Assembly (NCBI GenBank): GCA_964588985.1
Contig: CAZPQW010000002.1
Coordinates: forward strand, 96,001-160,000
DNA: 64,000 nucleotides
Origin: an uncultured Solirubrobacteraceae bacterium
GTDB taxonomy: Bacteria; Actinomycetota; Thermoleophilia; Solirubrobacterales; Solirubrobacteraceae
Reading direction: 5' to 3'
Shown: positions 1-64,000 of the stretch, piece after piece
Layout: the number at the start of each line of letters is the position of its first letter
Numbering within the stretch: the first letter of the stretch is position 1
Made by a program: the position numbers and the translations under genes
Notes under the pieces: model-generated
Database searches by the model: none
Seen by the model: the letters and a program-made list of their open reading frames with translations, nothing else
What the model was told of the DNA's origin: nothing

Positions 1-1544
1 ACGGGGCCGCTGTTGAGCCCGACGCCCATCGCGAATTTGTGCTCGTGGCCCTGCTCGGCGATCCACGCGTTGAAGGCATCTAGGCGCGGACCGATCATCT
101 CGGTTGCTGCCGTGAGCGCGCGGTCGGCGTGATCGGACTGCTCGAGCGGCGCGCCGAACACGGCCATGATGCCGTCGCCCATATATGAGATGAGCGTCCC
201 GCCAGCGGCGAGGATCGCCTCGGTCATCTCGTTGAGGTAGCAGTTGACGACCTCGATCACGCGCGTGGCGGGCAGTTTCTCGGAGAAGCTCGTGAATCCC
301 CGCAGATCGGAGAACAGCACCGTGCAGTCGCGTTCAACGGCGCCGAGGCGCAGGTTGTCGCCGGCGCTCGCCACCACCTGGTCGACGACGTCGGCAGGCA
401 CGAAGCGCGCGAACAGGTCGTGTACGCGCGCGCGCTCGATCGTCTCCACGACGTAGAGGACGGCGAGCGTTCCCAGCGTCCCCACCGCCAGCGCGAGCAG
501 CGGGTATACGAAAGTGACGAGCCAACCGCTGTCGAAGGCGATCTGCACCGTGATCGTGAACACCACGGCCAGCGCCAGTGCGTCCAGCAGCGAACGCCAC
601 TGGCGCAGGCGCAGGCTGCTGATCGGGATCACCATCCCGAGGAGCAAGATCATCAGGATGTCGAGCCATCCGGGTGCATCTCTGAGCGGCTGGTCTGCCA
701 GCAGCGTAGCCGTCGCGTTTGCCCAGATTTCAGGTCCTGGCATCAACACACTGCCGGTAGTCGCCGTGGCGTGCTGATCCTGGAGGATTGGCGAGGAGGC
801 GCCGACGATCGCCAGCTTGTCGCGAAAAAAGCCAGCAGGAAAGTCCCCGCGCATCACCCTGGCGTAGGAGATCGAATGAAACGTTTCAGACGGCCCGGCG
901 AAGTAGATCGGGAGGCTGCCGTGTTCGAACGTCGACGCCGGGATCTGGCGCCCGGTCATCACTTCGGTCGCCACCACTGGAAAGCTTCCCAGGCCGCTGT
1001 ATTCGCGTTCGAAGCGACGCACCGCTCCGTCGCTGTCGAGGGTCAGTCGCACCTCCGCCGGCCGTGCTCCCAGTTCATGCAGCAACGGTTCTCCTCCGAA
1101 GATCTTCGTGCCGCCACGTGGTTTGCTGAACACGGTACTCGTGCCAAGCACGACTTTGCCGTGAGCGCGCCCGACTGCTTCGACGAGAGCGTCGTCTTCG
1201 GCTTCGTTGGTCCTCTGTGTGAATTCCATGTCGATCGCGATCGCCTTGGCGCCCGCGCGCCTGAGCCGGTCGACGACCTCGGCGTCATACCGCCGCGGCA
1301 GCGGCGATCGGAACTCGAGCCCATGTTCAGACAGTTCCTTTTCAGCTTCTAGGCTTATCTGCACGAATACGATGTTCGACGGTGGCTGCTTCGTGCCCCG
1401 GATCGAGAACCGCGCGTCGATCGTCTGCAGTTCGCTGCGCTGCAGCACTTCCGTGGCGTAGCCGAGCACGCCAATGCCGCCAGCGAGCACGGCTACGCTC
1501 AGCAGGAGGATCGTCTTGCGGCGCTGTCTGTGCGTACCGGCCAT
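1..1544 (-). CDS. CHASE2-domain adenylate/guanylate cyclase (class III), 3' end outside window
   Basis: Manual minus-strand translation, absent from the ORF track. ATG at 1544 with AGGAG RBS. N-terminal TM, CHASE2-like ELQTIDARFSIRG...LPRR..AEVVDRL..AGAKAIAIDMEF, three TM segments, then cyclase motifs TVLFSDLRGFTSFSE, YMGDGIMAVFGAP and MGVGLNSGP. Confidence 0.9.
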   Translation of the reverse strand, partial: MAGTHRQRRKTILLLSVAVLAGGIGVLGYATEVLQRSELQTIDARFSIRGTKQPPSNIVFVQISLEAEKELSEHGLEFRSPLPRRYDAEVVDRLRRAGAKAIAIDMEFTQRTNEAEDDALVEAVGRAHGKVVLGTSTVFSKPRGGTKIFGGEPLLHELGARPAEVRLTLDSDGAVRRFEREYSGLGSFPVVATEVMTGRQIPASTFEHGSLPIYFAGPSETFHSISYARVMRGDFPAGFFRDKLAIVGASSPILQDQHATATTGSVLMPGPEIWANATATLLADQPLRDAPGWLDILMILLLGMVIPISSLRLRQWRSLLDALALAVVFTITVQIAFDSGWLVTFVYPLLALAVGTLGTLAVLYVVETIERARVHDLFARFVPADVVDQVVASAGDNLRLGAVERDCTVLFSDLRGFTSFSEKLPATRVIEVVNCYLNEMTEAILAAGGTLISYMGDGIMAVFGAPLEQSDHADRALTAATEMIGPRLDAFNAWIAEQGHEHKFAMGVGLNSGP

Positions 1545-1629
1545 CTCAGCGCTCTCCTGTCACGATCTTCGCCCCGGGCGTGCTGATGCTATCCGCAAGA
1601 GCACCGGCTCTGCTACGTTGCCGCACACG

Positions 1630-3180
1630 ATGTCCTCGGTCCGTGCTCTCAGGCATCGCGTGCAGGTGGGGATCGGTCTTGCGTTGGCGTTTACGGCGTG
1701 TGGGCTGGCGGGCGTGCTAGCCGTGCCTGCGACGAGCCTTGCCGCAGCGGACGCGAATTTCGTCGGCTATTGGGAAGACCCCCCGGCCCTGGGATACGCG
1801 CCCTTCACGATCACCTCGGAGAACTTCGTCACCGGCGAATGTGTCGGGACGTCGATCCCCGGCTACCTGCTCACCGGCTGCAAGGTGACTGGACAAGCTT
1901 ACGAATTCGTGATCGAAACGGAAGGCGGGGGCTACAGGTCGTTCAACAAGGGCACGATCGAAGGCAACAAGGCGACCGGCTCGTTCAACGACGGCACAGA
2001 ACACCAATACACCGCCACACGGCTGGTCAATCTCACCGGCACATGGGTGGCCGTGTATCACTGCGAATCAGGGGAATGCAAGGGACAGAGCTTCCCCGCG
2101 ATCGACACGCTGAGCCAAGCCGAAGGCTCGAGCTCGGTGACGGGAGCAAATGAAGGCGAAAGCATCTCCGGCACGGTGAGTGGACAAAGCTTCGAATACC
2201 ACAGCGGCACGGTCGGCGGATCCACATCCGAAGCGACCCTCACCGTCTCTGAAGACGGGCTGTCCTGGGAAGGCGCGTTGCAGGACAGCAACCACACCAG
2301 CGGTAAATACACCGCAACCAGGCTGCCGAGCGTATCATCGGTGAGCCCGAGCTCTGGGAGTGCGCTCGGCGGGACGGCGGTGACGATCACAGGTGGTGGG
2401 TTCAGTGCTGGCGCGACCGTGAGCTTCGGCTCCAGCTCGGCGTCGAGTGTGACGGTGAACTCCACCGGCTCGATCACCGCAACCAGCCCGGCGGGCGCCG
2501 GCACGGTGGACGTGACCGTCACGACCTCCGCCGGAACATCCGCGACGACGCCGGGCGATCGATTCACCTACATCGCCCCCGCGATCACGCCCCCCGCTCC
2601 CCTCCCCGAAGTCGCGTTCACCCCGCCGCCGAAGCTCGGGGTTACCGGCAACGTGGCGCCGGTGTCTGGCACTGTGCTTCTGCGTCTGCACGGCAGCGCT
2701 TCGTTCGTCGCGCTGTCCTCGCTGCGCCAGATCCCGTTCGGGTCGGTCATCGACGTGACACACGGCAGGGTCAGCGTCACGACCGCTGCGCCGCACGGCG
2801 GCACCCAGACAGGTGAATTCTTCGAGGGCGAGTTCGTGTTGACGCAGGGCCGCAACGGGCTGGTCGTGGCGGCCCTGACGGGCGGCGACTTCTCGGTGTG
2901 CCCGACGGCCCGTGAGCGGGCTCACAAGGCGCGAGCGAGCGCGGCGCACGTGTCGGGCAAACACGTGGTGCGCAAACTGTGGGCCAACGCGCACGGAAGC
3001 TTCTCGACGAAGGGCAACTACGCTGCGGGCGCGGTCGCGGGCACCGAATGGCTGACCGAGGACCTCTGCGATGGCACCGTGATTCGCGTCACGCGCGACA
3101 AGGTCGCTGTGACGAACCTCGTCAACCACCACCACGCAATGGTCAAGGTCGGGCACCGCTATCTCGCCAAGGCGCCCTGA
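1630..3180 (+). CDS. Secreted protein: signal peptide, two tandem beta-rich repeats, IPT/TIG domain, FecR-like C-terminal domain
   Basis: Signal peptide ending ..SLAAA. IPT motif PSVSSVSPSSGSALGGTAVTITGGGF...VDVTVTTSAGTS...FTY. Start moved to ATG 1630, which has TACGTT upstream. Confidence 0.75.
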   Translation: MSSVRALRHRVQVGIGLALAFTACGLAGVLAVPATSLAAADANFVGYWEDPPALGYAPFTITSENFVTGECVGTSIPGYLLTGCKVTGQAYEFVIETEGGGYRSFNKGTIEGNKATGSFNDGTEHQYTATRLVNLTGTWVAVYHCESGECKGQSFPAIDTLSQAEGSSSVTGANEGESISGTVSGQSFEYHSGTVGGSTSEATLTVSEDGLSWEGALQDSNHTSGKYTATRLPSVSSVSPSSGSALGGTAVTITGGGFSAGATVSFGSSSASSVTVNSTGSITATSPAGAGTVDVTVTTSAGTSATTPGDRFTYIAPAITPPAPLPEVAFTPPPKLGVTGNVAPVSGTVLLRLHGSASFVALSSLRQIPFGSVIDVTHGRVSVTTAAPHGGTQTGEFFEGEFVLTQGRNGLVVAALTGGDFSVCPTARERAHKARASAAHVSGKHVVRKLWANAHGSFSTKGNYAAGAVAGTEWLTEDLCDGTVIRVTRDKVAVTNLVNHHHAMVKVGHRYLAKAP

Positions 3181-3183
3181 GGT

Positions 3184-5001
3184 GTGAGCGGCTATCTGCC
3201 CATCGCCGAGCACGGGCTGATCGGCGACCTGCACTCGATCGCGCTCGTCGGCACGAACGCGACGATCGACTGGTACTGCGCCCCGCGGGTCGACTCTCCG
3301 AGCGTGTTCGGCGCGATCCTCGATGCCGGCAAGGGCGGTCATTGGCGCCTGAGCCCCGACTGTGCGGTGAGCACCACCAAGCAGCTCTACTTCCCCGACA
3401 CGAACGTCCTCATCACGCGTTTCCTCACGCCCGAGGGGGTGGGCGAGATCGAGGACTTCATGCCTGTCGGGCAGACCCGCGCCGGGGGCGCTCACCGCCA
3501 GCGCGTGGTGCGTCGTGTGTTGGCGGTGCGCGGCAGCATCGGCTTCCACACCGAGATCGCGCCGCGGTTCGATTACGGGCGCGCGGCGCATGAGATCGAT
3601 CGTCACGAGCACGGGGTGGTGTTCCGCACCCCGGATCTCTCGCTGCAGCTCGAGACGGACGTCCCGATCGAGCTGCACGACGGCGCCGCGCGGGCACACT
3701 TTCACCTGCAGGCCGGCGAAAGCACCACCTTCGTGCTCGAGACGCTGCCCCCTGGGTCGAACGCTCCCGCTGGGCACACCGACGCCGAGATCGCGGAGCT
3801 GTTCGAGCGGACGGTCGCCTACTGGCGCCGCTGGCTGGCGCAGTCACGCTACACGGGACGCTGGCGCGAGATGGTTCACCGCTCGGCGCTTACCCTCAAG
3901 CTGCTGACTTACGAGCCGACGGGAGCGATCATCGCGGCCCCGACCACGAGCCTGCCCGAGGAGCTCGGCGGCGAGCGCAACTGGGACTACCGCTACACGT
4001 GGATCCGTGACGCGGCGTTCTCGCTGTACGCGCTGCTGCGCCTGGGGTTCGCGGAGGAGGCGTCGGCGTTCATGCAGTGGCTGACCCTGCGCCTCTCCGA
4101 CGAGCGCGACCGCGGGCACGGGTTGGGGCCGCTGCAGATCATGTATGGCATCGATGGTCGCCGTGAGTTGCCGGAGACGATCCTCGGACATTGGGAGGGA
4201 TACCGGGGCTCGGCGCCGGTGCGGATCGGCAACGGCGCCGCCGACCAGCTCCAGCTGGACATTTACGGCGAGCTGATCGACTCGGTGTACCTCTACAACA
4301 AGCACAGCACCCCGATCTACCACGAGGCGTGGGAGCATCTCAGCCGCATCGTGGACTGGGTGTGCGATAACTGGGATCAGGCTGACGAGGGGATCTGGGA
4401 GGTGCGCGGGGGACGCCAGAACTTCACCTACTCACGCCTGATGTCGTGGGTGGCGGTCGAGCGCGCCGTGCGCATCGCCAACCAGCGTGGGCTTCCCGCC
4501 GAGCTCGAGCGCTGGCGCTCCGCACGCGACGCGATCTATCGCCAGATCATGACCCGCGGCTGGAACGAGGGTCGTGGAGCGTTCGTCCAGCACTACGACA
4601 CCGACGTACTCGACGCGTCGCTGCTGCTGATGCCGCTCGTGAAGTTCATCGCGCCAACTGACCCCCGCTGGATTTCGACTATGAACGAGATATCTCACGA
4701 GCTCGTCTCCGACAGCCTCGTCTATCGCTACAACACGACGACCGCCGCCGCCGACGGTCTTCGCGGGGAGGAGGGCACCTTCTCGATCTGCTCGTTCTGG
4801 TACGTGGAGGCGCTCGCCCGCGCCGGTCGCCTCGACGATGCGCGCCTGGCGCTGGAGAAGATGTTCACCTACGCCAACCACCTCGGGCTCTACGCCGAGG
4901 AGATCGGCCCCACTGGCGAGCAGCTCGGCAACTTCCCGCAGGCATTCACCCACCTCGCGCTGATCAGCGCGGCGGCGAACCTCGATCGGGCCCTGGGGTA
5001 G
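3184..5001 (+). CDS. Glycoside hydrolase family 15 (trehalase/glucoamylase-like)
   Basis: [56 protein letters not shown]. Confidence 0.95.
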
Positions 5002-5012
5002 GTTATGCCGCG

Positions 5013-5498
5013 ATGAGTCCGGACTTCGCGGCGAGCTTCTTCAACTACGAGTCCGTCGAGGTCCACGAGCGTTCCGAGGATCTCGCGCTGCTCGCCGGCC
5101 GCCCGCAGTCCGACTGGGCGAAGGTCCTCGCCCACACCGAGACGCGCCGCTTCTCGCGTGATGAGACGATCATCTCGGCCGGTGAGAAAGACCGCGCGCT
5201 GTATCTGCTCACCGAGGGCACGCTCGGCGTGCGCCTGGACGCGGACACGGACAGGACGTTCAAGGCGATCGACGCCCCGTCGGTGGTGGGCGAGGTTGCG
5301 TTCCTGGACGGCGGTCCGCGCTCGGCGACGCTGTTCGCGATCACCGACGGCGAGCTGCTGCGCCTGCGCATGGAGAGCTTCGAAACGCTCGCGGCCCGCG
5401 AGCCGGAGCTGGGCCGCGCGATCCTGTTCGACCTCGCGCGCATCGTCACCGCCCGTCTGCGCCTGGCGAGCGACGTCATCGCCCGGACGGGGGGATGA
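5013..5498 (+). CDS. Stand-alone cyclic nucleotide-binding domain protein
   Basis: Phosphate-binding cassette VVGEVAFLDGGPRSAT; no C-terminal HTH. Confidence 0.9.
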   Translation: MSPDFAASFFNYESVEVHERSEDLALLAGRPQSDWAKVLAHTETRRFSRDETIISAGEKDRALYLLTEGTLGVRLDADTDRTFKAIDAPSVVGEVAFLDGGPRSATLFAITDGELLRLRMESFETLAAREPELGRAILFDLARIVTARLRLASDVIARTGG

Positions 5499-8149
5499 AC
5501 ATGGCGAGCACCACGACGTCTGCCAACCCATTCCCGAACTACACCCAGCTTCCTCGGCGCCTGCCGATCTGGGCGTGGCACGTCGGTCGTGTGCTGAGCG
5601 TGTGCTCGGCGATCGGGCTGTGCATCCTGCTCCTCGTCAAGCCGAACAAAGGGCTGGAACTGTGGTGGAGGCTCGCGATCCCGTCGCTGCCGCTGCTGTG
5701 GCTCACCGCCCCCGGGCTGTGGCGCAACCTCTGTCCGCTGGCCGCGTCCAACCAAACCCCTCGTCTCTTCAAGCTCACCCGCGGGCTGACGATCCCCGAC
5801 TGGTATCGCGAGTACGCGCCGGTGGTGGGGATGACCGCGTTCATCGTCTTGGTGGCGTCGCGCGAGCCGCTGCTGAACACGAGCGGCGTCGCGACGGCGG
5901 TATTGATCGGCTCCTCGCTCGTGGGCGCGCTGACGGGCGGCGTGGTGTTCAAGGGCAAGAGCGGCTGGTGCAGCTCGCTGTGCCCGCTGCTGCCGGTGCA
6001 GCGCATCTACGGGCAGACGCCCTTCGCGACGGTCCCCAACTCGCACTGCCAGCCGTGCGTGGGGTGCACGAAGAACTGCTACGACTTCAACCCGCGCGTG
6101 GCGTACCTCGCGGACCTCTACGAGGACGACCGCCACTACACGGGCTATCGCAAGTTCTTCGTCGGCTGCTTCCCCGGCCTGATCCTGTGCTATTTCACGC
6201 TGCCCGAGCACATCTCGGCGGCCTCCGACTACGGGCGCTTCGCGCTCTACATCGCCGCGAGCGCGGGCAGCTTCTTCCTCGCCGAGGCGCTCCTGAAGGT
6301 GACGGTCAACAAGATCACAGCCGTGTACGGAGCGGTGGCGATCAGCCTGTTCTACTGGTACTCCTCGAAGGTGCTCGCCGGCACCCTTACCGGCAGCGAG
6401 AGCACGGCATGGTTCGTATGGGGGTTGCGCGGCGTTGTGTGGGTGCTGGCGGCGGTGTGGCTGGTGCGCACGTGGCGCAAGGAGGCCGTGTTCGTCGAGC
6501 AGGCGACCGCGCCGCCGCCTGTGCGCCTCGGAGACGAGGCGCTCGATGCCGCTCGCGCGCAGCAGGCGGGCAATCCCGAGATCACGTTCGAGCCGAGCGG
6601 CCTGCGCCTGGTGGCGAAGCCCGGGGCGACCCTGCTCGATCTCGCGGAGAGCGGCGAGCAGCCCGTCGAGGCGGGCTGCCGGATGGGCGTGTGCGGTGCT
6701 GACCCGGTGTGCGTGGTCTCGGGAATGGAGAACCTGTCGCCGGTCTCCGGCGATGAGCAGGCGACGCTCGAGCGCCTCGGCTATGCCGAGAGCACACGCA
6801 TGGCCTGCTGTGCGCGGGTCAATGGACCGGTCACGATCTCGCTGACGCCAGAGCGGGCGGGTGCGGTGGCGCCGAAGCGTGTCGAGGGCTTCGAGTACGA
6901 CCCTGAGGTGACGCGCGTGGTGGTCGTGGGCAACGGCATCGCTGGCGTGACCGCCGCCGACCACGTCCGCCGCCGCCACCCGGACTGTCAGATCGACGTT
7001 GTCGCCAACGAGCCGTATCCGCTGTACAACCGGATGGGGATCGGTCGCCTCGTGTACGGCAGCTCGGCGATGATCGGGCTGCAGCTGCTGCCCGACTCGT
7101 GGTACGAGGACAACAAGGTCACGTGTTGGCTGAACACCTTCGCCACCAGCCTGGACCGCGAGCGCCGGGAGCTGACGCTCGGCACGGGTGAGAAGCTCCC
7201 CTACGACCGCCTGATCCTCGCGACCGGCAGCGACTCGTTCGTGCCACCGATCGAGGGCTACGGCGCGCCGGGCACGTTCGTGCTGCGCCGCGCCGCCGAC
7301 GCGTTCGGCATTCGCACGTTCGCGCAGGAGCACGGCGCCGAGCACGCGGTCATCGCCGGCGGCGGGCTGCTCGGCCTCGAGGCGGCGTACGCGCTGCACA
7401 AGATCGGGCTGCACGTGACCGTGCTCGAGCGCGGTAAGACGCTGCTCTCGCGCCAGCTCGACGAGCGCGCGGCGGAGATGCTGCGCGACTACCTCGAGGG
7501 CCTGGGGCTGCACATCATGCTGGCGAGTGAGACCGCGTCGCTGCACGCTGGCGAGAGCAACGGCCGTCCGGGTCGCCTGCGCGAGGTCCGCCTGCGCGAC
7601 GGGCGCAGCCTGCCCGCCGACCTGTTCCTCGTGGCCGCGGGCATCGTGCCGCTGGTGGAGCTCGCGCGCGAGTCGGGCCTGGAGGTTGCCAGGGGCGTGG
7701 TCGTGGACGATGCTCTGGCGACGAGCGATCCCCGCGTGTTCGCGGTCGGCGACGTGGCCGAGCACCGCGGGCGAACGTACGGCCTGTGGCCCGCGGCGGT
7801 CGAGCAGGGGGAGATCGCCGCCGAGAACGCGTTGGGTGGCACGCGCGCCTACGAGGGAACGGTGCCCGTCACGATGCTGAAGGTCGTCGGCGTCGACCTG
7901 CTCTCGATCGGACGCTTCCAGCCGCAGGATGGCGACACCGTGATCGCGATCGAGGACTCCGAGGAGCACAGCTATCGCAAGCTTGTGATCGCCGACGATC
8001 GGATCGTGGGCGCGATCCTGATCGCCCGCCAACAGGACGCCCCCCATGTCACCGACGCGGTCAAGGATGCTCGCGACGTGTCCGCCCTCGTGCCAGATCT
8101 GGAACGAGGCGCGTGGGACGTGCTGGCACAGGAGCCGGTCCCCGCGTAG
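5495..8149 (+). CDS. Membrane Fe-S (CxxxCP-type) + 2Fe-2S ferredoxin + NirB-like FAD/NAD(P)H oxidoreductase fusion
   Basis: Multiple TM helices with WRNLCP, WCSSLCP and CQPCVGCTKNC; ferredoxin-like CRMGVCGAD...RMACC; GNGIAG, GGGLLGLE and FAVGDVAE flavoprotein motifs. Confidence 0.85.
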   Translation: MNMASTTTSANPFPNYTQLPRRLPIWAWHVGRVLSVCSAIGLCILLLVKPNKGLELWWRLAIPSLPLLWLTAPGLWRNLCPLAASNQTPRLFKLTRGLTIPDWYREYAPVVGMTAFIVLVASREPLLNTSGVATAVLIGSSLVGALTGGVVFKGKSGWCSSLCPLLPVQRIYGQTPFATVPNSHCQPCVGCTKNCYDFNPRVAYLADLYEDDRHYTGYRKFFVGCFPGLILCYFTLPEHISAASDYGRFALYIAASAGSFFLAEALLKVTVNKITAVYGAVAISLFYWYSSKVLAGTLTGSESTAWFVWGLRGVVWVLAAVWLVRTWRKEAVFVEQATAPPPVRLGDEALDAARAQQAGNPEITFEPSGLRLVAKPGATLLDLAESGEQPVEAGCRMGVCGADPVCVVSGMENLSPVSGDEQATLERLGYAESTRMACCARVNGPVTISLTPERAGAVAPKRVEGFEYDPEVTRVVVVGNGIAGVTAADHVRRRHPDCQIDVVANEPYPLYNRMGIGRLVYGSSAMIGLQLLPDSWYEDNKVTCWLNTFATSLDRERRELTLGTGEKLPYDRLILATGSDSFVPPIEGYGAPGTFVLRRAADAFGIRTFAQEHGAEHAVIAGGGLLGLEAAYALHKIGLHVTVLERGKTLLSRQLDERAAEMLRDYLEGLGLHIMLASETASLHAGESNGRPGRLREVRLRDGRSLPADLFLVAAGIVPLVELARESGLEVARGVVVDDALATSDPRVFAVGDVAEHRGRTYGLWPAAVEQGEIAAENALGGTRAYEGTVPVTMLKVVGVDLLSIGRFQPQDGDTVIAIEDSEEHSYRKLVIADDRIVGAILIARQQDAPHVTDAVKDARDVSALVPDLERGAWDVLAQEPVPA

Positions 8150-8219
8150 GGCTCGTCTTCGGCCCGCTGCCCGGCTGGCTCTGAGCGCCCCCGATGGGGT
8201 AGGATCCAGACGTTCATAA

Positions 8220-8390
8220 CGGTCGGTGGCCAAGGGAAGCCGGTGAGAATCCGGCGCGGACCCGCCACTGTGACCGGGGATGCCCACCGTTGCACGTCAG
8301 CTTGGCGTGCGGCCACTGACTCCGCCCTTCGGCGGAGACGGGAAGGCTCGGAGGGGTAGGCCCGGCAGCCAGGAGACCTGCCTCCGACCG
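8220..8390 (+). ncRNA. Cobalamin riboswitch
   Basis: GGGAAGCCGGTGAGAATCCGGCGCGG-CCCGCCACTGTGA, GCCACTG, GGGAAGG, B12 box AGCCAGGAGACCTGCC; P1 CGGTCGG/CCGACCG; -10 TAGGAT at 8200. Confidence 0.95.
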
Positions 8391-8426
8391 CAAGCCCACA
8401 AGCCCTCGTGGAAAGGGGTCGGCTCC

Positions 8427-9608
8427 ATGCTCACATCTCGTCGTATCCGTCGGACGCTCCTCGTCGCATCCATCTCGCTGTTCCTGCTCGCCTTCGGTGT
8501 CCCATCCGCGCTCGCCGCACCGACGGTCACCGTTCGCATCGAGGGCGAATCCTCGACACTCGTGCCGAAGACATCCGTCACGCTGAGCGCGCCCGAGCCT
8601 GTCAGCGGCTGCCCCGCGAACAGCGTCGCGGCCGCGATCAACCTTGCGGTGGGCGGCAACTGGGATCACGGCGAGGCCAACGGCGGCGCCGGCGACTTCA
8701 CCGAAACGATCCTCGGCGAGACGCACTCGTTCACGCACGAAGCCGACACCTGGGCCGAGTGGGTCAACTACAAATGGGGCGGCGGCATCTGCACGGACCT
8801 CCTCAGCGAAGGCGACGAAGTGGTGATGGTCGCCGACCACGAGCCGGAACCGCTCTACGTGCCGACCGTCCTGCCGCTCGTCGTCGCCGAAGCGCCGGCC
8901 AGCGTCCAGGCGGGCACGCCGTTCACCGTCAAGGTCAGCGCCGTCCACATCCCAGCCGGGATGTTCGCCGAAAAAGGCGAGGGCGAAGCGCAGCCGATCG
9001 AAGGCGCCACAGTGTCCGGCGCTGGTGCGACCGCGACCAGCTTCGCCGGCGGGGCCGCGACCCTCACACTCGACACCGTCGGCAACGTCACCCTGCGCGC
9101 GACGAGGGCTGGAGACGCTCCCTCGGCGGGCTTCGTCGTGTGCGTGCACAACGGCAACGACGGCAACTGCGGTACGACGAGCGCTTCAACCACCGGATCG
9201 ACCGCGGCCGGTGGCGTCCTGCCGTTCACCGCCTACAAAGGCCCGTTCGCGCTCGTCGCCCACGCCAGCGACCTGATCGACGGCCACGTCTACCCGCGCC
9301 GGCTCGCCCCACGCGTGCTCGCCGGAACGATCGCCGCCCACACCGCCGTCACGTCGGTGAGCACGGAGCTCCGTCGCCGCTATCGCGGCCGCTGCTCCGC
9401 ATACGACGGCGACCGGGAGCGCTTCGTCTCGGCGCGCTGCGGCAGCGGCAGCTTCTTCAAGGTCTCGAACGGAGGAGCGTTCTCCTACCTGCTGCCATCC
9501 GCGCTCGCGCCAGGCCGTTATGTCCTCGACATCGAGGCGAGCGATGCGGCCGGCAACGTCACCACGCTCGCGCGCGGGACCTCGAGGCTCGTGTTCTATG
9601 TCCGGTAG
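8427..9608 (+). CDS. Secreted protein with DUF4430-like (transcobalamin beta-like) segment and Ig-like domains
   Basis: ATG 8427 with AAAGGGG RBS; signal peptide ..SALAA; FTETILGE...WAEWVN...LSEGDEVV; first gene after the riboswitch. Confidence 0.7.
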   Translation: MLTSRRIRRTLLVASISLFLLAFGVPSALAAPTVTVRIEGESSTLVPKTSVTLSAPEPVSGCPANSVAAAINLAVGGNWDHGEANGGAGDFTETILGETHSFTHEADTWAEWVNYKWGGGICTDLLSEGDEVVMVADHEPEPLYVPTVLPLVVAEAPASVQAGTPFTVKVSAVHIPAGMFAEKGEGEAQPIEGATVSGAGATATSFAGGAATLTLDTVGNVTLRATRAGDAPSAGFVVCVHNGNDGNCGTTSASTTGSTAAGGVLPFTAYKGPFALVAHASDLIDGHVYPRRLAPRVLAGTIAAHTAVTSVSTELRRRYRGRCSAYDGDRERFVSARCGSGSFFKVSNGGAFSYLLPSALAPGRYVLDIEASDAAGNVTTLARGTSRLVFYVR

Positions 9609-10125
9609 GACGGCGCTTGTCTCGGCGCTGGCGACGGTCGCGGCGTGGGGCGCCGCGACCGCGTCGGCCGACACGCCACGCGCCGCTCGGACGGCGGCCT
9701 CGGGTCCAAGCGTGCAGGACACGATCGTGGGCGTCGGCGGCAGGGTCCTCTCGCGGACGCGCACCGTCACCGCGTCCGCGAGCTCGGTGCGCATAGGTCA
9801 CAGGAGCTGCGCCGTGGCCGCCGGCACGCCGCTCGCGGTGCTGCTCGCCGTCCGCCGCGCCGGCGGTCCCGGCTTCGCGCTGCGCGACTACGGCAGTTGT
9901 GGATCCTCGCCGGCGAACTCGGGCCAGCTGTTCGTGTACTCACTCGGCGGGGAGACCAACCGTGGCCAGAACGGCTGGGAGTACGAGGTCGACGGGGTCG
10001 TCGGCAGCGCGGGCGCCGCTGACCCCAGCGGCCCGGAGGGCAACGGCCGGCGTCTGCGCGCGGGCGACCGCGTGGTGTGGTTCTGGTGTGAAGCCTACCG
10101 AGGCGGATGCAGGCGAAAGCCGTGA
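9598..10125 (+). CDS. Secreted DUF4430-like protein
   Basis: ATG 9598 overlaps the upstream stop; signal peptide; LFVYSLGGE...GWEYEVDG...LRAGDRVVWFW. Confidence 0.7.
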   Translation: MSGRTALVSALATVAAWGAATASADTPRAARTAASGPSVQDTIVGVGGRVLSRTRTVTASASSVRIGHRSCAVAAGTPLAVLLAVRRAGGPGFALRDYGSCGSSPANSGQLFVYSLGGETNRGQNGWEYEVDGVVGSAGAADPSGPEGNGRRLRAGDRVVWFWCEAYRGGCRRKP

Positions 10126-11054
10126 TCGGCCGGGCCGCATCCGCGCTTGTCCTGCTCGCCACCGCGACGCTCGCCGGCTGCGGACTCGGCGCCGGGCCGG
10201 CGCCCACCGCCGTGCGGCTCGCGGTGACCCGCGACTTCGGCGCGAGCCCGCTGCCTCACGCGGGCGCCTTGAAGATCAGCGGGCAGGAGACCGCGATGAG
10301 CCTGCTGATCCGCAACTACTCGGTCGCCACCCGCTACGGCGGCGGCTTCGTGCAGAGCGTCGACGGTCTCGGCGGCGGTCAGGAAGTGGGCAGGCCGATC
10401 GACTGGTTCTACTACGTCAACGGGGTCGAGGCGAGCAAGGGCGCCGCCGCCACGAATGTCCACCCTGGCGACCACATCTGGTGGGACCGGCACGACTGGA
10501 GTCAGACCGACCACATCCCGGCGGTCGTCGGATCGTTCCCCGAGCCGTTCCTCAACGGCATCGAAGGCAAGCGCCTGCCCGTGCGGATCGAATGCTCGGT
10601 CGTCTCAGGGATCGCCTGCCGGACCGTCGCCGAGCGAATGCGTGCGCTCGACATCCCCGCGGCGATCGCCGGGGTCGGCATCGGTGGCGCCGCCGCCACG
10701 TTGCGCGTGCTCGTCGGGCCGTGGTCGAAGGTGGCGGGCGACCTCGACGCGCGCTCGATCGGCGACGGGCCGCGCACGAGCGGCGTGTATGCGCGCTTCT
10801 CGTCGGATGGACGCACGCTCACGCTGCTCGACGAGAGCGGCGCCTCGACACGCGCGCTGTCGGCCGGCGCCGGGCTCGTGGCGGCGACCCGCCGCGAAGG
10901 AGACGCGCCCGTGTGGGTGATCACCGGAACCGACGAAGCCGGCGTGAATCTCGCCGCCGGCGCGTTCAACGAGGGCGCGCTGCGCGACCGCTTCGCGGTG
11001 GCGCTCACAGCGGGCGAAACGCTCGCGCTCCCGACACAGGCGCCCAAGTCGTGA
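10107..11054 (+). CDS. DUF4430 domain lipoprotein (putative cobalamin-binding)
   Basis: Lipobox LAGC; GGFVQSVDG...WFYYVNG...GDHIWW signature. Alternative start GTG 10122. Confidence 0.85.
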   Translation: MQAKAVIGRAASALVLLATATLAGCGLGAGPAPTAVRLAVTRDFGASPLPHAGALKISGQETAMSLLIRNYSVATRYGGGFVQSVDGLGGGQEVGRPIDWFYYVNGVEASKGAAATNVHPGDHIWWDRHDWSQTDHIPAVVGSFPEPFLNGIEGKRLPVRIECSVVSGIACRTVAERMRALDIPAAIAGVGIGGAAATLRVLVGPWSKVAGDLDARSIGDGPRTSGVYARFSSDGRTLTLLDESGASTRALSAGAGLVAATRREGDAPVWVITGTDEAGVNLAAGAFNEGALRDRFAVALTAGETLALPTQAPKS

Positions 11055-11956
11055 GCGCGCTCGCGGGGGTCAGCCGCATCGCCTACCGGCGTCGCGCGAG
11101 CGCGCTGCACGCCACCCGCGCCCCGATCGTCGCCGCGTTCGGCGCCGCGCTCGCGAGCTCCGCGCTGATCGTCGAAAACCCGGTGCTGCTCGGGGCGCTG
11201 CTCATGGCCGTGCTCGTCGCCGCGTTCGCCGCTCGCATCGGTCGCCAGATCCTCGCCGCGGTCCGCGTGACCGCGCTGCCGGTGGTGGCGCTGATCGTGC
11301 TCGTCAACGTGCTCGACAACCGCGGCGGGCTGACGGTGTTCGCGCGCCTGGGGGACTGGGGCGTGCTCGGGCAGGTGAACCTGACCGTCGAGGCGGTCGT
11401 CTACGGGCTCGTGATCGCGCTGCGGCTGCTCGTCGTGATGCTCGCGTGCCTGCTCGTCGTGTGCGCCGCGGACCCGGACGAGCTGCTGCTCGCCTGCCGG
11501 CGCATCTCGCCACGCTCGGCGCTCACCGCGACGCTCGCCACGAGGCTCATACCCGTGCTCGGCAGGGACGCGATCCGGCTGGCGGAGGCGCAGCGCTGCC
11601 GTCCGGACGGCGGGGCGCGGGGGGTGCGCGGCAAGCTGGAGATCCTGCGCGCGACCGTCGGCGGAGCGCTCGACCGCTCGCTCGACGTGGCCGCGGTGCT
11701 CGAGATGCGCGGCTACGGCGCGCGCAGACGAATCCCAGCGGCCCGACGAGCCCTGTCGCGACACGACCGCGCGTTCGCGGTCTCCGCGGTCGCGGTGCTA
11801 GGCCTGTCGCTGCTCGCGCGGCTCGACGGGACCGGGGCCTTCCGGGAGTTCCCGCTCGTCCACTTCTCCGTCGATCCCTGGACGTTCGTGCTCGCCGGCC
11901 TGACGTTCGCGGTCGCGCTCGCCCCGTTCCTCGACAGGCGGGGGATCGAGCCGTGA
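11051..11956 (+). CDS. ECF transporter transmembrane T component
   Basis: Hydrophobic; coupling-helix pattern LAEAQRCR and ALDRSLDVAAVLEMRGYG; GTG start overlaps the upstream stop. Confidence 0.88.
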   Translation: MSALAGVSRIAYRRRASALHATRAPIVAAFGAALASSALIVENPVLLGALLMAVLVAAFAARIGRQILAAVRVTALPVVALIVLVNVLDNRGGLTVFARLGDWGVLGQVNLTVEAVVYGLVIALRLLVVMLACLLVVCAADPDELLLACRRISPRSALTATLATRLIPVLGRDAIRLAEAQRCRPDGGARGVRGKLEILRATVGGALDRSLDVAAVLEMRGYGARRRIPAARRALSRHDRAFAVSAVAVLGLSLLARLDGTGAFREFPLVHFSVDPWTFVLAGLTFAVALAPFLDRRGIEP

Positions 11957-13638
11957 GCGTCCTCGCCTTCGAGAACGTCAGCTACAGGTACCCGACAGCC
12001 GGCAGCGACGCGCTGCGAGACGTGAGCCTGTCGCTCGCGGCGGGCGAGTTCTGCGTCGTCGTCGGCCTCTCCGGCTCGGGCAAGTCGACGCTGCTGCGTG
12101 CCGCGGCCGGTCTCGTGCCGCACTTCCACGGCGGCAGCTTCGCCGGCACAGTCACCGTCGGAGGTCTCGACACGCGCGAGCACACCCCCGCCGAGATCGG
12201 CGCGGTGGTTGGCACTCTGTTGCAGGATCCCGAGACCCAGATCGTGATGAACACCGTGCGCGCGGAGCTGGCGCTCGCGCTCGAGAACCTCGGCGGCAGC
12301 TCCGCGAGCGTCGCCAGGGGGGTGGAGGAGACCTCGCTCGCGCTCGGCATCGGCCACCTGCTCGACCGGGCGACGGGCGAGCTGTCCGGCGGCGAGCTGC
12401 AGCGGGTGGCGCTCGCCGCGGCGCTCGTCGCGCGCCCGTCGCTCGTCCTGCTCGACGAGCCCACATCGCAGCTGGACCCCGTCGCCGGCGACGAGCTGAT
12501 CTGGCAGCTGCGCAGGCTCAACCAGGAGGCCGACACCGCGGTCCTGCTGATCGAGCATCGCCTCGAGCGCTGCCTAGCAGCCGCAGACCGTGTGGTCGCG
12601 ATGGCCGACGGCGCGATCGTGTGCGACAGCGACCCGCGTGGCTTCCTCGAATGGGCCGCCGAGAGCGCGCCGACGCTCCAGACGCCAGGCGCGCGGATGC
12701 TCGACCTCGCCGGCCTGCGCCCGCCGCCAAGCGGGGTCAAGCAGGCGCGCGCGACCCTGCGCGCCAACGGCCTGCTCGGCGACGAGGACGACGCGCCGAC
12801 CTCGCCGCCCGCATCGAGCGTCGCGGCCGGTCCTCGCAAGCGTCTGTTCCAGCGCGCCGGCCGGCTGCTCGGCAAACGCGACGGCGGTGAGACCCCTGCG
12901 CTGTCGCTGCGCGGCGTGTGGCACGAGATCCGCGACGGCCCCGCGATCCTGCGCGGCCTCGACCTGCGGCTGCGCCCCGGCGAGCCGGTGGTGCTGATGG
13001 GGCGCAACGGCGCGGGCAAGTCCACGCTGCTGCGCCACGCCGCCGGGCTGCTCGCGCCGACCCGCGGGAGCGTCGAGCGCAGCGGCCGCGTGGCGCTGCT
13101 GCTGCAGAACCCCGGCGACTACTTCCTGCACGAGCGCGTGGACGCCGAGACGACGCCGGCCGCGCTCGAGCTCGCCGGCCTGACCGAGCTGGGCGCGCGC
13201 CACCCGCGCGACCTCTCCGGCGGGCAGCGACAGCGCCTCGCGCTCGCGATCGTGCTCGGGGGCGAGGAGCCCGCCACTGTGCTCGCGCTCGACGAGCCCA
13301 CGAGGGGCATGGACAGGATGGCCAAGCACGTGCTCGCGGGCTGGCTCTCCGAGCGCGCGGCCGCGGGGCTCGCGGTGATCGTCGCCACCCACGACGCGGA
13401 GTTCGCCGCGGAGTTCGCCACCCGTGCGGTGCTGCTCGCGGACGGGCGCGTGATCGCAGACGGCCCGATCGAGGAGATCCTCTCCGGCGGCTGGTACTTC
13501 ACCACCGAAGCCGCCCGCATCCTCGACGGGGCGGACGGCGTGCTCGGGCCGGAGCAGGGAGCCGCGCTGCTGCGCGCGCGCCTCGCCGGGGATTCGCAGC
13601 CGGCCCGCGAGCACGCGGCCGAGGAGGTTCGCTCGTGA
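11953..13638 (+). CDS. ECF transporter ATPase with two ABC domains
   Basis: [19 protein letters not shown] and GRNGAGKS/LSGGQ/LDEPT. Confidence 0.92.
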   Translation: MSVLAFENVSYRYPTAGSDALRDVSLSLAAGEFCVVVGLSGSGKSTLLRAAAGLVPHFHGGSFAGTVTVGGLDTREHTPAEIGAVVGTLLQDPETQIVMNTVRAELALALENLGGSSASVARGVEETSLALGIGHLLDRATGELSGGELQRVALAAALVARPSLVLLDEPTSQLDPVAGDELIWQLRRLNQEADTAVLLIEHRLERCLAAADRVVAMADGAIVCDSDPRGFLEWAAESAPTLQTPGARMLDLAGLRPPPSGVKQARATLRANGLLGDEDDAPTSPPASSVAAGPRKRLFQRAGRLLGKRDGGETPALSLRGVWHEIRDGPAILRGLDLRLRPGEPVVLMGRNGAGKSTLLRHAAGLLAPTRGSVERSGRVALLLQNPGDYFLHERVDAETTPAALELAGLTELGARHPRDLSGGQRQRLALAIVLGGEEPATVLALDEPTRGMDRMAKHVLAGWLSERAAAGLAVIVATHDAEFAAEFATRAVLLADGRVIADGPIEEILSGGWYFTTEAARILDGADGVLGPEQGAALLRARLAGDSQPAREHAAEEVRS

Positions 13639-15368
13639 GCTGGCAGCTCGCGTCCTTCGCTCTCGTGCTGCTCTCGCTCGCGGTCGCCTTCTGGTGGTAT
13701 GAGCGCGCGCAGCCCACGCCCAAGCTGCTCGCCCTGCTCGCGACGCTCGCGGCGATCGCCGCGCTCGGGCGCGACGCGTTCGCCGCGATCCCGGACGTCA
13801 AGCCGATCACCGCGATCGTGCTCATAAGCGGCGTCGCGTTCGGCTCAGGCCCCGGCTTCGCCGTTGGCGCGATCTCGGCGCTCGCGTCGAACATCCTGCT
13901 CGGGCAGGGGCCGTGGACGCCGTGGCAGATGCTCGGCTGGGGGCTCGTCGGGCTGCTCGGCGCGGCGCTCGGGCGCGTCGGCTCGCGGCGGCTCGGGCCG
14001 CTGGCGCTCGCGCTCGCGTGCGCCGTCTCGGCCGAGGTGTTCAACCTCGTGGTCGACCTCTACACGTGGACGGGCGCCGGCGATCACACGCTCAGGGCGT
14101 TCGGCCTCGTGCTCGGCACGGCCGTCGTGTTCGACGTCACCCACGTCGTGGCGAGCTTCGCCTTCGGTCTCGCCTTCGGGCCGACGCTGCTGCGCATGCT
14201 CCTGCGCGTGCGCTCGCGGCTGGAGGTCAGCTGGCACGCGCCGTCGCAGGCGCCGAAGCGACTGGCAGGCGGCGGCGGGGCGGGTGCGCTGCCCGCGGGT
14301 ACTCCGCTGCTCGCGCTGCTGCTCGCGGTCCCCGCGCTCGCTGTCGCCACACCGGCCAAAGCCGATGCCCGGGTCGCCGCGGCGAGCGCCGCGCGCGTTG
14401 GCATCGCGCGCGAGGTCGCGTTCCTGGCGAGCGCCCAGAACTCCGACGGCGGCTTCGGCGGCGCCGCCGGGCAGTCGAGCAGCGAGCTGTTCTCCTCGTG
14501 GGCGGCGCTCGGCCTCGCCGCCGCGGATCGCAACCCGCTGAGCGTGCGACGGGCAGGCCACACTGTCCTCGACGCGATGCGCGCGCAGGCGGCGAGCGTG
14601 CAGAGCCCGGGGGACATCGAGCGGACGATCCTCGCGCTCCACGCGTGCGGAGCGTCGGCGCGCGCGCTGCCGGGCGGAGATCTCGTGCGCAGGCTGCTGC
14701 GCTTCCGTGCTCACGACGGCTCGTTCGTCGAGCAGGCCAACCTGACGGCGTTCGCGGTGCTCGCGCTGCGGGCCGCTGGATACGCCACGCACGACCCGGT
14801 CGTGCGCCGTGCGGCGAGCTGGCTCACGCGACAGCAGGAAGCAGACGGTGGTTTCGGCTTCGCCAAGCGCGGCGGCGGCAGCGATGTGGACGACACCGCC
14901 GCGGCGCTGCAGGCGCTCGTCGCATCCGGAGCCCGCGGCGGACAGACGGTCGCGCACGCGGTGTCGTTCCTCGTCGGCGCCCAGAACCTCGACGGCGGCT
15001 TTCCGCAGCAGAAGGGCGGCGAATCCAACGCGCAGTCGACCGCGTGGGGCGTCCAGGCGCTCGACGCGGCCTCGCGCGACGTGGAAGCGGTCACGCGGCG
15101 GGGCAGCCGCTCGCCGCTCGGCTACCTGGAGAGCCTGATCGCGGCGAACGGCAGCGTGCGCTACTCGCGCACCGGCTCCCAGACGCCGGTGTGGGTCACC
15201 GCGCAGGCGCTGACGGCGCTCGGGGGCAAGCCCTTCCCGATCGCGCCGGTAAGCCGCGCGCATCGCTCGGCGGTCGTGTCCGCGGCATCGAGGGGTGCCC
15301 TCGGCGTCGGCCTCGCTCGGGCCTTCGCGACGCTCGGCGCAGCGATCGGCGCGCTGCTCGAGCCGTAG
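13635..15368 (+). CDS. CbrT-like ECF S component fused to a prenyltransferase/squalene-cyclase-type alpha/alpha barrel
   Basis: PDVKPITAI...GFAVGA...SNILLGQGPWTPWQM (CbrT-like), then repeats AQNSDGGFG, QEADGGFG...SDVDDTAAALQAL, AQNLDGGF...SNAQSTAW. Confidence 0.85.
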   Translation: MSWQLASFALVLLSLAVAFWWYERAQPTPKLLALLATLAAIAALGRDAFAAIPDVKPITAIVLISGVAFGSGPGFAVGAISALASNILLGQGPWTPWQMLGWGLVGLLGAALGRVGSRRLGPLALALACAVSAEVFNLVVDLYTWTGAGDHTLRAFGLVLGTAVVFDVTHVVASFAFGLAFGPTLLRMLLRVRSRLEVSWHAPSQAPKRLAGGGGAGALPAGTPLLALLLAVPALAVATPAKADARVAAASAARVGIAREVAFLASAQNSDGGFGGAAGQSSSELFSSWAALGLAAADRNPLSVRRAGHTVLDAMRAQAASVQSPGDIERTILALHACGASARALPGGDLVRRLLRFRAHDGSFVEQANLTAFAVLALRAAGYATHDPVVRRAASWLTRQQEADGGFGFAKRGGGSDVDDTAAALQALVASGARGGQTVAHAVSFLVGAQNLDGGFPQQKGGESNAQSTAWGVQALDAASRDVEAVTRRGSRSPLGYLESLIAANGSVRYSRTGSQTPVWVTAQALTALGGKPFPIAPVSRAHRSAVVSAASRGALGVGLARAFATLGAAIGALLEP

Positions 15369-15428
15369 GGGGTGGGCGGAAGCACGCGCCTTCAGCAGAC
15401 GTTAAGCAGCCGTCGTACCCTTGTGAAC

Positions 15429-16121
15429 ATGTCCGGACACGCCTACAGCGCTCAGGCGGCGCCCTCGCGGCGTCGTCTCCTGCCTCCGCAGTGGTCGGGA
15501 GGCCCCGCGGGCGCGGTCGCGGTGGCCGCGCTCTGCCTGGTCGCGATGGTGGTCGTGTGGGCGGCTGCCGAGCTCGTGCCGAGCGCCCATTTCAGAGACG
15601 CGGTCGTGCTGCACGACTTCATCATGCTCGGCACTCCCCGCGTAGATCAGGTGGGCAACTTCCTCCTGCACCTGCTCGAACCGGAACTGTTCGTCTTCTG
15701 GGGGCTCGCGCTCGTCGCGTTCGCGTTCGCGCGCTCGCGGCCGCGTACGGCGATCGCGGTGGTGGGCGTGCTGGCGCTCGCACCGTTCACGTCAGAGACA
15801 CTCAAGCCGCTGCTCGCGCACCCGCACGTGGTGCTCTACAACGTTGGGATCGGCCCGGACTCCTGGCCCAGCGGGCACGCCACCGCCGCGCTCGCGCTGG
15901 CGCTCAGCGCGGTGCTCGTCGCGCCTGCCCGCCTGCGCCCGCTCGTGGCCGTGCTCGGCGCGATGTTCGCGATCGTCGCCGGCTGCTATCTACTGATCCT
16001 CGCGTGGCACATGCCGAGCGACGTGCTCGGAGGCTTTCTCGTGGCGGCGTTGTGGATGGCGCTGGCGGTCGCGGCGCTGCGCGAGGCCGAGCGCCGCTGG
16101 CCGACCGGCCGCTCTATCTAA
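15429..16121 (+). CDS. PAP2 family phosphatase
   Basis: LKPLLAHP, SWPSGHAT, WHMPSDVLGG motifs. Confidence 0.88.
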   Translation: MSGHAYSAQAAPSRRRLLPPQWSGGPAGAVAVAALCLVAMVVVWAAAELVPSAHFRDAVVLHDFIMLGTPRVDQVGNFLLHLLEPELFVFWGLALVAFAFARSRPRTAIAVVGVLALAPFTSETLKPLLAHPHVVLYNVGIGPDSWPSGHATAALALALSAVLVAPARLRPLVAVLGAMFAIVAGCYLLILAWHMPSDVLGGFLVAALWMALAVAALREAERRWPTGRSI

Positions 16122-16533
16122 GCATGACGCTGCGCAGCGCGGAGCGGATGAGCTCGGCGAGCTGGCTGGGCGTCGTGCCGGCGCTGAGGCTGAGTATCCA
16201 GTCGGCAAGCTCGCGGTCGGAGGCCTCGATCCGGAAGCCGTTGATCTCGACGAAGGCGAGCATCGCCACCAGGGCGGTGCGCTTGTTGCGGTCGACGAAC
16301 GGTTGGCCCTCTGCGATTCCGTGTGCGAGGACGGCTGCCTGGAGCGCCAGGTCGGCCACCTCGTAGTGGGCGTAGGCGCCGGGACGGCCGAGCACGCTCT
16401 GCAGCCCGTCGAGATTGCGCAGCTGATCTTTCGCGAGCGTTGCTGTACCGCCGATGATCAGTCCATGCAGTTCCAGGATGTCCTCGAGCGTCAGGTAGAC
16501 CGGCTCGAGCTCGTGAGGCTGACCTTCCGTCAC
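16114..16533 (-). CDS. Doc/Fic family toxin (variant active-site motif)
   Basis: YLTLEDILELH...AAVLAHGIAEGQPFVDRNKRTA...FVEING. Confidence 0.85.
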   Translation of the reverse strand: MTEGQPHELEPVYLTLEDILELHGLIIGGTATLAKDQLRNLDGLQSVLGRPGAYAHYEVADLALQAAVLAHGIAEGQPFVDRNKRTALVAMLAFVEINGFRIEASDRELADWILSLSAGTTPSQLAELIRSALRSVMLR

Positions 16534-16538
16534 ACCAG

Positions 16539-16790
16539 CTAGGGACGAGCGGCGTCGAGGTCTTCACGGTCAGCGAGGATCTGCAGCGCTTCGCTGTGCT
16601 CAGACACGACTCGCTGGCCGATATCGCGTATCCGCTCGCGGACTGTCTCGGTGGACATGATCCGCAGCTCGCCACCGGGCATCTCCTCGACGAGCACCGA
16701 CGACCCCGGCGCATAGCCCCGCGTCTCGAGCTCACGAGGAATCGAGATCACGTTGCTGTTGCCGACGCGGCGCACCTTCACGACCTTCAT
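16539..16790 (-). CDS. AbrB/MazE-type antitoxin
   Basis: MKVVKVRRVGNSNVISIPREL swapped-hairpin signature, directly upstream of Doc. Confidence 0.85.
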   Translation of the reverse strand: MKVVKVRRVGNSNVISIPRELETRGYAPGSSVLVEEMPGGELRIMSTETVRERIRDIGQRVVSEHSEALQILADREDLDAARP

Positions 16791-16796
16791 GAGATC

Positions 16797-16817
16797 AGTA
16801 TATACACGGATATCCGT
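16797..16817 (-). promoter_or_regulatory. Leaderless -10 (TATACT) and perfect palindrome ACGGATATCCGT, likely TA operator
   Basis: TATACT 6 nt upstream of the antitoxin ATG; 12-bp palindrome at 16806-16817. Confidence 0.65.
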
Positions 16818-16863
16818 CAATGGGGGTGGTGTTGGATGTCCGCTTGCAGCGTGCCGTGACGCT

Positions 16864-16895
16864 CTCGACCCCGCAACCTTCGGGTTATGAGCCCA
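16864..16895 (-). pseudogene. tRNA-fMet fragment (anticodon arm to degenerate T arm)
   Basis: Minus strand reads GGGCTCATAACCC-GAAGGTTGCGGGGTCGAG, matching the initiator tRNA anticodon stem-loop; no acceptor or D arm. Confidence 0.65.
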
Positions 16896-17283
16896 GTTCG
16901 GAGGTGTCGCGGGGTGTCGCCGAGTCCGCCGATCTGGCTCTAGCAATGACGATCTGGCTTCCGCCCAACCCTTCGGTAGAGCCGGATGGCGTGGGACATA
17001 TTTGCACTTTGTTCGCACCCTGCCCTCATCACGACCGTCTCTCGGTCATGCGCGTTTGGGCATGTTGTCGCTCGAGCCAGCTCCTGTGCGCGGAACCCCC
17101 TCGCCAGGTCTCCTGAGCTCGCACGCTTCGGCGAGTGCTTCAAACAGATCGGCGGCAAGGGGAAGAAATGTGCGATCGACGTATTCACGCGGCGTCGGAC
17201 CGTCCGCCAGCGAGTAGATAACTCCCCGGTCCGCCACCTGCTGAATCGCGACCATCACCTCACTCACGCGCCGGCAGCGTTCG

Positions 17284-17547
17284 CTAGTTCTCGGGGCGTT
17301 CGACCGGCGTGTTGGCCGTTAGCCGGAGTTCGCGACGGCGGCTAAGCCATTTGACGGTGTTGAAGATGCCGAGAAGGAGAACAAAGAATGCAGCGTTACC
17401 AGTGGTCGTTTCGAAACTGTGGCCGGTAGCCGTGCCGACCACAACCACGATGAAGATGACCGCCACGTATTCGAGCCATCGTGGCTGCCGTTTGACAAAG
17501 CCGTCGAAGCGGTGCAGCCGTTCGAGAAAGTCGTCCACGCGCCGCAT
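17284..17547 (-). CDS. Small hypothetical membrane protein (2 TM)
   Basis: Two hydrophobic segments in 87 aa; lower-GC region. Confidence 0.5.
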   Translation of the reverse strand: MRRVDDFLERLHRFDGFVKRQPRWLEYVAVIFIVVVVGTATGHSFETTTGNAAFFVLLLGIFNTVKWLSRRRELRLTANTPVERPEN

Positions 17548-17755
17548 CTCAGCTATGAGTCTAACCGCGTAAGTCGTGGTTTTGGAGAGGCATGTTCCTT
17601 CCTTCGGAACTTGCCAGGGGCGGGTCTTCCTCCATGTCAGGCGGGGAACGGAGATCGCGGCCGAGACCCACCAAGGCCACGAGACTATTTCTCTGTGATT
17701 GCTGCATACACTGCATCATATGTGTTGTCAGCGTCTCCTGTGGTAGCCTGTCTTC

Positions 17756-18184
17756 ATGTCCGCCATAGCCGCACACCCACGCGCCGAGCGAGTTCGCTCG
17801 CTCCCCACCCTCTCGCAGGCCGCGAGATTCATCGGCCTAGATACAGGCGGGATGAGCCGCGCCGTCCGGGCTCTCGGCGTCGAGCCGCAGCGATGGGGCC
17901 GCCGCGACAAGCACCTGGAAGTCGCTCAGGTGCTCCAGATCGCCAGGGTCGCGCAGCGCGCGTCGCTGGAGGAGGTCGCCGGCAGCATCCTGGAATGGAC
18001 TGAACAGAACCACCCGGACGCACTGGAGCAGACGACCGCCGAGATCGATGCGTTCTTCGCCGCACTTCCTCCACCGACGGCGACGCCAGCCGATGAGTTC
18101 GTTGCCGAGCTACGGGCAGCGCTACCGCCGCGATGGGCGGACAAGGCCGAGAAGATCTGGCGCGCTCACGCTGGCAGCGTGTAG
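17756..18184 (+). CDS. Hypothetical protein with N-terminal HTH-like segment
   Basis: TLSQAARFIGLDTGGMSRAV; TG-n-TAGCCT -10 six nt before the ATG. Confidence 0.6.
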   Translation: MSAIAAHPRAERVRSLPTLSQAARFIGLDTGGMSRAVRALGVEPQRWGRRDKHLEVAQVLQIARVAQRASLEEVAGSILEWTEQNHPDALEQTTAEIDAFFAALPPPTATPADEFVAELRAALPPRWADKAEKIWRAHAGSV

Positions 18185-18357
18185 TAGTCGCCGCGATACC
18201 CCTCTCGCTGGCGACCGCGTTTGAAGCCGGAGCCGGCCAGCTCGGTTGCGCTCAGCGCGACGCCGCTGTCCACGACGAGACCGACGCGGCCCGCCTGCAC
18301 GGTCCTGCGCCGGGCTGAAAGGCGCGGGCCGGGCGCCGCACCCCGACCCCTGGCGGG

Positions 18358-18957
18358 CTACGACCCCTCGTGTGCCCCCGGCGCCCACAGCGGCTCGCCG
18401 TGCGCGCCCTGCTCGGCCTGCGCGTTGGCGGCGCGGCTGAGGATGAAGAACAGGTCGGAGAGCCGGTTGAGGTAGCGCACGACCTCCGGGTTGACCTCCT
18501 CGCCGACGGCGATGGTGCGTCGCTCCGCGCGCCGGCAGACGGTGCGGCAGACGTGCAGGTGCGCGCCCGCGGGGCTGCCCCCGGGGATCACGAACGAGCG
18601 CAGCGGCTCGAGGCCCGCGTTGACCTCGTCGCATGCCTGCTCGAGCCACGCGGTGTACTCACCGCTCACGCGCAGGCGCTCGCGCGCGCCCTCCTCGCCC
18701 GCCGCGGGCGGCGAGTCGGGAACGGAAAGGTCGGCTCCGAGGTCGAGCAGATCGTTCTGCACGCGCCGCAGCCAGCCGGCGAACTTCTCCGACAATCCGG
18801 GTGCCAGCAGCGCAATGCCGATCGTGGCGTTGAGCTCGTCGACGGTGCCGTAGGCCTCGACGCGCGGGTGCAACTTGGAGACACGGCTCATGTCCCCGAG
18901 ATGGGTCTCCCCGCCGTCCCCGAGCTTTGTATAGATGCGAGTCAAGTTGACGGTCAT
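18358..18957 (-). CDS. pduO: PduO-type ATP:cob(I)alamin adenosyltransferase
   Basis: RIYTKLGDGGET, YGTVDELN, RTVCRRAER, YLNRLSDLFF. Confidence 0.95.
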   Translation of the reverse strand: MTVNLTRIYTKLGDGGETHLGDMSRVSKLHPRVEAYGTVDELNATIGIALLAPGLSEKFAGWLRRVQNDLLDLGADLSVPDSPPAAGEEGARERLRVSGEYTAWLEQACDEVNAGLEPLRSFVIPGGSPAGAHLHVCRTVCRRAERRTIAVGEEVNPEVVRYLNRLSDLFFILSRAANAQAEQGAHGEPLWAPGAHEGS

Positions 18958-19022
18958 CTTCCGTCGAGTCTCGCACACCGAGCCAACGCTCATCCGTTGG
19001 ATCGGATACGTTCTCGCACCTC

Positions 19023-20153
19023 ATGCGGATCGGTGTTCCGAAGGAGGCCGCGGCAGGCGAGCATCGTGTGGCGCTCGTGCCGGAGGTCGTCAGCAAGCTG
19101 GGGGCCAAGGGCCTCGACGTCGTCGTGCAGAGCGGCGCGGGCGCGGACGCCCTGTTGACCGACGCGGCGTACACGGCCGCGGGCGCGAAGGTCACCTCGG
19201 ACCCGGCGGAGGTGTGGGGCTGCGACGTGGTCGTGACGATCGCGCCCCCGGACCCCGAGGCGATTCGCGGCCTCGGCTCGGGCTCGATCCTTATCGGCTT
19301 TCTAGCCCCGCTCACGAGCCCGCGGACGACGCGCGCGCTCGCCGACGCGAAGGCGACCGCGTTCGCGATGGAGGCGATCCCGCGGATTTCGCGCGCGCAG
19401 GCGATGGACGCGCTGTCCTCGCAGGCGAACGTCGCGGGCTACCGCGCGGCGCTGCTCGGCGCGGAGGAGATGGGCCGCTTCTACCCGATGCTGATGACCG
19501 CGGCGGGCACGATCCCGCCGGCGAAGGTGCTCGTGCTGGGCGTCGGCGTCGCCGGACTGCAGGCGCTCGCGACAGCCAAGCGGCTGGGTGCGCGCACGAC
19601 CGGCTACGACGTTCGCCCGGAGGTCGCGGAGCAGGTCGAATCGCTCGGTGCGCAGTGGCTCGACCTGGGCATCGAGGCGAGCGGCGAGGGCGGCTACGCA
19701 CGCGAGCTGACCGAGCAGGAGCGCGCACAGCAGCAGCAGGCGCTGACCGACGCGATCAAGGGCTTCGACGTGGTGATCACCACCGCGCTCGTGCCGGGTC
19801 GCCCGGCGCCGAGGCTCGTCACCGCGGAGGCCGTCGAAGGGATGAAGCCGGGCTCTGTGATCGTCGACCTCGCGGGCGAGGCTGGCGGCAACTGCGAGCT
19901 GACCGAGCCGGGGCAGACGACGGTCAAACACGACGTCAAGATCGTCTCGCCGCTGAACCTTCCCGCCGGGATGGCCGAGCACTCCTCGCAGCTGTTCGCG
20001 CGCAACGTCCAGGCGCTGCTCGACCTGTTCGTGGGCGAGGACGGCGCGCTGCAGCTCGACTTCGACGACGAGATCGTCAAGGGCGCGTGCGTGGTGCGCG
20101 ACGGCGAGATCGTCCATCCTGGAGCCAAAGCCGCCGTGGAGGCCGCCCAATGA
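19023..20153 (+). CDS. pntAA: NAD(P) transhydrogenase alpha subunit part 1
   Basis: MRIGVPKE, PRISRAQAMDALSSQ, GVGVAGLQA. Confidence 0.95.
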   Translation: MRIGVPKEAAAGEHRVALVPEVVSKLGAKGLDVVVQSGAGADALLTDAAYTAAGAKVTSDPAEVWGCDVVVTIAPPDPEAIRGLGSGSILIGFLAPLTSPRTTRALADAKATAFAMEAIPRISRAQAMDALSSQANVAGYRAALLGAEEMGRFYPMLMTAAGTIPPAKVLVLGVGVAGLQALATAKRLGARTTGYDVRPEVAEQVESLGAQWLDLGIEASGEGGYARELTEQERAQQQQALTDAIKGFDVVITTALVPGRPAPRLVTAEAVEGMKPGSVIVDLAGEAGGNCELTEPGQTTVKHDVKIVSPLNLPAGMAEHSSQLFARNVQALLDLFVGEDGALQLDFDDEIVKGACVVRDGEIVHPGAKAAVEAAQ

Positions 20154-20473
20154 TCCTTGCGAGCACCCTCACGACCAACCTCGCGATCCTCGTGCTCGCC
20201 GGCTTCATCGGCTTCGTGGTGATCTCGAAGGTTCCGAACACGCTGCACACGCCGCTGATGAGCGGCACGAACGCGATCCACGGGATCGTGCTGCTCGGCG
20301 GCCTGCTCGTGGTGGGCCTGTCGGGCAACGGCGCGTTCAACAAGGTGATCCTCGTGATCGCGATCGCGTTCGGCACGATCAACGTCGTCGGCGGCTTCCT
20401 CGTGACCGACCGCATGCTGGAGATGTTCAAGGCCAAGCCGAAATCCTCAAGCGACGAGGAGAAGAAGTCGTGA
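20150..20473 (+). CDS. pntAB: NAD(P) transhydrogenase alpha subunit part 2
   Basis: VPNTLHTPLMSGTNAIHG, NVVGGFLVTDRMLEMF. Confidence 0.95.
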   Translation: MILASTLTTNLAILVLAGFIGFVVISKVPNTLHTPLMSGTNAIHGIVLLGGLLVVGLSGNGAFNKVILVIAIAFGTINVVGGFLVTDRMLEMFKAKPKSSSDEEKKS

Positions 20474-21897
20474 GCAGCCTGCCGCTCGCCACGTCCTTCC
20501 TGCAGGACCAGAGCTTCCTCGATGTTCTTTATATCGTCGCGTTCGCGCTGTTCATCCAGGGCCTGCGCGGGCTCTCGGGGCCGACCACCGCCGTGCGGGG
20601 CAACCGCATCGCCGCGGTCGGCATGGCGATTGCGGTGATTGCGACACTGCTGAACGTCAACGAGGGCAACTGGGCCCTGATCGTGATCGGCGTGGCGCTC
20701 GGCACCGCGGTGGGCGTCCCGGCGGCGCGCCAGGTGAAGATGACCGCGATGCCGCAGATGGTGGCGCTGTTCAACGGCGTGGGCGGCGGCGCTGTGTTCC
20801 TGATCTCGTGGTCGGAGTTCCGTCTCTCCGACGGCTTCACGGGCACCCCCACCTACATCGCGATCTTCTCGCTGTTCGCGGCGATCGTCGGCTCGGTGTC
20901 GTTCTGGGGATCGAACATCGCGTTCGGCAAGCTCCAGGAAATCATCCCCGGCAAGCCGATCACGCTCGGCTCCTCGCAGCAGTTCGTAAACGCGCTGCTG
21001 CTGCTCGTCGCGGTCGGCTGCGGCGTGGCGATCGCCGCCGGCGAACACTCCGAAGGCCTCTTCATCCTGCTGCTGCTCTCGGCCGCCCTGCTCGGCAACG
21101 CGGTCGTGTTCCCGATCGGCGGCGCCGACATGCCGGTCGTGATCTCGCTGCTGAACGCCTTCACCGGCCTCTCGGCGGCGGCCACGGGAATCGCGCTGAA
21201 CAACCCCGCGTTGATCGTCGCGGGCATGATCGTCGGCGCCTCCGGCTCGATCCTCACGAACCTGATGGCGGTCGCGATGAACCGCTCGATCCCCGCGATC
21301 ATCGCCGGCGGCTTCGGCGGCGGCGGCGCTGTCGAGGGCGCCAGCGGGGCGGGCGAGCACGCGGGCACGGTCCGTTCCACGACCGCCTCCGACGCCGCGA
21401 TCCAACTCGCCTACGCCAATCGCGTCGTGATCGTCCCCGGGTACGGGATGGCCGTTGCGCAGGCCCAGCACGCGGTCAGGGAGCTGACCAAGGAGCTCGA
21501 AAAACGCCAGGTCGAGGTCAGCTACGCGATCCACCCGGTCGCGGGACGCATGCCCGGACACATGAACGTGCTGCTGGCCGAGGCCGACGTGCCGTATGAC
21601 CAGCTGAAGGAGATGGACGAGGCGAACCCCGAGTTCTCGCGCACGGATGTCTCGCTTGTGATCGGCGCGAACGACGTGACGAACCCGGCGGCGAAGAACA
21701 CGCCGTCCTCGCCGATCTACGGGATGCCGATCCTCGAGGTCTCAGACAGCCACTCGGTGATCGTGATCAAGCGCTCGATGAACCCCGGCTTCGCGGGCAT
21801 CGAAAACGAGCTGTACTACGACCCGAAGACCGAGATGCTGTTCGGGGACGCGAAGTCGGCGGTGAGCGAGATCACCGCCGAGCTCGCCCACATCTAG
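20470..21897 (+). CDS. pntB: NAD(P) transhydrogenase beta subunit
   Basis: MTAMPQMVALFNG, GGADMPVVISLLN, HPVAGRMPGHMNVLLAEA. Confidence 0.96.
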   Translation: MSSLPLATSFLQDQSFLDVLYIVAFALFIQGLRGLSGPTTAVRGNRIAAVGMAIAVIATLLNVNEGNWALIVIGVALGTAVGVPAARQVKMTAMPQMVALFNGVGGGAVFLISWSEFRLSDGFTGTPTYIAIFSLFAAIVGSVSFWGSNIAFGKLQEIIPGKPITLGSSQQFVNALLLLVAVGCGVAIAAGEHSEGLFILLLLSAALLGNAVVFPIGGADMPVVISLLNAFTGLSAAATGIALNNPALIVAGMIVGASGSILTNLMAVAMNRSIPAIIAGGFGGGGAVEGASGAGEHAGTVRSTTASDAAIQLAYANRVVIVPGYGMAVAQAQHAVRELTKELEKRQVEVSYAIHPVAGRMPGHMNVLLAEADVPYDQLKEMDEANPEFSRTDVSLVIGANDVTNPAAKNTPSSPIYGMPILEVSDSHSVIVIKRSMNPGFAGIENELYYDPKTEMLFGDAKSAVSEITAELAHI

Positions 21898-21930
21898 AGC
21901 GCGCCCACGCGCTCTGCGAGACTGCGCTGC

Positions 21931-23715
21931 GTGATCGAGCGCAGTCTGGCACTCGCGGCTCTGGCCGAAGACGAGTTCGACGTGGTGGTCGTCGGCGGCG
22001 GCATCACCGGCGCTGGCGTTGCGCTGGACGCGGCCACGCGCGGCTACAGCGTCGCGCTGCTCGAGCGCGCGGACTTCGCGTCGGGAACCTCCAGCCGCTC
22101 GAGCAAGCTCGTCCACGGCGGGCTTCGCTACCTGCAGAACTTCGACCTCGGGCTCGTCCGCGAGGCGCTGCTGGAGCGCCAGCTGATGGTGCAGCTCGCG
22201 CCCCATCTCGTGCGTCCGCTGCCGCTGGTGGTGCCCGCGTTCGAGGGCGCGCACCCCGACCGGCTGGTGGGCGTGGGCCTGAACCTCTACGACGTGATGT
22301 CGCGAGAGCGCCTGCGCGGGCGGCGCGGACGGCGCGTGCGCGCCGAGCGGGCACAGGGCGGTCCGGCGGTGACCGCGGCGCAGGCCGAAGAGGGCGAGTC
22401 CTGGAGCCCTGAGCGCCACCGGGTGATCTCCGGGGAGGAGGTGCTCGAGCTCTTGCCCGCGCTCGCCGCGCGCGAGCCGACCAGCGGCTACCTGTTCTAC
22501 GACTGCCAGACCGACGACGTGCGCCTCGTGCTGACGGTGCTCGGCGAGGCGGAGCGCTTCGGCGCGGTGTGCGCGAACCGGGTGGACGTGACCGGGTTGC
22601 TCGAGCGCGACGGGCGTGCAGCGGGGGTGCAGGTGACGGAGCTCGAGAGCGGCGGGCGCTTCGACGTGCGCGCGGCGAACGTGGTCAACGCGACCGGCGT
22701 GTGGGCCGACCAGCTGCGCCCGCGGGAGCTGCACGAGGAGGCCGAGTTGCCGCGCATCCGGCCCAGCCGCGGCACGCACGTGACGCTCAGGCACGAGGAC
22801 CTCCCGCTGATCGGCGGCGCGATCGTCCCCGCCGGCGGCGGGCGCTCGATCTTCGCGCTGCCGTGGCTCGGGCACACGCTCGTGGGCACCACCGACAACG
22901 ACTACGAGGAGGGCGGCTCGCTCGAGCACATCCGCCCGTCGAACGACGACGTCGACTACCTGCTCGACGCGGTCAACGAGTTCTTCGCCACCGACTTCGG
23001 CCCCGGCGACCTCACGGGTGCGTTCGCGGGCGTGAGGCCGCTGATCTCCACGGGCGACCCGAAGAAGTCGGTCGACATCTCGCGCAAGGCGGAGCTTTAC
23101 GAGACCTCCTCGGGGATGATCACGATCACCGGCGGCAAGCTCACCACGTGGCGGCGGATGGCGAAGATGACCGTCGACAGGCTCGTCGAGCGCGACGCCC
23201 GCGACGCGCCCTGCCGCACGCACGAGATCCCGCTCGGCCAGACGATCGCCGCCGACGAGCTGCCGCGCGTTGAGGGCGTGCCCGAGCATTCCTACCGCGC
23301 GCTCGCCGCCCGCTACGGCCACGCAGCCCACGACGTGCTCGCCCTCGCAGCCGAGCGCGGCGAACTGGCCCAACCCATCGTCGCGGGCCGCCCCGACCTG
23401 CTGGCCGAGGTGGCGCTCGCCGCGCGCCACGAGCAGGCGCGCTCGATCGGCGACGTGCTGCTCAGGCGCACCCGCCTGGGGCTGCTGGCGGCGCGGGAGC
23501 TGACCGTGCCGGCGCCGGCCGCCGGGTCGAGTCCGGTCGAGCTGGTCGGGGATGTCCTCGCGCACGAGCTCGGCTGGGACGAGGAGCGGCTGCGCCTCGA
23601 GCTGGCCCGCTTCGCGGACGAGGCGCTCGCGGAGGGAATCGTCGCCGAGGTCGATCGTCCTGAGGCCCCCGTCGAGGAGGACACCGCCGCCGTGACGCCG
23701 GACGCCGAGTGGTGA
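21931..23715 (+). CDS. glpD: FAD-dependent glycerol-3-phosphate dehydrogenase
   Basis: GGGITGAG, GTSSRSSKLVHGGLRYL, GGKLTTWRRMA. Confidence 0.93.
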   Translation: MIERSLALAALAEDEFDVVVVGGGITGAGVALDAATRGYSVALLERADFASGTSSRSSKLVHGGLRYLQNFDLGLVREALLERQLMVQLAPHLVRPLPLVVPAFEGAHPDRLVGVGLNLYDVMSRERLRGRRGRRVRAERAQGGPAVTAAQAEEGESWSPERHRVISGEEVLELLPALAAREPTSGYLFYDCQTDDVRLVLTVLGEAERFGAVCANRVDVTGLLERDGRAAGVQVTELESGGRFDVRAANVVNATGVWADQLRPRELHEEAELPRIRPSRGTHVTLRHEDLPLIGGAIVPAGGGRSIFALPWLGHTLVGTTDNDYEEGGSLEHIRPSNDDVDYLLDAVNEFFATDFGPGDLTGAFAGVRPLISTGDPKKSVDISRKAELYETSSGMITITGGKLTTWRRMAKMTVDRLVERDARDAPCRTHEIPLGQTIAADELPRVEGVPEHSYRALAARYGHAAHDVLALAAERGELAQPIVAGRPDLLAEVALAARHEQARSIGDVLLRRTRLGLLAARELTVPAPAAGSSPVELVGDVLAHELGWDEERLRLELARFADEALAEGIVAEVDRPEAPVEEDTAAVTPDAEW

Positions 23716-24632
23716 GGGCGCCCGAGCACCGCGTGCGCGCGGCCGACCTCACGCTCGAGCTGGGATCGCGGCCGTGGCTGATGGGCATCGTGAACGCCTC
23801 GCCGGACTCGTTCAGCGACGGCGGGCTGCACGCGAGCCTCGACGCGCAGAGCAAGCTCGCGGCGGAGCTGCTTGCCGCGGGTGCCGACATCCTCGACATC
23901 GGCGGCGAGTCCGCATCGACGGGTCGCCCGCCGGTCGAGATCGAAGAGGAGATCGAGCGCGTGGCGCCGCTGGTCGAGCGCGTCGCGGGCGAGCTCGGCG
24001 CGGTCGTGTCGGTGGACACGTACAAGCCGGACGTGGCGAGCGCCGCGATCGCCGCGGGGGCTCGGATCGTCAACGACGTGAGCGGCCTGCTCGACCCGCG
24101 GCTCGCGGACGTTTGCGCGCGGACGGGCGCGGCGCTAGTGGTGATGCACACCCGCGCGGCGCCGCGCGAACGGCTGCAGGACCCAGACCTCTACGCGGAC
24201 GTGACCGGCGAGGTGCTCGCCTTCCTCCAGCAGCGCGTGGCGCTCGCCTGCTCGCGCGGCGTCGATCCCGAGCAGCTGATCCTCGACCCCGGGCCGGACT
24301 TCGCGAAGACGCCCGCGCAGACGATCGAGCTGCTGCGCCACACAGCCCGCCTGCACGAGCTCGGACGCCCGCTGCTGATGGCGATCTCGCGCAAGGACTT
24401 CGTCGGCGCGCTCACGCGCAGAGCGCCGCGCGACCGCCTCGCGGGGACGCTCGCGGCGCTCGCATTCGGGGTCGAGCGGGGCGCGCACATCTTCCGCGTG
24501 CACGACGTCGCGGCCGCCGCGGACTTCCTCACCGTCCGCTCCGCGCTCGCCGGTGAGCTGCAGCCGAGCAGGGATCTCGCGCTGACCGAGGAAATCCGAC
24601 ACGAGCCTTCGCCGCGCGAGACGCTACGCTGA
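23709..24632 (+). CDS. folP: Dihydropteroate synthase
   Basis: MGIVNASPDSFSDGG, DIGGES, SRKDF, FRVHDV. Confidence 0.93.
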   Translation: MVRAPEHRVRAADLTLELGSRPWLMGIVNASPDSFSDGGLHASLDAQSKLAAELLAAGADILDIGGESASTGRPPVEIEEEIERVAPLVERVAGELGAVVSVDTYKPDVASAAIAAGARIVNDVSGLLDPRLADVCARTGAALVVMHTRAAPRERLQDPDLYADVTGEVLAFLQQRVALACSRGVDPEQLILDPGPDFAKTPAQTIELLRHTARLHELGRPLLMAISRKDFVGALTRRAPRDRLAGTLAALAFGVERGAHIFRVHDVAAAADFLTVRSALAGELQPSRDLALTEEIRHEPSPRETLR

Positions 24633-24710
24633 GGATCAACCAACGGGTGCCCGCCGCTGTCCAACGCGACGGGACGCCAACCGCCCCTCCACAACGAAAG
24701 AAGGAACACC

Positions 24711-26060
24711 ATGGCAGTACTCGAGCGCTCCGAGCTGGAGGCAAGTCCTCTCGCCGACCTGCACACGATCGCGGACCAGATCGGTCTCGACGGGTTCAGA
24801 CGACTGCGCAAGGCGGACCTGATCGACGCGATCCTCGGAGAGGAGAGCCCCAGCTCCAACGGAGCTGAGAAGAGCTCCGACAACGACGACGGCGAGGGCG
24901 AGGCGCGCCCGCGCAGACGTCGCTCGCCACGCACACGCCGCCCGGCCGGCGCGGCCGCGAAGGCGCAGGACGACGAGGCCGACGAGAAGTCCGACGTCGA
25001 CAGCAGCCCGGATAAGGACGAAAGCCCTTCGCGTACATCGACGGGCGCAGCGCGCCGCGGCCGTGGCGGCAGGAGCGCGCGGGGCGGCGCCGGGAGGTCT
25101 TCCTCCACGCGCTCCACTTCCTCGGGCGATGACGCCGACAGCGACGCGGGCGACTCGGAGAGCACCGGCCGGATCGCGGCCGGCGTGGTCGAGGTGCTGG
25201 GCAACGGCTCTGCGTTCCTACGAGTCGACCCGCCGGAGCCCTCGGACGACGATGTGTACATCTCCGCCGCGCAGGTGCGCCGCTGCGAGCTGGTGAGCGG
25301 CGACCGCGTGACCGGCCCGGTGCGCACGCCCCGTCGCTCGGAGCGCTACCCGTCGCTGGTCCGCATCGACACGATCAACGGCACATCCGCCGATGAGGTC
25401 TCCGACGGCGGCCGCTATGACGATCTGCCCGTGAGCTGGCCGAGCGAGTGGCTCAAACTGGACTCCAAGGACGCGACGCTCGAGGCGATCGACTGGCTCA
25501 CGCCGCTGGGGCTCGGCTCGCGCGCGGTGATCGTGGGTGTTCGCCACGTCGGCAAGAGCGAGACGTTGAGGCGCCTGCTCGACGCCCTCGGCGGCCGCGA
25601 GGACCTCGACGTCAGTCTCGTGCTCGCTGGCGCCCGGCCGGAGGAGATCTCCCAGTGGCAGGAGGGCCCGCTCGCTCCGGTGGCGTCGCTCAGCTTCGCC
25701 GCCTCCTCGGACTCGCAGGGGCAGGCGATCGAGCGCGCGATCGACGCTGCCAAGCGCGTCGCTGCACGCGGCGGCAAAGCGGTTGTGTTGATCGACAGCC
25801 TCGACGGGCTCAACCCGCACGCCGCGCGCAAGGCGCTCGCCGCCGCGCGCAACCTGCGCGAGGGCGGCTCGCTGACGGTGATCGCCACGGCATCCCAGCC
25901 GCTCGGAGGGGAGACGACGGTGATCGCGCTCAAGTCGACCGGCCGCGTGCCGATCGTCGACCTGGTCAACAGCGGCACGCTCAGGCCCGAGCTGCTCGTC
26001 GGCGATGACGGCGCCGAGGCGATCGCCAAGGCGCGGACCGACGCCATAGAGGCTTCCTAG
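24711..26060 (+). CDS. Rho termination-factor homolog with degenerate ATPase domain
   Basis: Rho N-terminal helix (LRKADLIDAIL), RNA-binding OB domain (AFLR...DDVYISAAQVRR...GDRVTG), AARNLREGGSLTVIATA; catalytic motifs altered. Confidence 0.85.
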   Translation: MAVLERSELEASPLADLHTIADQIGLDGFRRLRKADLIDAILGEESPSSNGAEKSSDNDDGEGEARPRRRRSPRTRRPAGAAAKAQDDEADEKSDVDSSPDKDESPSRTSTGAARRGRGGRSARGGAGRSSSTRSTSSGDDADSDAGDSESTGRIAAGVVEVLGNGSAFLRVDPPEPSDDDVYISAAQVRRCELVSGDRVTGPVRTPRRSERYPSLVRIDTINGTSADEVSDGGRYDDLPVSWPSEWLKLDSKDATLEAIDWLTPLGLGSRAVIVGVRHVGKSETLRRLLDALGGREDLDVSLVLAGARPEEISQWQEGPLAPVASLSFAASSDSQGQAIERAIDAAKRVAARGGKAVVLIDSLDGLNPHAARKALAAARNLREGGSLTVIATASQPLGGETTVIALKSTGRVPIVDLVNSGTLRPELLVGDDGAEAIAKARTDAIEAS

Positions 26061-26102
26061 AGAAAGAGATGTGTGCGAGCGGCGGGTTCGTCCCTCTGCT
26101 CG

Positions 26103-26564
26103 TCAGCCCCTATATGCGACGCGGCCCCATGAGGGCTCGGGGGCGAGCTCGATCGGCTCATGGCTGCGTTCGGGCTGGACGTAGGCGAACGTGCCGCTCT
26201 GTTCGTCGAAGCTGACGGTCAGCTCGCCCTCCTTGACGCGCTGGTCGAGCCACGCGCCGCGGAACACGAGACGCCGCAGCCAGTGCACGAGCGAGCGCTC
26301 GGCCGGGCCGACGAGCTCGGGCCAGCAGTCGTTGACGTGCTCGCCGAGGGCCGACGCGGGCTCTGAGATCTCGCCGTTGACGGCGAGGTTGACGAGGTCT
26401 TCGAGCTCCTCCTCGCCGAGCCGCCCGCCGACGAATCCGAGCTTCAGCGCCGCCTGCTCGCAGCGCTCGGAGAAATCGGTCTCGTTGAAGGTGAAGCGCA
26501 GCTCGCCGTATTCGAGCACGAAGTGCTCACCGGAGTCGTAGTTTTCGCGTCGCGCGGTTTCCAT
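26103..26564 (-). CDS. Hypothetical protein
   Basis: 153-aa ORF with globular composition filling the gap between rho-like and permease genes. Confidence 0.7.
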   Translation of the reverse strand: METARRENYDSGEHFVLEYGELRFTFNETDFSERCEQAALKLGFVGGRLGEEELEDLVNLAVNGEISEPASALGEHVNDCWPELVGPAERSLVHWLRRLVFRGAWLDQRVKEGELTVSFDEQSGTFAYVQPERSHEPIELAPEPSWGRVAYRG

Positions 26565-26696
26565 AGTGTTGAATCGGAGCTGTCGGCAGTGCAGTAGTGC
26601 CGCGGCTCGTCGGGATCATACGGTGCGTTCCTGCTTTGGCGGCTGCGGTGCACGGGATTTTGCAGGGTGGGTGGGGATCGATAGCCTCCCGAGCCG

Positions 26697-28628
26697 ATGG
26701 CGCGCCTCTCAGAGCACGGACTGCGGCGATCCGTTGGCGTTCCCGGCCTTTTCGCCACCGCCTACGGCAACGTCGGCTCCTCGATCTACTACGCACTTGG
26801 GCTCGTCGCGGGCTACGCGCTCGGGCTCACGCCGGTCGTGTTCATGTTCGCGGGCGGACTGTTCGTGCTCACCGCGAAGACCTACGCGGAGGGCGCTTCG
26901 ATGTTCCCCGAGGCCGGAGGCTCCTCGTCGTTCGCGCGCCACGCGTTCAACGACGTGGTCTCGTTCTTCGCCGGCTGGGCGTTGAGCCTCGACTACATCA
27001 TCACGATCGCGATCTCCGCGTTCTTCGTGCCGCACTACCTCGGCGCGTTCTTCCCGAGCCTCACCCACAACCCCGGCGACATCATCGGCGGGATCGTCAC
27101 GATCGTGCTGCTCGCCGCGCTCAACATCCGCGGGCTGGGAGAGTCGGCGAAGCTCAACCTGTTCCTCGCGGTCGCCGACCTGTGCACCCAGGTGCTCCTC
27201 GTCGGTCTAGGAGCCGTGCTGGTGCTGAACCCGTCGCTGCTCGTCAACCAGGTGCACCTCGGCACGGCTCCCTCGTGGCACAACCTGATCTTCGCGCTGT
27301 CGGTCGCGATGGTCGCCTACACGGGGATCGAGACCGTGTCGAACATGGCCGAGGAGTCGCGCGACCCTGGCCGGGACATCCCCAAGGCGGTCAACCTCGT
27401 GCTGATCGCCGTGCTCGGCGTGTACGCGGGGATCTCGGTCGTGGCGCTCTCCGCGCTGCCGGTCATCCACCACGGCATCGGCTACAGCCCTCAGCTGCTG
27501 GAAACGTACAGCCATCCCGGCTACGCCACCGCGCTCGGCGGCCACTTCGAAAACGACCCCGTGCTGGGGATCATCACGCGCCTCGGCTTGCACGGCACGG
27601 TGCTGACGATCGCCAAAGACTACGTCGGGGTGCTCGCCGCGACGATCCTGTTCATCGCGACGAACGCCGGCCTGATCGGGATCTCGCGGCTGTCGTGGTC
27701 GCTGTCGGAGCACCGCCAGCTGCCGAGCATCTTCTCCAACCTGCACCCGAAGTTCCGCACCCCGTGGTTCACGATCGTGTTCTTCTCGATCCTCGCGGGG
27801 CTGCTGATCCTGCCGGGCGAAACGACGCTGCTGGGCAACCTGTACTCGTTCGGCGCGATGCTGTCGTTCACGACCGCGCACGTGTCGGTGGTCGCGCTGC
27901 GCTTCTCCCAGCCCGACCGCGAGCGCCCCTACCGGATGCCGTGGAACGTGATGATCCGCGGCCGCTCGATCCCGCTGACGGCGGTGCTCGGCGCGATCGG
28001 CACGTTCGCAGCGTGGTGCGCCGTCGTCGCGCTGCACGGCGAGGCGCGCACGATCGGCATCCCCTGGATGATCCTGGGGATGGGCGGCTACTACGTCTAT
28101 CGCAAGCGACAGGGCCTCAACCTCCGCGACTCCTACCGCATACCGCGCCCCGAACGCCCCCCAGACTTCGAGGAGCTCGAGTACCGCACGGCGCTGGTGC
28201 CGATCTTCGGCGACGACGTGAGCGCATCGGCGCTGCGCGGCGCGGCGAAGCTGATCGGCGAAGAGGGGGTGGTGTATGCGATCTACGTGCTGCCCGTGCC
28301 GAGCCAGCTCTCCCTGGAGGCCGGCCTGGAGGAGGAGGAGGCGCACGGCCGCTCGGTGCTCGAGAGCGCGCGCATCCAGGCCAAACGCGCGGGGATCAAG
28401 ATCCACACCGGCCTGATACGTACTCGCAACCCCGGATCCGCGCTCGTTGAGGAAGCCGAACGGGTCGGATCGGACGTGATCTACTGGTCGACGATCCATG
28501 CGCCCGCGGGCGAGCAGCGGATCGGCCCGACCGCGGCGTACCTGCTGAGCCGGCGCCCGTGCCGGGTGATCATCGAGACGCAGAACCGCCCCGACGGCAA
28601 GACAGACCGCGTCGCGGTGCCCGCCTGA
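26697..28628 (+). CDS. APC family amino acid permease with C-terminal universal stress protein domain
   Basis: GNVGSSIYYALG, YAEG...PEAGG, AYTGIETVSNMAEE; USP-like end IGPTAAYLL..RPCRVII. Confidence 0.9.
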   Translation: MARLSEHGLRRSVGVPGLFATAYGNVGSSIYYALGLVAGYALGLTPVVFMFAGGLFVLTAKTYAEGASMFPEAGGSSSFARHAFNDVVSFFAGWALSLDYIITIAISAFFVPHYLGAFFPSLTHNPGDIIGGIVTIVLLAALNIRGLGESAKLNLFLAVADLCTQVLLVGLGAVLVLNPSLLVNQVHLGTAPSWHNLIFALSVAMVAYTGIETVSNMAEESRDPGRDIPKAVNLVLIAVLGVYAGISVVALSALPVIHHGIGYSPQLLETYSHPGYATALGGHFENDPVLGIITRLGLHGTVLTIAKDYVGVLAATILFIATNAGLIGISRLSWSLSEHRQLPSIFSNLHPKFRTPWFTIVFFSILAGLLILPGETTLLGNLYSFGAMLSFTTAHVSVVALRFSQPDRERPYRMPWNVMIRGRSIPLTAVLGAIGTFAAWCAVVALHGEARTIGIPWMILGMGGYYVYRKRQGLNLRDSYRIPRPERPPDFEELEYRTALVPIFGDDVSASALRGAAKLIGEEGVVYAIYVLPVPSQLSLEAGLEEEEAHGRSVLESARIQAKRAGIKIHTGLIRTRNPGSALVEEAERVGSDVIYWSTIHAPAGEQRIGPTAAYLLSRRPCRVIIETQNRPDGKTDRVAVPA

Positions 28629-28643
28629 GCCGCGCCCGGGACG

Positions 28644-29564
28644 CTAGGAGAGCGCCGCCCGCAGCGCGGGCTCGAGCTGGGCGTGGCGGAACTCGTATCC
28701 GAGCACGAGCGCCTTGGCTGGGACCGCGCGCGCGCCGGTGGTGACGATCTCTGCCATCTCGCCGTAGAGCGCCCGCAGCGCGAAGCCCGGCACGGGCAGG
28801 AGCGACGGGCGGTGAAGAGCCCTGCCGAGCGCGTGCGAGAAGGCCGCGTTCGTGACCGGTTCGGGCGCGGTCGCGTTGATCGGGCCGCTCCAGCGCTCGT
28901 CCTCGATCGCCGTGAGCATCATCCCGACGACGTCCTCGGCGTGGATCCACGACATGTACTGGCGCCCGCCCGCCACCGGGCCGCCGACGCCGAGGCGAAA
29001 GGGCGTGAGCATCTTGCCGAGCGCGCCGCCCGCGGCGTCGAGCACGATGCCGGTGCGCACCTGCACCACGCGGACGCCCAGCGAGCCCGCCCTGGCCGCC
29101 TCGGCCTCCCACTCGACACACACCTGCGCGAGGAAGTCCGCGCCGGGCGGCGCGTCCTCGTCGAGCGGCTCCTCGCCGTGCGCGCCGTAGTAGCCGATCG
29201 CCGAGGAGCTGACGAGTGTGCGTGGGCGGTGCGCGTCCTCGACCGCGGCCAGTCCGGCGAGCAGGTTGCGCGTGCCGGTCACGCGGCTCTCGCGGATCGC
29301 GCGCTTCGCCTCGGCGCTCCAGCGCTGCGCCACAGGCGCTCCCGCGAGGTGCACCACCGCGTCGCGGCCGGCGAGCGCCTCGACCGGCGCGTGCTCTGAC
29401 ATCGGGTCCCAGGCGAGCGCCGTGACCTCTCCCAGCTTCGCCCGCGCGCGGTCCGGCTCGCGAGTCAGAACCGTGACATCGGCGCCCTGTGCGAGCAGCT
29501 CCGCGACCAGCTGCGGGCCGATCAACCCCGTCGCTCCGGTCACGACCACCCGCGGCGCGCTCAA
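28644..29564 (-). CDS. TIGR01777 family NAD-dependent epimerase/oxidoreductase
   Basis: TGATGLIG, SSAIGYYG, GGRQYMSWIH, NATAPEPV. Confidence 0.92.
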   Translation of the reverse strand: MSAPRVVVTGATGLIGPQLVAELLAQGADVTVLTREPDRARAKLGEVTALAWDPMSEHAPVEALAGRDAVVHLAGAPVAQRWSAEAKRAIRESRVTGTRNLLAGLAAVEDAHRPRTLVSSSAIGYYGAHGEEPLDEDAPPGADFLAQVCVEWEAEAARAGSLGVRVVQVRTGIVLDAAGGALGKMLTPFRLGVGGPVAGGRQYMSWIHAEDVVGMMLTAIEDERWSGPINATAPEPVTNAAFSHALGRALHRPSLLPVPGFALRALYGEMAEIVTTGARAVPAKALVLGYEFRHAQLEPALRAALS

Positions 29565-29577
29565 CGCGTTCAGCTCC

Positions 29578-31080
29578 TCATGCGCGGCCGTCGCCGGTGC
29601 TCGCGCCGGCCGGACCTACGCTCATGGTCTCCGTGTCGCCCTGGGCGAAGCCCACCTCGTGTCCCGCGAGCGCGGTGCCCGCCTTGCGCGCCTGGTCGGC
29701 GACCGCGGCCGCCACCGCGGGCGCCACCTCCCTGTTGAACACCGACGGGATGATGTAGTCCTCGTGCAGCTCGCTCTCGGAGACGATCGCGGCGATCGCC
29801 TGCGCGGCGGCCATCTTCATCGGCTCGGTGATCTGCGGCGCGCGCACGTCGAGCGCGCCGCGGAAGATCCCCGGGAAGCACAGCACGTTGTTGATCTGGT
29901 TGGGGTAGTCCGAGCGCCCGGTCGCCATGATCCTCACGTACGGACCGGCCTCCTCGGGGTTGATCTCGGGGGTCGGGTTGGCCATCGCGAAGACCATCGC
30001 GTCCTTGTTCATGCGCGCGAGCGACTCGGGGGGCAGAACTCGGGCGCCGGAGAGGCCGATCACGAGGTCGGCGCCGTCGATCACGTCCGCGGGCTTGCCC
30101 GCGCGGCAGTCGGGGTTCGTCGACTCCGCGTACCAGCGCTTGATCGGGGTCATCGTGTCGCTCAGGTAGTCCTCGCGCTGGACGTGCAGGGCGCCCTGCG
30201 AGTCGGCGCCGACGATGTGCGTCACGCCGGCCGCGAGCATGATCTTCGTGACCGCCACGCCGGCCGCGCCGAGGCCGATGACGAGCACGCGCAGGTCGGC
30301 GAGGTTGCGTCCGGTGAGCTTCACCGCGTTCAGCAGCGCGGCCATCACGACCACCGCGGTCCCGTGCTGGTCGTCGTGGAAGACGGGGATGTCGAGCTCG
30401 TCGATCAGGCGCTGCTCGATCTCGAAGCAGCGCGGCGCGGAGATGTCCTCGAGGTTGATACCGCCGAAGCCCGGCGCGAGCAGCTTGACGGTCCGCACGA
30501 TCTCGTCGGGGTCCTTCGTGTCGAGGCAGATCGGGAACGCGTCAACGTTGGCGAACTCCTTGAAGAGGCAGCACTTGCCCTCCATCACCGGCATCGCCGC
30601 GCGCGGGCCGATGTCGCCGAGGCCGAGCACCGCGGTGCCGTCGGAGATCACCGCGACCGTGTTGCGCTTGATCGTGTACTGGAACGCCTTGTCCGGGTCG
30701 TCGTGGATCGCGTGGCACACGCGCGCCACACCGGGGGTGTAGGCCATCGAGAGGTCGTCGCGGGTCTTCAGGGGGTGCTTGTTGTGCTGCTCGATCTTGC
30801 CGCCCACGTGCAGCAGGAACGTGCGGTCGGTGGTGTCGACCACCTCGGCGCCGTCGATCGCGCCGATCGCGCCGAGGATTTGCTCCCAGTGCGCGCGCCC
30901 GGAGGCGTCGACGACGATGTCGCGCAGGCTGTGGGCTCCGTGGACTTCGACCAGGTCGACGGCGGCGACGATGCCGCCCGCCTCGCCGATCGCGGTCGTC
31001 ACCCGCCCGAGGATGCCCGAGCTGTCCTCCAGCTTGACGCGGATGTTCAGGCGATACTGCGCGCTTGGGGTGGCGCTCAC
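29578..31080 (-). CDS. NAD-dependent malic enzyme with N-terminal ACT domain
   Basis: LSMAYTPGVA, DGTAVLGLGDIG, FHDDQHGTA, NQINNVLCFPGIFRG. Confidence 0.93.
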   Translation of the reverse strand: MSATPSAQYRLNIRVKLEDSSGILGRVTTAIGEAGGIVAAVDLVEVHGAHSLRDIVVDASGRAHWEQILGAIGAIDGAEVVDTTDRTFLLHVGGKIEQHNKHPLKTRDDLSMAYTPGVARVCHAIHDDPDKAFQYTIKRNTVAVISDGTAVLGLGDIGPRAAMPVMEGKCCLFKEFANVDAFPICLDTKDPDEIVRTVKLLAPGFGGINLEDISAPRCFEIEQRLIDELDIPVFHDDQHGTAVVVMAALLNAVKLTGRNLADLRVLVIGLGAAGVAVTKIMLAAGVTHIVGADSQGALHVQREDYLSDTMTPIKRWYAESTNPDCRAGKPADVIDGADLVIGLSGARVLPPESLARMNKDAMVFAMANPTPEINPEEAGPYVRIMATGRSDYPNQINNVLCFPGIFRGALDVRAPQITEPMKMAAAQAIAAIVSESELHEDYIIPSVFNREVAPAVAAAVADQARKAGTALAGHEVGFAQGDTETMSVGPAGASTGDGRA

Positions 31081-31133
31081 GGACTCCTGCTCCCTCAGTT
31101 GTTGGCGGCGGGGATGTTAGGAGGTATACGCCG

Positions 31134-31147
31134 CGAGCACTTGTTCG
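31134..31147. promoter_or_regulatory. Near-consensus LexA (SOS) box upstream of polA
   Basis: CGAGC-ACTT-GTTCG, one mismatch to CGAAC-N4-GTTCG. Confidence 0.5.
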
Positions 31148-31202
31148 GGTGCCACGCCTCTCCAGGGCGACGGTCGGCGGCTCCTCGTAGAGTGCTCAGG
31201 CG

Positions 31203-33794
31203 ATGGAGGACAAGCGCCTGTTCCTGATCGACGGCCCGAGCCTCGTGTACCGGGCGTTCTTTGCGCTGCCAGAGTCGATCGCGACATCGACGGGCGTGCC
31301 CACGAACGCGATCTTCGGGTTCGCTTCGATGCTCGTGAAGATCGTCACCGAGTACGGCGTGTGTCCGACGGTGGTCGCGTGGGACGCCGGCACCTCGGGT
31401 CGCACCGAGTTGTTTCCCGAATACAAGGCCCAGCGCCAGTCGCGCCCCGACCTGCTCAAGCAGCAGTGGCCGGCGATGGAACCGCTCGTCGACGCGTTCG
31501 GCTACCGCAACGTGAGGGTCGAGGGCTACGAGGCGGACGACGTGATCGCCTCGCTCGCGGAGCGCGCGCTGAAGGCCGACCCCCCGGTGCCGGTGATGAT
31601 CGTCACCGGCGACCGCGACGCCTTCCAGCTGATCGACGGGCGGGGCCTCGTGAAGGTGATGGCGACCGCGCGCGGGATCACCGACACGAAGATCTACGAC
31701 CGCCAGGCGGTGATCGACCGCTACGGCATCCCACCGGAGCTGATCCCCGACTTCTACGGGCTGAAGGGCGACACCTCCGACAACATCCCCGGCGTCCCCG
31801 GCATCGGCGACAAGACCGCGAGCGAGCTGATCCAGAGCTTCGGCACGCTCGAGCAGGTGCTCGCGAGCGTCGAGGAGATCAAAGGCGCCAAGCGCAAACA
31901 GAACCTCCTCGAGTACGCGGAGAACGCACGCGTGTCCAAGAGCCTCGCGACCGTCCAGCGCGACGTGGCGGTCGACGTCGACATCGCGCTCGAGGCCGCG
32001 CAGGAGCCCGACCGCTCGCGCGTGCGTGAGTTCTTCCGCGAGTACGAGTTGCGCGACCCGCTGCGGCGGCTGGAGGAGGCGCTCGGCGACCCCGAGGTGG
32101 CGGCGCCCGTGCCGGCCGCGCAGGTGACGCTCAAGGCGCGGGTCAGAGCCGGAGCGCCGAAGGACATCGCGCGTCTCGGCGCCGCGACCGGCGAGCTGTG
32201 CGTGGTGGTCCGCGCGAGCGAGGCCCCCGAGGGCGAGCTGTTCGCCGACGGGCCAGCGTGGCGCTTCGCGGCGGCGGCCGAGGGGGAGGTGCTGGTGGGG
32301 GAGTGCGCCGGTCCGGAGGAGGTCGTCGCGGCGTGCGGCGATCGTCCCGTTGTCGCACACGACGCGAAGGCGCTTCGCACGGTCCCGCCGTCGCTTGCGC
32401 ACGACACGCTGCTGGGCGCCTACCTGCTCGAGCCCGCCAGACGTGGCTACCCGTTCGCGGAGCTGTGCGAGGAGCGCGGCATGGTCAGCGACGAGAAGGA
32501 CCCGGTCGCGGCCGAGGCGATCCTGCTGGGGGCGCTCGCGACGTGGCAGCGCGAGCAGATCGCCGAGCGGGGCCTGGAGCCGCTGATGCGCGAGATCGAG
32601 CTGCCGCTTGTGGCGGTGCTGCGCGAGATGGAGCTGCTCGGGGTGCGGCTCAACGTCGAGCGGCTCGGGGAGATCACCGGGCGCGTGCGCACGGAGATCG
32701 ACGGCCTCGAACGCGACATCTTCAAGCTGGCCGAAACGGAGTTCCTGATCTCCTCGCCCCAGCAGCTCGGGGAGATCCTGTTCGAGAAGCTCGGCCTGTC
32801 GCGCAAGCGCCGCGGCAAGACCGGCTTCTCCACCGACGCGCGCGTGCTGCAGGCGATCCGCTCAGAGCACGAGATCGTGCCGAAGATCGAGCGCTGGCGC
32901 GAGCTCTCCACGCTGATCAAGACCTACCTCGACGTGCTGCCCCAGCTCGTGGACGAGCGCTCGCGCATCCACACCACGTTCCTGCAGGCGGTCGCGCAGA
33001 CCGGGCGCCTGTCGAGCACCAACCCCAACATGCAGAACGTCCCCATCCGCACTCCACTCGGACGCGAGATCCGCGGCTGCTTCGAGGCCGAGGAGGGGAT
33101 GTCGCTGATCTCCGCCGACTACTCGCAGATCGAGCTGCGCGTGCTCGCGCACGCGGCCGGCGAGGACGTGCTGATGGAGATCTTCGCCCGCGGCGAGGAC
33201 GTGCACACGGCGACAGCGTCGCGCGTGTTCGGTGTGGAGGCGAAGGACATCGACCCGGGGATGCGCTCGAAGGCGAAGATGATCAACTACGGGATCGTCT
33301 ACGGCCTCTCCGACTTCGGCCTCGCCGATCGCCTGAACATCCCGCGCGCGGAGGCGAAGGAGTTCATCGACGCCTACCTCGAGCGCTTCCCCGCGGTCGC
33401 GCGCTTCATGGCGGAGACGATCGAGCGCGCGAAGGAGACCGGCGACGTGACGACGCTGTGGGGCCGCCGGCGCCAGATCCCCGAGATCCGAGCCCGCAAC
33501 TATCAGGTGCGCACACTCGGCGAGCGCCTCGCTGTGAACACCGTCATCCAGGGCACCGCCGCGGACATCATCAAGCTCGCGATGGTCAACTGCCACCGCG
33601 CGCTCGCGGAGTCGACGCTTCAGACGAAGCTGCTGCTGACGATTCACGACGAGCTGCTGTTCGAAGGCCCGCCGGAGGAGACGGACGCCGCACGCGAGCT
33701 GATCGAGCGCGAGATGTGCGGCGTGTGGGGGGATCGCGAGCCGCCGATGGCTGTCGACATCGGCGCGGGGCGTACCTGGCTGGAGGCGAAGTGA
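31203..33794 (+). CDS. polA: DNA polymerase I
   Basis: 5'-3' exonuclease (EADDVI, GDTSDNIPGVPGIG); polymerase motifs TGRLSSTNPN, ADYSQIELR, IHDELL. Confidence 0.97.
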   Translation: MEDKRLFLIDGPSLVYRAFFALPESIATSTGVPTNAIFGFASMLVKIVTEYGVCPTVVAWDAGTSGRTELFPEYKAQRQSRPDLLKQQWPAMEPLVDAFGYRNVRVEGYEADDVIASLAERALKADPPVPVMIVTGDRDAFQLIDGRGLVKVMATARGITDTKIYDRQAVIDRYGIPPELIPDFYGLKGDTSDNIPGVPGIGDKTASELIQSFGTLEQVLASVEEIKGAKRKQNLLEYAENARVSKSLATVQRDVAVDVDIALEAAQEPDRSRVREFFREYELRDPLRRLEEALGDPEVAAPVPAAQVTLKARVRAGAPKDIARLGAATGELCVVVRASEAPEGELFADGPAWRFAAAAEGEVLVGECAGPEEVVAACGDRPVVAHDAKALRTVPPSLAHDTLLGAYLLEPARRGYPFAELCEERGMVSDEKDPVAAEAILLGALATWQREQIAERGLEPLMREIELPLVAVLREMELLGVRLNVERLGEITGRVRTEIDGLERDIFKLAETEFLISSPQQLGEILFEKLGLSRKRRGKTGFSTDARVLQAIRSEHEIVPKIERWRELSTLIKTYLDVLPQLVDERSRIHTTFLQAVAQTGRLSSTNPNMQNVPIRTPLGREIRGCFEAEEGMSLISADYSQIELRVLAHAAGEDVLMEIFARGEDVHTATASRVFGVEAKDIDPGMRSKAKMINYGIVYGLSDFGLADRLNIPRAEAKEFIDAYLERFPAVARFMAETIERAKETGDVTTLWGRRRQIPEIRARNYQVRTLGERLAVNTVIQGTAADIIKLAMVNCHRALAESTLQTKLLLTIHDELLFEGPPEETDAARELIEREMCGVWGDREPPMAVDIGAGRTWLEAK

Positions 33795-34234
33795 GCCGCG
33801 GTCTGGCTGTGCTGCTGGCGGTCGCCGCGGGCGGCTTCGTCGGGATGCAGGCGCCGATCAACGCGCGCCTCGGCCGTCAGATCGGCAGCCTGCAGGCGGC
33901 CACCGTGTCGTTCCTCGTGGGCCTCGTCGCGCTGCTGCTGGTCGCGGGGATCTCAAGCGGCGGGCTGGGGAGCATCGCCCACGCTCCACGGGCGCCGTGG
34001 TGGGCGCTGATCGGCGGGCTGCTCGGCGCGTTCTTCGTCGTCGTAGCGCTGCTCACCGTGCGCACGCTCGGAGCGAGCGGCCTCACCGCGATCGTCGTCG
34101 CCGGTCAGCTCGCCGTGGCCGTCGCGATCGACCGCTTCGGCCTGTTCGGCATCGCCAAGCAGCACATCGCCGCGCCGCGGGCGATCGGGTTGGTGCTGCT
34201 GTTGGTGGGGGTTGTGCTGGTGGTGCGCAAATGA
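33791..34234 (+). CDS. DMT family (YdcZ-like) transporter
   Basis: QAPINARLG, WWALIGGLLGA, GQL...IDRFGLFG. Confidence 0.88.
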   Translation: MSRGLAVLLAVAAGGFVGMQAPINARLGRQIGSLQAATVSFLVGLVALLLVAGISSGGLGSIAHAPRAPWWALIGGLLGAFFVVVALLTVRTLGASGLTAIVVAGQLAVAVAIDRFGLFGIAKQHIAAPRAIGLVLLLVGVVLVVRK

Positions 34235-34258
34235 CGATGAGCGGGACCTCGACGACGG

Positions 34259-35710
34259 TCAGCTGATCGGCTCGGTCCGTGTGGAGAACCCGTTCCAAGA
34301 CGCGTCGTAGAGCGCCTCGCCGAGCAGGTGGATGCCTTGATCGATGGCGGGCTCGGACAGGTTGCCGTGGCCGAGCAGCAGCCCCGGAGGGCCGCCGGGC
34401 GTGAAACGGTGCCAGGAGAGCCCCTCCATTCCCACGCCTCGCGCCGCCGCGGCCCGCAGGAGCGCCGCCTCGTCCACCTCATCGGGCAGCTCGACGAGCT
34501 CGAACAGCCCAGCGGCTCCGTGGCTGCTCACGCGTCCCTGCGGCAGCCAGCGCGCGAGCGACTCCAGCAGCGCCTCGCGCCGACGCTGATAGCGCAGGCG
34601 CATGCGCCGCAGATGGCGGTCGAGCTCGCCACGGCGGATGAAGTCGCTCAGGGCGAGCTGCCCGATTGTCTCCGAGCCGCCATCCTCGACGGCCTTGGCA
34701 GCCGTCAGCTCCCAGGCGAGCCACGAGGGCATCAACGTCCAGCCCAGACGCATGCCGGGCGCCAGGCGCTTGCTCGCTGAGCCGATGTAGACGACGTGCT
34801 CGGGGGCCAGCCCCTGCAGAGCGCCCACGGCCACGCGGTCGTAGCGGTACTCGGCGTCATAGTCGTCCTCGACTATCAGCCGCTCGTCCTCGGACCACTC
34901 GATCAGCGCCGCCCGCCGCTCCGGCGCAAGCACCGCGCCGGTGGGGAACTGATGAGCGGACGTGACGAGCACCGCGGCCGCGTCTGTCCGAGCGAGCACG
35001 TCGACGCGTAGGCCGTCCGCGTCGACTGGGATCGGCACGACCTCCATGCCCGCGTTCTCGATGATCAAGCGGTGCGTGTGCCAGCCGGGGTCCTCGAGCG
35101 CGAAGCGCTCCACGCCGCGGCCGCGCAGGGTACGGCAGAGCAGCGAGAAGGCCTGCATGAAGCCGGTGCATACGAGCGTGTGCTCGGGATCTGCATCGAC
35201 GCCGCGCACGCGCCCGAGATATCCGGCGAGCGCTTCACGCAGCTCGGGCACCCCTCGTGGGTCGCCGTAGCCGACGCCCGCCAACGGCGCGTCGCGCAGC
35301 GCGGCGCGCAGCGAGCGCAGCCATGCCTCGCGCGGGAAACGGGAGAGGTCGGGAAGGCCGGGGTGGAAGTGATAGGGGAAGCTCTCCAGCAGCGACCGGG
35401 CCGGCGCGCGCGGGCTGGCGGTCCGAACGGCTCTGGCGACACGCACGGGAGCCCCCTGGCTCGTCGCCAGATAGCCCTCCGCGGCAAGCTGACCGTAGGC
35501 CTCGGTGACGACGCCGCGGGAGACGCCCAGTTCCTGCGCGAGCACACGCGTCGAGGGCAACCGCGTGTCGCTTCGCAGCGCTCCCGAGCGGATCCGCTCG
35601 CGCAGCGCGCGCTCGATCTGCTCGTGCAGCGGCAGATCGCCGCCGCGGTCGAGTTCGACGAGCAGTCCCGGTGCGCGCCGCCGGCCAACTGGTCCTGTCG
35701 GATCGTTCAT
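34259..35710 (-). CDS. MocR/GabR-type GntR regulator with PLP aminotransferase domain
   Basis: LPSTRVLAQELGVSRGVV wHTH; HQFPTG, EDDYDAEYRY, SASKRLAPGMRLG. Confidence 0.93.
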   Translation of the reverse strand: MNDPTGPVGRRRAPGLLVELDRGGDLPLHEQIERALRERIRSGALRSDTRLPSTRVLAQELGVSRGVVTEAYGQLAAEGYLATSQGAPVRVARAVRTASPRAPARSLLESFPYHFHPGLPDLSRFPREAWLRSLRAALRDAPLAGVGYGDPRGVPELREALAGYLGRVRGVDADPEHTLVCTGFMQAFSLLCRTLRGRGVERFALEDPGWHTHRLIIENAGMEVVPIPVDADGLRVDVLARTDAAAVLVTSAHQFPTGAVLAPERRAALIEWSEDERLIVEDDYDAEYRYDRVAVGALQGLAPEHVVYIGSASKRLAPGMRLGWTLMPSWLAWELTAAKAVEDGGSETIGQLALSDFIRRGELDRHLRRMRLRYQRRREALLESLARWLPQGRVSSHGAAGLFELVELPDEVDEAALLRAAAARGVGMEGLSWHRFTPGGPPGLLLGHGNLSEPAIDQGIHLLGEALYDASWNGFSTRTEPIS

Positions 35711-35736
35711 GACTGGAACTGTAAAGCAGGCCAGTC
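35688..35736. promoter_or_regulatory. Putative MocR operator: ACTGG direct repeat plus GACTGG-N14-CCAGTC inverted repeat
   Basis: Repeats seen between the divergent MocR and oxidoreductase genes; direct plus inverted arrangement is typical of MocR sites. Confidence 0.55.
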
Positions 35737-35812
35737 TGGGTTTACCTTGCAGAACATCGAGCATCCCTCTGACCGGCGCGACAGTCGCCGGCTTCCCCAA
35801 GGAGGCTTCGCC

Positions 35813-37000
35813 ATGAGCCACGGCAATGGCAGTGCAACAAAGGGCATCACGATCGTAGGCGCGGGCATAGCGGGACTCACCGCCGCGATCACGTGCGCCG
35901 AAGAGGGGGCTCGCGTGAGCCTGATCGAGGCGCACAGCCAGCTCGGCGGGCGAGCCCGCAGCACCGATGGTCCCTACAAGGCGAACCTAGGGCCGCACGC
36001 GGTGTACGACGGGCCGTTCTGGCGATGGATGCGCGAGCGCGACATCCTCCCCGAACATGTCACCCCACGGCTCACCGGGGTGCGGCTGCGGATCGACGGA
36101 AGCCTGCGCCGCACGCCGCCGCTGGCCGCGCTGCCGAAGGTGTTGCGCCTTCGCGGCCGTGAAGCGCCCGTCGATGTCGACTTCCGCACATGGGCGGCGA
36201 GCCACACCGACGAGCGCACCGCCGAGATGCTCTCCTCGGCGTGCGGCGTATACACCTTCCATCACGATCCCGGCGAGCTCTCGGCCGCGTTCGTCTGGCC
36301 GCACGCCGTGCGGCTGCTGATGAGCGTTCCGACGATCGTGCGCTATCCCGTCGGCGGCTGGAGCGCGCTCGTAGCTTCGCTCGAGCGGCGGGTGCGCGAG
36401 CTCGGAGTCGACGTGCAGACGGGGACCCGTCTACTGGAGTTGCCCGACTCGCCGACGGTCCTCGCGACCGAGCTGGACCACGCGCGCGAGCTGCTCGGCG
36501 ACGACGGTCTCAGCTGGAAGAGCGGCAACACGCTCTGTCTCGATATCGGGCTGCGTCAGCGCAGGGGCGACCCCTCGATCGTCTCAGACATGGATGAGTC
36601 GGGTTGGATCGGGCGCTACTCGACCTTCAACCCGTCGATCTCGCCCGACGGCGAGGATCTCGTCCAGGCACAGATGCCGATTCGTCCGCAGGAGAGCGCG
36701 GATCAGGCGGCGCTGCGCTTGGAGCGTCTGCTCGACGTCGGCCTGGTGGACTGGCGCGAGCGCGAGACCTGGCGCCGTCGGCAGGTGATGGACGCGCGCA
36801 GTGGTGCGCTCGACATGCCCGGCAAGACGTGGCGCGACCGGCCTGCGGTAGACCGCGGCGACGGCGTGTTTCTGGCCGGGGACATGGTCGCGGCGCCCGG
36901 TCTGCTGGCGGAGGTCTCGTGGGCGAGCGCGATCGAGGCGAGCCGTCTCGCGCTCGCGGCGCTCGAGACGAACCGGCCGAGCCTGCGCAGGGTCGCCTGA
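35813..37000 (+). CDS. FAD-dependent oxidoreductase (phytoene dehydrogenase-like)
   Basis: AAGGAGG RBS; IVGAGIAGL...GGRA, NLGPHA, FLAGD. Confidence 0.85.
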   Translation: MSHGNGSATKGITIVGAGIAGLTAAITCAEEGARVSLIEAHSQLGGRARSTDGPYKANLGPHAVYDGPFWRWMRERDILPEHVTPRLTGVRLRIDGSLRRTPPLAALPKVLRLRGREAPVDVDFRTWAASHTDERTAEMLSSACGVYTFHHDPGELSAAFVWPHAVRLLMSVPTIVRYPVGGWSALVASLERRVRELGVDVQTGTRLLELPDSPTVLATELDHARELLGDDGLSWKSGNTLCLDIGLRQRRGDPSIVSDMDESGWIGRYSTFNPSISPDGEDLVQAQMPIRPQESADQAALRLERLLDVGLVDWRERETWRRRQVMDARSGALDMPGKTWRDRPAVDRGDGVFLAGDMVAAPGLLAEVSWASAIEASRLALAALETNRPSLRRVA

Positions 37001-37029
37001 GCGAGAGTGAGGAGAGGGCCGCGGTCCGC

Positions 37030-38178
37030 TCAGTGGGCCGCGGCCGGCTCCAGCGTGACACGAGGTCTGCGCGGCGTGGCGCCCACGAACGAAGGCGGCG
37101 CGATGTCGAGGTAGTGGCTGAAGCTCCACGCCGCGATGCGCCGGTTCTCGACCGCCGCCACCGCCGCTGTGACCGCTCTGCTCGGCGTCATCTGCCCGAC
37201 CGCGCGCTGCACGTTCAACAGCCAGCGGTATTTGCGCTCGTGCGCCGCCGAGAACGCACCGTAGCGGGCGAGCGCCTGCTGGCGGGTCTGGCGCCCAGCG
37301 ACGATGTCGCTCAGCTCGCGCCCGCAGGCGAGGCCGAAGTACAGCGCGGTGCGAATGCCCTCCGCGGTCAGTGGGAGACAGTGCCCGGCCGAGTCGCCCG
37401 CGAAGAACACCTCGTCCTCGACCGCGTCGCGCAGCTGGTGGGGAATCCAGTTGCCCTGGTAGCCCTCGGGCGGCAGGCCGAGGTCGCGCGCGAGCCTCAC
37501 GGTGGGCTCCTTGACGTGGTGCGAGGGCCAGAACGAGCCGACTCCCACACGCAGCTCGTCATCAGCGGGGAAGCTCCAGCCGTAGCCCGCGCGGACGTAG
37601 CTCGCGTCGATCCACAGCTCCAGGTCCGGTCCGCTGCCCGGCGGGTGGACCTCCAGGCCGCGCGACAGGCGCGCGTTCGGCGGCTGGATCGGCGTGGCGT
37701 TGGACAGCACGCGCCGCCAGCCGAGCGCGTCCACGATCAAAGGCGCGCTCAGCTCGCCCCGGTCGGTCTGCACGACGAAACCCGACCGTCCGCTGACCGT
37801 CGCGGTCTCGAACTCCACGTCCGGCGAATCCGACTGCCCCCACAGCAGCGCGCACAGCTCGCGGTAGTCGAACGTCGAGAACGACCACGGCAGCTGCCAG
37901 CGCGACGTGCGAAACGGCGTGTGCACCACGATCTCGTCGAAGCTCTGGCGCAGCGAGCCCATCAGGTCGAGTGCTTCGAGCCACAACGTGGGCATCGCGC
38001 ACGCCGACGTCTGGCGCTCGCCGATCTCGTAGCGGTCGATCACGAGCACCTTCGCGCCCGTCCGCGCAAGCTCGCGTGCAACCGCCAGACCCGCAAAGCT
38101 GGAGCCACATACGAGCACGTCGCAGTCGCGTTCCAAGCGGGTACGGGCCGCTCCCCGCTTCGTCGCTCGAACAGGCAT
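37030..38178 (-). CDS. FAD-dependent oxidoreductase (geranylgeranyl reductase-like)
   Basis: DVLVCGSSFAG, GYGWSFP, GDSAGHCLPLTAEGI. Confidence 0.85.
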   Translation of the reverse strand: MPVRATKRGAARTRLERDCDVLVCGSSFAGLAVARELARTGAKVLVIDRYEIGERQTSACAMPTLWLEALDLMGSLRQSFDEIVVHTPFRTSRWQLPWSFSTFDYRELCALLWGQSDSPDVEFETATVSGRSGFVVQTDRGELSAPLIVDALGWRRVLSNATPIQPPNARLSRGLEVHPPGSGPDLELWIDASYVRAGYGWSFPADDELRVGVGSFWPSHHVKEPTVRLARDLGLPPEGYQGNWIPHQLRDAVEDEVFFAGDSAGHCLPLTAEGIRTALYFGLACGRELSDIVAGRQTRQQALARYGAFSAAHERKYRWLLNVQRAVGQMTPSRAVTAAVAAVENRRIAAWSFSHYLDIAPPSFVGATPRRPRVTLEPAAAH

Positions 38179-38228
38179 GTCGCCGGCAATGATACGGCTG
38201 CGCTACGCTTCGCCCGGTGCAAACGCTG

Positions 38229-39716
38229 ATGGAGAACCCCCAGGCCCGCGTGGTCGATGGGTCAAACGGACTTCTGCTCGAAATCGACGGGCAGATCGTG
38301 CCCAACTACGACGCCACGTTCCGGGCGATCGAGGAGGGCGAGGTCGTAACCGGCCACGTCGTCCGGATCGACAAGGACGAGGTCCTCGTGGACATCGGCT
38401 ACAAGTCCGAGGGCGTCATCCCCGCGAACGAGCTCTCGATTCGCAAGTCGGTCGACCCGAACGAGGAGGTTCACCTCGGCGAGGAGGTCGACGCGATCGT
38501 CATGACCAAGGAGGACCAGGACGGTCGCCTGATCATGTCGAAGAAGCGCGCCCGCTTCGAGAAGGCCTGGCGCCGCATCGAAACCGCCGCCGAGTCCGGC
38601 GAGCCGGTCGAGGGAACGGTCATCGAGGTCGTCAAGGGCGGCCTGATCATCGACCTCGGCGTGCGCGGCTTCCTGCCCGCGTCGCTCGTCGACATCCGCC
38701 GCGTGCCGAACCTCGACGAATACATGGGCACGAAGATCGAGACCAAGGTGATCGAGCTCAACCGCTCGCGCAACAACGTGGTCCTCTCGCGCCGCGCGGT
38801 CCTCGAGGAGGAGCGCAAGGAGGTTCGCCAGCAGATCCTCGACCGCCTGCAGCCGGGCCTCGTCGTGGAGGGGCAGATCTCCAACATCGTGGACTTCGGC
38901 GCGTTCGTCGACCTCGACGGCATCGACGGGCTGATCCACATCTCCGAGCTTTCCTGGTCGCACGTGAACCATCCGAGCGAGATCCTCAACATCGGCGACA
39001 CCGTCAAGGTGAAGGTGCTCGACATCGACCGCGACCGCCAGCGCATCTCGCTGGGTCTCAAGCAGACCCAGGAGGACCCGTGGCAGCGGATCGTCGACAC
39101 GTACAACGTCGGCGACGAGCTCGCCGGCAAGGTCACCAAGGTCGTCACGTTCGGCGCGTTCGTCGAGATCCTCGACGGCGTCGAGGGACTCGTGCACATC
39201 TCAGAGCTTGCCCCGCACCACGTCGAGAGCCCGCGCGAGATCGTCCACCCGGGCGACGAGATCCGCGTGAAGATCCTCGAGATCGACTCCGAGCGCCGGC
39301 GCCTGTCGCTGTCGGCCAAGCGGGTCGAGGACCAGCTGCTGCCGGTGTCCCGTCCCGGCGAACCCGCGCCCGAGCCGGTCGAGCTGGACGACGAGACCGC
39401 GCTCGCCCACGACGCCGAGGTCGACGCGCAGGCCCCCGAGACTGTCGTCGAGGCCGGAGTGGTCGAGGCCGAGGTCGCCGAGGCGCCCAGCGAGCCCGAG
39501 ATCGCCGACGCGCCCACCGAGGCCGAGGTCGCCGAGGCACCCGAGGCCGCGGTGGAGCTGGAGCAGGCCCCGGAGGCAGCCGTGGAGGCTGTGGCCGAGA
39601 CGCCTGACCCTGAGCTCGCCACCGCCGAGGACACCGCGGCCGCGGCTCCGGAGCAGGGCGAGACGACGGCCGAGCCCGAGCTCGCCGCAGACGCAGAGCC
39701 CGCCCAGCAGGACTGA
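38229..39716 (+). CDS. rpsA: 30S ribosomal protein S1
   Basis: Four S1 repeats (VDIGYKSEGVIP, GFLPASLVD, DGLIHISELSW, EGLVHISEL). Alternative start GTG 38217. Confidence 0.96.
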   Translation: MENPQARVVDGSNGLLLEIDGQIVPNYDATFRAIEEGEVVTGHVVRIDKDEVLVDIGYKSEGVIPANELSIRKSVDPNEEVHLGEEVDAIVMTKEDQDGRLIMSKKRARFEKAWRRIETAAESGEPVEGTVIEVVKGGLIIDLGVRGFLPASLVDIRRVPNLDEYMGTKIETKVIELNRSRNNVVLSRRAVLEEERKEVRQQILDRLQPGLVVEGQISNIVDFGAFVDLDGIDGLIHISELSWSHVNHPSEILNIGDTVKVKVLDIDRDRQRISLGLKQTQEDPWQRIVDTYNVGDELAGKVTKVVTFGAFVEILDGVEGLVHISELAPHHVESPREIVHPGDEIRVKILEIDSERRRLSLSAKRVEDQLLPVSRPGEPAPEPVELDDETALAHDAEVDAQAPETVVEAGVVEAEVAEAPSEPEIADAPTEAEVAEAPEAAVELEQAPEAAVEAVAETPDPELATAEDTAAAAPEQGETTAEPELAADAEPAQQD

Positions 39717-39741
39717 CCCGCCAGAGCGGGTTTCTGCGACG

Positions 39742-40338
39742 GTGCGATCTGCCGTTCCCTTCGTCGGGCTTACCGGTGGCCTGGGGTCGGGCAAGTCGAC
39801 TGCGCTGAAGGCGCTCGAGCGGCTGGGAGCGTCGGTGCTCTCCTCGGACGCTGTCGTCCACGAGCTCTACGAAGGTGACGAGCTGCGCGACGCCGTGGTC
39901 GGGCGCTTCGGCCTGGAGGTCGCGCCCGGCGGTGTGGTCGATCGCTCGGCGGTGGCGCAGCGGGCGTTCGCCGACCCGCAGGACCGGCAGTGGCTCGAGG
40001 GCGTCGTGTGGCCGATGGTCGGCGCACGCGTCGCCGGCTGGCTCGAGCACGCCCGTACGCAGGAGCCGGCCCCGCGGGCCGCCGTGGTGGAGGTTCCGCT
40101 GCTGTTCGAGGCGGGCCTCGAGGCCGCTTACGACGCGACGATCGCCGTGATCGCGGAGGAGGCGGTGCGCGCTGGGCGTGCCGCCGCACGGGGGCACGCG
40201 TCGGTGGACGAGCGCGCCGCGCGCCAGCTCTCCCAGGAGGAGAAGGCGAGCCGGGCGACGTTCGTCATCCACAACGACGGCACGGAGGAGGATCTCCAGC
40301 GCGAGCTGTCATCGGTGCTTGACAAGCTGGGGCGATGA
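39742..40338 (+). CDS. coaE: Dephospho-CoA kinase
   Basis: VGLTGGLGSGKST, VPLLFE; follows rpsA. Confidence 0.93.
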   Translation: MRSAVPFVGLTGGLGSGKSTALKALERLGASVLSSDAVVHELYEGDELRDAVVGRFGLEVAPGGVVDRSAVAQRAFADPQDRQWLEGVVWPMVGARVAGWLEHARTQEPAPRAAVVEVPLLFEAGLEAAYDATIAVIAEEAVRAGRAAARGHASVDERAARQLSQEEKASRATFVIHNDGTEEDLQRELSSVLDKLGR

Positions 40339-40913
40339 GCCAACGCGGCCTCGGCACCTGGCTGGTCATCATCGTCGCGCTCGCCGCCGGCGTGTTCGTG
40401 CTCTCCGGCCTGCACAAGGCCACCAGCAGCGTCGTGCTGCCGCTCAGCGACGCGAGCATCATCCGCGAGCAGGCCGCCGAAAAGCACCTCGACCCGACGC
40501 TGATCGCGGCGGTCATCTACGCGGAGTCGAAATTCGAACCGCGTCCGTCGGCGGCGGGCGCGCAGGGGCTCATGCAGATCCTGCCCGCCACCGCGTACTA
40601 CCTCGCCCACCTCTCCGGCGGCAGTCGCTTCACCGCCAGCGACCTCGCCACCCCGAAAGTGAACCTCGCGTACGGCAGCTACTACCTGCGCTACCTGCTC
40701 GACCACTACAACGGCAACGAGACGCTCGCCGTGGCCGCCTACAACGCCGGCCTCACCAACGTCGACAGGTGGGTCGCGCACGCGCGCGCCGAAGGCGAAC
40801 ACCTCACCGTGGAAGCGATCCCGTTCCCCGAGACGCGCGAATACGTGCGCCGCGTGCTCGCCGCGCAGCAGGAATACCGCACGACCTATCCGCGGGCGCT
40901 GGGGTTGGAGTAG
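40335..40913 (+). CDS. Lytic transglycosylase (SLT domain)
   Basis: AVIYAESKF, GAQGLMQI, AAYNAG, ETREYV. Confidence 0.92.
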   Translation: MSQRGLGTWLVIIVALAAGVFVLSGLHKATSSVVLPLSDASIIREQAAEKHLDPTLIAAVIYAESKFEPRPSAAGAQGLMQILPATAYYLAHLSGGSRFTASDLATPKVNLAYGSYYLRYLLDHYNGNETLAVAAYNAGLTNVDRWVAHARAEGEHLTVEAIPFPETREYVRRVLAAQQEYRTTYPRALGLE

Positions 40914-41013
40914 GGGCGGATCCGGCAGTGCCCGGCTGCCACGAGCGGATCGTCCGATCGATGGAACTGGTCGGCTCTGGCGTCAGCACGCTGCCGGCGC
41001 TACGATCTCGCGT

Positions 41014-42705
41014 GTGAGGGGGCGGCGTACCTCCATCTTCCGCGTGTCGATCTGGATGGCCCTGGTCGCGCTCGGCTGCGCCGCGATGCCGGTCTCGGCT
41101 GGGGCGAGCTTCGGGCTGATCGCGTCATGGGGCGACAGCGGCGAAGGGAAGCTCACCGGGTCGGTTGCCGGAATCGCCACCGACGCCACGGGAGACGTCT
41201 ACGTGGTGGACGGTCAGAGCAGCGACCGCATCGAGGCGTTCACCGCCACCGGAACTTTCGTCAAGGAGTGGGGCAGCGCGGGGGAAGAAGCGGGCCAGAT
41301 GAGCTTCCCCGTGAGCATCGCGATCGCCAAGGGCGGGCCCGCCGCCGGAGACGTATACGTCACCGACGCGGGCAACCGGCGCATGGACGAGTTCGGCCCG
41401 GAAGGCAAATTCATCCGCACGTGGGGATGGGGCGTCGCGGATGGAAAACTCGAATTCGAGAACTGCACGTCGAGCTGCCGCAAAGGGCAGCCGCACGGAG
41501 AAGACGGCGGCGGCTTCGAGGGTCCCTCGGGCGTGGCGGTGGACCCGAGCAGCGGAGACGTCTACGTGTCCGACCCGATGACCAACGACTTCGAGCTGCC
41601 GATCCAGAAGTTCGCGGCCGACGGTGAATACATGCACGCGGTCGGCCTGGCGGCATCGCTGCACGAACCCGGCTTCCCGGGCACGTTCGTCGAGCCCACC
41701 GCGATGACAACCGACACGGCCGGCGATCTGTACGTCGCCGACGCCGGCAACATCCGGATGGAGGAGCTGAACTCGAAAGAAGAATTCGTGCGCGTGTGGG
41801 GGCGGGGCGTGAAACACGGCGAATCGGGCCCATCCGAGCACTTCGGGGTGTGCACGAGCGAATGCCAGATCGGCGGGCCGGGCAGCGAAGCGGGGGCGTT
41901 CGAATTCGAGACCACCTCGCCCGCGAGTATCGCCGTCGACTCCTCCGGTGGGGTGTGGGTTCCAGACCCGGGCAACTTCCGCGTCCAGGGGTTCACATCC
42001 GGCGGCGAATTCACCATCGGCTTCGGCTGGGGAGTGCTCGACGGGGCCGAACGGTTCGAGACCTGCTCGACCGTCTGCGTCGCCGGTGAGAAAGGCGGGT
42101 CGCCACCGTGGTTCGAGGATCCGCTCGGGGCGGCCGCGGCTCCCTCGGGCTGCCCGATCTATGTGACCGACGCGGGCGCCAACGAGCTCGTGGACGAGTT
42201 CGGGAGCTGCGGCGGCGGCGGCGGTGGCGGTGGTGGTGGCGGCGGCGAAGAAAAACAACCGACGAAAGAAACCCCCTCCACGGGAGGCGGACAGCAGCAA
42301 CCGTCAGGCAACACGTCCACCGGCGGATCCCAGTCGGGCGGCGCCGCCGGCAGCACGGGCTCGACTCCCACGCTCACCGCCGCCCAGCGCGAAGACCTGG
42401 CCGCCACCGCCCTCGGCCTGCCCTCGGCGAAGGCGTGCTTCAGCCACCGCTCCTTCGCGATCCACATCCGCCAGCCGCACGACTATCCGCGGATCGTCTC
42501 CGCGGAGGTTCTGCTGGGCAAGCGCAAGGAGCGCACGCTCACCGCGAAGCACATCGGCTCGCAGGTCGTGCTCACGGGCCTGCCGGCGGGGACTTTCACG
42601 ATCAAGATCGTCGCGCGCACCGTCACGGGCAGCACGATCGTCGGCACACGGACCTACCACACGTGCCGCGGCAAACGGCTCAAAGGCCACCACCACAGGC
42701 TGTAG
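41014..42705 (+). CDS. Secreted NHL-repeat beta-propeller protein
   Basis: Signal peptide; repeated P.GIA.D..G.VYV.D.GN.R units; Gly/Ser linker; basic C-terminal domain. Confidence 0.85.
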   Translation: MRGRRTSIFRVSIWMALVALGCAAMPVSAGASFGLIASWGDSGEGKLTGSVAGIATDATGDVYVVDGQSSDRIEAFTATGTFVKEWGSAGEEAGQMSFPVSIAIAKGGPAAGDVYVTDAGNRRMDEFGPEGKFIRTWGWGVADGKLEFENCTSSCRKGQPHGEDGGGFEGPSGVAVDPSSGDVYVSDPMTNDFELPIQKFAADGEYMHAVGLAASLHEPGFPGTFVEPTAMTTDTAGDLYVADAGNIRMEELNSKEEFVRVWGRGVKHGESGPSEHFGVCTSECQIGGPGSEAGAFEFETTSPASIAVDSSGGVWVPDPGNFRVQGFTSGGEFTIGFGWGVLDGAERFETCSTVCVAGEKGGSPPWFEDPLGAAAAPSGCPIYVTDAGANELVDEFGSCGGGGGGGGGGGGEEKQPTKETPSTGGGQQQPSGNTSTGGSQSGGAAGSTGSTPTLTAAQREDLAATALGLPSAKACFSHRSFAIHIRQPHDYPRIVSAEVLLGKRKERTLTAKHIGSQVVLTGLPAGTFTIKIVARTVTGSTIVGTRTYHTCRGKRLKGHHHRL

Positions 42706-42750
42706 GGGTCGACTCCGACGGGCGAGCTAATGTAGGGCCAGCCCTCACGC

Positions 42751-44817
42751 ATGCCCGATTTCAAGCTCGACTCGATCTTCACCCCCACCGCCGACCAGCC
42801 GAAGGCGATCGAGTCGCTGGCCGAAGGGATTCTTGCGGGCGAGCGCTCGCAGACGCTGCTCGGCGCGACCGGGACGGGCAAGACGATGACGATGGCTGGG
42901 GTGATCGAGGCGGTGCAGCGCCCGGCGCTGGTGATCGCGCACAACAAGACGCTCGCTGCGCAGCTGTGCAACGAGTTCCGGACATTCTTCCCGGACAACG
43001 CGGTCGAGTACTTCGTGTCCTACTACGACTACTACCAGCCTGAGGCGTACGTCCCGAGCAGGGACCTGTACATCGAGAAGGACTCCGCGATCAACCAGGA
43101 GGTCGACCGGCTGCGCCACGCCGCCACCGCGGCGGTGTTCGCGCGCAGGGACGTGATCGTGGTGGCTTCGGTGTCGTGCATCTACGGCCTCGGCTCGCCC
43201 GAGACGTACGAGATGAACATGCAGATCCTCAAGCGCGGAGAGACGATCGACCGCGACGCGCTGCTTCGCAAACTGGTCTCGATCCAGTACACGCGCAACG
43301 ACAGCGTGCTCTCGCGCGGCAGCTTCCGCGTGCGCGGCGAGACGCTCGAGGTGTTCCCCGCCTACGCCGAGACGGCGTTCCGCGCGACGATGTTCGGCGA
43401 CGAAGTCGAGCGGCTGCAGCACTTCGACCCGCTCACCGGCGAGATGCTGGCCGACGACCTGGAGCACGTGGCGATCTGGCCCGCGACGCACTACAACGTC
43501 AAGGAGGGCACGATCGAAGACGGCGTCGCGGAGATCGGCCGCGAGCTGAACGAGCGCTGCGAGCAGCTCGAGTCCGAAGGCAAGCAGCTCGAGTCCCACC
43601 GCCTGCGCCAGCGCACGCAGTACGACATGGAGATGCTGCGCGAGGTGGGGTTCTGCTCGGGGATCGAGAACTACTCGCGGATCCTCGACGGGCGCCCGCC
43701 CGGTAGCCGCCCGTATTGCCTGATCGACTACTTCCCGAAGGACTTCATCTGCTTCTGCGACGAGTCCCACCAGACCGTGCCGCAGATCGGCGGCATGTTC
43801 GAGGGCGACCGCTCGCGCAAGCAGACGCTCGTGGACTACGGCTTCCGCCTGCCGAGCGCGATGGACAACCGCCCGCAGACCTTCCAGGAGTTCCTGTCGA
43901 TCACGCCGCAGCTGCTGTTCGTGTCGGCCACGCCCGGCGAATACGAGCGCACGCAGTCGACGCGCGTGGTCGAGCAGATCGTGCGCCCCACGGGGATCGT
44001 GGACCCGATGGTGGAGGTGCGCGAGACGAAGAACCAGATCGACGACCTGATGAACGAGGTGCGCGTGCGCGTCGATCGCAACGAGCGCGTGCTCGTGACG
44101 ACGCTGACGAAGAAGATGAGCGAGGACCTCTCCCAGTACCTGCTGGAGATGGGCTTCAAGACGCGCTACCTGCACTCGGAGATCGACACGCTCGAGCGCA
44201 TCCAGATCATCCGCGACCTGCGCCTCGGCGAGTACGACGTGCTCGTCGGCGTGAACCTCCTGCGCGAGGGCCTCGACCTGCCGGAGGTCTCGCTCGTGGC
44301 GATCCTCGACGCGGACAAGGAGGGCTTCCTGCGCGGGGAGACATCGCTGATCCAGACGATCGGCCGCGCGGCGCGGAACGTCGACGGGACGGTGCTGATG
44401 TACGCGGACAAGGAGACCCGTGCGATGAAGGCCGCGATCTCCGAGACCTCGCGCCGACGCGAGATCCAGCTCGCTTACAACATCGAGCATGGGATCACCG
44501 CGGCGACGATCGTGAAGGGGATCTCCGACATCGCGGAGTTCCTGCAGGGCGAGTCGAAGGTCCCGCGGGGGCGCAAAAAACGCCGCACCGCCAAGCGCGG
44601 CAAGGTGGACGAGATGCCGCAGACGGAGCTCGAGCGGATGGTGGTGGAGCTCGAGGAGGAGATGATCGCGGCGGCCGACGAGCTGCGCTTCGAGTACGCC
44701 GCGCAGCTGCGCGACGAGCTGCGCGAGCTGCGGCGCGACCTCCAGGAGATGCAGTCGGCGCAGGCTCCGGCGGGCGAGATCTTGCCTGAGGAGACTGCCA
44801 GCCGCGACATGGCTTAG
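42751..44817 (+). CDS. uvrB: Excinuclease ABC subunit B
   Basis: GATGTGKT, YYDYYQPEAY, DESHQT, NLLREGLDLPEV. Confidence 0.98.
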   Translation: MPDFKLDSIFTPTADQPKAIESLAEGILAGERSQTLLGATGTGKTMTMAGVIEAVQRPALVIAHNKTLAAQLCNEFRTFFPDNAVEYFVSYYDYYQPEAYVPSRDLYIEKDSAINQEVDRLRHAATAAVFARRDVIVVASVSCIYGLGSPETYEMNMQILKRGETIDRDALLRKLVSIQYTRNDSVLSRGSFRVRGETLEVFPAYAETAFRATMFGDEVERLQHFDPLTGEMLADDLEHVAIWPATHYNVKEGTIEDGVAEIGRELNERCEQLESEGKQLESHRLRQRTQYDMEMLREVGFCSGIENYSRILDGRPPGSRPYCLIDYFPKDFICFCDESHQTVPQIGGMFEGDRSRKQTLVDYGFRLPSAMDNRPQTFQEFLSITPQLLFVSATPGEYERTQSTRVVEQIVRPTGIVDPMVEVRETKNQIDDLMNEVRVRVDRNERVLVTTLTKKMSEDLSQYLLEMGFKTRYLHSEIDTLERIQIIRDLRLGEYDVLVGVNLLREGLDLPEVSLVAILDADKEGFLRGETSLIQTIGRAARNVDGTVLMYADKETRAMKAAISETSRRREIQLAYNIEHGITAATIVKGISDIAEFLQGESKVPRGRKKRRTAKRGKVDEMPQTELERMVVELEEEMIAAADELRFEYAAQLRDELRELRRDLQEMQSAQAPAGEILPEETASRDMA

Positions 44818-44827
44818 GATGCGCGAC

Positions 44828-45622
44828 GTGGACCTTGATCGGCAGGCAATCGAGCGCAGAGACTTCCCGATCGGCCGCCGTGGATACGATCCAGCAGCGG
44901 TCGACGCGCACCTGAGAGGGCTGGCGGCGGAGTTCGAAGAGCTGCAGCGCGCCCTCGCCAGCGGCGGCAGCGGGGACGTGTCGCTCGCGTCGAGCGCGGG
45001 CAGTCAGGTTCAGAGCATCCTCGAGGCTGCGGAGAGCACCGCGGCGGACATCGAGCGCCAGGCGCTCGAGAACGCCAGGCAGGCGCGCGAGGCGGCTGAC
45101 CGCGACGCCGAACAGACCCGCGCGGAGGCCGTGGAGAAGGCGCGCGTGCACGTCGCCGGAGTGGCGAACGTCGCCGCCACGCTGCTCGAGCGCGTCGGGT
45201 CGATGGACGGCGAGGTGAACGCGCTCATCGAGAGCCTGCGCTCCGGAGCCGGCAGGCTTGCCGCGGACCTCTCCGCGGTTGAGAACGGCATGGGCGAGCT
45301 CTACGACGCCGCGTCCGGCAGGAACCTCGTCGCCGAAGCTCCACTGCCCCAGCCCCAGGCGCAGCGGATGTTCGAGGCCGAGCTGAACGACGCGCTCGTT
45401 GCTGAGCGGGCCCCCGTGCAGCTCACCGTGCCCGTCGAGCCGCCGGTCGAACCTGTCGCCGCGGGCAATGCCGGCGACCTCGACGGCGCCCGCCTGATCG
45501 CGCTCAACATGGCGCTCAACGGCGAGTCGCGCTCCGACACCGAGCGCTACCTCGCGGAGAACTTCCAGCTGCCCGATCGGCTGAAGCTGATCGATGAGGT
45601 TTACGCGGCTATCGAAGGCTAG
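44828..45622 (+). CDS. DivIVA domain coiled-coil protein
   Basis: IERRDFPIGRRGYDPAAVDAHL. GTG 44828 lies 7 nt after TAGGAT; alternative start ATG 44819. Confidence 0.85.
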   Translation: MDLDRQAIERRDFPIGRRGYDPAAVDAHLRGLAAEFEELQRALASGGSGDVSLASSAGSQVQSILEAAESTAADIERQALENARQAREAADRDAEQTRAEAVEKARVHVAGVANVAATLLERVGSMDGEVNALIESLRSGAGRLAADLSAVENGMGELYDAASGRNLVAEAPLPQPQAQRMFEAELNDALVAERAPVQLTVPVEPPVEPVAAGNAGDLDGARLIALNMALNGESRSDTERYLAENFQLPDRLKLIDEVYAAIEG

Positions 45623-45720
45623 GACGCCGCTGAGCGGCGCGAGGCTGTGTCCTCGGTCGCTCGCGTGCGAAGCACGCCACGCTCCCTGCGTCCTTGCCTC
45701 GCTTGCTCAGCGACGCCCTA
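45620..45720. repeat. MITE/REP-like ~100-bp element with imperfect terminal inverted repeats
   Basis: TAGGACGCCGCTGAGCGGCGCGAGGC ... GCCTCGCTTGCTCAGCGACGCCCTA with central hairpin GCGTGC-GAA-GCACGC. Confidence 0.55.
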
Positions 45721-45789
45721 ACGGGCCAGGGCGGCGGAGCGGCTAAAGCATCTCAACCCGTCCGTATGGTCGCCTGCCAGAATGAGGCT

Positions 45790-46110
45790 ATGGCGACTCA
45801 GGCCACGGAAAACCCCTTCACCGACTCGCCGCTCCCGCTCTATCGGCTGGACGTCGACACGTACCACCGCCTGGCCGATGCGGGCGCGCTGGAAGGTCTC
45901 GATGTCGATCGCGAGACGAAGGCGAATATGTATGCGTGGACACCGGTGCCCACCTACTGGCTCGTGGACGTGCCCGCCAAAACCATCGAGGTGCGCACGG
46001 AGCCCGGTCCGGATGGCTACGGCCGCTGCGAGATCTACGGCGTCGGCATGAAGGTACCGTCGCCTGCCGAGGGCGTGGACGATCTCGACGTGGCCGAGCT
46101 GTTCGCCTGA
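45790..46110 (+). pseudogene. Uma2 family endonuclease with internal in-frame deletion
   Basis: N-terminal YRLDVDTYHRLADAG joined directly to C-terminal DR..KA..YA...VPTYWLVD; the ELLDG/EPD/VIEV core is missing. Confidence 0.7.
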
Positions 46111-46167
46111 TCCTGCGCAGGGGCTCCAAATCTGCGCAAATTGCGCGCGTCGCGGACAGGCTCTAAC

Positions 46168-46181
46168 CGAACGTCTGTTCG
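46168..46181. promoter_or_regulatory. LexA (SOS) box upstream of uvrA
   Basis: Perfect CGAAC-GTCT-GTTCG, adjacent to -10 TATCAT. Confidence 0.85.
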
Positions 46182-46202
46182 CCTGCGTATCATGGAGGAC
46201 AG

Positions 46203-49193
<2,991 letters not shown>

Positions 49194-49198
49194 CGCGC

Positions 49199-49786
49199 AT
49201 GCACGAGCTGGCGCGCCAGGCGCGGCTGTGGTCGCAGAAGTGGCGCTGGTACGAGCGAAACGCTCTGCCGTGGAACCGCGCGCGGATCCACTGGGAGCTG
49301 ATGCGTCGCGAGGCGTTCGCGCGCTGGCCGATCCACGGCAACGTGCTCGAGGCGATGCGCGAGGGACGGCTGGAGATCGGGACGAACGCGCTGCTCGAGC
49401 CGGACGTGTGGATCACCGCTCCCGGCGCGGCGCACGTGCGGATCGGCGAGGGGACGTTCCTGAACAAAGGCGTGATGGTCGCGGCGCACGAGCTGGTGGA
49501 GATCGGCGCGCACTGCATGCTCGCGAACGGCTGCTTCGTGTCAGACGCGGGCCACCGCTACGACGACCCCGACAAGCCGATCACGTGGCAGGGGTTCGAG
49601 AGCAAGGGGCCGACGCGGATCGGCGATAACTGCTGGCTCGGGGCGAACGTGGTCGTGACGAGCGGCGTGAGCATCGGCGAGCGCTGCGTGATCGGCGCGA
49701 ACAGCGTCGTGACGCGCGACATCGAGCCGTTCTCGATCGCCGCGGGGGCGCCCGCGAAGGTGCTCAGGCGGATCGAATACAGCTAG
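49199..49786 (+). CDS. Hexapeptide-repeat acyltransferase
   Basis: IGDNCWLGANVVVTSGVSIGERCVIGANSVV...GAPAKV. Confidence 0.9.
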   Translation: MHELARQARLWSQKWRWYERNALPWNRARIHWELMRREAFARWPIHGNVLEAMREGRLEIGTNALLEPDVWITAPGAAHVRIGEGTFLNKGVMVAAHELVEIGAHCMLANGCFVSDAGHRYDDPDKPITWQGFESKGPTRIGDNCWLGANVVVTSGVSIGERCVIGANSVVTRDIEPFSIAAGAPAKVLRRIEYS

Positions 49787-50685
49787 CCGCGGTCTGCGGC
49801 CAGCTGCGCTTTCAGCTCGGCCAACTCGGCTGCATCTATCGAGTACGTGTGCTCCGGCGCGGGGTAGCGGCGGCTGCGCACGTCGGCGGCGTAGGCGCTG
49901 ACCCCGTCGTTCATCTCCTGCTGGAGGTTGGCGTAGCGCTTGACGAAGCGCGCGCCTAGCCCGTCGCGGATGCCGAGCAGGTCGTGGAAGACGAGCACCT
50001 GTCCGTCGGTCGAGGGACCGGCGCCGATGCCGATCACGGGGATCTCGATGAGCGCCATGAGCTCCTCGGTGACGGCGCTGGGGATCGCCTCGAAGACGAG
50101 CGCGAAGCAGCCGGCCTCCTGCAGGGCGAGCGCCTCGGCGGCGATGCGCGTCGCCGCGGACGCCGTGCGGCCCTGCGCCTTCCAGCCGCCGAGCGCGGTG
50201 GAGGTCTGCGGGGTGAGCCCGACGTGGCCCATCACGGGGATGCCCGCGCCGACGATCGCGCGCGCACGGCGCACGGAGGACTCGCCTCCGCCCTCGAGCT
50301 TGACGGCCTCGCAGCCGGCCTCCTTGACCATCCGCATCGCGGTGGTGATCGCCTGCTCGTCGGAGACCTCGTAGGAGCCGAACGGCAGGTCGCCGATCAT
50401 GAGCGGCGTGCGTAGGCCGCGGCGGACGGCGCGCGCGAGCACGAGCATGTCGTCGAGCTCGACGGGAGTGGTGGCGTTGTAGCCGAGCACCGTGGTCGCG
50501 GCGGAGTCGCCCACGAGCACCAGGTCCACGCCGGCGGCCTCGGCGGCGCGGGCGCTGGGGTAGTCATACGCGGTGACCATCACGATCGGTTCGGCGAGCC
50601 GTTTCTTTTCCATCAGCAGCGGCAGCGTCATCGGGAGCCGGCCGGGGTCGGTCGGCGTGTGGACTGTGTGGGGCTGGCTGGACAT
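49783..50685 (-). CDS. panB: 3-methyl-2-oxobutanoate hydroxymethyltransferase
   Basis: MVTAYD, LVGDS, VKLEGG, GHVGLTPQ, GIGAG. Confidence 0.96.
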   Translation of the reverse strand: MSSQPHTVHTPTDPGRLPMTLPLLMEKKRLAEPIVMVTAYDYPSARAAEAAGVDLVLVGDSAATTVLGYNATTPVELDDMLVLARAVRRGLRTPLMIGDLPFGSYEVSDEQAITTAMRMVKEAGCEAVKLEGGGESSVRRARAIVGAGIPVMGHVGLTPQTSTALGGWKAQGRTASAATRIAAEALALQEAGCFALVFEAIPSAVTEELMALIEIPVIGIGAGPSTDGQVLVFHDLLGIRDGLGARFVKRYANLQQEMNDGVSAYAADVRSRRYPAPEHTYSIDAAELAELKAQLAADRG

Positions 50686-50720
50686 GGGGTGATTCCTCTC
50701 TAACGCTGGTTGACGCTCGC

Positions 50721-51104
50721 TCAGGAGAGCAGGGTCGCCACCGCGTCGTCGACTGTGATGATGCGATTGGTTTGCGCCTCCACGTGCACCACGCGGGGCT
50801 CGTAGTTCTCAAGGTCCGCCTCGTCGTAGGTGCCGTAGGAGATGACGATGATCGTGTCGCCGCGGTGCACGAGACGTGCGGCGGCGCCGTTGACGCACAT
50901 CGCGCCCGAGCCGCGCTGCCCGGCGATGGTGTAGGTCTCGAAGCGCGCGCCGTTGTCGACGTCGACGACGTGGACCTGCTCGTGCTCGAGGATGTTGGCC
51001 GCCTCCAACAGATCGGGGTCGATGGTGATCGAGCCGACGTAGTGGAGGTCGCAGTCTGTGACCGTCGCCCGGTGGATCTTCGACTTGAGCATCACGCGCT
51101 GCAT
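50721..51104 (-). CDS. panD: Aspartate 1-decarboxylase
   Basis: [36 protein letters not shown]. Confidence 0.97.
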
Positions 51105-52000
51105 GTGGCGATCGCCTCTCCTTGGGATTGAGTTTGATTTATTGAGCTCGGCCGCAAGGGTGTGTTGTCTATGAGCCGGACGGCGCCGACCCGGGCGGCG
51201 AGCACGAGCAGAGCGTCGGCCGCGATGGTGTGCTCGACGGGCTCGAACGTGTCGGGGTGAACGAGCGCGACGTACTCGACGTGGACGTCGAACGGTCGCA
51301 TCGCCTCGTGGGCGGCGTCGATGAGGGCGGTGGGGGAGCGCTCACCGGTGGCCAGAAGCTGGTGGGCGGCGTCGAGGGCGGCGGGCAGCGCGAGTGCTTG
51401 CCGGCGCTCGTCGGGGCTGAGCAGCGCGTTGCGGCTGGACATCGCGAGCCCGTCCGCCTCGCGCACGGTGGGGACGGCCTGGATCTCGATCGGGAGGTTG
51501 AGGTCGGCTGCGAGGCGGCGGATGACGACGAGTTGCTGGGCGTCCTTCTGGCCGAAGAAGGCGACGTGGGGGAGCGTCATGCAGAGCAGCTTGGTGACGA
51601 CGGTGGCGACGCCGCGGAAGTGGGCCGCGCCGCGCGAGGCGCCCTCGAGGCGCTCGGTGACGCCGAGGACTTCGACGGCGGTGGCGAACCCCTGGGGGTA
51701 GACCTCCTCGACGGACGGCGCAAACAGGACATCCGCTCCGGCGTCCGCGGCGAGCTGCGTGTCGTCGGTCTCGCGGCGTGGGTAGCGCTCCAGGTCGGAG
51801 CTCTCGTTGAACTGGGAGGGGTTGACGAACAGCGACACGACGACCACGTCGCACTGCTCGCGGGCTTGGCGGATGAGCGTGAGGTGCCCCTCGTGCAGCG
51901 CGCCCATGGTGGGCACGAGGCCGATCCGCAGCCCCTCGCGGCGTGCCGGCGCGAGCGTCGCGCGCAGCTCGTCGACAGTGCGCAGAGTCCTCATGCGCAT
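51092..52000 (-). CDS. panC: Pantoate--beta-alanine ligase
   Basis: [33 protein letters not shown]. Confidence 0.96.
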
Positions 52001-52026
52001 GGCGAGGTGGGGTGGTGGGGGATCAT

Positions 52027-52060
52027 CGGTTTCGGTCCAGTTCCCTGCGGATACCGGCGC
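52027..52060 (-). ncRNA. pan-motif-like bulged hairpin in the panCDB leader
   Basis: GCGCCGGUAUCC-loop-GGACCGAAACCG about 27 nt upstream of panC; resemblance to the pan RNA motif judged from memory. Confidence 0.45.
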
Positions 52061-52192
52061 GACTTCAGATTTGAGACGGGTCCTGCGTCAGGTCCACCCC
52101 GAGCGGACTCGGTGACGGCCCAACCTCATGAGCATACAGACGATTTTGGCGTCTGGGAAGGGGAGCGCGGGGGTGTGTCGGATCTCACATAG

Positions 52193-52339
52193 GGCCTCCG
52201 ATCCATAGCGGGCTCACTGCCGCCACGTGCGCTCGCTTTGGTCGCCGAGTGGGCGGCACTTCGGCGAGACGCGCTGGCGGTGAACTGGGAGCGCGCCCGA
52301 CGTGAAGAGCCGCTCGATCCGATCACCTCGCTGCCCTAA
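52193..52339 (+). pseudogene. DUF4160 protein C-terminal remnant
   Basis: Manual translation IAGSLPPRALALVAEWAALRRDALAVNWERARREEPLDPITSLP*; in-frame TAG at 52190 and no start codon. Confidence 0.75.
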
Positions 52340-52349
52340 CATGATTTCG

Positions 52350-52625
52350 ATGGGGCAGCTACACGACATTGCGGGTGTAGAGGTCAGCAGCGAGTACGGG
52401 CTGCGTCTGACCTTTGACGACGGCACGGTCGGCGAGGTGGACTTCGCGGGGCGCGAGTGGCGGGGAGTGTTCGAGCCGCTGGTAGATCCCAGCTATTTCG
52501 CTCGCGTGATGGTCGATCCCGAGGCGGGGACCATCACGTGGCCAAACGGCGCTGATATGGCTCCCGAGCCGCTCTACGCCGAGGCTTGTCGGAACCTGTC
52601 TCCGGCGACTGGCGCACGGCAATAG
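52350..52625 (+). CDS. DUF2442 domain protein
   Basis: YGLRLTFDDG...GVFEPL...TITWPNGADMAPEPLY. Confidence 0.88.
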   Translation: MGQLHDIAGVEVSSEYGLRLTFDDGTVGEVDFAGREWRGVFEPLVDPSYFARVMVDPEAGTITWPNGADMAPEPLYAEACRNLSPATGARQ

Positions 52626-52644
52626 AGGCCGCTTTTCCGCGCCG

Positions 52645-52905
52645 ATGACCAAGCTCCTGACGACCGTCGCAACCGCTGGAGAGGCGGAGATCGTGAGCGC
52701 GCTGTTGCAGGACGCTGGCATCCACTCAATAGCCCAACGGACGATCGGCGGCCCGCTTGAGGACGCACGGGCCGGTCGCGACATCTACGTCGACGAGCAC
52801 GATCTCGAGCGGGCACGTGGGCTCCTGCAGGCCCAAGAGAACCCCGTCAGCGACGAGGAACTGACGCGCTTGAGCGAACAGGCCTACCGCGAAGCAACCG
52901 AGTAG
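52645..52905 (+). CDS. DUF2007-like small protein
   Basis: EAEIVSALLQDAGI...IYVDEHDLERARGLL. Confidence 0.75.
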   Translation: MTKLLTTVATAGEAEIVSALLQDAGIHSIAQRTIGGPLEDARAGRDIYVDEHDLERARGLLQAQENPVSDEELTRLSEQAYREATE

Positions 52906-53119
52906 AGCGGCGCTTACCGCTCACCGAGCGTCCACGTTGGGCCGCTTCTTCCCCTTCCGCCGTCACCACCAGTCGGCGTTCTCGCTGAGGCCGTTGACCG
53001 AGTTTGCTGGGAAGCCGCTTTGAAAGGTACTTTTCGCCTCTTCGAGGGAAAAGAAAGAATACGCGCTTTTCTTTCCAAACTCGGTAAGGTTGGAAAGCGT
53101 TCTTTCTAAGCGCCCGCCC

Positions 53120-54268
53120 ATGGACCAAGACATCTTCAGTGACAAAGCCCCCGGCCGACTCGTTTCCCACGATGGTCACCTGGCCTATGTGCCGGCGCCT
53201 CTGCCACCAACGCTCGACTTCACCCCAGAGTTGGTTGCGCACGTCAGCCGGGCCGCTAACAGCGTTGGCCTACTCGCTGGCACGGGGCGCAACCTCACGA
53301 ATCCGGCTCTCCTGATCTCGCCATACCTGCGTCGTGAGGCGGTTCTCAGCTCGCGGATCGAGGGAACGATGAGCACACTCGCGGACCTCTACGAGGACGA
53401 GGCGACTGGCAACGCCAAGGGCGATGTGCTCGAGGTGCGCAACTACCTGATGGCGCATGAAATGGGGCTCATGGCCTTGAAGGACCTGCCGCTCTGCCTG
53501 CGACTGCTGCGGAAAGTCCACAAGCACCTGATGCAGGGCGTCCGCGGTCATGAGCGCCATCCGGGGAGCTTCCGCTCCTATCAGAACTGGATCGGCGGCA
53601 CGCCAGGAGCCCCGATCGAGGAGGCGACGTATGTCCCTCCCCCCGTTACCGAGATGGAGGCTGCGCTCAGGGACTTCGAGGTCTTTCTGCACGACGAGAC
53701 GTTTCCCCCGTTGATAGTCGCCGCGCTCGCCCACTATCAATTCGAGGCGATCCACCCGTTCGGCGATGGCAACGGTCGTGTCGGCCGCCTACTGATCTCT
53801 CTGCTCCTGCATGAGCGCGGCCTGCTTCCACAACCCCTGCTCTACATCTCAGCCTACTTCGAGCGAAGCGGAGCTGAGTATTACGATCGGCTGCTCCGCG
53901 TCAGCACGCAGGGCGACTGGCTCGGCTGGCTCATCTACTTCTTGACCGGGGTCGAGGTCCAGGCCCAGGCCGCCGTGGATGACGCCGAGCGACTGCTCAA
54001 CCTCCAATCTCGCTATCACGACCTCCTGTCGGCGGCGCGAGCCCGGCAAACGGCGCACCAGCTTGTCGACCAGCTCTTCATCAATCCCTACGTCGTCGCT
54101 CCACGCGCGGCAGAGGCTCTCGGCGTCTCTGCTCCCACTGCTCGCGCAGCGATCCGGGACCTAGAAGCGCAGGGCATGCTGCGGGAGCTAACGGGCCGGA
54201 AATGGGGACAGTTGTTTCTGGCCGAAGAGGTGCTCGAGGCTGTGCGCGGCGGCACCGAAACCGACTAA
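53120..54268 (+). CDS. Fic family protein with N-terminal inhibitory motif and C-terminal HTH
   Basis: [10 protein letters not shown]; [12 protein letters not shown]; [16 protein letters not shown]. Confidence 0.93.
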
Positions 54269-54310
54269 ACAGCGGGTTTGAGCACTCGATCGGACCGCAT
54301 CGTCGGCCGC

Positions 54311-56128
54311 TCACCAAGCGTCGACGTTAGGCCGCTTCTTCCCCTCACGCCGCCACCACCCGTCGGCGTTATCGTCGAACAACGTGGCGATCCAGCGGCG
54401 CGAGTCGGCGGGGTCGATCACGTCGTCGATCTCGCCGTAGGCGGCCATGTTGACGCCGCGCCCGCGCTCATACGCCGCCGCGACGGTGGCCTGGAACACC
54501 CGCTCGCGCTCCTCCTCGTCCTCGATCGCCTCCAGCTCGCGCCTCATCCCGAGTCGCACCGCGCCCTCCAACCCCATACCGCCGAACTCCGAGGTGGGCC
54601 AGGCGACGGTGAACATCGGCGACTTGAAGCCGCCCGCCGCCATCGCCTGGGCGCCCAGCCCGTAGCCCTTGCGCAGCACGATCGTGCCCGTCGGCACGGT
54701 GAGGCTCGCGCCGCCGAGGAACATCCGCGCGAAGTGGCGCACCGTCGCGGTGCGCTCTGCCGCCGGTCCGACCATGAACCCCGGCGTGTCGCACAGGAAC
54801 AGCACGGGCAGCTCGAACGCGTCGCACAGCTGCATGAAGCGCGCGGCCTTGTCCGCCGCATCCGCGTCGATCGCCCCGCCGAGGTGTGTGGGGTCGTTCG
54901 CGACCACGCCGAGCGGGCGGCCGTCGACGCGCGCGAGTGCGGTGACCATGCCCGCGCCGAAGCCGTCGCGCAGCTCCAGCACCGAGCCCTCGTCGAACAG
55001 GGTGCGCACGACCGTGCGCACCTGATAGGCGCGCTTGCGCTGCTCGGGGATCAGCTCGCGCAGCTGGCGCTGGTCCGGAATGGCGCCCGGCTCGCTGGCG
55101 CCGCTGAAGTAGGACAGATAGCGCTTGGCGGCGGCGACCGCGTGTCGTTCGTCGGCCACGCGCAGATCGACGACGCCGTTTGCGTGCTGCACGTCGATCG
55201 GGCCGACCTCAGAGGGGTGGTGCACGCCCAGCCCGCCGCCCTCGATCATCGCCGGGCCGCCCATGCCGATGCTCGAGTCCTCCGTGGCGATCACCACGTC
55301 GCAGCAGCCGAGCAGCGCGGCGTTGCCCGCGAAGCAGTAGCCCGATGCGATCCCCACCAGCGGCACGAGCCCGCTCAGCGACGCGAACAGTGCGAATGCA
55401 CGGCAGTCCAGGCCCGCGACGATCGGCATGTCAACGTCCCCCGGGCGTCCACCGCCGCCCTCGGCGAACAGCACCACCGGCAGTTTGCGCCGCTCGGCGA
55501 TCTCGAACAGGCGGTCCTTCTTGAGGTGGTTGCGCATGCCCTGCGTGCCCGCGAGCACCGTGTAGTCGTAGGACATCACCACGCACGGCCTGCCTTCCAC
55601 CTCGCCGATCCCGCCGACCAGCCCGTCGGCGGGGGTGCGCGCGATCAGCTCCTCGCGCGAGCGTCGCATCTCCTGCGCGGCGAACAGCAGCGGCCCGTAC
55701 TCCACGAACGTGCCCTCGTCCACGAGGTCCGCGAGGTTCTCGCGCGCTGTGCGTCTGCCCGCGTCGTGGCGGCGCGCCACCGCCTCGCCGCGCGCCGCGT
55801 CGAGGCCGATCTCATGGCGCTCGCGCACCGCCGCCAGATCCGCGCGCTTGCCGCTCGCCGCGGCCTGCGTGGGCTCGACAGTGCCTGCTCCGCTCCCGCC
55901 GGGCTCCAAAACGAGCAGCAACTGATCCTCCTCGACGCTCTCGCCGACCTCCACGGCAACCTGCACCACGATCCCGTCGATCTCCGCGAGCACCTCGTGC
56001 TCCATCTTCATCGCCTCCAGCACCACCACCGCGGTGCCCGCGCCGACGTGCCTGTCGGCTGCGTGGGGGAGCGCGACCACCACCCCCGCGAAGGGGGCGG
56101 TCACCGAGACCGTCGCGGTCGAGGCCAT
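54311..56128 (-). CDS. Biotin carrier + carboxyltransferase fusion (acyl-CoA carboxylase)
   Basis: EAMKME; YDYTVLAGTQG, EGGGGRPGD, DTPGFMVG. Alternative start 56146. Confidence 0.92.
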   Translation of the reverse strand: MASTATVSVTAPFAGVVVALPHAADRHVGAGTAVVVLEAMKMEHEVLAEIDGIVVQVAVEVGESVEEDQLLLVLEPGGSGAGTVEPTQAAASGKRADLAAVRERHEIGLDAARGEAVARRHDAGRRTARENLADLVDEGTFVEYGPLLFAAQEMRRSREELIARTPADGLVGGIGEVEGRPCVVMSYDYTVLAGTQGMRNHLKKDRLFEIAERRKLPVVLFAEGGGGRPGDVDMPIVAGLDCRAFALFASLSGLVPLVGIASGYCFAGNAALLGCCDVVIATEDSSIGMGGPAMIEGGGLGVHHPSEVGPIDVQHANGVVDLRVADERHAVAAAKRYLSYFSGASEPGAIPDQRQLRELIPEQRKRAYQVRTVVRTLFDEGSVLELRDGFGAGMVTALARVDGRPLGVVANDPTHLGGAIDADAADKAARFMQLCDAFELPVLFLCDTPGFMVGPAAERTATVRHFARMFLGGASLTVPTGTIVLRKGYGLGAQAMAAGGFKSPMFTVAWPTSEFGGMGLEGAVRLGMRRELEAIEDEEERERVFQATVAAAYERGRGVNMAAYGEIDDVIDPADSRRWIATLFDDNADGWWRREGKKRPNVDAW

Positions 56129-56224
56129 CGTCAGATCATCGCTCACGCGCAGCGCCGTGGTCGGGCGGCTGCCGCGTGGCTTCGATCAAGCGCCGCGGCA
56201 CGGGCAGGAACTAGCATGCGGGCC

Positions 56225-56944
56225 GTGGCAGCCGAGACCAGCGAGCAGTCGGCCTCCGCCCGGCGAGAGGCCCTCAAGGAGGTCTTCGCGCAGGCGCGCA
56301 ACTGCACCCGCTGCGCCGAGCTGGCCGCCACGCGCACGAACGTCGTCTTCGGGGCGGGCAACGCCGACGCGGAGCTGATGTTCATCGGCGAGGCGCCCGG
56401 AGCCAGCGAGGACGAGCAGGGGGTTCCCTTCGTCGGACGCGCGGGCAAACTGCTCGAGAAGCTGCTCGAAGAGATCGACATCGAGCGCAAGGACGTGTTC
56501 ATCGCCAACACGCTCAAGTGCAGGCCCCCCGGCAACCGCGACCCGCTCCCGGTCGAGCTGGACAACTGCCACGAGTACCTGCTGCGCCAGGTCGAGCTGA
56601 TCCAGCCGACGGTGATCTGCACGCTCGGCAACTTCTCCACCAAGCTCCTGCGCGGTGACCCCACCGGAATCACGCGCCTGCACGGTCAACCGGAGGTGCT
56701 GGTCCTAGGCAGGCGCGCAGTGCGCCTCTATCCGATCTACCACCCCGCGGCTGCTCTCTACACGCCGAGCATGCTCGAGACGCTGCGCGAGGACTTCGCC
56801 CGCCTGCCCGGGTTGCTCGCAGAGGGCGCACCCGAGCAGCCGCAGGAGATCCCCGAGCCGGCCGCGGCCGAACCGGCGCCGACAGCTGAGATCGAGAGCG
56901 CGCTGACGGCGGAGTCCGAGGCGGACCAGCTCGGGCTTTTCTGA
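56225..56944 (+). CDS. Family 4 uracil-DNA glycosylase
   Basis: [27 protein letters not shown]; GTG lies 7 nt after TAGCAT. Confidence 0.93.
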
Positions 56945-57037
56945 AGCGTCCAGCGGCCGTCCAACGCGTGTCCAGCGCAAATTTCCCTGCAAAGGAGGGG
57001 TTTTCGCTTGGAGGACGAAAAGAACTTCGCTGGGTCC

Positions 57038-57065
57038 TAAAGTCAGGCATGGACGCTGCCGATAC
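57038..57065 (+). promoter_or_regulatory. Sigma-28 (FliA/WhiG)-type promoter
   Basis: TAAA-N16-GCCGATAC. Confidence 0.7.
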
Positions 57066-57068
57066 AGA

Positions 57069-57135
57069 TCCTGTCTCCATCCCTCCAGGAGTAACGACCG
57101 GCCCGCGCACCATTCTCCCGCGGGTCGGTCTCTTT
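57069..57135 (+). ncRNA. Candidate small RNA with two CU-rich-loop hairpins, the second an intrinsic terminator
   Basis: TCCTG-TCTCCATCCCTC-CAGGA, then GACCGGCCCGCG-CACCATTCTCC-CGCGGGTCGGTC-TCTTT. Confidence 0.6.
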
Positions 57136-57156
57136 AACGGCCAGTACAGTCTCGGC

Positions 57157-57606
57157 GTGGCCGCGCGAAGCATCGACACCACCGGTCCCGCGGAGACCGA
57201 AGCGATCGGTGCGGAGCTCGCCGACGGGCTGGCCGACGGGGACATCGTGCTCATCCGAGGGGAGCTCGGGGCGGGCAAGACCACGCTCGTGCGCGGCGCC
57301 GCTCGCGCTCTCGGGGTCAGCGACCCCGTCACCAGCCCCACGTTCTCCATCGGGCATCGCTACCGCGGGCGCGACGTGATCGTCTCGCACCTAGACCTCT
57401 ACCGGCTGGCGGGCCTCGAACAGGAGGACCCCGAACTGCTCGCCGACTATCTCGGTCCCGGGCGGATCGCGTTCGTGGAGTGGCCCGAGGACGGCGGGCG
57501 CGAGCTCGCCGGCGCGCGCGTGCGCATCAGCTTGAGCCACGGCGGGGGCGATCGCCGGCACATCGAGATCGACGGCGCATGCGCCCAGGAGGGCGAGCGA
57601 CCGTGA
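57157..57606 (+). CDS. tsaE: tRNA threonylcarbamoyladenosine biosynthesis ATPase
   Basis: GELGAGKTT, VTSPTF, HLDLYRL, VEWP. Confidence 0.95.
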   Translation: MAARSIDTTGPAETEAIGAELADGLADGDIVLIRGELGAGKTTLVRGAARALGVSDPVTSPTFSIGHRYRGRDVIVSHLDLYRLAGLEQEDPELLADYLGPGRIAFVEWPEDGGRELAGARVRISLSHGGGDRRHIEIDGACAQEGERP

Positions 57607-58370
57607 AAGTGCTCGGTCTCGACACTGCGACCGCGGCGACCGCGGTGGCGTTGCGCCTCGCGGACGGCACCACCACGCAGGCCCGCGACGATCCACGCCC
57701 CGGAGAGCATCCCGGGCACGCGACCAGGCTGCTGGAGATGGCCGGCGAGCTGCTCGTGGAGGCGGGCGTGGGCTGGCGCGAGATCGACCGGATCGCCGTG
57801 GGCGTCGGTCCGGGCGGGTTCACCGGGCTGCGTGTGGGGATCGCCACCGCTCGCGGACTCGCGCAGTCGCTGTCGGCGGAGCTCGTCGGGGTCTCGAGCA
57901 TGCGGGCGCTCGCCCACGCCGCGCTGGCCGGTGAAGAGGACGGGGGCGCAGACTCGATTCTCGCGGTGATCGACGCGCGCAGGGGAGAGGTGTTCGCGGC
58001 CGCTTACGAGGGACCGGCCGGCCGCTCCTCCGAAGTCGGGGCGGCGATCGAGCTGATCGCGCCAAGCGCGCTCGCGCCGGATGACCTGTCGAGCGTGATC
58101 GCGCGGTCCCAGCAGGGGGATGGGGATCGCGTACGCCGGTGGCTCGCGGTTGGAGACGGGGCGCTGCGCTACCCCGACGCGGTTCGCACGACCGGGGTGC
58201 GGGCGGCCGCCACCGATTCGCCGTTGCACCTGGTGAGCGCCGCCGCGATCTGCGAGCTCGGCGTCCATACGAAGCCGGCGACCTCCTGGGAGGAGATCGT
58301 TCCCGACTACCGGCGTCGCCCGGATGCGGAGCTAGCCTTGGAGGCAGCAGGGGCACGGAGGGCCCTTTGA
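57603..58370 (+). CDS. tsaB: t6A biosynthesis protein
   Basis: LGLDTAT, GVGPGGFTGLRVG, IDARRGEV. Confidence 0.93.
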   Translation: MKVLGLDTATAATAVALRLADGTTTQARDDPRPGEHPGHATRLLEMAGELLVEAGVGWREIDRIAVGVGPGGFTGLRVGIATARGLAQSLSAELVGVSSMRALAHAALAGEEDGGADSILAVIDARRGEVFAAAYEGPAGRSSEVGAAIELIAPSALAPDDLSSVIARSQQGDGDRVRRWLAVGDGALRYPDAVRTTGVRAAATDSPLHLVSAAAICELGVHTKPATSWEEIVPDYRRRPDAELALEAAGARRAL

Positions 58371-58372
58371 CC

Positions 58373-58909
58373 ATGAACGAGCGATTCGCCGCCCAGCATC
58401 CGGTCGATCACGAGCCGTCGGTTGAGATCCGGCGGCTCAGCTATCCCGACCTGCCACAGGTGATCGCGATCGAGCGTCGCGTGTTCCCGACGCCGTGGTC
58501 GCTCGCGATGTTCGTGCTCGAGCTCTCCAAGCCCTCGGGAGTGTGCCTCGCGGCGGTTGGCGAGCGGGGACTCGTGGGGTATCTGATCTGCTCGCGCTAC
58601 GACACCGTCTGGCATGTGATGAACGTGGCCGTGGACATCGAGCATCAGCACATGGGTCTCGCGTCGGCGATGCTCGCGGAGCTGTACGAGCGGGTCGAGG
58701 ACGACCTCGCGCGCTTCACGCTCGAGGTGCGCCCGTCGAACACCGTCGCGATCCACCTGTACGAGCGCGAGGGGTTTCGCGCGGCGGGGATGCGCCGGCG
58801 CTACTACCAGGACAACGGCGAGGACGCCCTCGTGATGTGGCGCACGCCCGCCACGCTCGCGGGGTCCCTCGAGGACGTGCCAAACCCCGGGCCGGTGGGA
58901 CCCATTTGA
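58373..58909 (+). CDS. rimI: Ribosomal protein S18 alanine N-acetyltransferase
   Basis: PWS, NVAV, TLEVRPSN..AIHLY...GF...RRYY...EDALVM. Confidence 0.93.
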   Translation: MNERFAAQHPVDHEPSVEIRRLSYPDLPQVIAIERRVFPTPWSLAMFVLELSKPSGVCLAAVGERGLVGYLICSRYDTVWHVMNVAVDIEHQHMGLASAMLAELYERVEDDLARFTLEVRPSNTVAIHLYEREGFRAAGMRRRYYQDNGEDALVMWRTPATLAGSLEDVPNPGPVGPI

Positions 58910-59970
58910 CGATCCTCGCGCTCGAGAGCAGCTGCGACGACACGTGCGCCGCGGTGATCGACATGGACGGGCTGATGCGCTCGAACGTGATCTCCTCCCA
59001 GCACGTGCACGATCGCTTCGGCGGCGTCGTGCCGGAGATCGCCTCGCGCCATCACCTCGAGATCGTGGGCGCGGTCGTCGCCCAGGCGTTGAGTGAGGCC
59101 GACGCGACCCTCGACGACGTGGAGCTGGTGGCGGCGACACAGGGGCCGGGGCTGGTGGGCGCGTTGCTGGTGGGGCTCTCCACGGCGAAGGCGATCGCCG
59201 CCGCGCGTGAGCTGCCGTTCGCGGCGGTCGACCATCTGCAGGGGCACGTGGCCGCGAACTTCCTGCGCGGGACCCAGCCTGCGGATGGCGCCGTCGCCGA
59301 AGACGGCCCGTTCGAGCCGCCGTTCCTGTGCCTGATCGCCAGCGGCGGGCACACGCTGCTCGCGCACGTGACCGAGCACGACGGCTTCGAGGTGCTCGGC
59401 CGCACCCTCGACGACGCCGCGGGGGAGGCCTTCGACAAGGGCGCGCGGATGCTCGGGCTGGGCTTCCCGGGAGGGGCGGCGCTTGAACGGCTCGCCGCCG
59501 ACGGCGATCCGCGGGCGTTCCACTTCCCGGGCGCGCGCGGCGAACGCTCCCAGGGCGCACGTGGGGCGGGCCGCAAGGCGTTCGCCCAGGGCCTGGACTT
59601 CTCCTTCGCGGGCGTCAAGACCGCGCTGCTCTACGCGTTGCGCGACCTGTCGGAGGCCGAGGCGAAGGACCGTGCGGCGGATCTCGCCGCCTCCTACCAG
59701 CACGCGATCGTGGACAGCCTGATCGCGCGCACCGAACGCGCGCTCGAGCGCACCGGCATCGATCGGCTGGCCGTTGGCGGCGGCGTGGCCGCGAACGGCG
59801 AGCTGCGCAGACGCCTGCACCAGCTCGGGGTGAGCCTGCACGTGCCGACTCGTGCGCTGTGCACCGACAACGCCGCGATGATCGCGAGCGCGGCGCGCTA
59901 CGTCGAGCGGCTGCCCTACCCGCGGTACCTGACGCTCGACGCCTACGCGACCGGGGAGCGGCCGCGGTGA
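58906..59970 (+). CDS. tsaD: tRNA N6-threonylcarbamoyltransferase
   Basis: LESSCDDT, GGVVPEIASRHH, DDAAGEAFDK, CTDNAAMI. Confidence 0.96.
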   Translation: MTILALESSCDDTCAAVIDMDGLMRSNVISSQHVHDRFGGVVPEIASRHHLEIVGAVVAQALSEADATLDDVELVAATQGPGLVGALLVGLSTAKAIAAARELPFAAVDHLQGHVAANFLRGTQPADGAVAEDGPFEPPFLCLIASGGHTLLAHVTEHDGFEVLGRTLDDAAGEAFDKGARMLGLGFPGGAALERLAADGDPRAFHFPGARGERSQGARGAGRKAFAQGLDFSFAGVKTALLYALRDLSEAEAKDRAADLAASYQHAIVDSLIARTERALERTGIDRLAVGGGVAANGELRRRLHQLGVSLHVPTRALCTDNAAMIASAARYVERLPYPRYLTLDAYATGERPR

Positions 59971-60209
59971 GGACGCTCACGGTGTACTCCAAGCCCGACT
60001 GCCACCTGTGCGAGGACGCGATCGCGGTGCTGGAAGGCCTGCGCTCGCAGCTCGACTTCGAGCTGGTCGAGCTCGACATCACCGCTGACGATGCGCTCCA
60101 TCGCGCGTATTTCGAGCGGATTCCGGTGCTCGAGCTCGACGGTGAGGAGCTGTGCGAGTTCTTCGTCGATGAGGCCCTCGTGCGCGAGCGTCTAGAGTCA
60201 CGACGATGA
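59967..60209 (+). CDS. Glutaredoxin-like (DUF836-type) protein
   Basis: YSKPDCHLCE...RIPVL. Confidence 0.88.
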   Translation: MRTLTVYSKPDCHLCEDAIAVLEGLRSQLDFELVELDITADDALHRAYFERIPVLELDGEELCEFFVDEALVRERLESRR

Positions 60210-60886
60210 GCTACGGAGAACCGACCGCAGGCGCCCTGGAGGCCGAGCGCGACGCGCCGAGCGTTCTCGGCGAGCGCCTGTCACTCGGTGTGGCCGCGCG
60301 CCTGTCGCGCTACCTGCAGGTGCTCACGCAGGCTAAGAAGATGGGCAAGGAGACGATCTCCTCGCAGGAGCTCTCCGACTACACGCACGTCAACTCCACG
60401 CAGATCCGCCGTGACCTTTCCGGCTTCGGGAAGTTCGGCAAGCGCGGCGTCGGCTACAACGTCGAGGCGCTCGTATCCCAGATCCGCAAGATCCTGCGCA
60501 CCGCCGGCCAGCACAACATCGCGCTGATCGGCGCGGGGCACCTCGGCAAGGCGATCGCCTCCTCAGAAATCTTCGCCGACCACGGTTTTCGGGTGGTCGC
60601 GATCTTCGACAACGACGACCCCAAGGTCGGCACGCAGGTCGGCAGCCAGACGGTGCGCCACATCGACGAACTGCGCCAGGTGGTGGAGGACGAGGACATC
60701 GTGGTGGGCGTGCTGGCGGTGCCCAACCACGCCGCCCAGGGGCTCGCCGACGAGCTCGTCGCGGCGGGCGTGAAGATCATCTTCAACTACTCCGAGATGC
60801 TGCTTGACGTGCCGCCCGAGGTGACCGTCCACACCTCCAGTCCGGCGGTCGATCTGCTCTACGCGCTGTACTTCTATCTGACCTGA
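60206..60886 (+). CDS. rex: Redox-sensing transcriptional repressor
   Basis: RLSRY, ISSQEL, QIRRDLS.FG.FG.RGVGY, GAGHLG. Confidence 0.95.
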   Translation: MSYGEPTAGALEAERDAPSVLGERLSLGVAARLSRYLQVLTQAKKMGKETISSQELSDYTHVNSTQIRRDLSGFGKFGKRGVGYNVEALVSQIRKILRTAGQHNIALIGAGHLGKAIASSEIFADHGFRVVAIFDNDDPKVGTQVGSQTVRHIDELRQVVEDEDIVVGVLAVPNHAAQGLADELVAAGVKIIFNYSEMLLDVPPEVTVHTSSPAVDLLYALYFYLT

Positions 60887-60952
60887 TGTCCCCCGCACGC
60901 CCGAGCGTGCGCCACACTTGGACACCCACAGATTCTTCGCCCGTAGACCGAA

Positions 60953-62101
60953 ATGACCAGCCTGGATCTAAACCAAGCGGAAGCGACATTTGCCGAAGCC
61001 GCCGATTTCACAGTCGGCGTCGAGGAGGAGTTCGCGCTCCTGGACCCGGAGACGCTCGACCTGACGCCCCAGTTCGAGTCTCTACGCGACGCCGCTCAGA
61101 GCGATCCGCTGCTGCATTCGCACATCACAGGCGAGCTGATCTCCTCGGAGATAGAGATAATCTCGGGCGTCGGCGTCGACCTTCACGACGCGCTCAGCCG
61201 CCAGCGCGAGCGGCGCCGACGGCTGTTCGCGTTCGCCGCGTCGCACGGCGTCGCGCTCGGCGCGACCGGCACCCATCCGTGGGCCGACTATCGCGAGCAG
61301 CCGATCATCGACACCGAGCACTACCGCCGCGTCGAGGACGGGCTCAAATACGTCGCGTGGCGCAACAACACGTTCAGCCTGCACGTCCACCTCGGCGTGC
61401 GCGACCTCGATCGCGCCGTGCGCGTGTGCGACCGCCTGCGCCCGGTGCTCCCGCTGCTGCTGGCGATCTCCGCCAACTCGCCGTACCTCGACGGGCGCAA
61501 CAGCGGCCTTCACTCGGCGCGCACGCAGAGCTTCACCAAGAGCTTCCCGCGCTGCGGCGTGCCGGATGCGTTCGGTGGATGGCGCGCCTACCGCGAGTAC
61601 ATCGAGTTCCTGCAGCGGACGAGCTCGATCGTCGAGTTCACCCAGGTCTGGTGGTCGGTCAGGCCGCACTTCAGCTTCGGCACCGTGGAGGTCCGCATCT
61701 GCGATGCGCAGGCGAACGCCCAGGAGGCCGACGCGCTCGCCTCGCTGATCGTCGCGTGCATCGCCCAGGCGACCCGCGACGTGGACGAGGGGGTCCCGTT
61801 CGTCGACCCCGCGCCGCGTCTGATCGAGGAGAACATGTGGCGCGCGATCCGCTTCGGCATGGATGGGAAGCTGATCGACCTCGAGCGCGCGGAGGAGTAC
61901 GAGGCGCGCGCGGCGGTCGAGCGGCTCGGCGCTTGGACGGCGCCGGTTCGCGCGGAGCTTGGAATCGACCTCGTATTCCCCGAGCGCAACGGCGCCCAGC
62001 GCCAGCGGCAGATGATCGACGCGGGCGCGACCCGCGAGGAGGTGTACGCGGCGAGCGTCGCGGAGACCAGGCATACCTACTCTGAGGAGGTGGCGGTTTG
62101 A
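60953..62101 (+). CDS. YbdK/GCS2 family carboxylate-amine (glutamate--cysteine) ligase
   Basis: TVGVEEEF, GTHP, HVHLG, ANSPY, GTVEVRICD, ENMWRAIRFG. Confidence 0.92.
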   Translation: MTSLDLNQAEATFAEAADFTVGVEEEFALLDPETLDLTPQFESLRDAAQSDPLLHSHITGELISSEIEIISGVGVDLHDALSRQRERRRRLFAFAASHGVALGATGTHPWADYREQPIIDTEHYRRVEDGLKYVAWRNNTFSLHVHLGVRDLDRAVRVCDRLRPVLPLLLAISANSPYLDGRNSGLHSARTQSFTKSFPRCGVPDAFGGWRAYREYIEFLQRTSSIVEFTQVWWSVRPHFSFGTVEVRICDAQANAQEADALASLIVACIAQATRDVDEGVPFVDPAPRLIEENMWRAIRFGMDGKLIDLERAEEYEARAAVERLGAWTAPVRAELGIDLVFPERNGAQRQRQMIDAGATREEVYAASVAETRHTYSEEVAV

Positions 62102-62634
62102 GCGCACACGAGACCGGCGGTCCAGGCGACCCAGGGCAGGTCCCGCCCGCGGGACCGGGTCAGCCGACCGAGGAGGAGCTGAGGGCGGCCTACGAGGCCG
62201 AGCTGAGCCGCATCACCACGACCGACATGATCGCCCAGGCGACGGTGTCGCTGCTGAACCTCGGCGCTCGGCGCCTCGGACCGCCACCGTCGGCCCCGGG
62301 TCAACCCGACGCCCCCGGCGATCCGGCCGCCGGCCGCGATCTCGAGCAGGCGCGCGACGCGATCGACGCCGCGCGAGCGCTGCTCGCGATCCTCGAGCGC
62401 ACGATCCCGCAGGAGCTGAAACCTCTGCGCGACGCGCTCTCCCAGCTGCAGATGGCCTACGCGCGGGAGATCCAGGCGACCCCCGCCGAGGCTCGTCCTG
62501 CGCCTGTTGCCAACCCCGCGGCCGCTGCGCAGGGGACACCCGCGGAGAAGAACGGCGCGCCCGGCGGAGAGGCGGCTCCGGGGGGTCCGGGGCCGGCGCA
62601 GGCCAGCGGAAGGCTGTGGGTGCCGGGCAGCTGA
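62098..62634 (+). CDS. DUF1844-like protein
   Basis: DLEQARDAID...LSQLQMAY; LWVPG C-terminus; overlaps the upstream stop. Confidence 0.65.
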   Translation: MSAHETGGPGDPGQVPPAGPGQPTEEELRAAYEAELSRITTTDMIAQATVSLLNLGARRLGPPPSAPGQPDAPGDPAAGRDLEQARDAIDAARALLAILERTIPQELKPLRDALSQLQMAYAREIQATPAEARPAPVANPAAAAQGTPAEKNGAPGGEAAPGGPGPAQASGRLWVPGS

Positions 62635-62691
62635 GGCCCGCCTGAGGCCCGGCGAGCAGCCTTTCCGCGGCTCGGCACGCTAGACTCCGCC

Positions 62692-62786
62692 CCGCGTTTG
62701 CACCGGATCAAGCTCGCCCTGAGCGATCCGGCCGCTAAATGTGCGCGCGACGATCCTCGCGCGGCACGCAAATCAGACCGCGGAGG
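62692..62786 (+). promoter_or_regulatory. Structured 5' leader of hppA (candidate cis-regulatory RNA)
   Basis: -10 TAGACT at 62681; three nested stems, with the outer stem overlapping the GGAGG RBS. Confidence 0.5.
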
Positions 62787-62793
62787 ATTTCTG

Positions 62794-64000
62794 TTGAGCA
62801 GCTTTCTGACGAACCATGGGGTCGTCGTCGCCCTCGTTTGCGCCGCATGTGCGGTGGTATACGGCCTGTTGACAACTCGTTCCCTGCTGGCGCTTTCGCC
62901 GGGCAACGAGAAGATGCAGAGCATCTCCCTGGCCGTCCAACAGGGCGCCCGGGCCTACCTGAACCGCCAGTACGCGACGATCGCGGTCGTGGGCGTCGTC
63001 CTGTTCGTCGCCATCATCTTCATCCAGGACATCGCGGTTGCCGGCGGCTTCGCCATCGGCGGCCTGCTGTCCGGCGCCACGGGCTACATCGGCATGAACG
63101 TGTCGGTGCGCTCCAACGCTCGCGTCGCCGAGGCCGCCCGCGCCGGGGTCTCCCCGGCTCTGCAGGTCGCCTTCCGCGGCGGAGCCATCACCGGCATGCT
63201 CGTCGTCGGCCTGGCCCTGTTGGGCGTGGCCGGCTACTACGGCGCGCTGACCTCGATCTTCAACGACAGCCCCAAGACGGCCGTCGACGCGCTCATCGGG
63301 CTCGGCTTCGGCGGCTCGCTGATCTCCGTCTTCGCAAGGCTCGGCGGCGGGATCTTCACGAAGGCGGCGGATGTCGGAGCTGACCTCGTGGGCAAGGTCG
63401 AGGCGGGCATCCCCGAGGACGACCCGCGCAACCCGGCGACGATCGCCGACAACGTCGGCGACAACGTCGGCGACTGCGCCGGCATGGCCGCGGACCTGTT
63501 CGAGACCTACGCGGTGACCGCGGTGGCCGTGATCCTGCTCGGCGTGCTCACGTTCCGCCGCGAAGAAGCGACGCGCGTGGCTCTGTATCCGCTGGTGATC
63601 GGTGGCGCGGCGATCATCGCGTCGATCATCGGCACCTACGCGGTGCGCACCAAATCGGGCAACGTCGAGCGCGCCCTGCTGCAGGGCCTAGTTGTGTCCG
63701 GCGTGATCGCGGCAGCCGCGTTCGCTCCGATCACCTACTGGCTGATGCGCAACCTGAACTTCCAGGAAACCGGTGACGTGGTGCACGCGCCCAGCTGGTC
63801 GCACCTGTACTTCTGCTCGCTGATCGGCATCGCCGTCACGGCACTGCTATTCGGATTGACGGAATATTACACCTCGACCCGTTTCGCGCCGGTGAAGAAG
63901 ACGGCCAAAGCGTCGATCACCGGCCACGCGACGAACATCATCCAGGGCTTCTCCTCCGGTCTGCAGGCGACGGCGCTGCCGGCGATCGTGATCGTGCTCG
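62794..64000 (+). CDS. hppA: Membrane ion-translocating pyrophosphatase, 3' end outside window
   Basis: Manual translation from TTG 62794; [44 protein letters not shown]. Confidence 0.96.

Follow-up and report, generated by a model that had tools for sequence, protein, structure and literature searches.

A cobalamin-riboswitch operon encoding exported DUF4430 proteins and an ECF transporter with a toroid-fused, CbrT-like S component: a probable corrinoid importer

Operon organization and the cobalamin riboswitch

The locus described here joins the parts of an ECF transporter to three exported proteins and an alpha/alpha toroid, raising the question of which substrate such a system imports and what its parts outside the membrane contribute. 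It lies in a 64 kb window (the whole stretch of DNA analysed), and its six genes (g1-g6) were delimited from a third-position GC frame plot together with the list of open reading frames (ORFs). All six are on the + strand, with overlaps of 11, 19, 4, 4, and 4 nt at the five junctions. The sequence-only reading of this DNA, which had described a riboswitch followed by six overlapping genes, was accurate in both gene content and overlaps.

Directly 5′ of g1, a cobalamin riboswitch aptamer occupies nt 8210–8399 of the + strand (RF00174, 78.8 bits, gathering score 31.5, E = 9.4e-18), with the full model (positions 1–189) matched, as expected from the control by B12 that had been proposed. It is the sole Rfam match in the window and the single cobalamin riboswitch found in a whole-genome search (3.41 Mb). 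Plentiful B12 would turn the importer operon off. When an expression platform was searched for, no terminator-like site was found, and the fold pairing the riboswitch 3′ end with the ribosome-binding region of g1 was no better than those of shuffled sequences (z = 0.36); the two may pair.

B12 economy of the genome

The genome, which is 95.9% complete, displays an auxotrophy pattern: CbiC, CobD/CbiB, and CobS gave no match, and five B12-binding domains scored over cut-off, including those of MetH, methylmalonyl-CoA mutase, and an aminomutase subunit. Judged by its gene content, the organism seems to lack the means of making or remodelling cobamides. Since the genome holds only this riboswitch, gave no match to CbiC, CbiB, or CobS, and encodes B12 enzymes, the operon most likely encodes the organism's corrinoid importer. 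The salvage gene that had been placed about 3 kb downstream is indeed present, encoding a PduO-type cob(I)alamin adenosyltransferase (nt 18358–18993, − strand; PF01923, Cob_adeno_trans, 202.2 bits) outside the operon, on the opposite strand, and 2990 nt past g6; its product would produce the adenosyl form. A lower-GC islet (GC 0.59–0.64 between 16.2 and 17.9 kb) separates this gene from the operon.

The ECF module and its S component

The T component, EcfT (g4, 301 aa; nt 11051–11956, +), has several hydrophobic helices and matches PF02361 (CbiQ; 42.9 bits, cut-off 25), and it scored 44.6 bits with TIGR02454, under the equivalog cut-off in NCBIfam. The next gene, g5 (561 aa; nt 11953–13638, +), encodes a fused double ATPase (EcfA-A′) in which two stretches match PF00005 (153.8 bits), the best NCBIfam matches being ECF_ATPase_1 and ECF_ATPase_2. 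According to Pfam and PDB profile matches, g6 (nt 13635–15368, +) is an S component fused to the toroid. Its N-terminal part (residues 1–192; nt 13635–14210, +) is CbrT-like, matching solved CbrT (6fnp_A) with E = 2.9e-6 as a single sequence; aligned with 6fnp_A residues 12–167, the S domain reached E = 6e-7 as a single sequence and E = 1.7e-17 by profile. The Pfam matches to ECF_trnsprt (27 bits) and DUF6580 (25.6 bits) at this N-terminus fell just under their cut-offs; across the g6 family, ECF-ribofla_trS was found in 38/38 members and ECF_trnsprt in 37/38. The Pfam and 6fnp_A matches together bear out the combination read from the letters, namely EcfT, a dual ATPase, and an S component of CbrT type whose chain continues into an alpha/alpha barrel.

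As g4 matches CbiQ, a "cobalt transport protein" family, and g5 matches cbiO-type ATPase models, the locus could also be read as encoding a B12-regulated, CbiMNQO-like cobalt transporter; cobalt uptake is often under B12 riboswitches in B12 producers. We give this reading next to no credence: a CbiM/CbiN-type S component is absent, the S domain is CbrT-like, and the genome gave no match to markers of corrin synthesis, which would leave cobalt taken up for making B12 without a use. Cbi/NikMNQO systems do illustrate dedicated ECF operons in which further components, small or extracytoplasmic, are encoded alongside S, T, and A (PMC2667541), but they differ in having metal substrates and a CbiM/NikM S component, without DUF4430 or toroid. 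The operon is instead very probably a dedicated (group I) ECF importer for cobalamin or other corrinoids, with a CbrT-family S component and repression by the riboswitch.

ECF-CbrT of L. delbrueckii (PDB 6FNP; PMC5997447) resembles this system in its EcfT and two ATPase domains, in the CbrT residues covered by the S domain of g6 (12–167 of 182), and in a B12 genomic context with PduO nearby. Its described assays show transport of cobalamin and cobinamide, hemin being no competitor in them, and it functions both in E. coli and in proteoliposomes with no accessory protein (PMC5997447); helpers are therefore not needed for transport as such. CbrT is a free S component of 182 aa, whereas in g6 a seventh helix and a toroid of ~300 aa follow the S domain. 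CbrT in L. delbrueckii draws on a shared ECF module; the present operon encodes its own dedicated one, with fused ATPases, and co-encodes three DUF4430 proteins under riboswitch control.

The alpha/alpha toroid of g6

Beyond the S domain, an Arg/Lys-rich loop (RMLLRVRSRLEVSWHAPSQAPKR) precedes the seventh membrane helix (residues 219–237; nt 14289–14345, +; hydropathy 2.01), which would bring the g6 chain outside, as judged by the positive-inside rule and by split homologues with signal sequences. The toroid that follows (residues ~250–540; nt 14382–15254, +), with its Q..DGGF repeats, is accordingly predicted to be extracytoplasmic and outward-facing. A weakly hydrophobic C-terminal tail (residues 556–574, nt 15300–15356; hydropathy 1.62), within a stretch (nt 15300–15368, +) that also takes in the final three codons and stop codon of g6, is a possible second membrane anchor. 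In other Actinomycetota, the toroid is a separate protein with a signal sequence (six N-termini), and the one such locus read to its end (L062) has a clear C-terminal membrane helix; in L. curvatus, the toroid is anchored by LPXTG. By these sequence features, the toroid would always be surface-tethered, through fusion to S here and through a signal sequence or LPXTG elsewhere.

In Pfam, the toroid matches Prenyltrans (45.8 bits) and SQHop_cyclase_C (39.7 bits), and its PDB profile matches include 7xq4 (E = 2.5e-32) and 1gsz (E = 1.3e-31); the NCBIfam model SCO2321_fam scored 99.5 bits, under its cut-off of 300. PF01122 (transcobalamin alpha) was matched in 0/38 family members, even at E ≤ 10, and the 46 PDB profile hits of the toroid include no transcobalamin, intrinsic factor, or haptocorrin chain. 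The barrel had been called transcobalamin-like, a label that does not hold at the level of family: as the toroid belongs to the Prenyltrans/SQHop_cyclase families, the resemblance is one of fold class only.

Squalene-hopene cyclases and related cyclases being its best sequence matches, the toroid could be a terpenoid cyclase/prenyltransferase-type enzyme, or an extracellular corrinoid modifier, and not a binding module. At residues 416–422 it also carries SDVDDTA, which we take to resemble the DXDDTA motif of class II cyclases, with Asp419 conserved in ≥85% of 33 homologues. The flanking aspartates, however, vary among homologues (SNPDMT, PDSNDT, SESDST, SFVDET), and the motif takes the same position as in the other internal repeats, so it may be structural. 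With a single toroid of ~300 aa in place of a two-domain cyclase body, predicted to lie outside the membrane, an enzymatic role seems highly improbable.

Exported DUF4430 proteins

The clearest of the exported proteins is g3 (315 aa; nt 10107–11054, +), a lipoprotein with the lipobox LAGC and a DUF4430 domain at residues 61–127 (nt 10287–10487) that scored 51 bits in Pfam (cut-off 23.8) and 54.2 bits in the genome search. Its invariant positions include Cys25 of the lipobox (checked in 20 orthologues), Trp100, and Gly112. The DUF4430 domain is followed by a conserved C-terminal domain of ~180 aa without a family match, and g3 gave no NCBIfam match and no PDB sequence match.

The secreted g2 protein (175 aa; nt 9598–10125, +) has a signal peptide that reads as weaker than that of g1 and a weak DUF4430 match at residues 108–161 (nt 9919–10080; 19.5 bits, under the Pfam cut-off of 23.8). 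By hhalign, its residues 109–164 match the g3 DUF4430 core with 89.9% probability (E = 1.7e-6), and 5/7 orthologues show DUF4430 at E ≤ 0.01; it is without a C-terminal domain of ~75 aa present in these orthologues (alignment A3). The secreted g1 protein (393 aa; nt 8427–9608, +) comprises a signal peptide (ending in ALA as read from the sequence), a divergent DUF4430-like region at residues ~81–144 (nt 8667–8858), and then Ig-like/CarboxypepD_reg-like domains. Pfam returned no DUF4430 for g1, the only match being a weak one to Big_13. Against the g3 DUF4430 core, residues 81–144 matched with 95.5% probability (E = 1.5e-8; hhalign), and among 13 orthologues, 8 show DUF4430 at E ≤ 0.01 and 9 show CarboxypepD_reg; in its nearest ESM Atlas cluster, DUF4430 is found on 12% of members. 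The sequence-only reading had DUF4430-like domains in all three proteins. By direct HMM match this stands for g3 but not for g2 (under the cut-off) or g1 (no match by Pfam), for which profile comparison and orthologues support it.

The DUF4430 Pfam family is reported to cover the C-terminal domain of transcobalamin as well (PMC4350170). HMM profiles of the DUF4430 regions matched no transcobalamin beta chain in PDB, and the presumed link to transcobalamin beta comes from the Pfam assignment and from the HHpred results of other authors.

Recurrence in relatives and other phyla

The order g3-T-AA′-S(+toroid) was found in 20/20 related loci and in 12/14 loci from other classes of the phylum, the two misses being truncated loci. 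RF00174 lies upstream on the operon strand in 20/20 loci from relatives, and in 10 of the 14 S-plus-toroid loci of the other classes, three of the four misses being cut by contig ends. In these other classes, the toroid is a separate anchored protein and the first gene of the operon encodes a secreted beta-propeller protein. Among the exported proteins, only g3 is a constant partner (20/20 related loci); by tblastn, g1 was found in 14/20 and g2 in 9/20, and where no match to g1/g2 was seen, another weakly DUF4430-like secreted protein fills the slot in 6/7 loci. With this slot variable and g3 constant, the suggestion of three alternative scavengers of different cobamide selectivity is speculation.

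In Lactobacillaceae, a DUF4430 gene follows a CbrT-type S gene on an L. plantarum plasmid, in a system whose paper names CbrV/U/T, and in L. rhamnosus a DUF4430 gene is reported beside rtpR, the gene of a B12-dependent reductase (PMC9963975). No cobalamin riboswitch was found at two Lactobacillaceae loci, including that of L. curvatus.

Proposed mechanism and comparison with known systems

The idea of a split transcobalamin on an ECF transporter is already published for L. sakei lsa1836-1840, in a preprint that calls two separate exported proteins transcobalamin alpha-like and beta-like and describes them as encoded with an ECF transporter (10.1101/864751). We compared this system through its Latilactobacillus curvatus homologue, which has the same five functions in the order toroid, DUF4430, EcfT, double ATPase, and S. 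The DUF4430 protein there scored 62 bits, and the toroid is homologous to that of g6 (hhalign 96.3%, E = 1.6e-9, 237 columns), but it is separate, LPXTG wall-anchored, and first in the operon, whereas here it is fused to the S C-terminus; one DUF4430 protein and no cobalamin riboswitch were found there, as opposed to three such proteins here. The layout is thus known from lactic acid bacteria, and the difference here is that one half is fused to the transporter.

For L. sakei, the proposed substrate is heme, and import of heme or another non-corrin tetrapyrrole might be considered here too, given that the sole experimental study of the homologous five-gene system favours it from heme-related phenotypes and docking (10.1101/864751) and that a Dyp-type peroxidase gene lies close to the L. 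curvatus homologue. For the present operon we hold this to be very unlikely, as a cobalamin riboswitch precedes it and 30 further loci, hemin is described as no competitor for CbrT (PMC5997447), the homologue of the S domain, and the genome is that of a B12 user in which no cobamide synthesis genes were found.

A corrinoid importer with a transcobalamin-like accessory clamp is the reading that we favour, on balance, for the operon as a whole, which would supply corrinoid, under riboswitch control, to the B12 enzymes, among them MetH and methylmalonyl-CoA mutase. How the clamp may work can be sketched more tentatively, and the sequence of DUF4430 corrinoid binding, docking on the toroid, and hand-off to CbrT is one that we infer with rather less than even confidence. 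Membrane-anchored g3 would bind the corrinoid by its transcobalamin-beta-like domain, and g1 and g2, the secreted DUF4430/Ig proteins that vary by lineage, may bind it further out in the wall. [quoted passage not shown] Because a two-chain clamp would bind less tightly than a one-chain carrier, the ligand could be released to CbrT, whereupon the S component would topple and EcfT with the double ATPase would reset the cycle.

The corrinoid importer might also be imagined without this sandwich, the DUF4430 proteins binding the corrinoid alone, as TC-beta can (PMC5599065), and delivering it straight to S. The toroid would then be employed otherwise: it might, for example, span the wall as a scaffold or act as a spacer, serve as receptor of the secreted proteins, or bind a different ligand or a different portion of the same one. 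The toroid lies outside the transcobalamin alpha family by sequence, and the fused ORFs P0121, P0122, and P0124 join g3 to EcfT and not to the toroid. Two loci (L052, L072) have g3 without a toroid, so the beta-like lipoprotein is not strictly dependent on an adjacent one. Conversely, every toroid-bearing locus with intact upstream sequence has g3 (19/19 in the order, 12/12 in the phylum sample), toroid and DUF4430 genes accompany the S gene from Actinomycetota to Lactobacillaceae, and the toroid is tethered at the surface in every case. We consider delivery without a sandwich somewhat unlikely.

The clamp reading draws its analogy from the animal carriers transcobalamin, intrinsic factor, and haptocorrin, which likewise have an alpha-helical toroid and a small beta domain, the latter (C-terminal) being assigned to the DUF4430 family (PMC4350170), and, for transcobalamin, separated halves that assemble ligand-dependently (PMC5599065). 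Here, by contrast, each half has its own chain, the toroid falls outside the Cobalamin_bind family by HMM, and the system is membrane-tethered and serves a membrane transporter, where the animal carriers are soluble and taken up by receptor-mediated endocytosis. Bacteroides BtuG with BtuB offers another parallel, in which extra surface B12-capture proteins are encoded in a B12-riboswitch operon ahead of the transporter, recalling also the first-gene beta-propeller in the phylum's other classes. The two differ in fold families, in envelope (no outer membrane is expected in this phylum), and in transport by TonB-dependent BtuB and BtuCD versus ECF.

Immediately downstream, 4 nt past g6, begins g7 (nt 15372–16121, +), encoding a PAP2 membrane phosphatase (PF01569, 44.2 bits) that is possibly co-transcribed with the importer operon; a PAP2 gene lies directly downstream in 8/20 related loci, all eight from the same genus.

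Riboswitch and Operon Organization

The operon is preceded on the forward strand by a cobalamin riboswitch, for which we recovered the full RF00174 aptamer (nt. 8210–8399; model positions 1–189 of 189; 78.8 bits vs. a gathering score of 31.5), as the sequence-only reading had proposed. This aptamer was the sole Rfam family found by an Rfam scan of the 64-kb window (G+C 69.6%), and its 3′ end lies 27 nt from the start of the first gene, g1. In the minimum-energy fold, a portion of the g1 Shine-Dalgarno region is base-paired, but this fold scores no better than shuffled sequences (z = 0.36), and a search of nt. 8000–16600 gave no terminator-like or sigma-70-like site. The gene on the 5′ side of the riboswitch (nt. 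5495–8149), which ends 60 nt before the aptamer, encodes an 884 a.a. protein with 2Fe-2S ferredoxin, pyridine nucleotide-disulphide oxidoreductase, and Rubredoxin_C domains.

Using a plot of third-position GC content together with ORF tables, we called six genes on the forward strand after the riboswitch, namely g1 (nt. 8427–9608), g2 (nt. 9598–10125), g3 (nt. 10107–11054), g4 (nt. 11051–11956), g5 (nt. 11953–13638), and g6 (nt. 13635–15368), in agreement with the gene count and coordinates of the sequence-only reading. All five junctions overlap (by 11, 19, 4, 4, and 4 nt, respectively), which fits one translationally coupled operon. A gene encoding a PAP2 membrane phosphatase (g7, nt. 15372–16121) starts 4 nt after g6; by tblastn, a PAP2 gene also comes directly after the operon at 8 of the 20 related loci, all from the same genus.

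Transporter Core and Cobalamin Physiology of the Genome

The core of the operon encodes the three parts of an ECF transporter. The T component, EcfT/CbiQ, is encoded by g4 (PF02361, 42.9 bits vs. a cut-off of 25), and g5 encodes a double ABC ATPase with PF00005 in two stretches (153.8 bits), the best NCBIfam matches of which, ECF_ATPase_1 and ECF_ATPase_2, both fell under their equivalog cut-offs. The first ~200 residues of g6 matched CbrT of Lactobacillus delbrueckii (6fnp_A) with an E-value of 2.9e-6 as a single sequence and 1.7e-17 as a 38-sequence profile, with residues 30–200 aligning to positions 10–178 of 182. The Pfam ECF_trnsprt score of this domain (27 bits) was just under the cut-off of 30.7. 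The blocks IP.V.P.T and SNI.LG.G.WT are common to it and CbrT. The N-terminus of g6 is an S component of the CbrT kind, homologous over the whole S fold, and the assignments first made to these three parts are borne out. ECF-CbrT is the experimentally shown ECF importer of cobalamin and cobinamide, and hemin is reported not to compete for it (PMC5997447).

The genome itself (3.41 Mb in 48 contigs, 95.9% complete) carries only one cobalamin riboswitch by whole-genome search. No match to CbiC, CobD/CbiB, or CobS was found in this 95.9%-complete genome, an absence that in an incomplete genome is not proof. Five B12-binding domains scored over cut-off, belonging to MetH, a methylmalonyl-CoA mutase, an ornithine-aminomutase-like subunit, an HD-domain protein, and one other protein, and the PduO gene expected 3 kb downstream of the operon is present there, on the opposite strand. 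The lack of synthesis markers, taken with the B12 enzymes and PduO, points to a B12 user reliant on importing finished cobamides. The operon was also considered as a cobalt transporter; this was rejected given the S domain is CbrT-like, there is no S component of the CbiM/CbiN type, and markers of corrin synthesis were not found in the genome. We regard the operon, with high confidence, as the probable B12-repressed corrinoid importer of this cell. Another locus of the same genome (contig C5, nt. 132542–134245) encodes a 568 a.a. protein with HD_5/HD, B12-binding_2, and B12-binding domains, which could be a cobalamin-dependent signalling protein.

Conservation across the Order and Phylum

Of 41 genomes from the same genus and order, 40 have a g6 homologue, and 20 of these loci were fetched for comparison. 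Each of the 20 has an RF00174 match ahead of the operon and on its strand, and each keeps the order g3, T component, double ATPase, S domain; the C-terminal alpha/alpha toroid of g6 is absent at one of them (locus L052). The genes directly after the riboswitch are more variable, with g1 found by tblastn in 14/20 loci and g2 in 9/20. In loci lacking a match to g1 or g2, the first gene after the riboswitch still encodes a secreted protein, with a sub-threshold DUF4430 match (17–23 bits) in six of seven. Two of the fetched loci exhibit a pair of cobalamin riboswitches back to back on opposite strands (L044, nt. 8365–8749; L045, nt. 9412–9834), and in L045 the plus-strand riboswitch leads to a g1-like gene (nt. 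9858–11222) transcribed away from the transporter operon. In L052, a c-di-AMP riboswitch (nt. 1497–1661, 55.5 bits) precedes the cobalamin riboswitch by 1.3 kb.

Across the phylum, g6 was matched (E ≤ 1e-10) in 62 of 301 sampled genomes. From 20 fetched loci, 14 encode both the S component and a toroid, and six the S component only. The toroid is a separate gene directly after that of the S component in 13 of the 14 and is fused to it in one (L066). Among the sampled genomes, fusion is typical of the order of the window and was otherwise seen in a single genome from another family. The genes for g3, T, and the double ATPase precede S in 12/14, with the other two loci cut by contig ends, and RF00174 was found in 10/14; of the four loci without it, three are truncated at the end of a contig and one may begin too late to include it. 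Among the six S-only loci, a riboswitch together with a g3-like gene was seen at one, and both were lacking at the other five. At the three split loci examined, which come from other classes of the phylum, the first gene after the riboswitch (L053, nt. 759–3359; L056, nt. 718–3306; L062, nt. 948–3491) encodes, not a DUF4430 protein, but a secreted beta-propeller protein of ~850 residues with a PQQ_2/BamB-type propeller and repeated ASRT/DUF5719 domains, which may be a B12-capture protein.

Exported DUF4430 Proteins

The first three genes had been read as exported proteins with DUF4430-like motifs, which is correct for all three. By a Pfam scan for PF14478, this held outright for g3 only (51 bits, over cut-off), with g2 scoring 19.5 bits, under cut-off, and g1 giving no score. 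The product of g3 is a lipoprotein with a LAGC lipobox, the cysteine of which is invariant in 20 orthologues, and its conserved C-terminal part (~180 residues) had no Pfam, NCBIfam, or PDB match. Pairwise BLASTP among g1, g2, and g3 was uninformative (best E 0.018). Profile methods brought the other two proteins into the family, as both g1 (95.5% probability, E 1.5e-8) and g2 (89.9%, E 1.7e-6) aligned with the DUF4430 core of g3 using hhalign. A DUF4430 match at E ≤ 0.01 was seen in 5/7 orthologues of g2 and 8/13 of g1, the latter count including a possible contribution from g2 halves, given 3/13 g1 orthologues are g1-g2 fusions. A joint alignment of 40 DUF4430 domains from the three proteins retained one invariant tryptophan and one invariant glycine. 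The direct hhalign comparison of the g1 and g2 alignments was set aside as a sign of domain homology, as it reflects the three fusions within the g1 set.

Searches of NCBIfam gave no name for g1–g3, and the ESM Atlas returned own-family clusters only. Neither the g3 profile nor the 40-sequence DUF4430 profile matched the transcobalamin beta chains in the PDB, where both gave chance-level matches only (E 0.7–1.9). The alpha-like and beta-like domains are on separate genes in the window, and as weak evidence from database proteins, none of the seven that were found via the g3 DUF4430 region and were longer than the query has a toroid domain. In three database proteins (P0121, P0122, and P0124), DUF4430 is fused to CbiQ/EcfT, and one of them has an ABC ATPase joined on as well; such g3-EcfT ORFs were discounted as a sign of contact, as they may be either real fusions or products of frameshifts or faulty gene calling in assembled metagenomes.

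The g2 product in the window is 175 a.a. and stops where g3 begins, while its orthologues are 247–258 a.a. with a further CarboxypepD_reg-like domain, so the window g2 has lost its C-terminal domain. A single ORF of 593–610 a.a. spans both g1 and g2 in one family of the order (L040, nt. 2399–4177; L041, nt. 2668–4497; L042, nt. 7668–9476).

The Toroid of g6

The sixth helix of the S domain is followed by an Arg/Lys-rich loop, a strongly hydrophobic seventh helix (residues 219–237, hydropathy 2.01), ~300 residues of Q..DGGF repeats, and a tail in which residues 556–574 are weakly hydrophobic. The repeats matched both Prenyltrans (45.8 bits) and SQHop_cyclase (39.7 bits) over their cut-offs, upholding the proposed fusion of the S component to an alpha/alpha barrel, and matches of this type occur in 38/38 family members. 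In the profile search, squalene-hopene cyclases and their relatives among the cyclases came closest of all solved proteins (E 1e-31 to 1e-32). Cobalamin_bind (PF01122), the alpha domain of the animal B12 carriers, was found in 0/38 g6 relatives by Pfam scan at E ≤ 10, and no transcobalamin, intrinsic factor, or haptocorrin chain was among the PDB matches of the 38-sequence profile. By every sequence test run, the toroid would be classed as a prenyltransferase/cyclase-type repeat protein and not as a Cobalamin_bind domain.

The positive-inside rule predicts a toroid on the outer side of the membrane. This predicted location is supported by the separate homologues in other classes of the phylum, with a hydrophobic signal-like stretch at 6/14 N-termini and a C-terminal membrane helix in the protein of L062 (the one such locus read to its end), and by the LPXTG wall anchor on the toroid protein of Latilactobacillus curvatus. 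The S-toroid fusion is a natural tether, and shows that the toroid works beside the S component.

Given alpha/alpha toroid repeats are shared by g6, class II terpene cyclases, and the beta subunits of prenyltransferases, we considered whether the toroid is itself a cyclase. The window g6 carries the sequence SDVDDTA, in which DVDD resembles the DXDD motif of class II cyclases. Over 33 homologues, the middle aspartate is mostly kept and the first and third vary. The toroid is also single (~300 a.a.), lacking the two-domain cyclase body, which, with its predicted location outside the cell, makes an enzymatic role unlikely, and on these grounds we rejected the cyclase reading.

Relationship to Known Systems

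ECF transporters are taught as needing no outside binding protein. In the family described here, which is common among soil Actinomycetota, a B12-specific ECF transporter is accompanied by at least two surface proteins. Our literature search for bacterial transcobalamin-like proteins with an ECF transporter returned only a preprint on L. sakei, in which lsa1836-1840 are described as encoding S, AA', and T components followed by transcobalamin-beta-like and transcobalamin-alpha-like proteins, the last two exported; its authors model these two as a heterodimer and propose a role in heme uptake (10.1101/864751). The literature on DUF4430 held nothing on bacterial B12 uptake, searches for SCO2321-SCO2325 or for cobalamin riboswitches with squalene gave nothing relevant, and we found none linking transcobalamin-like proteins to riboswitches, a cobalamin ECF S component to a prenyltransferase, or transcobalamin to an alpha6-alpha6 barrel by that name.

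On searching plasmid records with the g6 S domain (tblastn), we located a replicon of L. curvatus (L078) with genes for an LPXTG protein, a DUF4430 protein, EcfT, a double ATPase, and an S component, in that order, and a Dyp peroxidase gene nearby. Residues 69–317 of the LPXTG protein align with the g6 toroid over 237 columns (hhalign, 96.3%, E 1.6e-9). We infer that this locus is the counterpart of lsa1836-1840, since its genes follow the same order and the preprint names the Dyp peroxidase gene that lies close by; a toroid protein, a DUF4430 protein, T, double A, and S are co-encoded in systems of this type, as in the window. In L. plantarum plasmid pMF1298-5, T-AA'-S is followed by a 350-residue protein weakly alike to the toroid (hhalign, 42.7%, E 2.5e-4) and then a DUF4430 protein (59.5 bits); this transporter is named CbrV/U/T and placed among cobalamin salvage genes in the published description (PMC6722938). 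No riboswitch was found at the L. curvatus and L. plantarum loci. Other reports from lactobacilli describe a DUF4430 gene adjoining that of the B12-dependent reductase rtpR in L. rhamnosus (PMC9963975), and an nrdJ-cbrS-cbrT-pduO cluster in L. delbrueckii (PMC5997447).

Three things are new in the window: the S component and the toroid are fused, there is more than one DUF4430 protein, and the riboswitch is consistently linked to the operon. The last is regulatory evidence for corrinoids; it argues that the whole family handles them and bears on the heme assignment of its only studied member.

A Possible Mechanism for the Surface Proteins

DUF4430 is described as the family to which the beta domain of the animal carriers belongs (PMC4350170), and a domain of this type is shared by these carriers and g3. 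In animals, a Cobalamin_bind alpha domain and the beta domain are joined by a linker on one chain, whereas the window has neither the Cobalamin_bind domain nor the single chain. Work on human transcobalamin reports that TC-beta alone binds cobalamin and cobinamide, that TC-alpha and TC-beta expressed apart join only with cobalamin present, and that separate expression lowered the affinity for cobalamins (PMC5599065). These three properties suggest a closing-and-release model, borrowed from the animal carriers and the best supported for the helper proteins, in which the lipoprotein beta domain and the S-tied toroid would close on a corrinoid just above the transporter, yet release it. The variable products of the first genes (DUF4430/Ig proteins here, beta-propeller proteins elsewhere) would form an outer capture layer in the wall. 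All steps that involve helper proteins are offered as inference.

The clamp-type interpretation of the sequence-only reading thus has partial support, and the idea did not originate with the window. Against it, the toroid does not appear by sequence to be a Cobalamin_bind domain, g3 can occur without a toroid at the locus (L052 and L072), and CbrT is reported to work without helpers in vitro (PMC5997447). In its fullest form, which we consider rather improbable, the toroid and DUF4430 lipoprotein would be a two-chain bacterial transcobalamin that closes only around a corrinoid and releases it into S; every member of the five-component family, the 'heme' system of Lactobacillus among them, would import corrinoids as an ECF class with an obligatory extracytoplasmic binding-protein stage; and the animal carriers, with their single chain, would have arisen when a bacterial pair of such alpha and beta genes fused. 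If the clamp is true, it would point to a bacterial origin of the animal B12 carrier proteins and help explain how soil B12 auxotrophs compete for traces of the vitamin. The tether between S and toroid makes binding and hand-off experiments easy to design.

Islet between the Operon and PduO

An islet of lower GC content (nt. 16114–18200; 0.59–0.66 vs. 0.70–0.75 around it) separates PduO from the operon, holding several ORFs without a family match and, on the minus strand, a Fic/Doc-family gene (nt. 16114–16533). Directly upstream of the latter, also on the minus strand, is an ORF in nt. 16539–17018, the C-terminal part of which, from an internal methionine, reads by eye like an AbrB/SpoVT-type antitoxin.

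Follow-up and report, generated by a model that had tools for sequence, protein, structure and literature searches.

[quoted passage not shown] Residues of its OB cleft bind pyrimidine-rich single-stranded RNA, and the Q- and R-loops make up the secondary RNA-binding site of the central channel that drives translocation. The F1-ATPase alpha subunit is a noncatalytic RecA-fold ring subunit related to Rho, with a P-loop and an interface nucleotide and without the catalytic carboxylate; this nucleotide is structural or regulatory, and the subunit works in a hetero-hexamer beside the catalytic beta subunits. The E211A mutant of Escherichia coli Rho is reported to keep ATP binding, RNA binding, and oligomerization and to lose hydrolysis, the E386A mutant of Mycobacterium tuberculosis Rho is described as behaving in the same way, and the abstract of that paper states that the disruption of duplexes and elongation complexes depends on a site competent for hydrolysis (PMC4499133). 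Cyanobacterial DUF4912 "Rho-like" proteins and plant RHON1 are presented in the relevant portion of PMC13613805 as Rho_N-only proteins. Moreira et al. (2024) list Conexibacter woesei and Baekduia soli with only "Rho-like" sequences, and the main text of that article treats both as lacking the ATPase domain (PMC11347177).

The window (the whole stretch of 64,000 nucleotides of DNA that was analyzed) encodes a Rho-derived protein whose features are collected in Table 1. The first-pass annotation had described its reading frame as free of frameshifts and preceded by a strong ribosome-binding site, and the sequence shows an uninterrupted frame and a Shine-Dalgarno-like hexamer. The protein is a Rho homolog by descent, of the same superfamily and fold, over the OB plus RecA domains. 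Rho chains in the PDB match it at an E value of 1.6e-37, and the best Foldseek matches are, without exception, to Rho (E about 1e-23, TM 0.5 to 0.6). In the AF2 model the OB and C-terminal domains reach pLDDT values of 90 to 97, the RecA-like C-terminal domain (CTD) folding confidently, and in the phylogenetic tree the protein groups with the other Rho-like proteins of its order, beside canonical Thermoleophilia Rho.

Table 1. Coordinates of the Rho-derived gene and its parts, counted from the first letter of the window.
Feature	Positions	Strand	Details
Rho-derived ORF	24711..26060	+	449 aa; ATG start; stop codon counted in coordinates; no internal stop
Shine-Dalgarno-like GAAGGA	24700..24705	+	5 nt before ATG; read straight from the sequence
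Rho_N domain (aa 8-43)	24732..24839	+	PF07498, 33.4 bits (cutoff 24.9)
Disordered Arg/Asp/Glu/Ser/Gly-rich linker (aa 48-153)	24852..25169	+	pLDDT <50
OB-fold primary RNA-binding domain (aa 157-227)	25179..25391	+	PF07497 (Rho_RNA_bind), 77 bits (cutoff 27)
Walker A / P-loop GVRHVGKS (aa 276-283)	25536..25559	+	E. coli APPKAGKT; fits G-x4-G-K-[ST]
GARPEE (aa 307-312)	25629..25646	+	E. coli DERPEE; catalytic Glu to Ala, Arg-Pro-Glu-Glu kept
Walker B VVLIDS (Asp kept), then directly the Q-loop deletion site	25782..25832	+	Alignment to E. coli Rho
Shortened R-loop region SQPLGGETT (aa 395-403)	25893..25919	+	Alignment to E. coli Rho
SGTLRPEL (aa 421-428)	25971..25994	+	E. coli SGTRKEEL; Arg-finger position is Leu

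With canonical Rho (E. coli; TIGR00767 and NF006886) the window protein shares the Rho_N-OB-RecA-like CTD order, the fold, the primary RNA site, the P-loop, Walker B, and, as predicted here, the head-to-tail interface; between Rho_N and the OB domain it carries a disordered insertion of the actinobacterial type. It departs from canonical Rho in lacking the catalytic glutamate, the arginine finger, the Q-loop, and the R-loop, and in a C terminus of about 46 residues past E. coli position 345 as opposed to 75. Its scores against the NCBIfam Rho equivalogs lie far under the curated cutoffs, at a third to half of them (NF006886, 166.3 bits versus 315; TIGR00767, 161.6 versus 509.45), and the six-frame genome search gave 138.6 bits over positions 3 to 265 only of the Rho model. 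The match to the short-form Rho paralog (NF041509, paralog_Rho2), a form without Rho_N, is also weak, at 125 bits against a cutoff of 628. DUF4912 and RHON1 are comparable in that domains derived from Rho remain in lineages where canonical Rho is absent; those proteins, as portrayed in that part of PMC13613805, differ in carrying Rho_N alone, with no OB and no RecA domain.

For comparison of motifs, E. coli Rho from NC_000913 served as the reference, and residue states were counted in 93 distinct orthologs. The RNA-binding domains, called intact in the first-pass annotation, indeed both score above their Pfam cutoffs. The Rho_N region is helical in the AF2 model (pLDDT 84 to 96), and the OB domain contains the stretches GSAFLR, DDVYIS, and ERYPSL. 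The equivalents of the six primary-site residues F64, R66, D78, Y80, E108, and R109 are invariant (93/93), and the F62 equivalent is serine in all 93. Such invariance of the E. coli pyrimidine-cleft set minus F62 is most simply explained if RNA binding has been retained. The linker, which includes an RPRRRR patch at aa 66-71 and, at aa 115-129, an RGG-like run, keeps its composition over 63 orthologs (medians of 17% Arg, 23% Asp plus Glu, and 1% hydrophobic residues; length 63 to 197), and its sequence is not kept (27% pairwise identity). An alternative is that the protein no longer works on RNA and has become a nucleotide-sensing scaffold or a linker-driven condensate protein, the OB conservation then reflecting a new ligand. 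The preserved Arg-rich polyampholyte character of a linker whose sequence drifts would suit such a role, as would family f5 of the order, which has lost the OB aromatic residues and still keeps the gene and its synteny, and the abstract of PMC11347177 notes that disorder and phase separation are predicted for the insertion regions of Rho. We nevertheless regard this role as unlikely in view of the invariant cleft residues in the family of the window.

In the CTD, all five motif statements of the first-pass annotation hold in alignments against E. coli Rho. Glutamate is found at the E211 position in none of the 93 orthologs (V in 51, A in 36, S in 5, and T in 1), and the neighboring D210 position is glycine in 92, followed by R212, P213, E214, and E215 in every one. 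The arginine finger (R366) is likewise absent throughout (0/93; L in 75, V in 10, I in 5, and M in 3), the residue right after the lost finger position being Arg or Lys in 88/93. Both channel loops are deleted. Only 11 of the 33 residues of the span E. coli 268-300 are left in all 93, so that 22 are missing, including the Q-loop; the segment remaining at this site is DSLDGLNPHAARK (aa 362-374). The span E. coli 312-345 is reduced from 34 residues to 21 (89 sequences) or 20 (4 sequences), with 13 missing and the R-loop gone. None of the 97 alignment rows has a residue in the T286, T323, or K326 column, and the PDB search shows a gap independently, aligning query residues 148-367 and then 365-415 with about 20 target residues skipped. 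Judged from these alignments, the motif pattern is far beyond chance, recurring in 93/93 distinct orthologs.

Other parts of the pocket have been kept. The G183 and K184 equivalents are present in 93/93, with T (63) or S (30) at position 185, and the Walker B aspartate (D265) is equally invariant. The statement in the first-pass annotation that the motor is dismantled thus stands for the catalytic glutamate, the arginine finger, and the two loops, but not for Walker A, which is changed and still conforms to the consensus, or for the Walker B aspartate. Because G183-K184-[ST] and this aspartate are invariant, the statement is better worded as catalysis and RNA threading dismantled, with the nucleotide pocket kept. 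The Glu-to-Ala/Val replacement is the natural counterpart of the laboratory mutant E211A, in which ATP binding and oligomerization go on without hydrolysis, and the Ala of the window protein stands exactly where E211A and E386A carry theirs. By this precedent it may bind nucleotide without turnover. It differs from the two mutants in being a natural protein that also lacks the arginine finger and both channel loops and is kept by selection across the order. The F1 alpha likeness lies in a P-loop kept while the catalytic carboxylate is lost, and the two differ in that no catalytic partner was found for the window protein.

Modeling of self-association returned a score of 0.60, against 0.00 for the best of 3 controls; the mark was reached by 20/30 proteins solved as one-chain pairs and by 1/23 solved as single chains, although a pass may here reflect likeness only, Rho hexamers being already solved. 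At least 48% of contacts are shared between runs, and the partner pLDDT is at least 84. In the modeled interface, the P-loop and GARPE of one copy face residues 370-380, 397-404, and 420-425 of the next, and the residues G399, G400, E401, T402, and T403, each at least 90% conserved, sit in this predicted interface.

We consider it likely, from these patterns of conservation and loss, that the protein is a descendant of Rho that forms rings and binds RNA and nucleotide but is dead in hydrolysis, a non-motor protein by conversion, and maintained by selection. It would retain a head-to-tail assembly like the Rho ring and, by its motif conservation, would still bind nucleotide at the subunit interface. 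ATP would not be hydrolyzed at a useful rate by a protein that has neither the catalytic glutamate nor the arginine finger, and RNA would be bound on the N-terminal crown only, with no threading or translocation. The nucleotide site would in that case serve a structural or regulatory purpose. Since this stripped-down Rho is conserved across the whole order, its task is probably one for which a motor is not required. Its cellular role, we speculate, might be to bind C/U-rich RNA, untranslated or nascent, in a static and multivalent way; transcripts could thereby be marked or held for other machinery, or RNA polymerase could be acted on with no translocation involved.

Weak hydrolysis could in principle occur through a shifted finger (the Arg or Lys found in 88/93) or the invariant E214 and E215. 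Taken further, the protein would be a still-working Rho motor or terminator that uses these noncanonical catalytic residues and makes other RNA contacts in the channel. The invariant P-loop, Walker B aspartate, and R212-P-E-E, the predicted Rho-like ring interface, and the JGI naming of many members speak for such a motor, which we nonetheless judge very unlikely. The Glu-to-Ala change alone abolishes hydrolysis in the E. coli and M. tuberculosis proteins as reported for those mutants (PMC4499133), both RNA-translocating loops are deleted in 93/93, and functional Rho, as surveyed over 2730 genomes in the pertinent section of PMC11347177, shows no large ATPase-domain insertions or deletions. 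The order of constraint is also inverted: identity between families is 35% in the CTD and 52% in the OB domain here, versus 85% and 77% in canonical sister families. The curated HMM scores point the same way.

Selection was estimated on 30 disjoint ortholog pairs. Omega was 0.08 in the OB domain, 0.14 in Rho_N/NTD, about 0.19 in the CTD, and 0.52 in the linker. The CTD value was below 1 in 30/30 pairs and below that of the linker in 29/30; its constraint was weaker than that of the OB domain in 29/30 pairs and far weaker than in canonical Rho. The CTD is thus under purifying selection, and the indel pattern of the loops recurs in all 93 orthologs. An open reading frame was found in 102/109 loci spanning 47 to 100% identity; in the other 7 the homolog is split over two frames, in 2 of them inside the CTD (L028 and L115), and these loci may be assembly errors or real pseudogenes. 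They could be taken, with the grading of lesions across families, as signs that the gene is a relic of rho without function and is heading for loss, and since the Rho RNA-binding domain is missing from two families of the class (f7, 0/26; f9, 0/24), the class tolerates the loss of Rho. This reading is already contradicted by the selection data and the open frames, and with key positions invariant (93/93), indel lengths identical, synteny kept order-wide, and a confident fold, we give it almost no weight.

The first-pass annotation had also raised the possibility that the lineage has repurposed Rho, which is supported at the comparative level by a census of genomes. The genome of the window is 95.9% complete in 48 contigs, and a search for canonical rho found none; its single PF07497 match makes this ORF the only Rho homolog found there. 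The other TIGR00767 matches, candidates for a second Rho, are ATP-synt_ab proteins (248 to 305 bits). None of the 41 genus and order genomes, several of them single-contig assemblies (G005, G023, G025, G031, and G039), has a Rho above the curated cutoff, and no intact ortholog in these relatives speaks against the proposal. Because the ORF is the only Rho homolog found in its genome, no relative exceeds the cutoff, and the CTD is under purifying selection, the degenerate Rho, as far as these comparisons reach, is not a case of strain-specific decay. In the rpmE-upstream slot, the site of canonical rho in sister family f8, there are only unassigned small ORFs, and at the rpmE locus tblastn turned up no remnant of rho (best E value, 0.014).

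One genome of the same genus (G016) holds two canonical-looking short-form Rho fragments with all motor motifs intact. They lie, next to an FtsX-type permease, on contigs of 2.4 and 2.8 kb that share 92% identity; they are no nearer to Thermoleophilia Rho than to that of E. coli (46 to 52% identity) and have no tblastx match to the genome of the window. Considered as an intact ortholog in the genus, they were, in view of the short contigs, the distance, and the lack of a tblastx match, judged to be probable bin contamination. The proposition that a canonical rho is present and was missed through an assembly gap or bin incompleteness, making this gene an accessory paralog, could draw on the completeness figure and contig number, the small ORFs at the rpmE slot, and the G016 fragments, but is extremely improbable given the 0/41 count, the missing rpmE-locus remnant, and the contaminant look of the G016 copies. 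A dominant-negative antiterminator role, proposed in the first-pass annotation, is implausible because no canonical Rho was found to poison. The RNA-chaperone and RNAP-binding roles proposed alongside it are guesses. Hfq was not found in the genome and NusG is present (189 bits); neither discriminates between roles.

At the class level, three sister families have canonical Rho and two have none, and PF07497 is present in 25/25 order genomes of the class-level sample. Conexibacter woesei and Baekduia soli are, as we take it, members of the Solirubrobacterales, so their "Rho-like" sequences probably belong to the same family as the window protein. A degenerate and conserved RecA domain, a retained P-loop, selection, and order-wide spread are points absent from the main-text account of these species in PMC11347177. 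We found no literature on termination factor Rho in Thermoleophilia or Solirubrobacterales, and the order-wide pattern of a degenerate Rho appears undescribed in the literature found. Beside having and lacking Rho, the pattern amounts to a third state: a Rho maintained by selection with its RNA-recognition crown and nucleotide pocket and without catalysis or threading. In this order, an abundant one of Actinomycetota in soil, no other Rho homolog was found. The pattern prompts one to ask how the high-GC Solirubrobacterales end transcription, and it offers natural material for asking what crown and ring do without the motor, with cultured relatives in Conexibacter, Baekduia, and Paraconexibacter. 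With canonical, degenerate, and absent states side by side, the class is well suited for learning how an essential machine comes to be taken apart.

The lesions are graded across the families of the order. The P-loop lysine is lost in f2, f3, f4, and f6, and the catalytic glutamate is kept in f4 and lost in f1 and f3. Because this lysine and, in f5, the OB aromatics are lost outside the family of the window, the function common to the order may depend on neither nucleotide nor the canonical RNA cleft, and the case for a single order-wide mechanism is weaker for it. A wider reading, which we hold to be rather doubtful, is that the whole order turned Rho into a motor-less RNA-sensing ring, perhaps riding or trapping RNA polymerase after the crown captures untranslated RNA, with release by other factors. 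As part of it, the motor may have been inactivated independently in several families, the lysine having been lost at least 2 times and f4 keeping the glutamate that f1 and f3 lost. If this wider reading were true, the ancestor of the order would already have relied on a motor-independent function of Rho, and the order would be a natural separation-of-function experiment for the debate over translocation-driven versus polymerase-bound allosteric termination.

The gene lies at the folP locus, unlike the canonical rho of f8, which lies upstream of rpmE, and the synteny around it is kept across Solirubrobacterales. A gap of 42 bp separates it from a convergent neighbor. A hairpin in this gap was considered as a bidirectional terminator and rejected, its energy being ordinary (z = -0.32; 75/200 shuffles fold equally well), and the surrounding 16 kb show no excess of U-tract terminators (2 found versus 3.5 expected). 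The neighbor is a conserved 153-aa protein with no Pfam or NCBIfam family and no Foldseek match in the PDB (best E value, 0.56). It was set aside as a lineage-specific partner, since it also occurs in f10, a family with canonical Rho (26/26), and in f9 (24/24), far from rho there. Many members of the Rho-derived family bear the JGI label "transcription termination factor Rho," and NCBI mostly gives a domain-level name; the JGI name on such degenerate proteins is an annotation problem to be flagged.

The Rho-like open reading frame lies exactly where the first-pass annotation had placed it, and a GAAGGA hexamer is located 5 nt 5' of the ATG. Both RNA-binding domains described as intact, Rho_N and Rho_RNA_bind, are detected. 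The ATPase family PF00006 reaches 23 bits, under its Pfam cutoff of 29.5, and neither of the two NCBIfam Rho equivalogs reaches its threshold (166 bits for a cutoff of 315; 162 bits for a cutoff of 509). The protein matches solved Rho structures with an E value of 1.6e-37, in an alignment that is interrupted past the Walker B region and picks up about 20 target residues further on. All five motif differences reported by the first-pass annotation were recovered against E. coli Rho (annotated K-12 record, used as the numbering reference). Its reading of a dismantled motor stands for the Walker A segment only as a change of sequence; the motif is altered and not broken, since the new segment is still a consensus P-loop (G-x4-G-K-S).

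Coordinates and motif states of the Rho-like gene and its convergent neighbor (window protein compared with E. coli Rho; counts among 93 distinct ortholog sequences; residues in E. coli numbering)
Feature	Position	Strand	State
Rho-like ORF	24711..26060	+	449 aa, ATG start
Rho_N	aa 8-43		Pfam, 33 bits, over cutoff
Rho_RNA_bind	aa 157-227		Pfam, 77 bits, over cutoff
153-aa acidic protein gene	26103-26564	-	convergent with Rho-like gene, 42 bp gap
Primary RNA site	F64, R66, D78, Y80, E108, R109		kept 93/93
Primary RNA site, F62	F62		Ser 93/93
Walker A			APPKAGKT to GVRHVGKS
P-loop	G183, K184		kept 93/93
P-loop, next residue	185		Thr 63, Ser 30
Catalytic Glu segment			DERPEE to GARPEE
Asp of segment	D210		Gly 92/93
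Catalytic Glu	E211		Glu 0/93; Val 51, Ala 36, Ser 5, Thr 1
R-P-E-E	R212-P213-E214-E215		kept 93/93
Walker B Asp	D265		kept 93/93
Q-loop region			22 residues absent; span 33 in E. coli, 11 in 93/93
R-loop region			13 residues absent; span 34 in E. coli, 21 in 89, 20 in 4
Arg finger segment			SGTRKEEL to SGTLRPEL
Arg finger	R366		Arg 0/93; Leu 75, Val 10, Ile 5, Met 3
Residue directly after finger			Arg or Lys 88/93

The counts derive from 110 fetched loci, 109 of which yielded a homolog. Two loci in which the split falls within the C-terminal domain (L028 and L115) and one truncated at the end of its contig (L029) were excluded. The alignment then comprised 97 rows that share 47-100% of residues with the window protein, along with 9 of greater divergence; because four of the 97 duplicated genomes already sampled, the counts are out of 93 distinct sequences. 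The homolog is split across two frames in 7 of the 109 loci (5 in the disordered linker and 2 in the C-terminal domain), and these represent either assembly indels or real pseudogenes.

Omega values were estimated by the Nei-Gojobori method for 30 disjoint nearest-neighbor pairs, with medians of 0.08 for the RNA-binding OB domain, 0.14 for Rho_N, 0.19 for the C-terminal RecA-like domain, and 0.52 for the linker. The C-terminal domain, which carries the lesions, had omega below 1 in all 30 pairs, below the linker in 29, and above the OB domain in 29. Comparison of all pairs (4328, non-independent) returned an identical region order with higher values. Identity across canonical sister families is 85% in the C-terminal domain and 77% in the OB domain, and across degenerate families it is 35% and 52%; the hierarchy of constraint is reversed relative to canonical Rho. 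This inversion suggests that the remnant motor domain is kept by selection, for work less demanding than that of a motor.

A quick maximum likelihood tree of 27 rows (E. coli as sole outgroup, SH-aLRT support) placed the Rho-like proteins of the order Solirubrobacterales in one group with support of 99, a grouping that long-branch attraction could inflate. Their branch lengths are 0.3-1.5 versus 0.03-0.09 for canonical Thermoleophilia Rho. The window's family (f1) keeps the P-loop Lys and has lost the Asp-Glu, the finger, and both loops; its sister f3 (support, 99) is similar, with further loss of the Lys and more of the C terminus. Family f4 keeps D-E-R-P-E-E, with the Lys replaced by Arg or Ala and the Q-loop partly deleted; f2 has lost Lys and Glu and has a full-length Q-loop span; f6 has lost nearly all motifs; and f5 has lost the OB aromatic residues as well. 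Given this topology, the P-loop Lys was lost at least twice. When 1.84 billion cluster representatives were searched with a profile, 99 of the best 150 covered the motif region. Of these, 82 are without at least one of Lys184, Glu211, Arg366, and the Q-loop, 41 have the window's exact lesion pattern, and 17 are fully canonical, the first at rank 89. Intermediate states, such as loss of only the Lys, also occur among the best 150.

The gene is the only detectable rho in its genome (95.9% complete, 48 contigs), where a six-frame search found a single Rho RNA-binding domain. The other weak TIGR00767 matches are three ATP-synt_ab proteins, two of them neighbors on contig C26 near the expected atp operon site. 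Relatives are encoded on more than 231 stretches. The RNA-binding domain occurs in 38 of 41 genomes sampled from the genus and order, and no Rho in any of the 41 exceeds the curated cutoff, which argues for a lineage-wide state and against decay in one strain. Scores are graded: 114-154 bits in the window's genus, with the match confined to the first ~265 model positions, and 175-308 bits in other families, some spanning the full model length. One congeneric genome, G016, which is 80% complete and in 300 contigs, contains two additional fragments of short-form Rho, each 367 aa long and retaining every motor motif (on contigs C46 and C267; loci L136 and L137). These are probably bin contamination from another phylum, because the contigs are short (2.4 and 2.8 kb) and mutually 92% identical, the copies adjoin an FtsX-type permease and resemble E. 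coli Rho and Thermoleophilia Rho to the same extent (46-52% identity), and tblastx gave 0 matches to the window's genome.

Three Rho states were distinguished among 151 genomes of the class, each at least 85% complete. Canonical Rho is found in sister families f8 (26/26), f10 (26/26), and f11 (19/21 matches), with complete copies at 566-667 bits. The window's order has degenerate forms only (RNA-binding domain in 25/25, 0 over the Rho cutoff). The RNA-binding domain was not found in f7 (0/26) or f9 (0/24), nor in f12 and f13 (0/1 each); outright loss of Rho therefore also occurs in Thermoleophilia.

AlphaFold2 (67-sequence alignment) predicted the OB and C-terminal domains with pLDDT of 90-97 and residues 48-153 below 50, and the best Foldseek matches of the model were Rho chains throughout (E about 1e-23). 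The linker has a pairwise identity of 27% between orthologs. Its median composition among 63 orthologs is Arg 17%, Asp+Glu 23%, and hydrophobic residues 1%, with a recurrent RPRRRR patch, so its character is conserved and its sequence not. Three copies of residues 154-449 modeled together scored 0.60 (best of 3 controls, 0.00). The pass mark was attained by 20 of the 30 proteins whose solved structures are pairs of one chain, versus 1 of the 23 with single-chain structures. Separate runs share at least 48% of contacts, with partner pLDDT of at least 84. The model supports self-association, although the pass may stem from likeness to Rho, hexamers of which are already solved. The copies are predicted to meet head to tail: three stretches of one subunit, residues 370-380, 397-404 (where conserved GGETT takes the place of the R-loop), and 420-425 (once the finger motif), lie opposite the P-loop and G-A-R-P-E of its neighbor. 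Such a position would explain the conservation of R-P-E-E and GGETT.

As described in PMC4499133, Walker A and B build the ATP pockets at subunit interfaces, and RNA is translocated by a secondary RNA site made up of the Q- and R-loops. The laboratory E211A mutant described there retains ATP binding, RNA binding, and oligomerization and is defective in hydrolysis. The window protein naturally has the Glu-to-Ala change of this mutant and, unlike it, also lacks the Arg finger and both loops. The available portion of PMC11347177 reports no large insertions or deletions in the ATPase domain of functional Rho factors. On these grounds, we consider the protein fairly likely to be a ring-forming, nucleotide-binding, hydrolysis-dead Rho derivative: subunits would assemble and hold nucleotide without hydrolysis, and RNA would bind on the N-terminal crown and not be threaded through the channel. 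Nucleotide or RNA sites have been eroded further in families f3, f4, and f5, so a single order-wide mechanism should not be taken for granted. As a guess at the cellular role, we favor static, multivalent binding to C/U-rich RNA that is nascent or untranslated; more boldly, the protein might act on RNA polymerase without translocation. NusG is present in the genome and Hfq was not found there, neither of which discriminates between roles. The dominant-negative role first proposed is unlikely, as no canonical Rho was found for it to oppose.

The gene order pntB, glpD, folP, rho-like, and a convergent 153-aa gene is conserved and recurs in f2, f3, f4, and f5; of 80 related loci, 74 contain folP and 70 contain the 153-aa gene. 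In sister family f8, canonical rho lies directly upstream of rpmE, DUF1385, and prmC. On contig C26 of the window's genome, rpmE, DUF1385, and prfA persist, and neither rho nor a remnant of it was found upstream of rpmE; therefore, the Rho-like gene was either relocated from that locus or is a surviving paralog. The ~2.5 kb upstream of rpmE (locus L135, 5300-7800) is occupied by three small ORFs (174, 106, and 198 aa), which are high in GC3 and match no Pfam family. The window gene's flanks (18935-23715 and 26697-33794) are ordinary housekeeping genes: pntA-like 4TM, pntB transhydrogenase, glpD-type FAD oxidoreductase, folP, amino-acid permease-Usp fusion, epimerase, malic enzyme, and polA. 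Scans of 18000-34000 found no excess of sigma-70-like promoters (0 versus 0.3 expected from shuffles) or U-tract terminators (2 versus 3.5), which fits a high-GC actinobacterium with signals outside simple scans.

The 153-aa protein matches no Pfam or NCBIfam family and is more conserved than the Rho-like protein, given identities of 82-98% across related loci and 66-72% across the order's families. The two genes are adjacent in f1-f5. Elsewhere in the genome, the 153-aa protein is encoded in all sampled members of f9 (24/24) and f10 (26/26) and in half of those of f7 (13/26); none was found in f8 (0/26) or f11 (0/21). Its AlphaFold2 model is confident (pLDDT, 87), and a Foldseek PDB search gave no match (best E, 0.56).

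Rho-like genes in two cultured relatives are already in print: the portion consulted of Moreira et al. [quoted passage not shown] Searches on Thermoleophilia or Solirubrobacterales with Rho returned nothing further. A 2026 paper (PMC13613805), as far as its available text goes, treats a cyanobacterial Rho_N-only protein and plant RHON1, which differ from the protein here. In the searchable literature text, we found no degenerate but conserved RecA domain with a kept nucleotide pocket, nor purifying selection, order-wide distribution, or family-specific lesions of Rho-like proteins. Database naming of the family is inconsistent and overstates function: JGI uses "transcription termination factor Rho," and NCBI mostly [quoted passage not shown] with one member named Rho.
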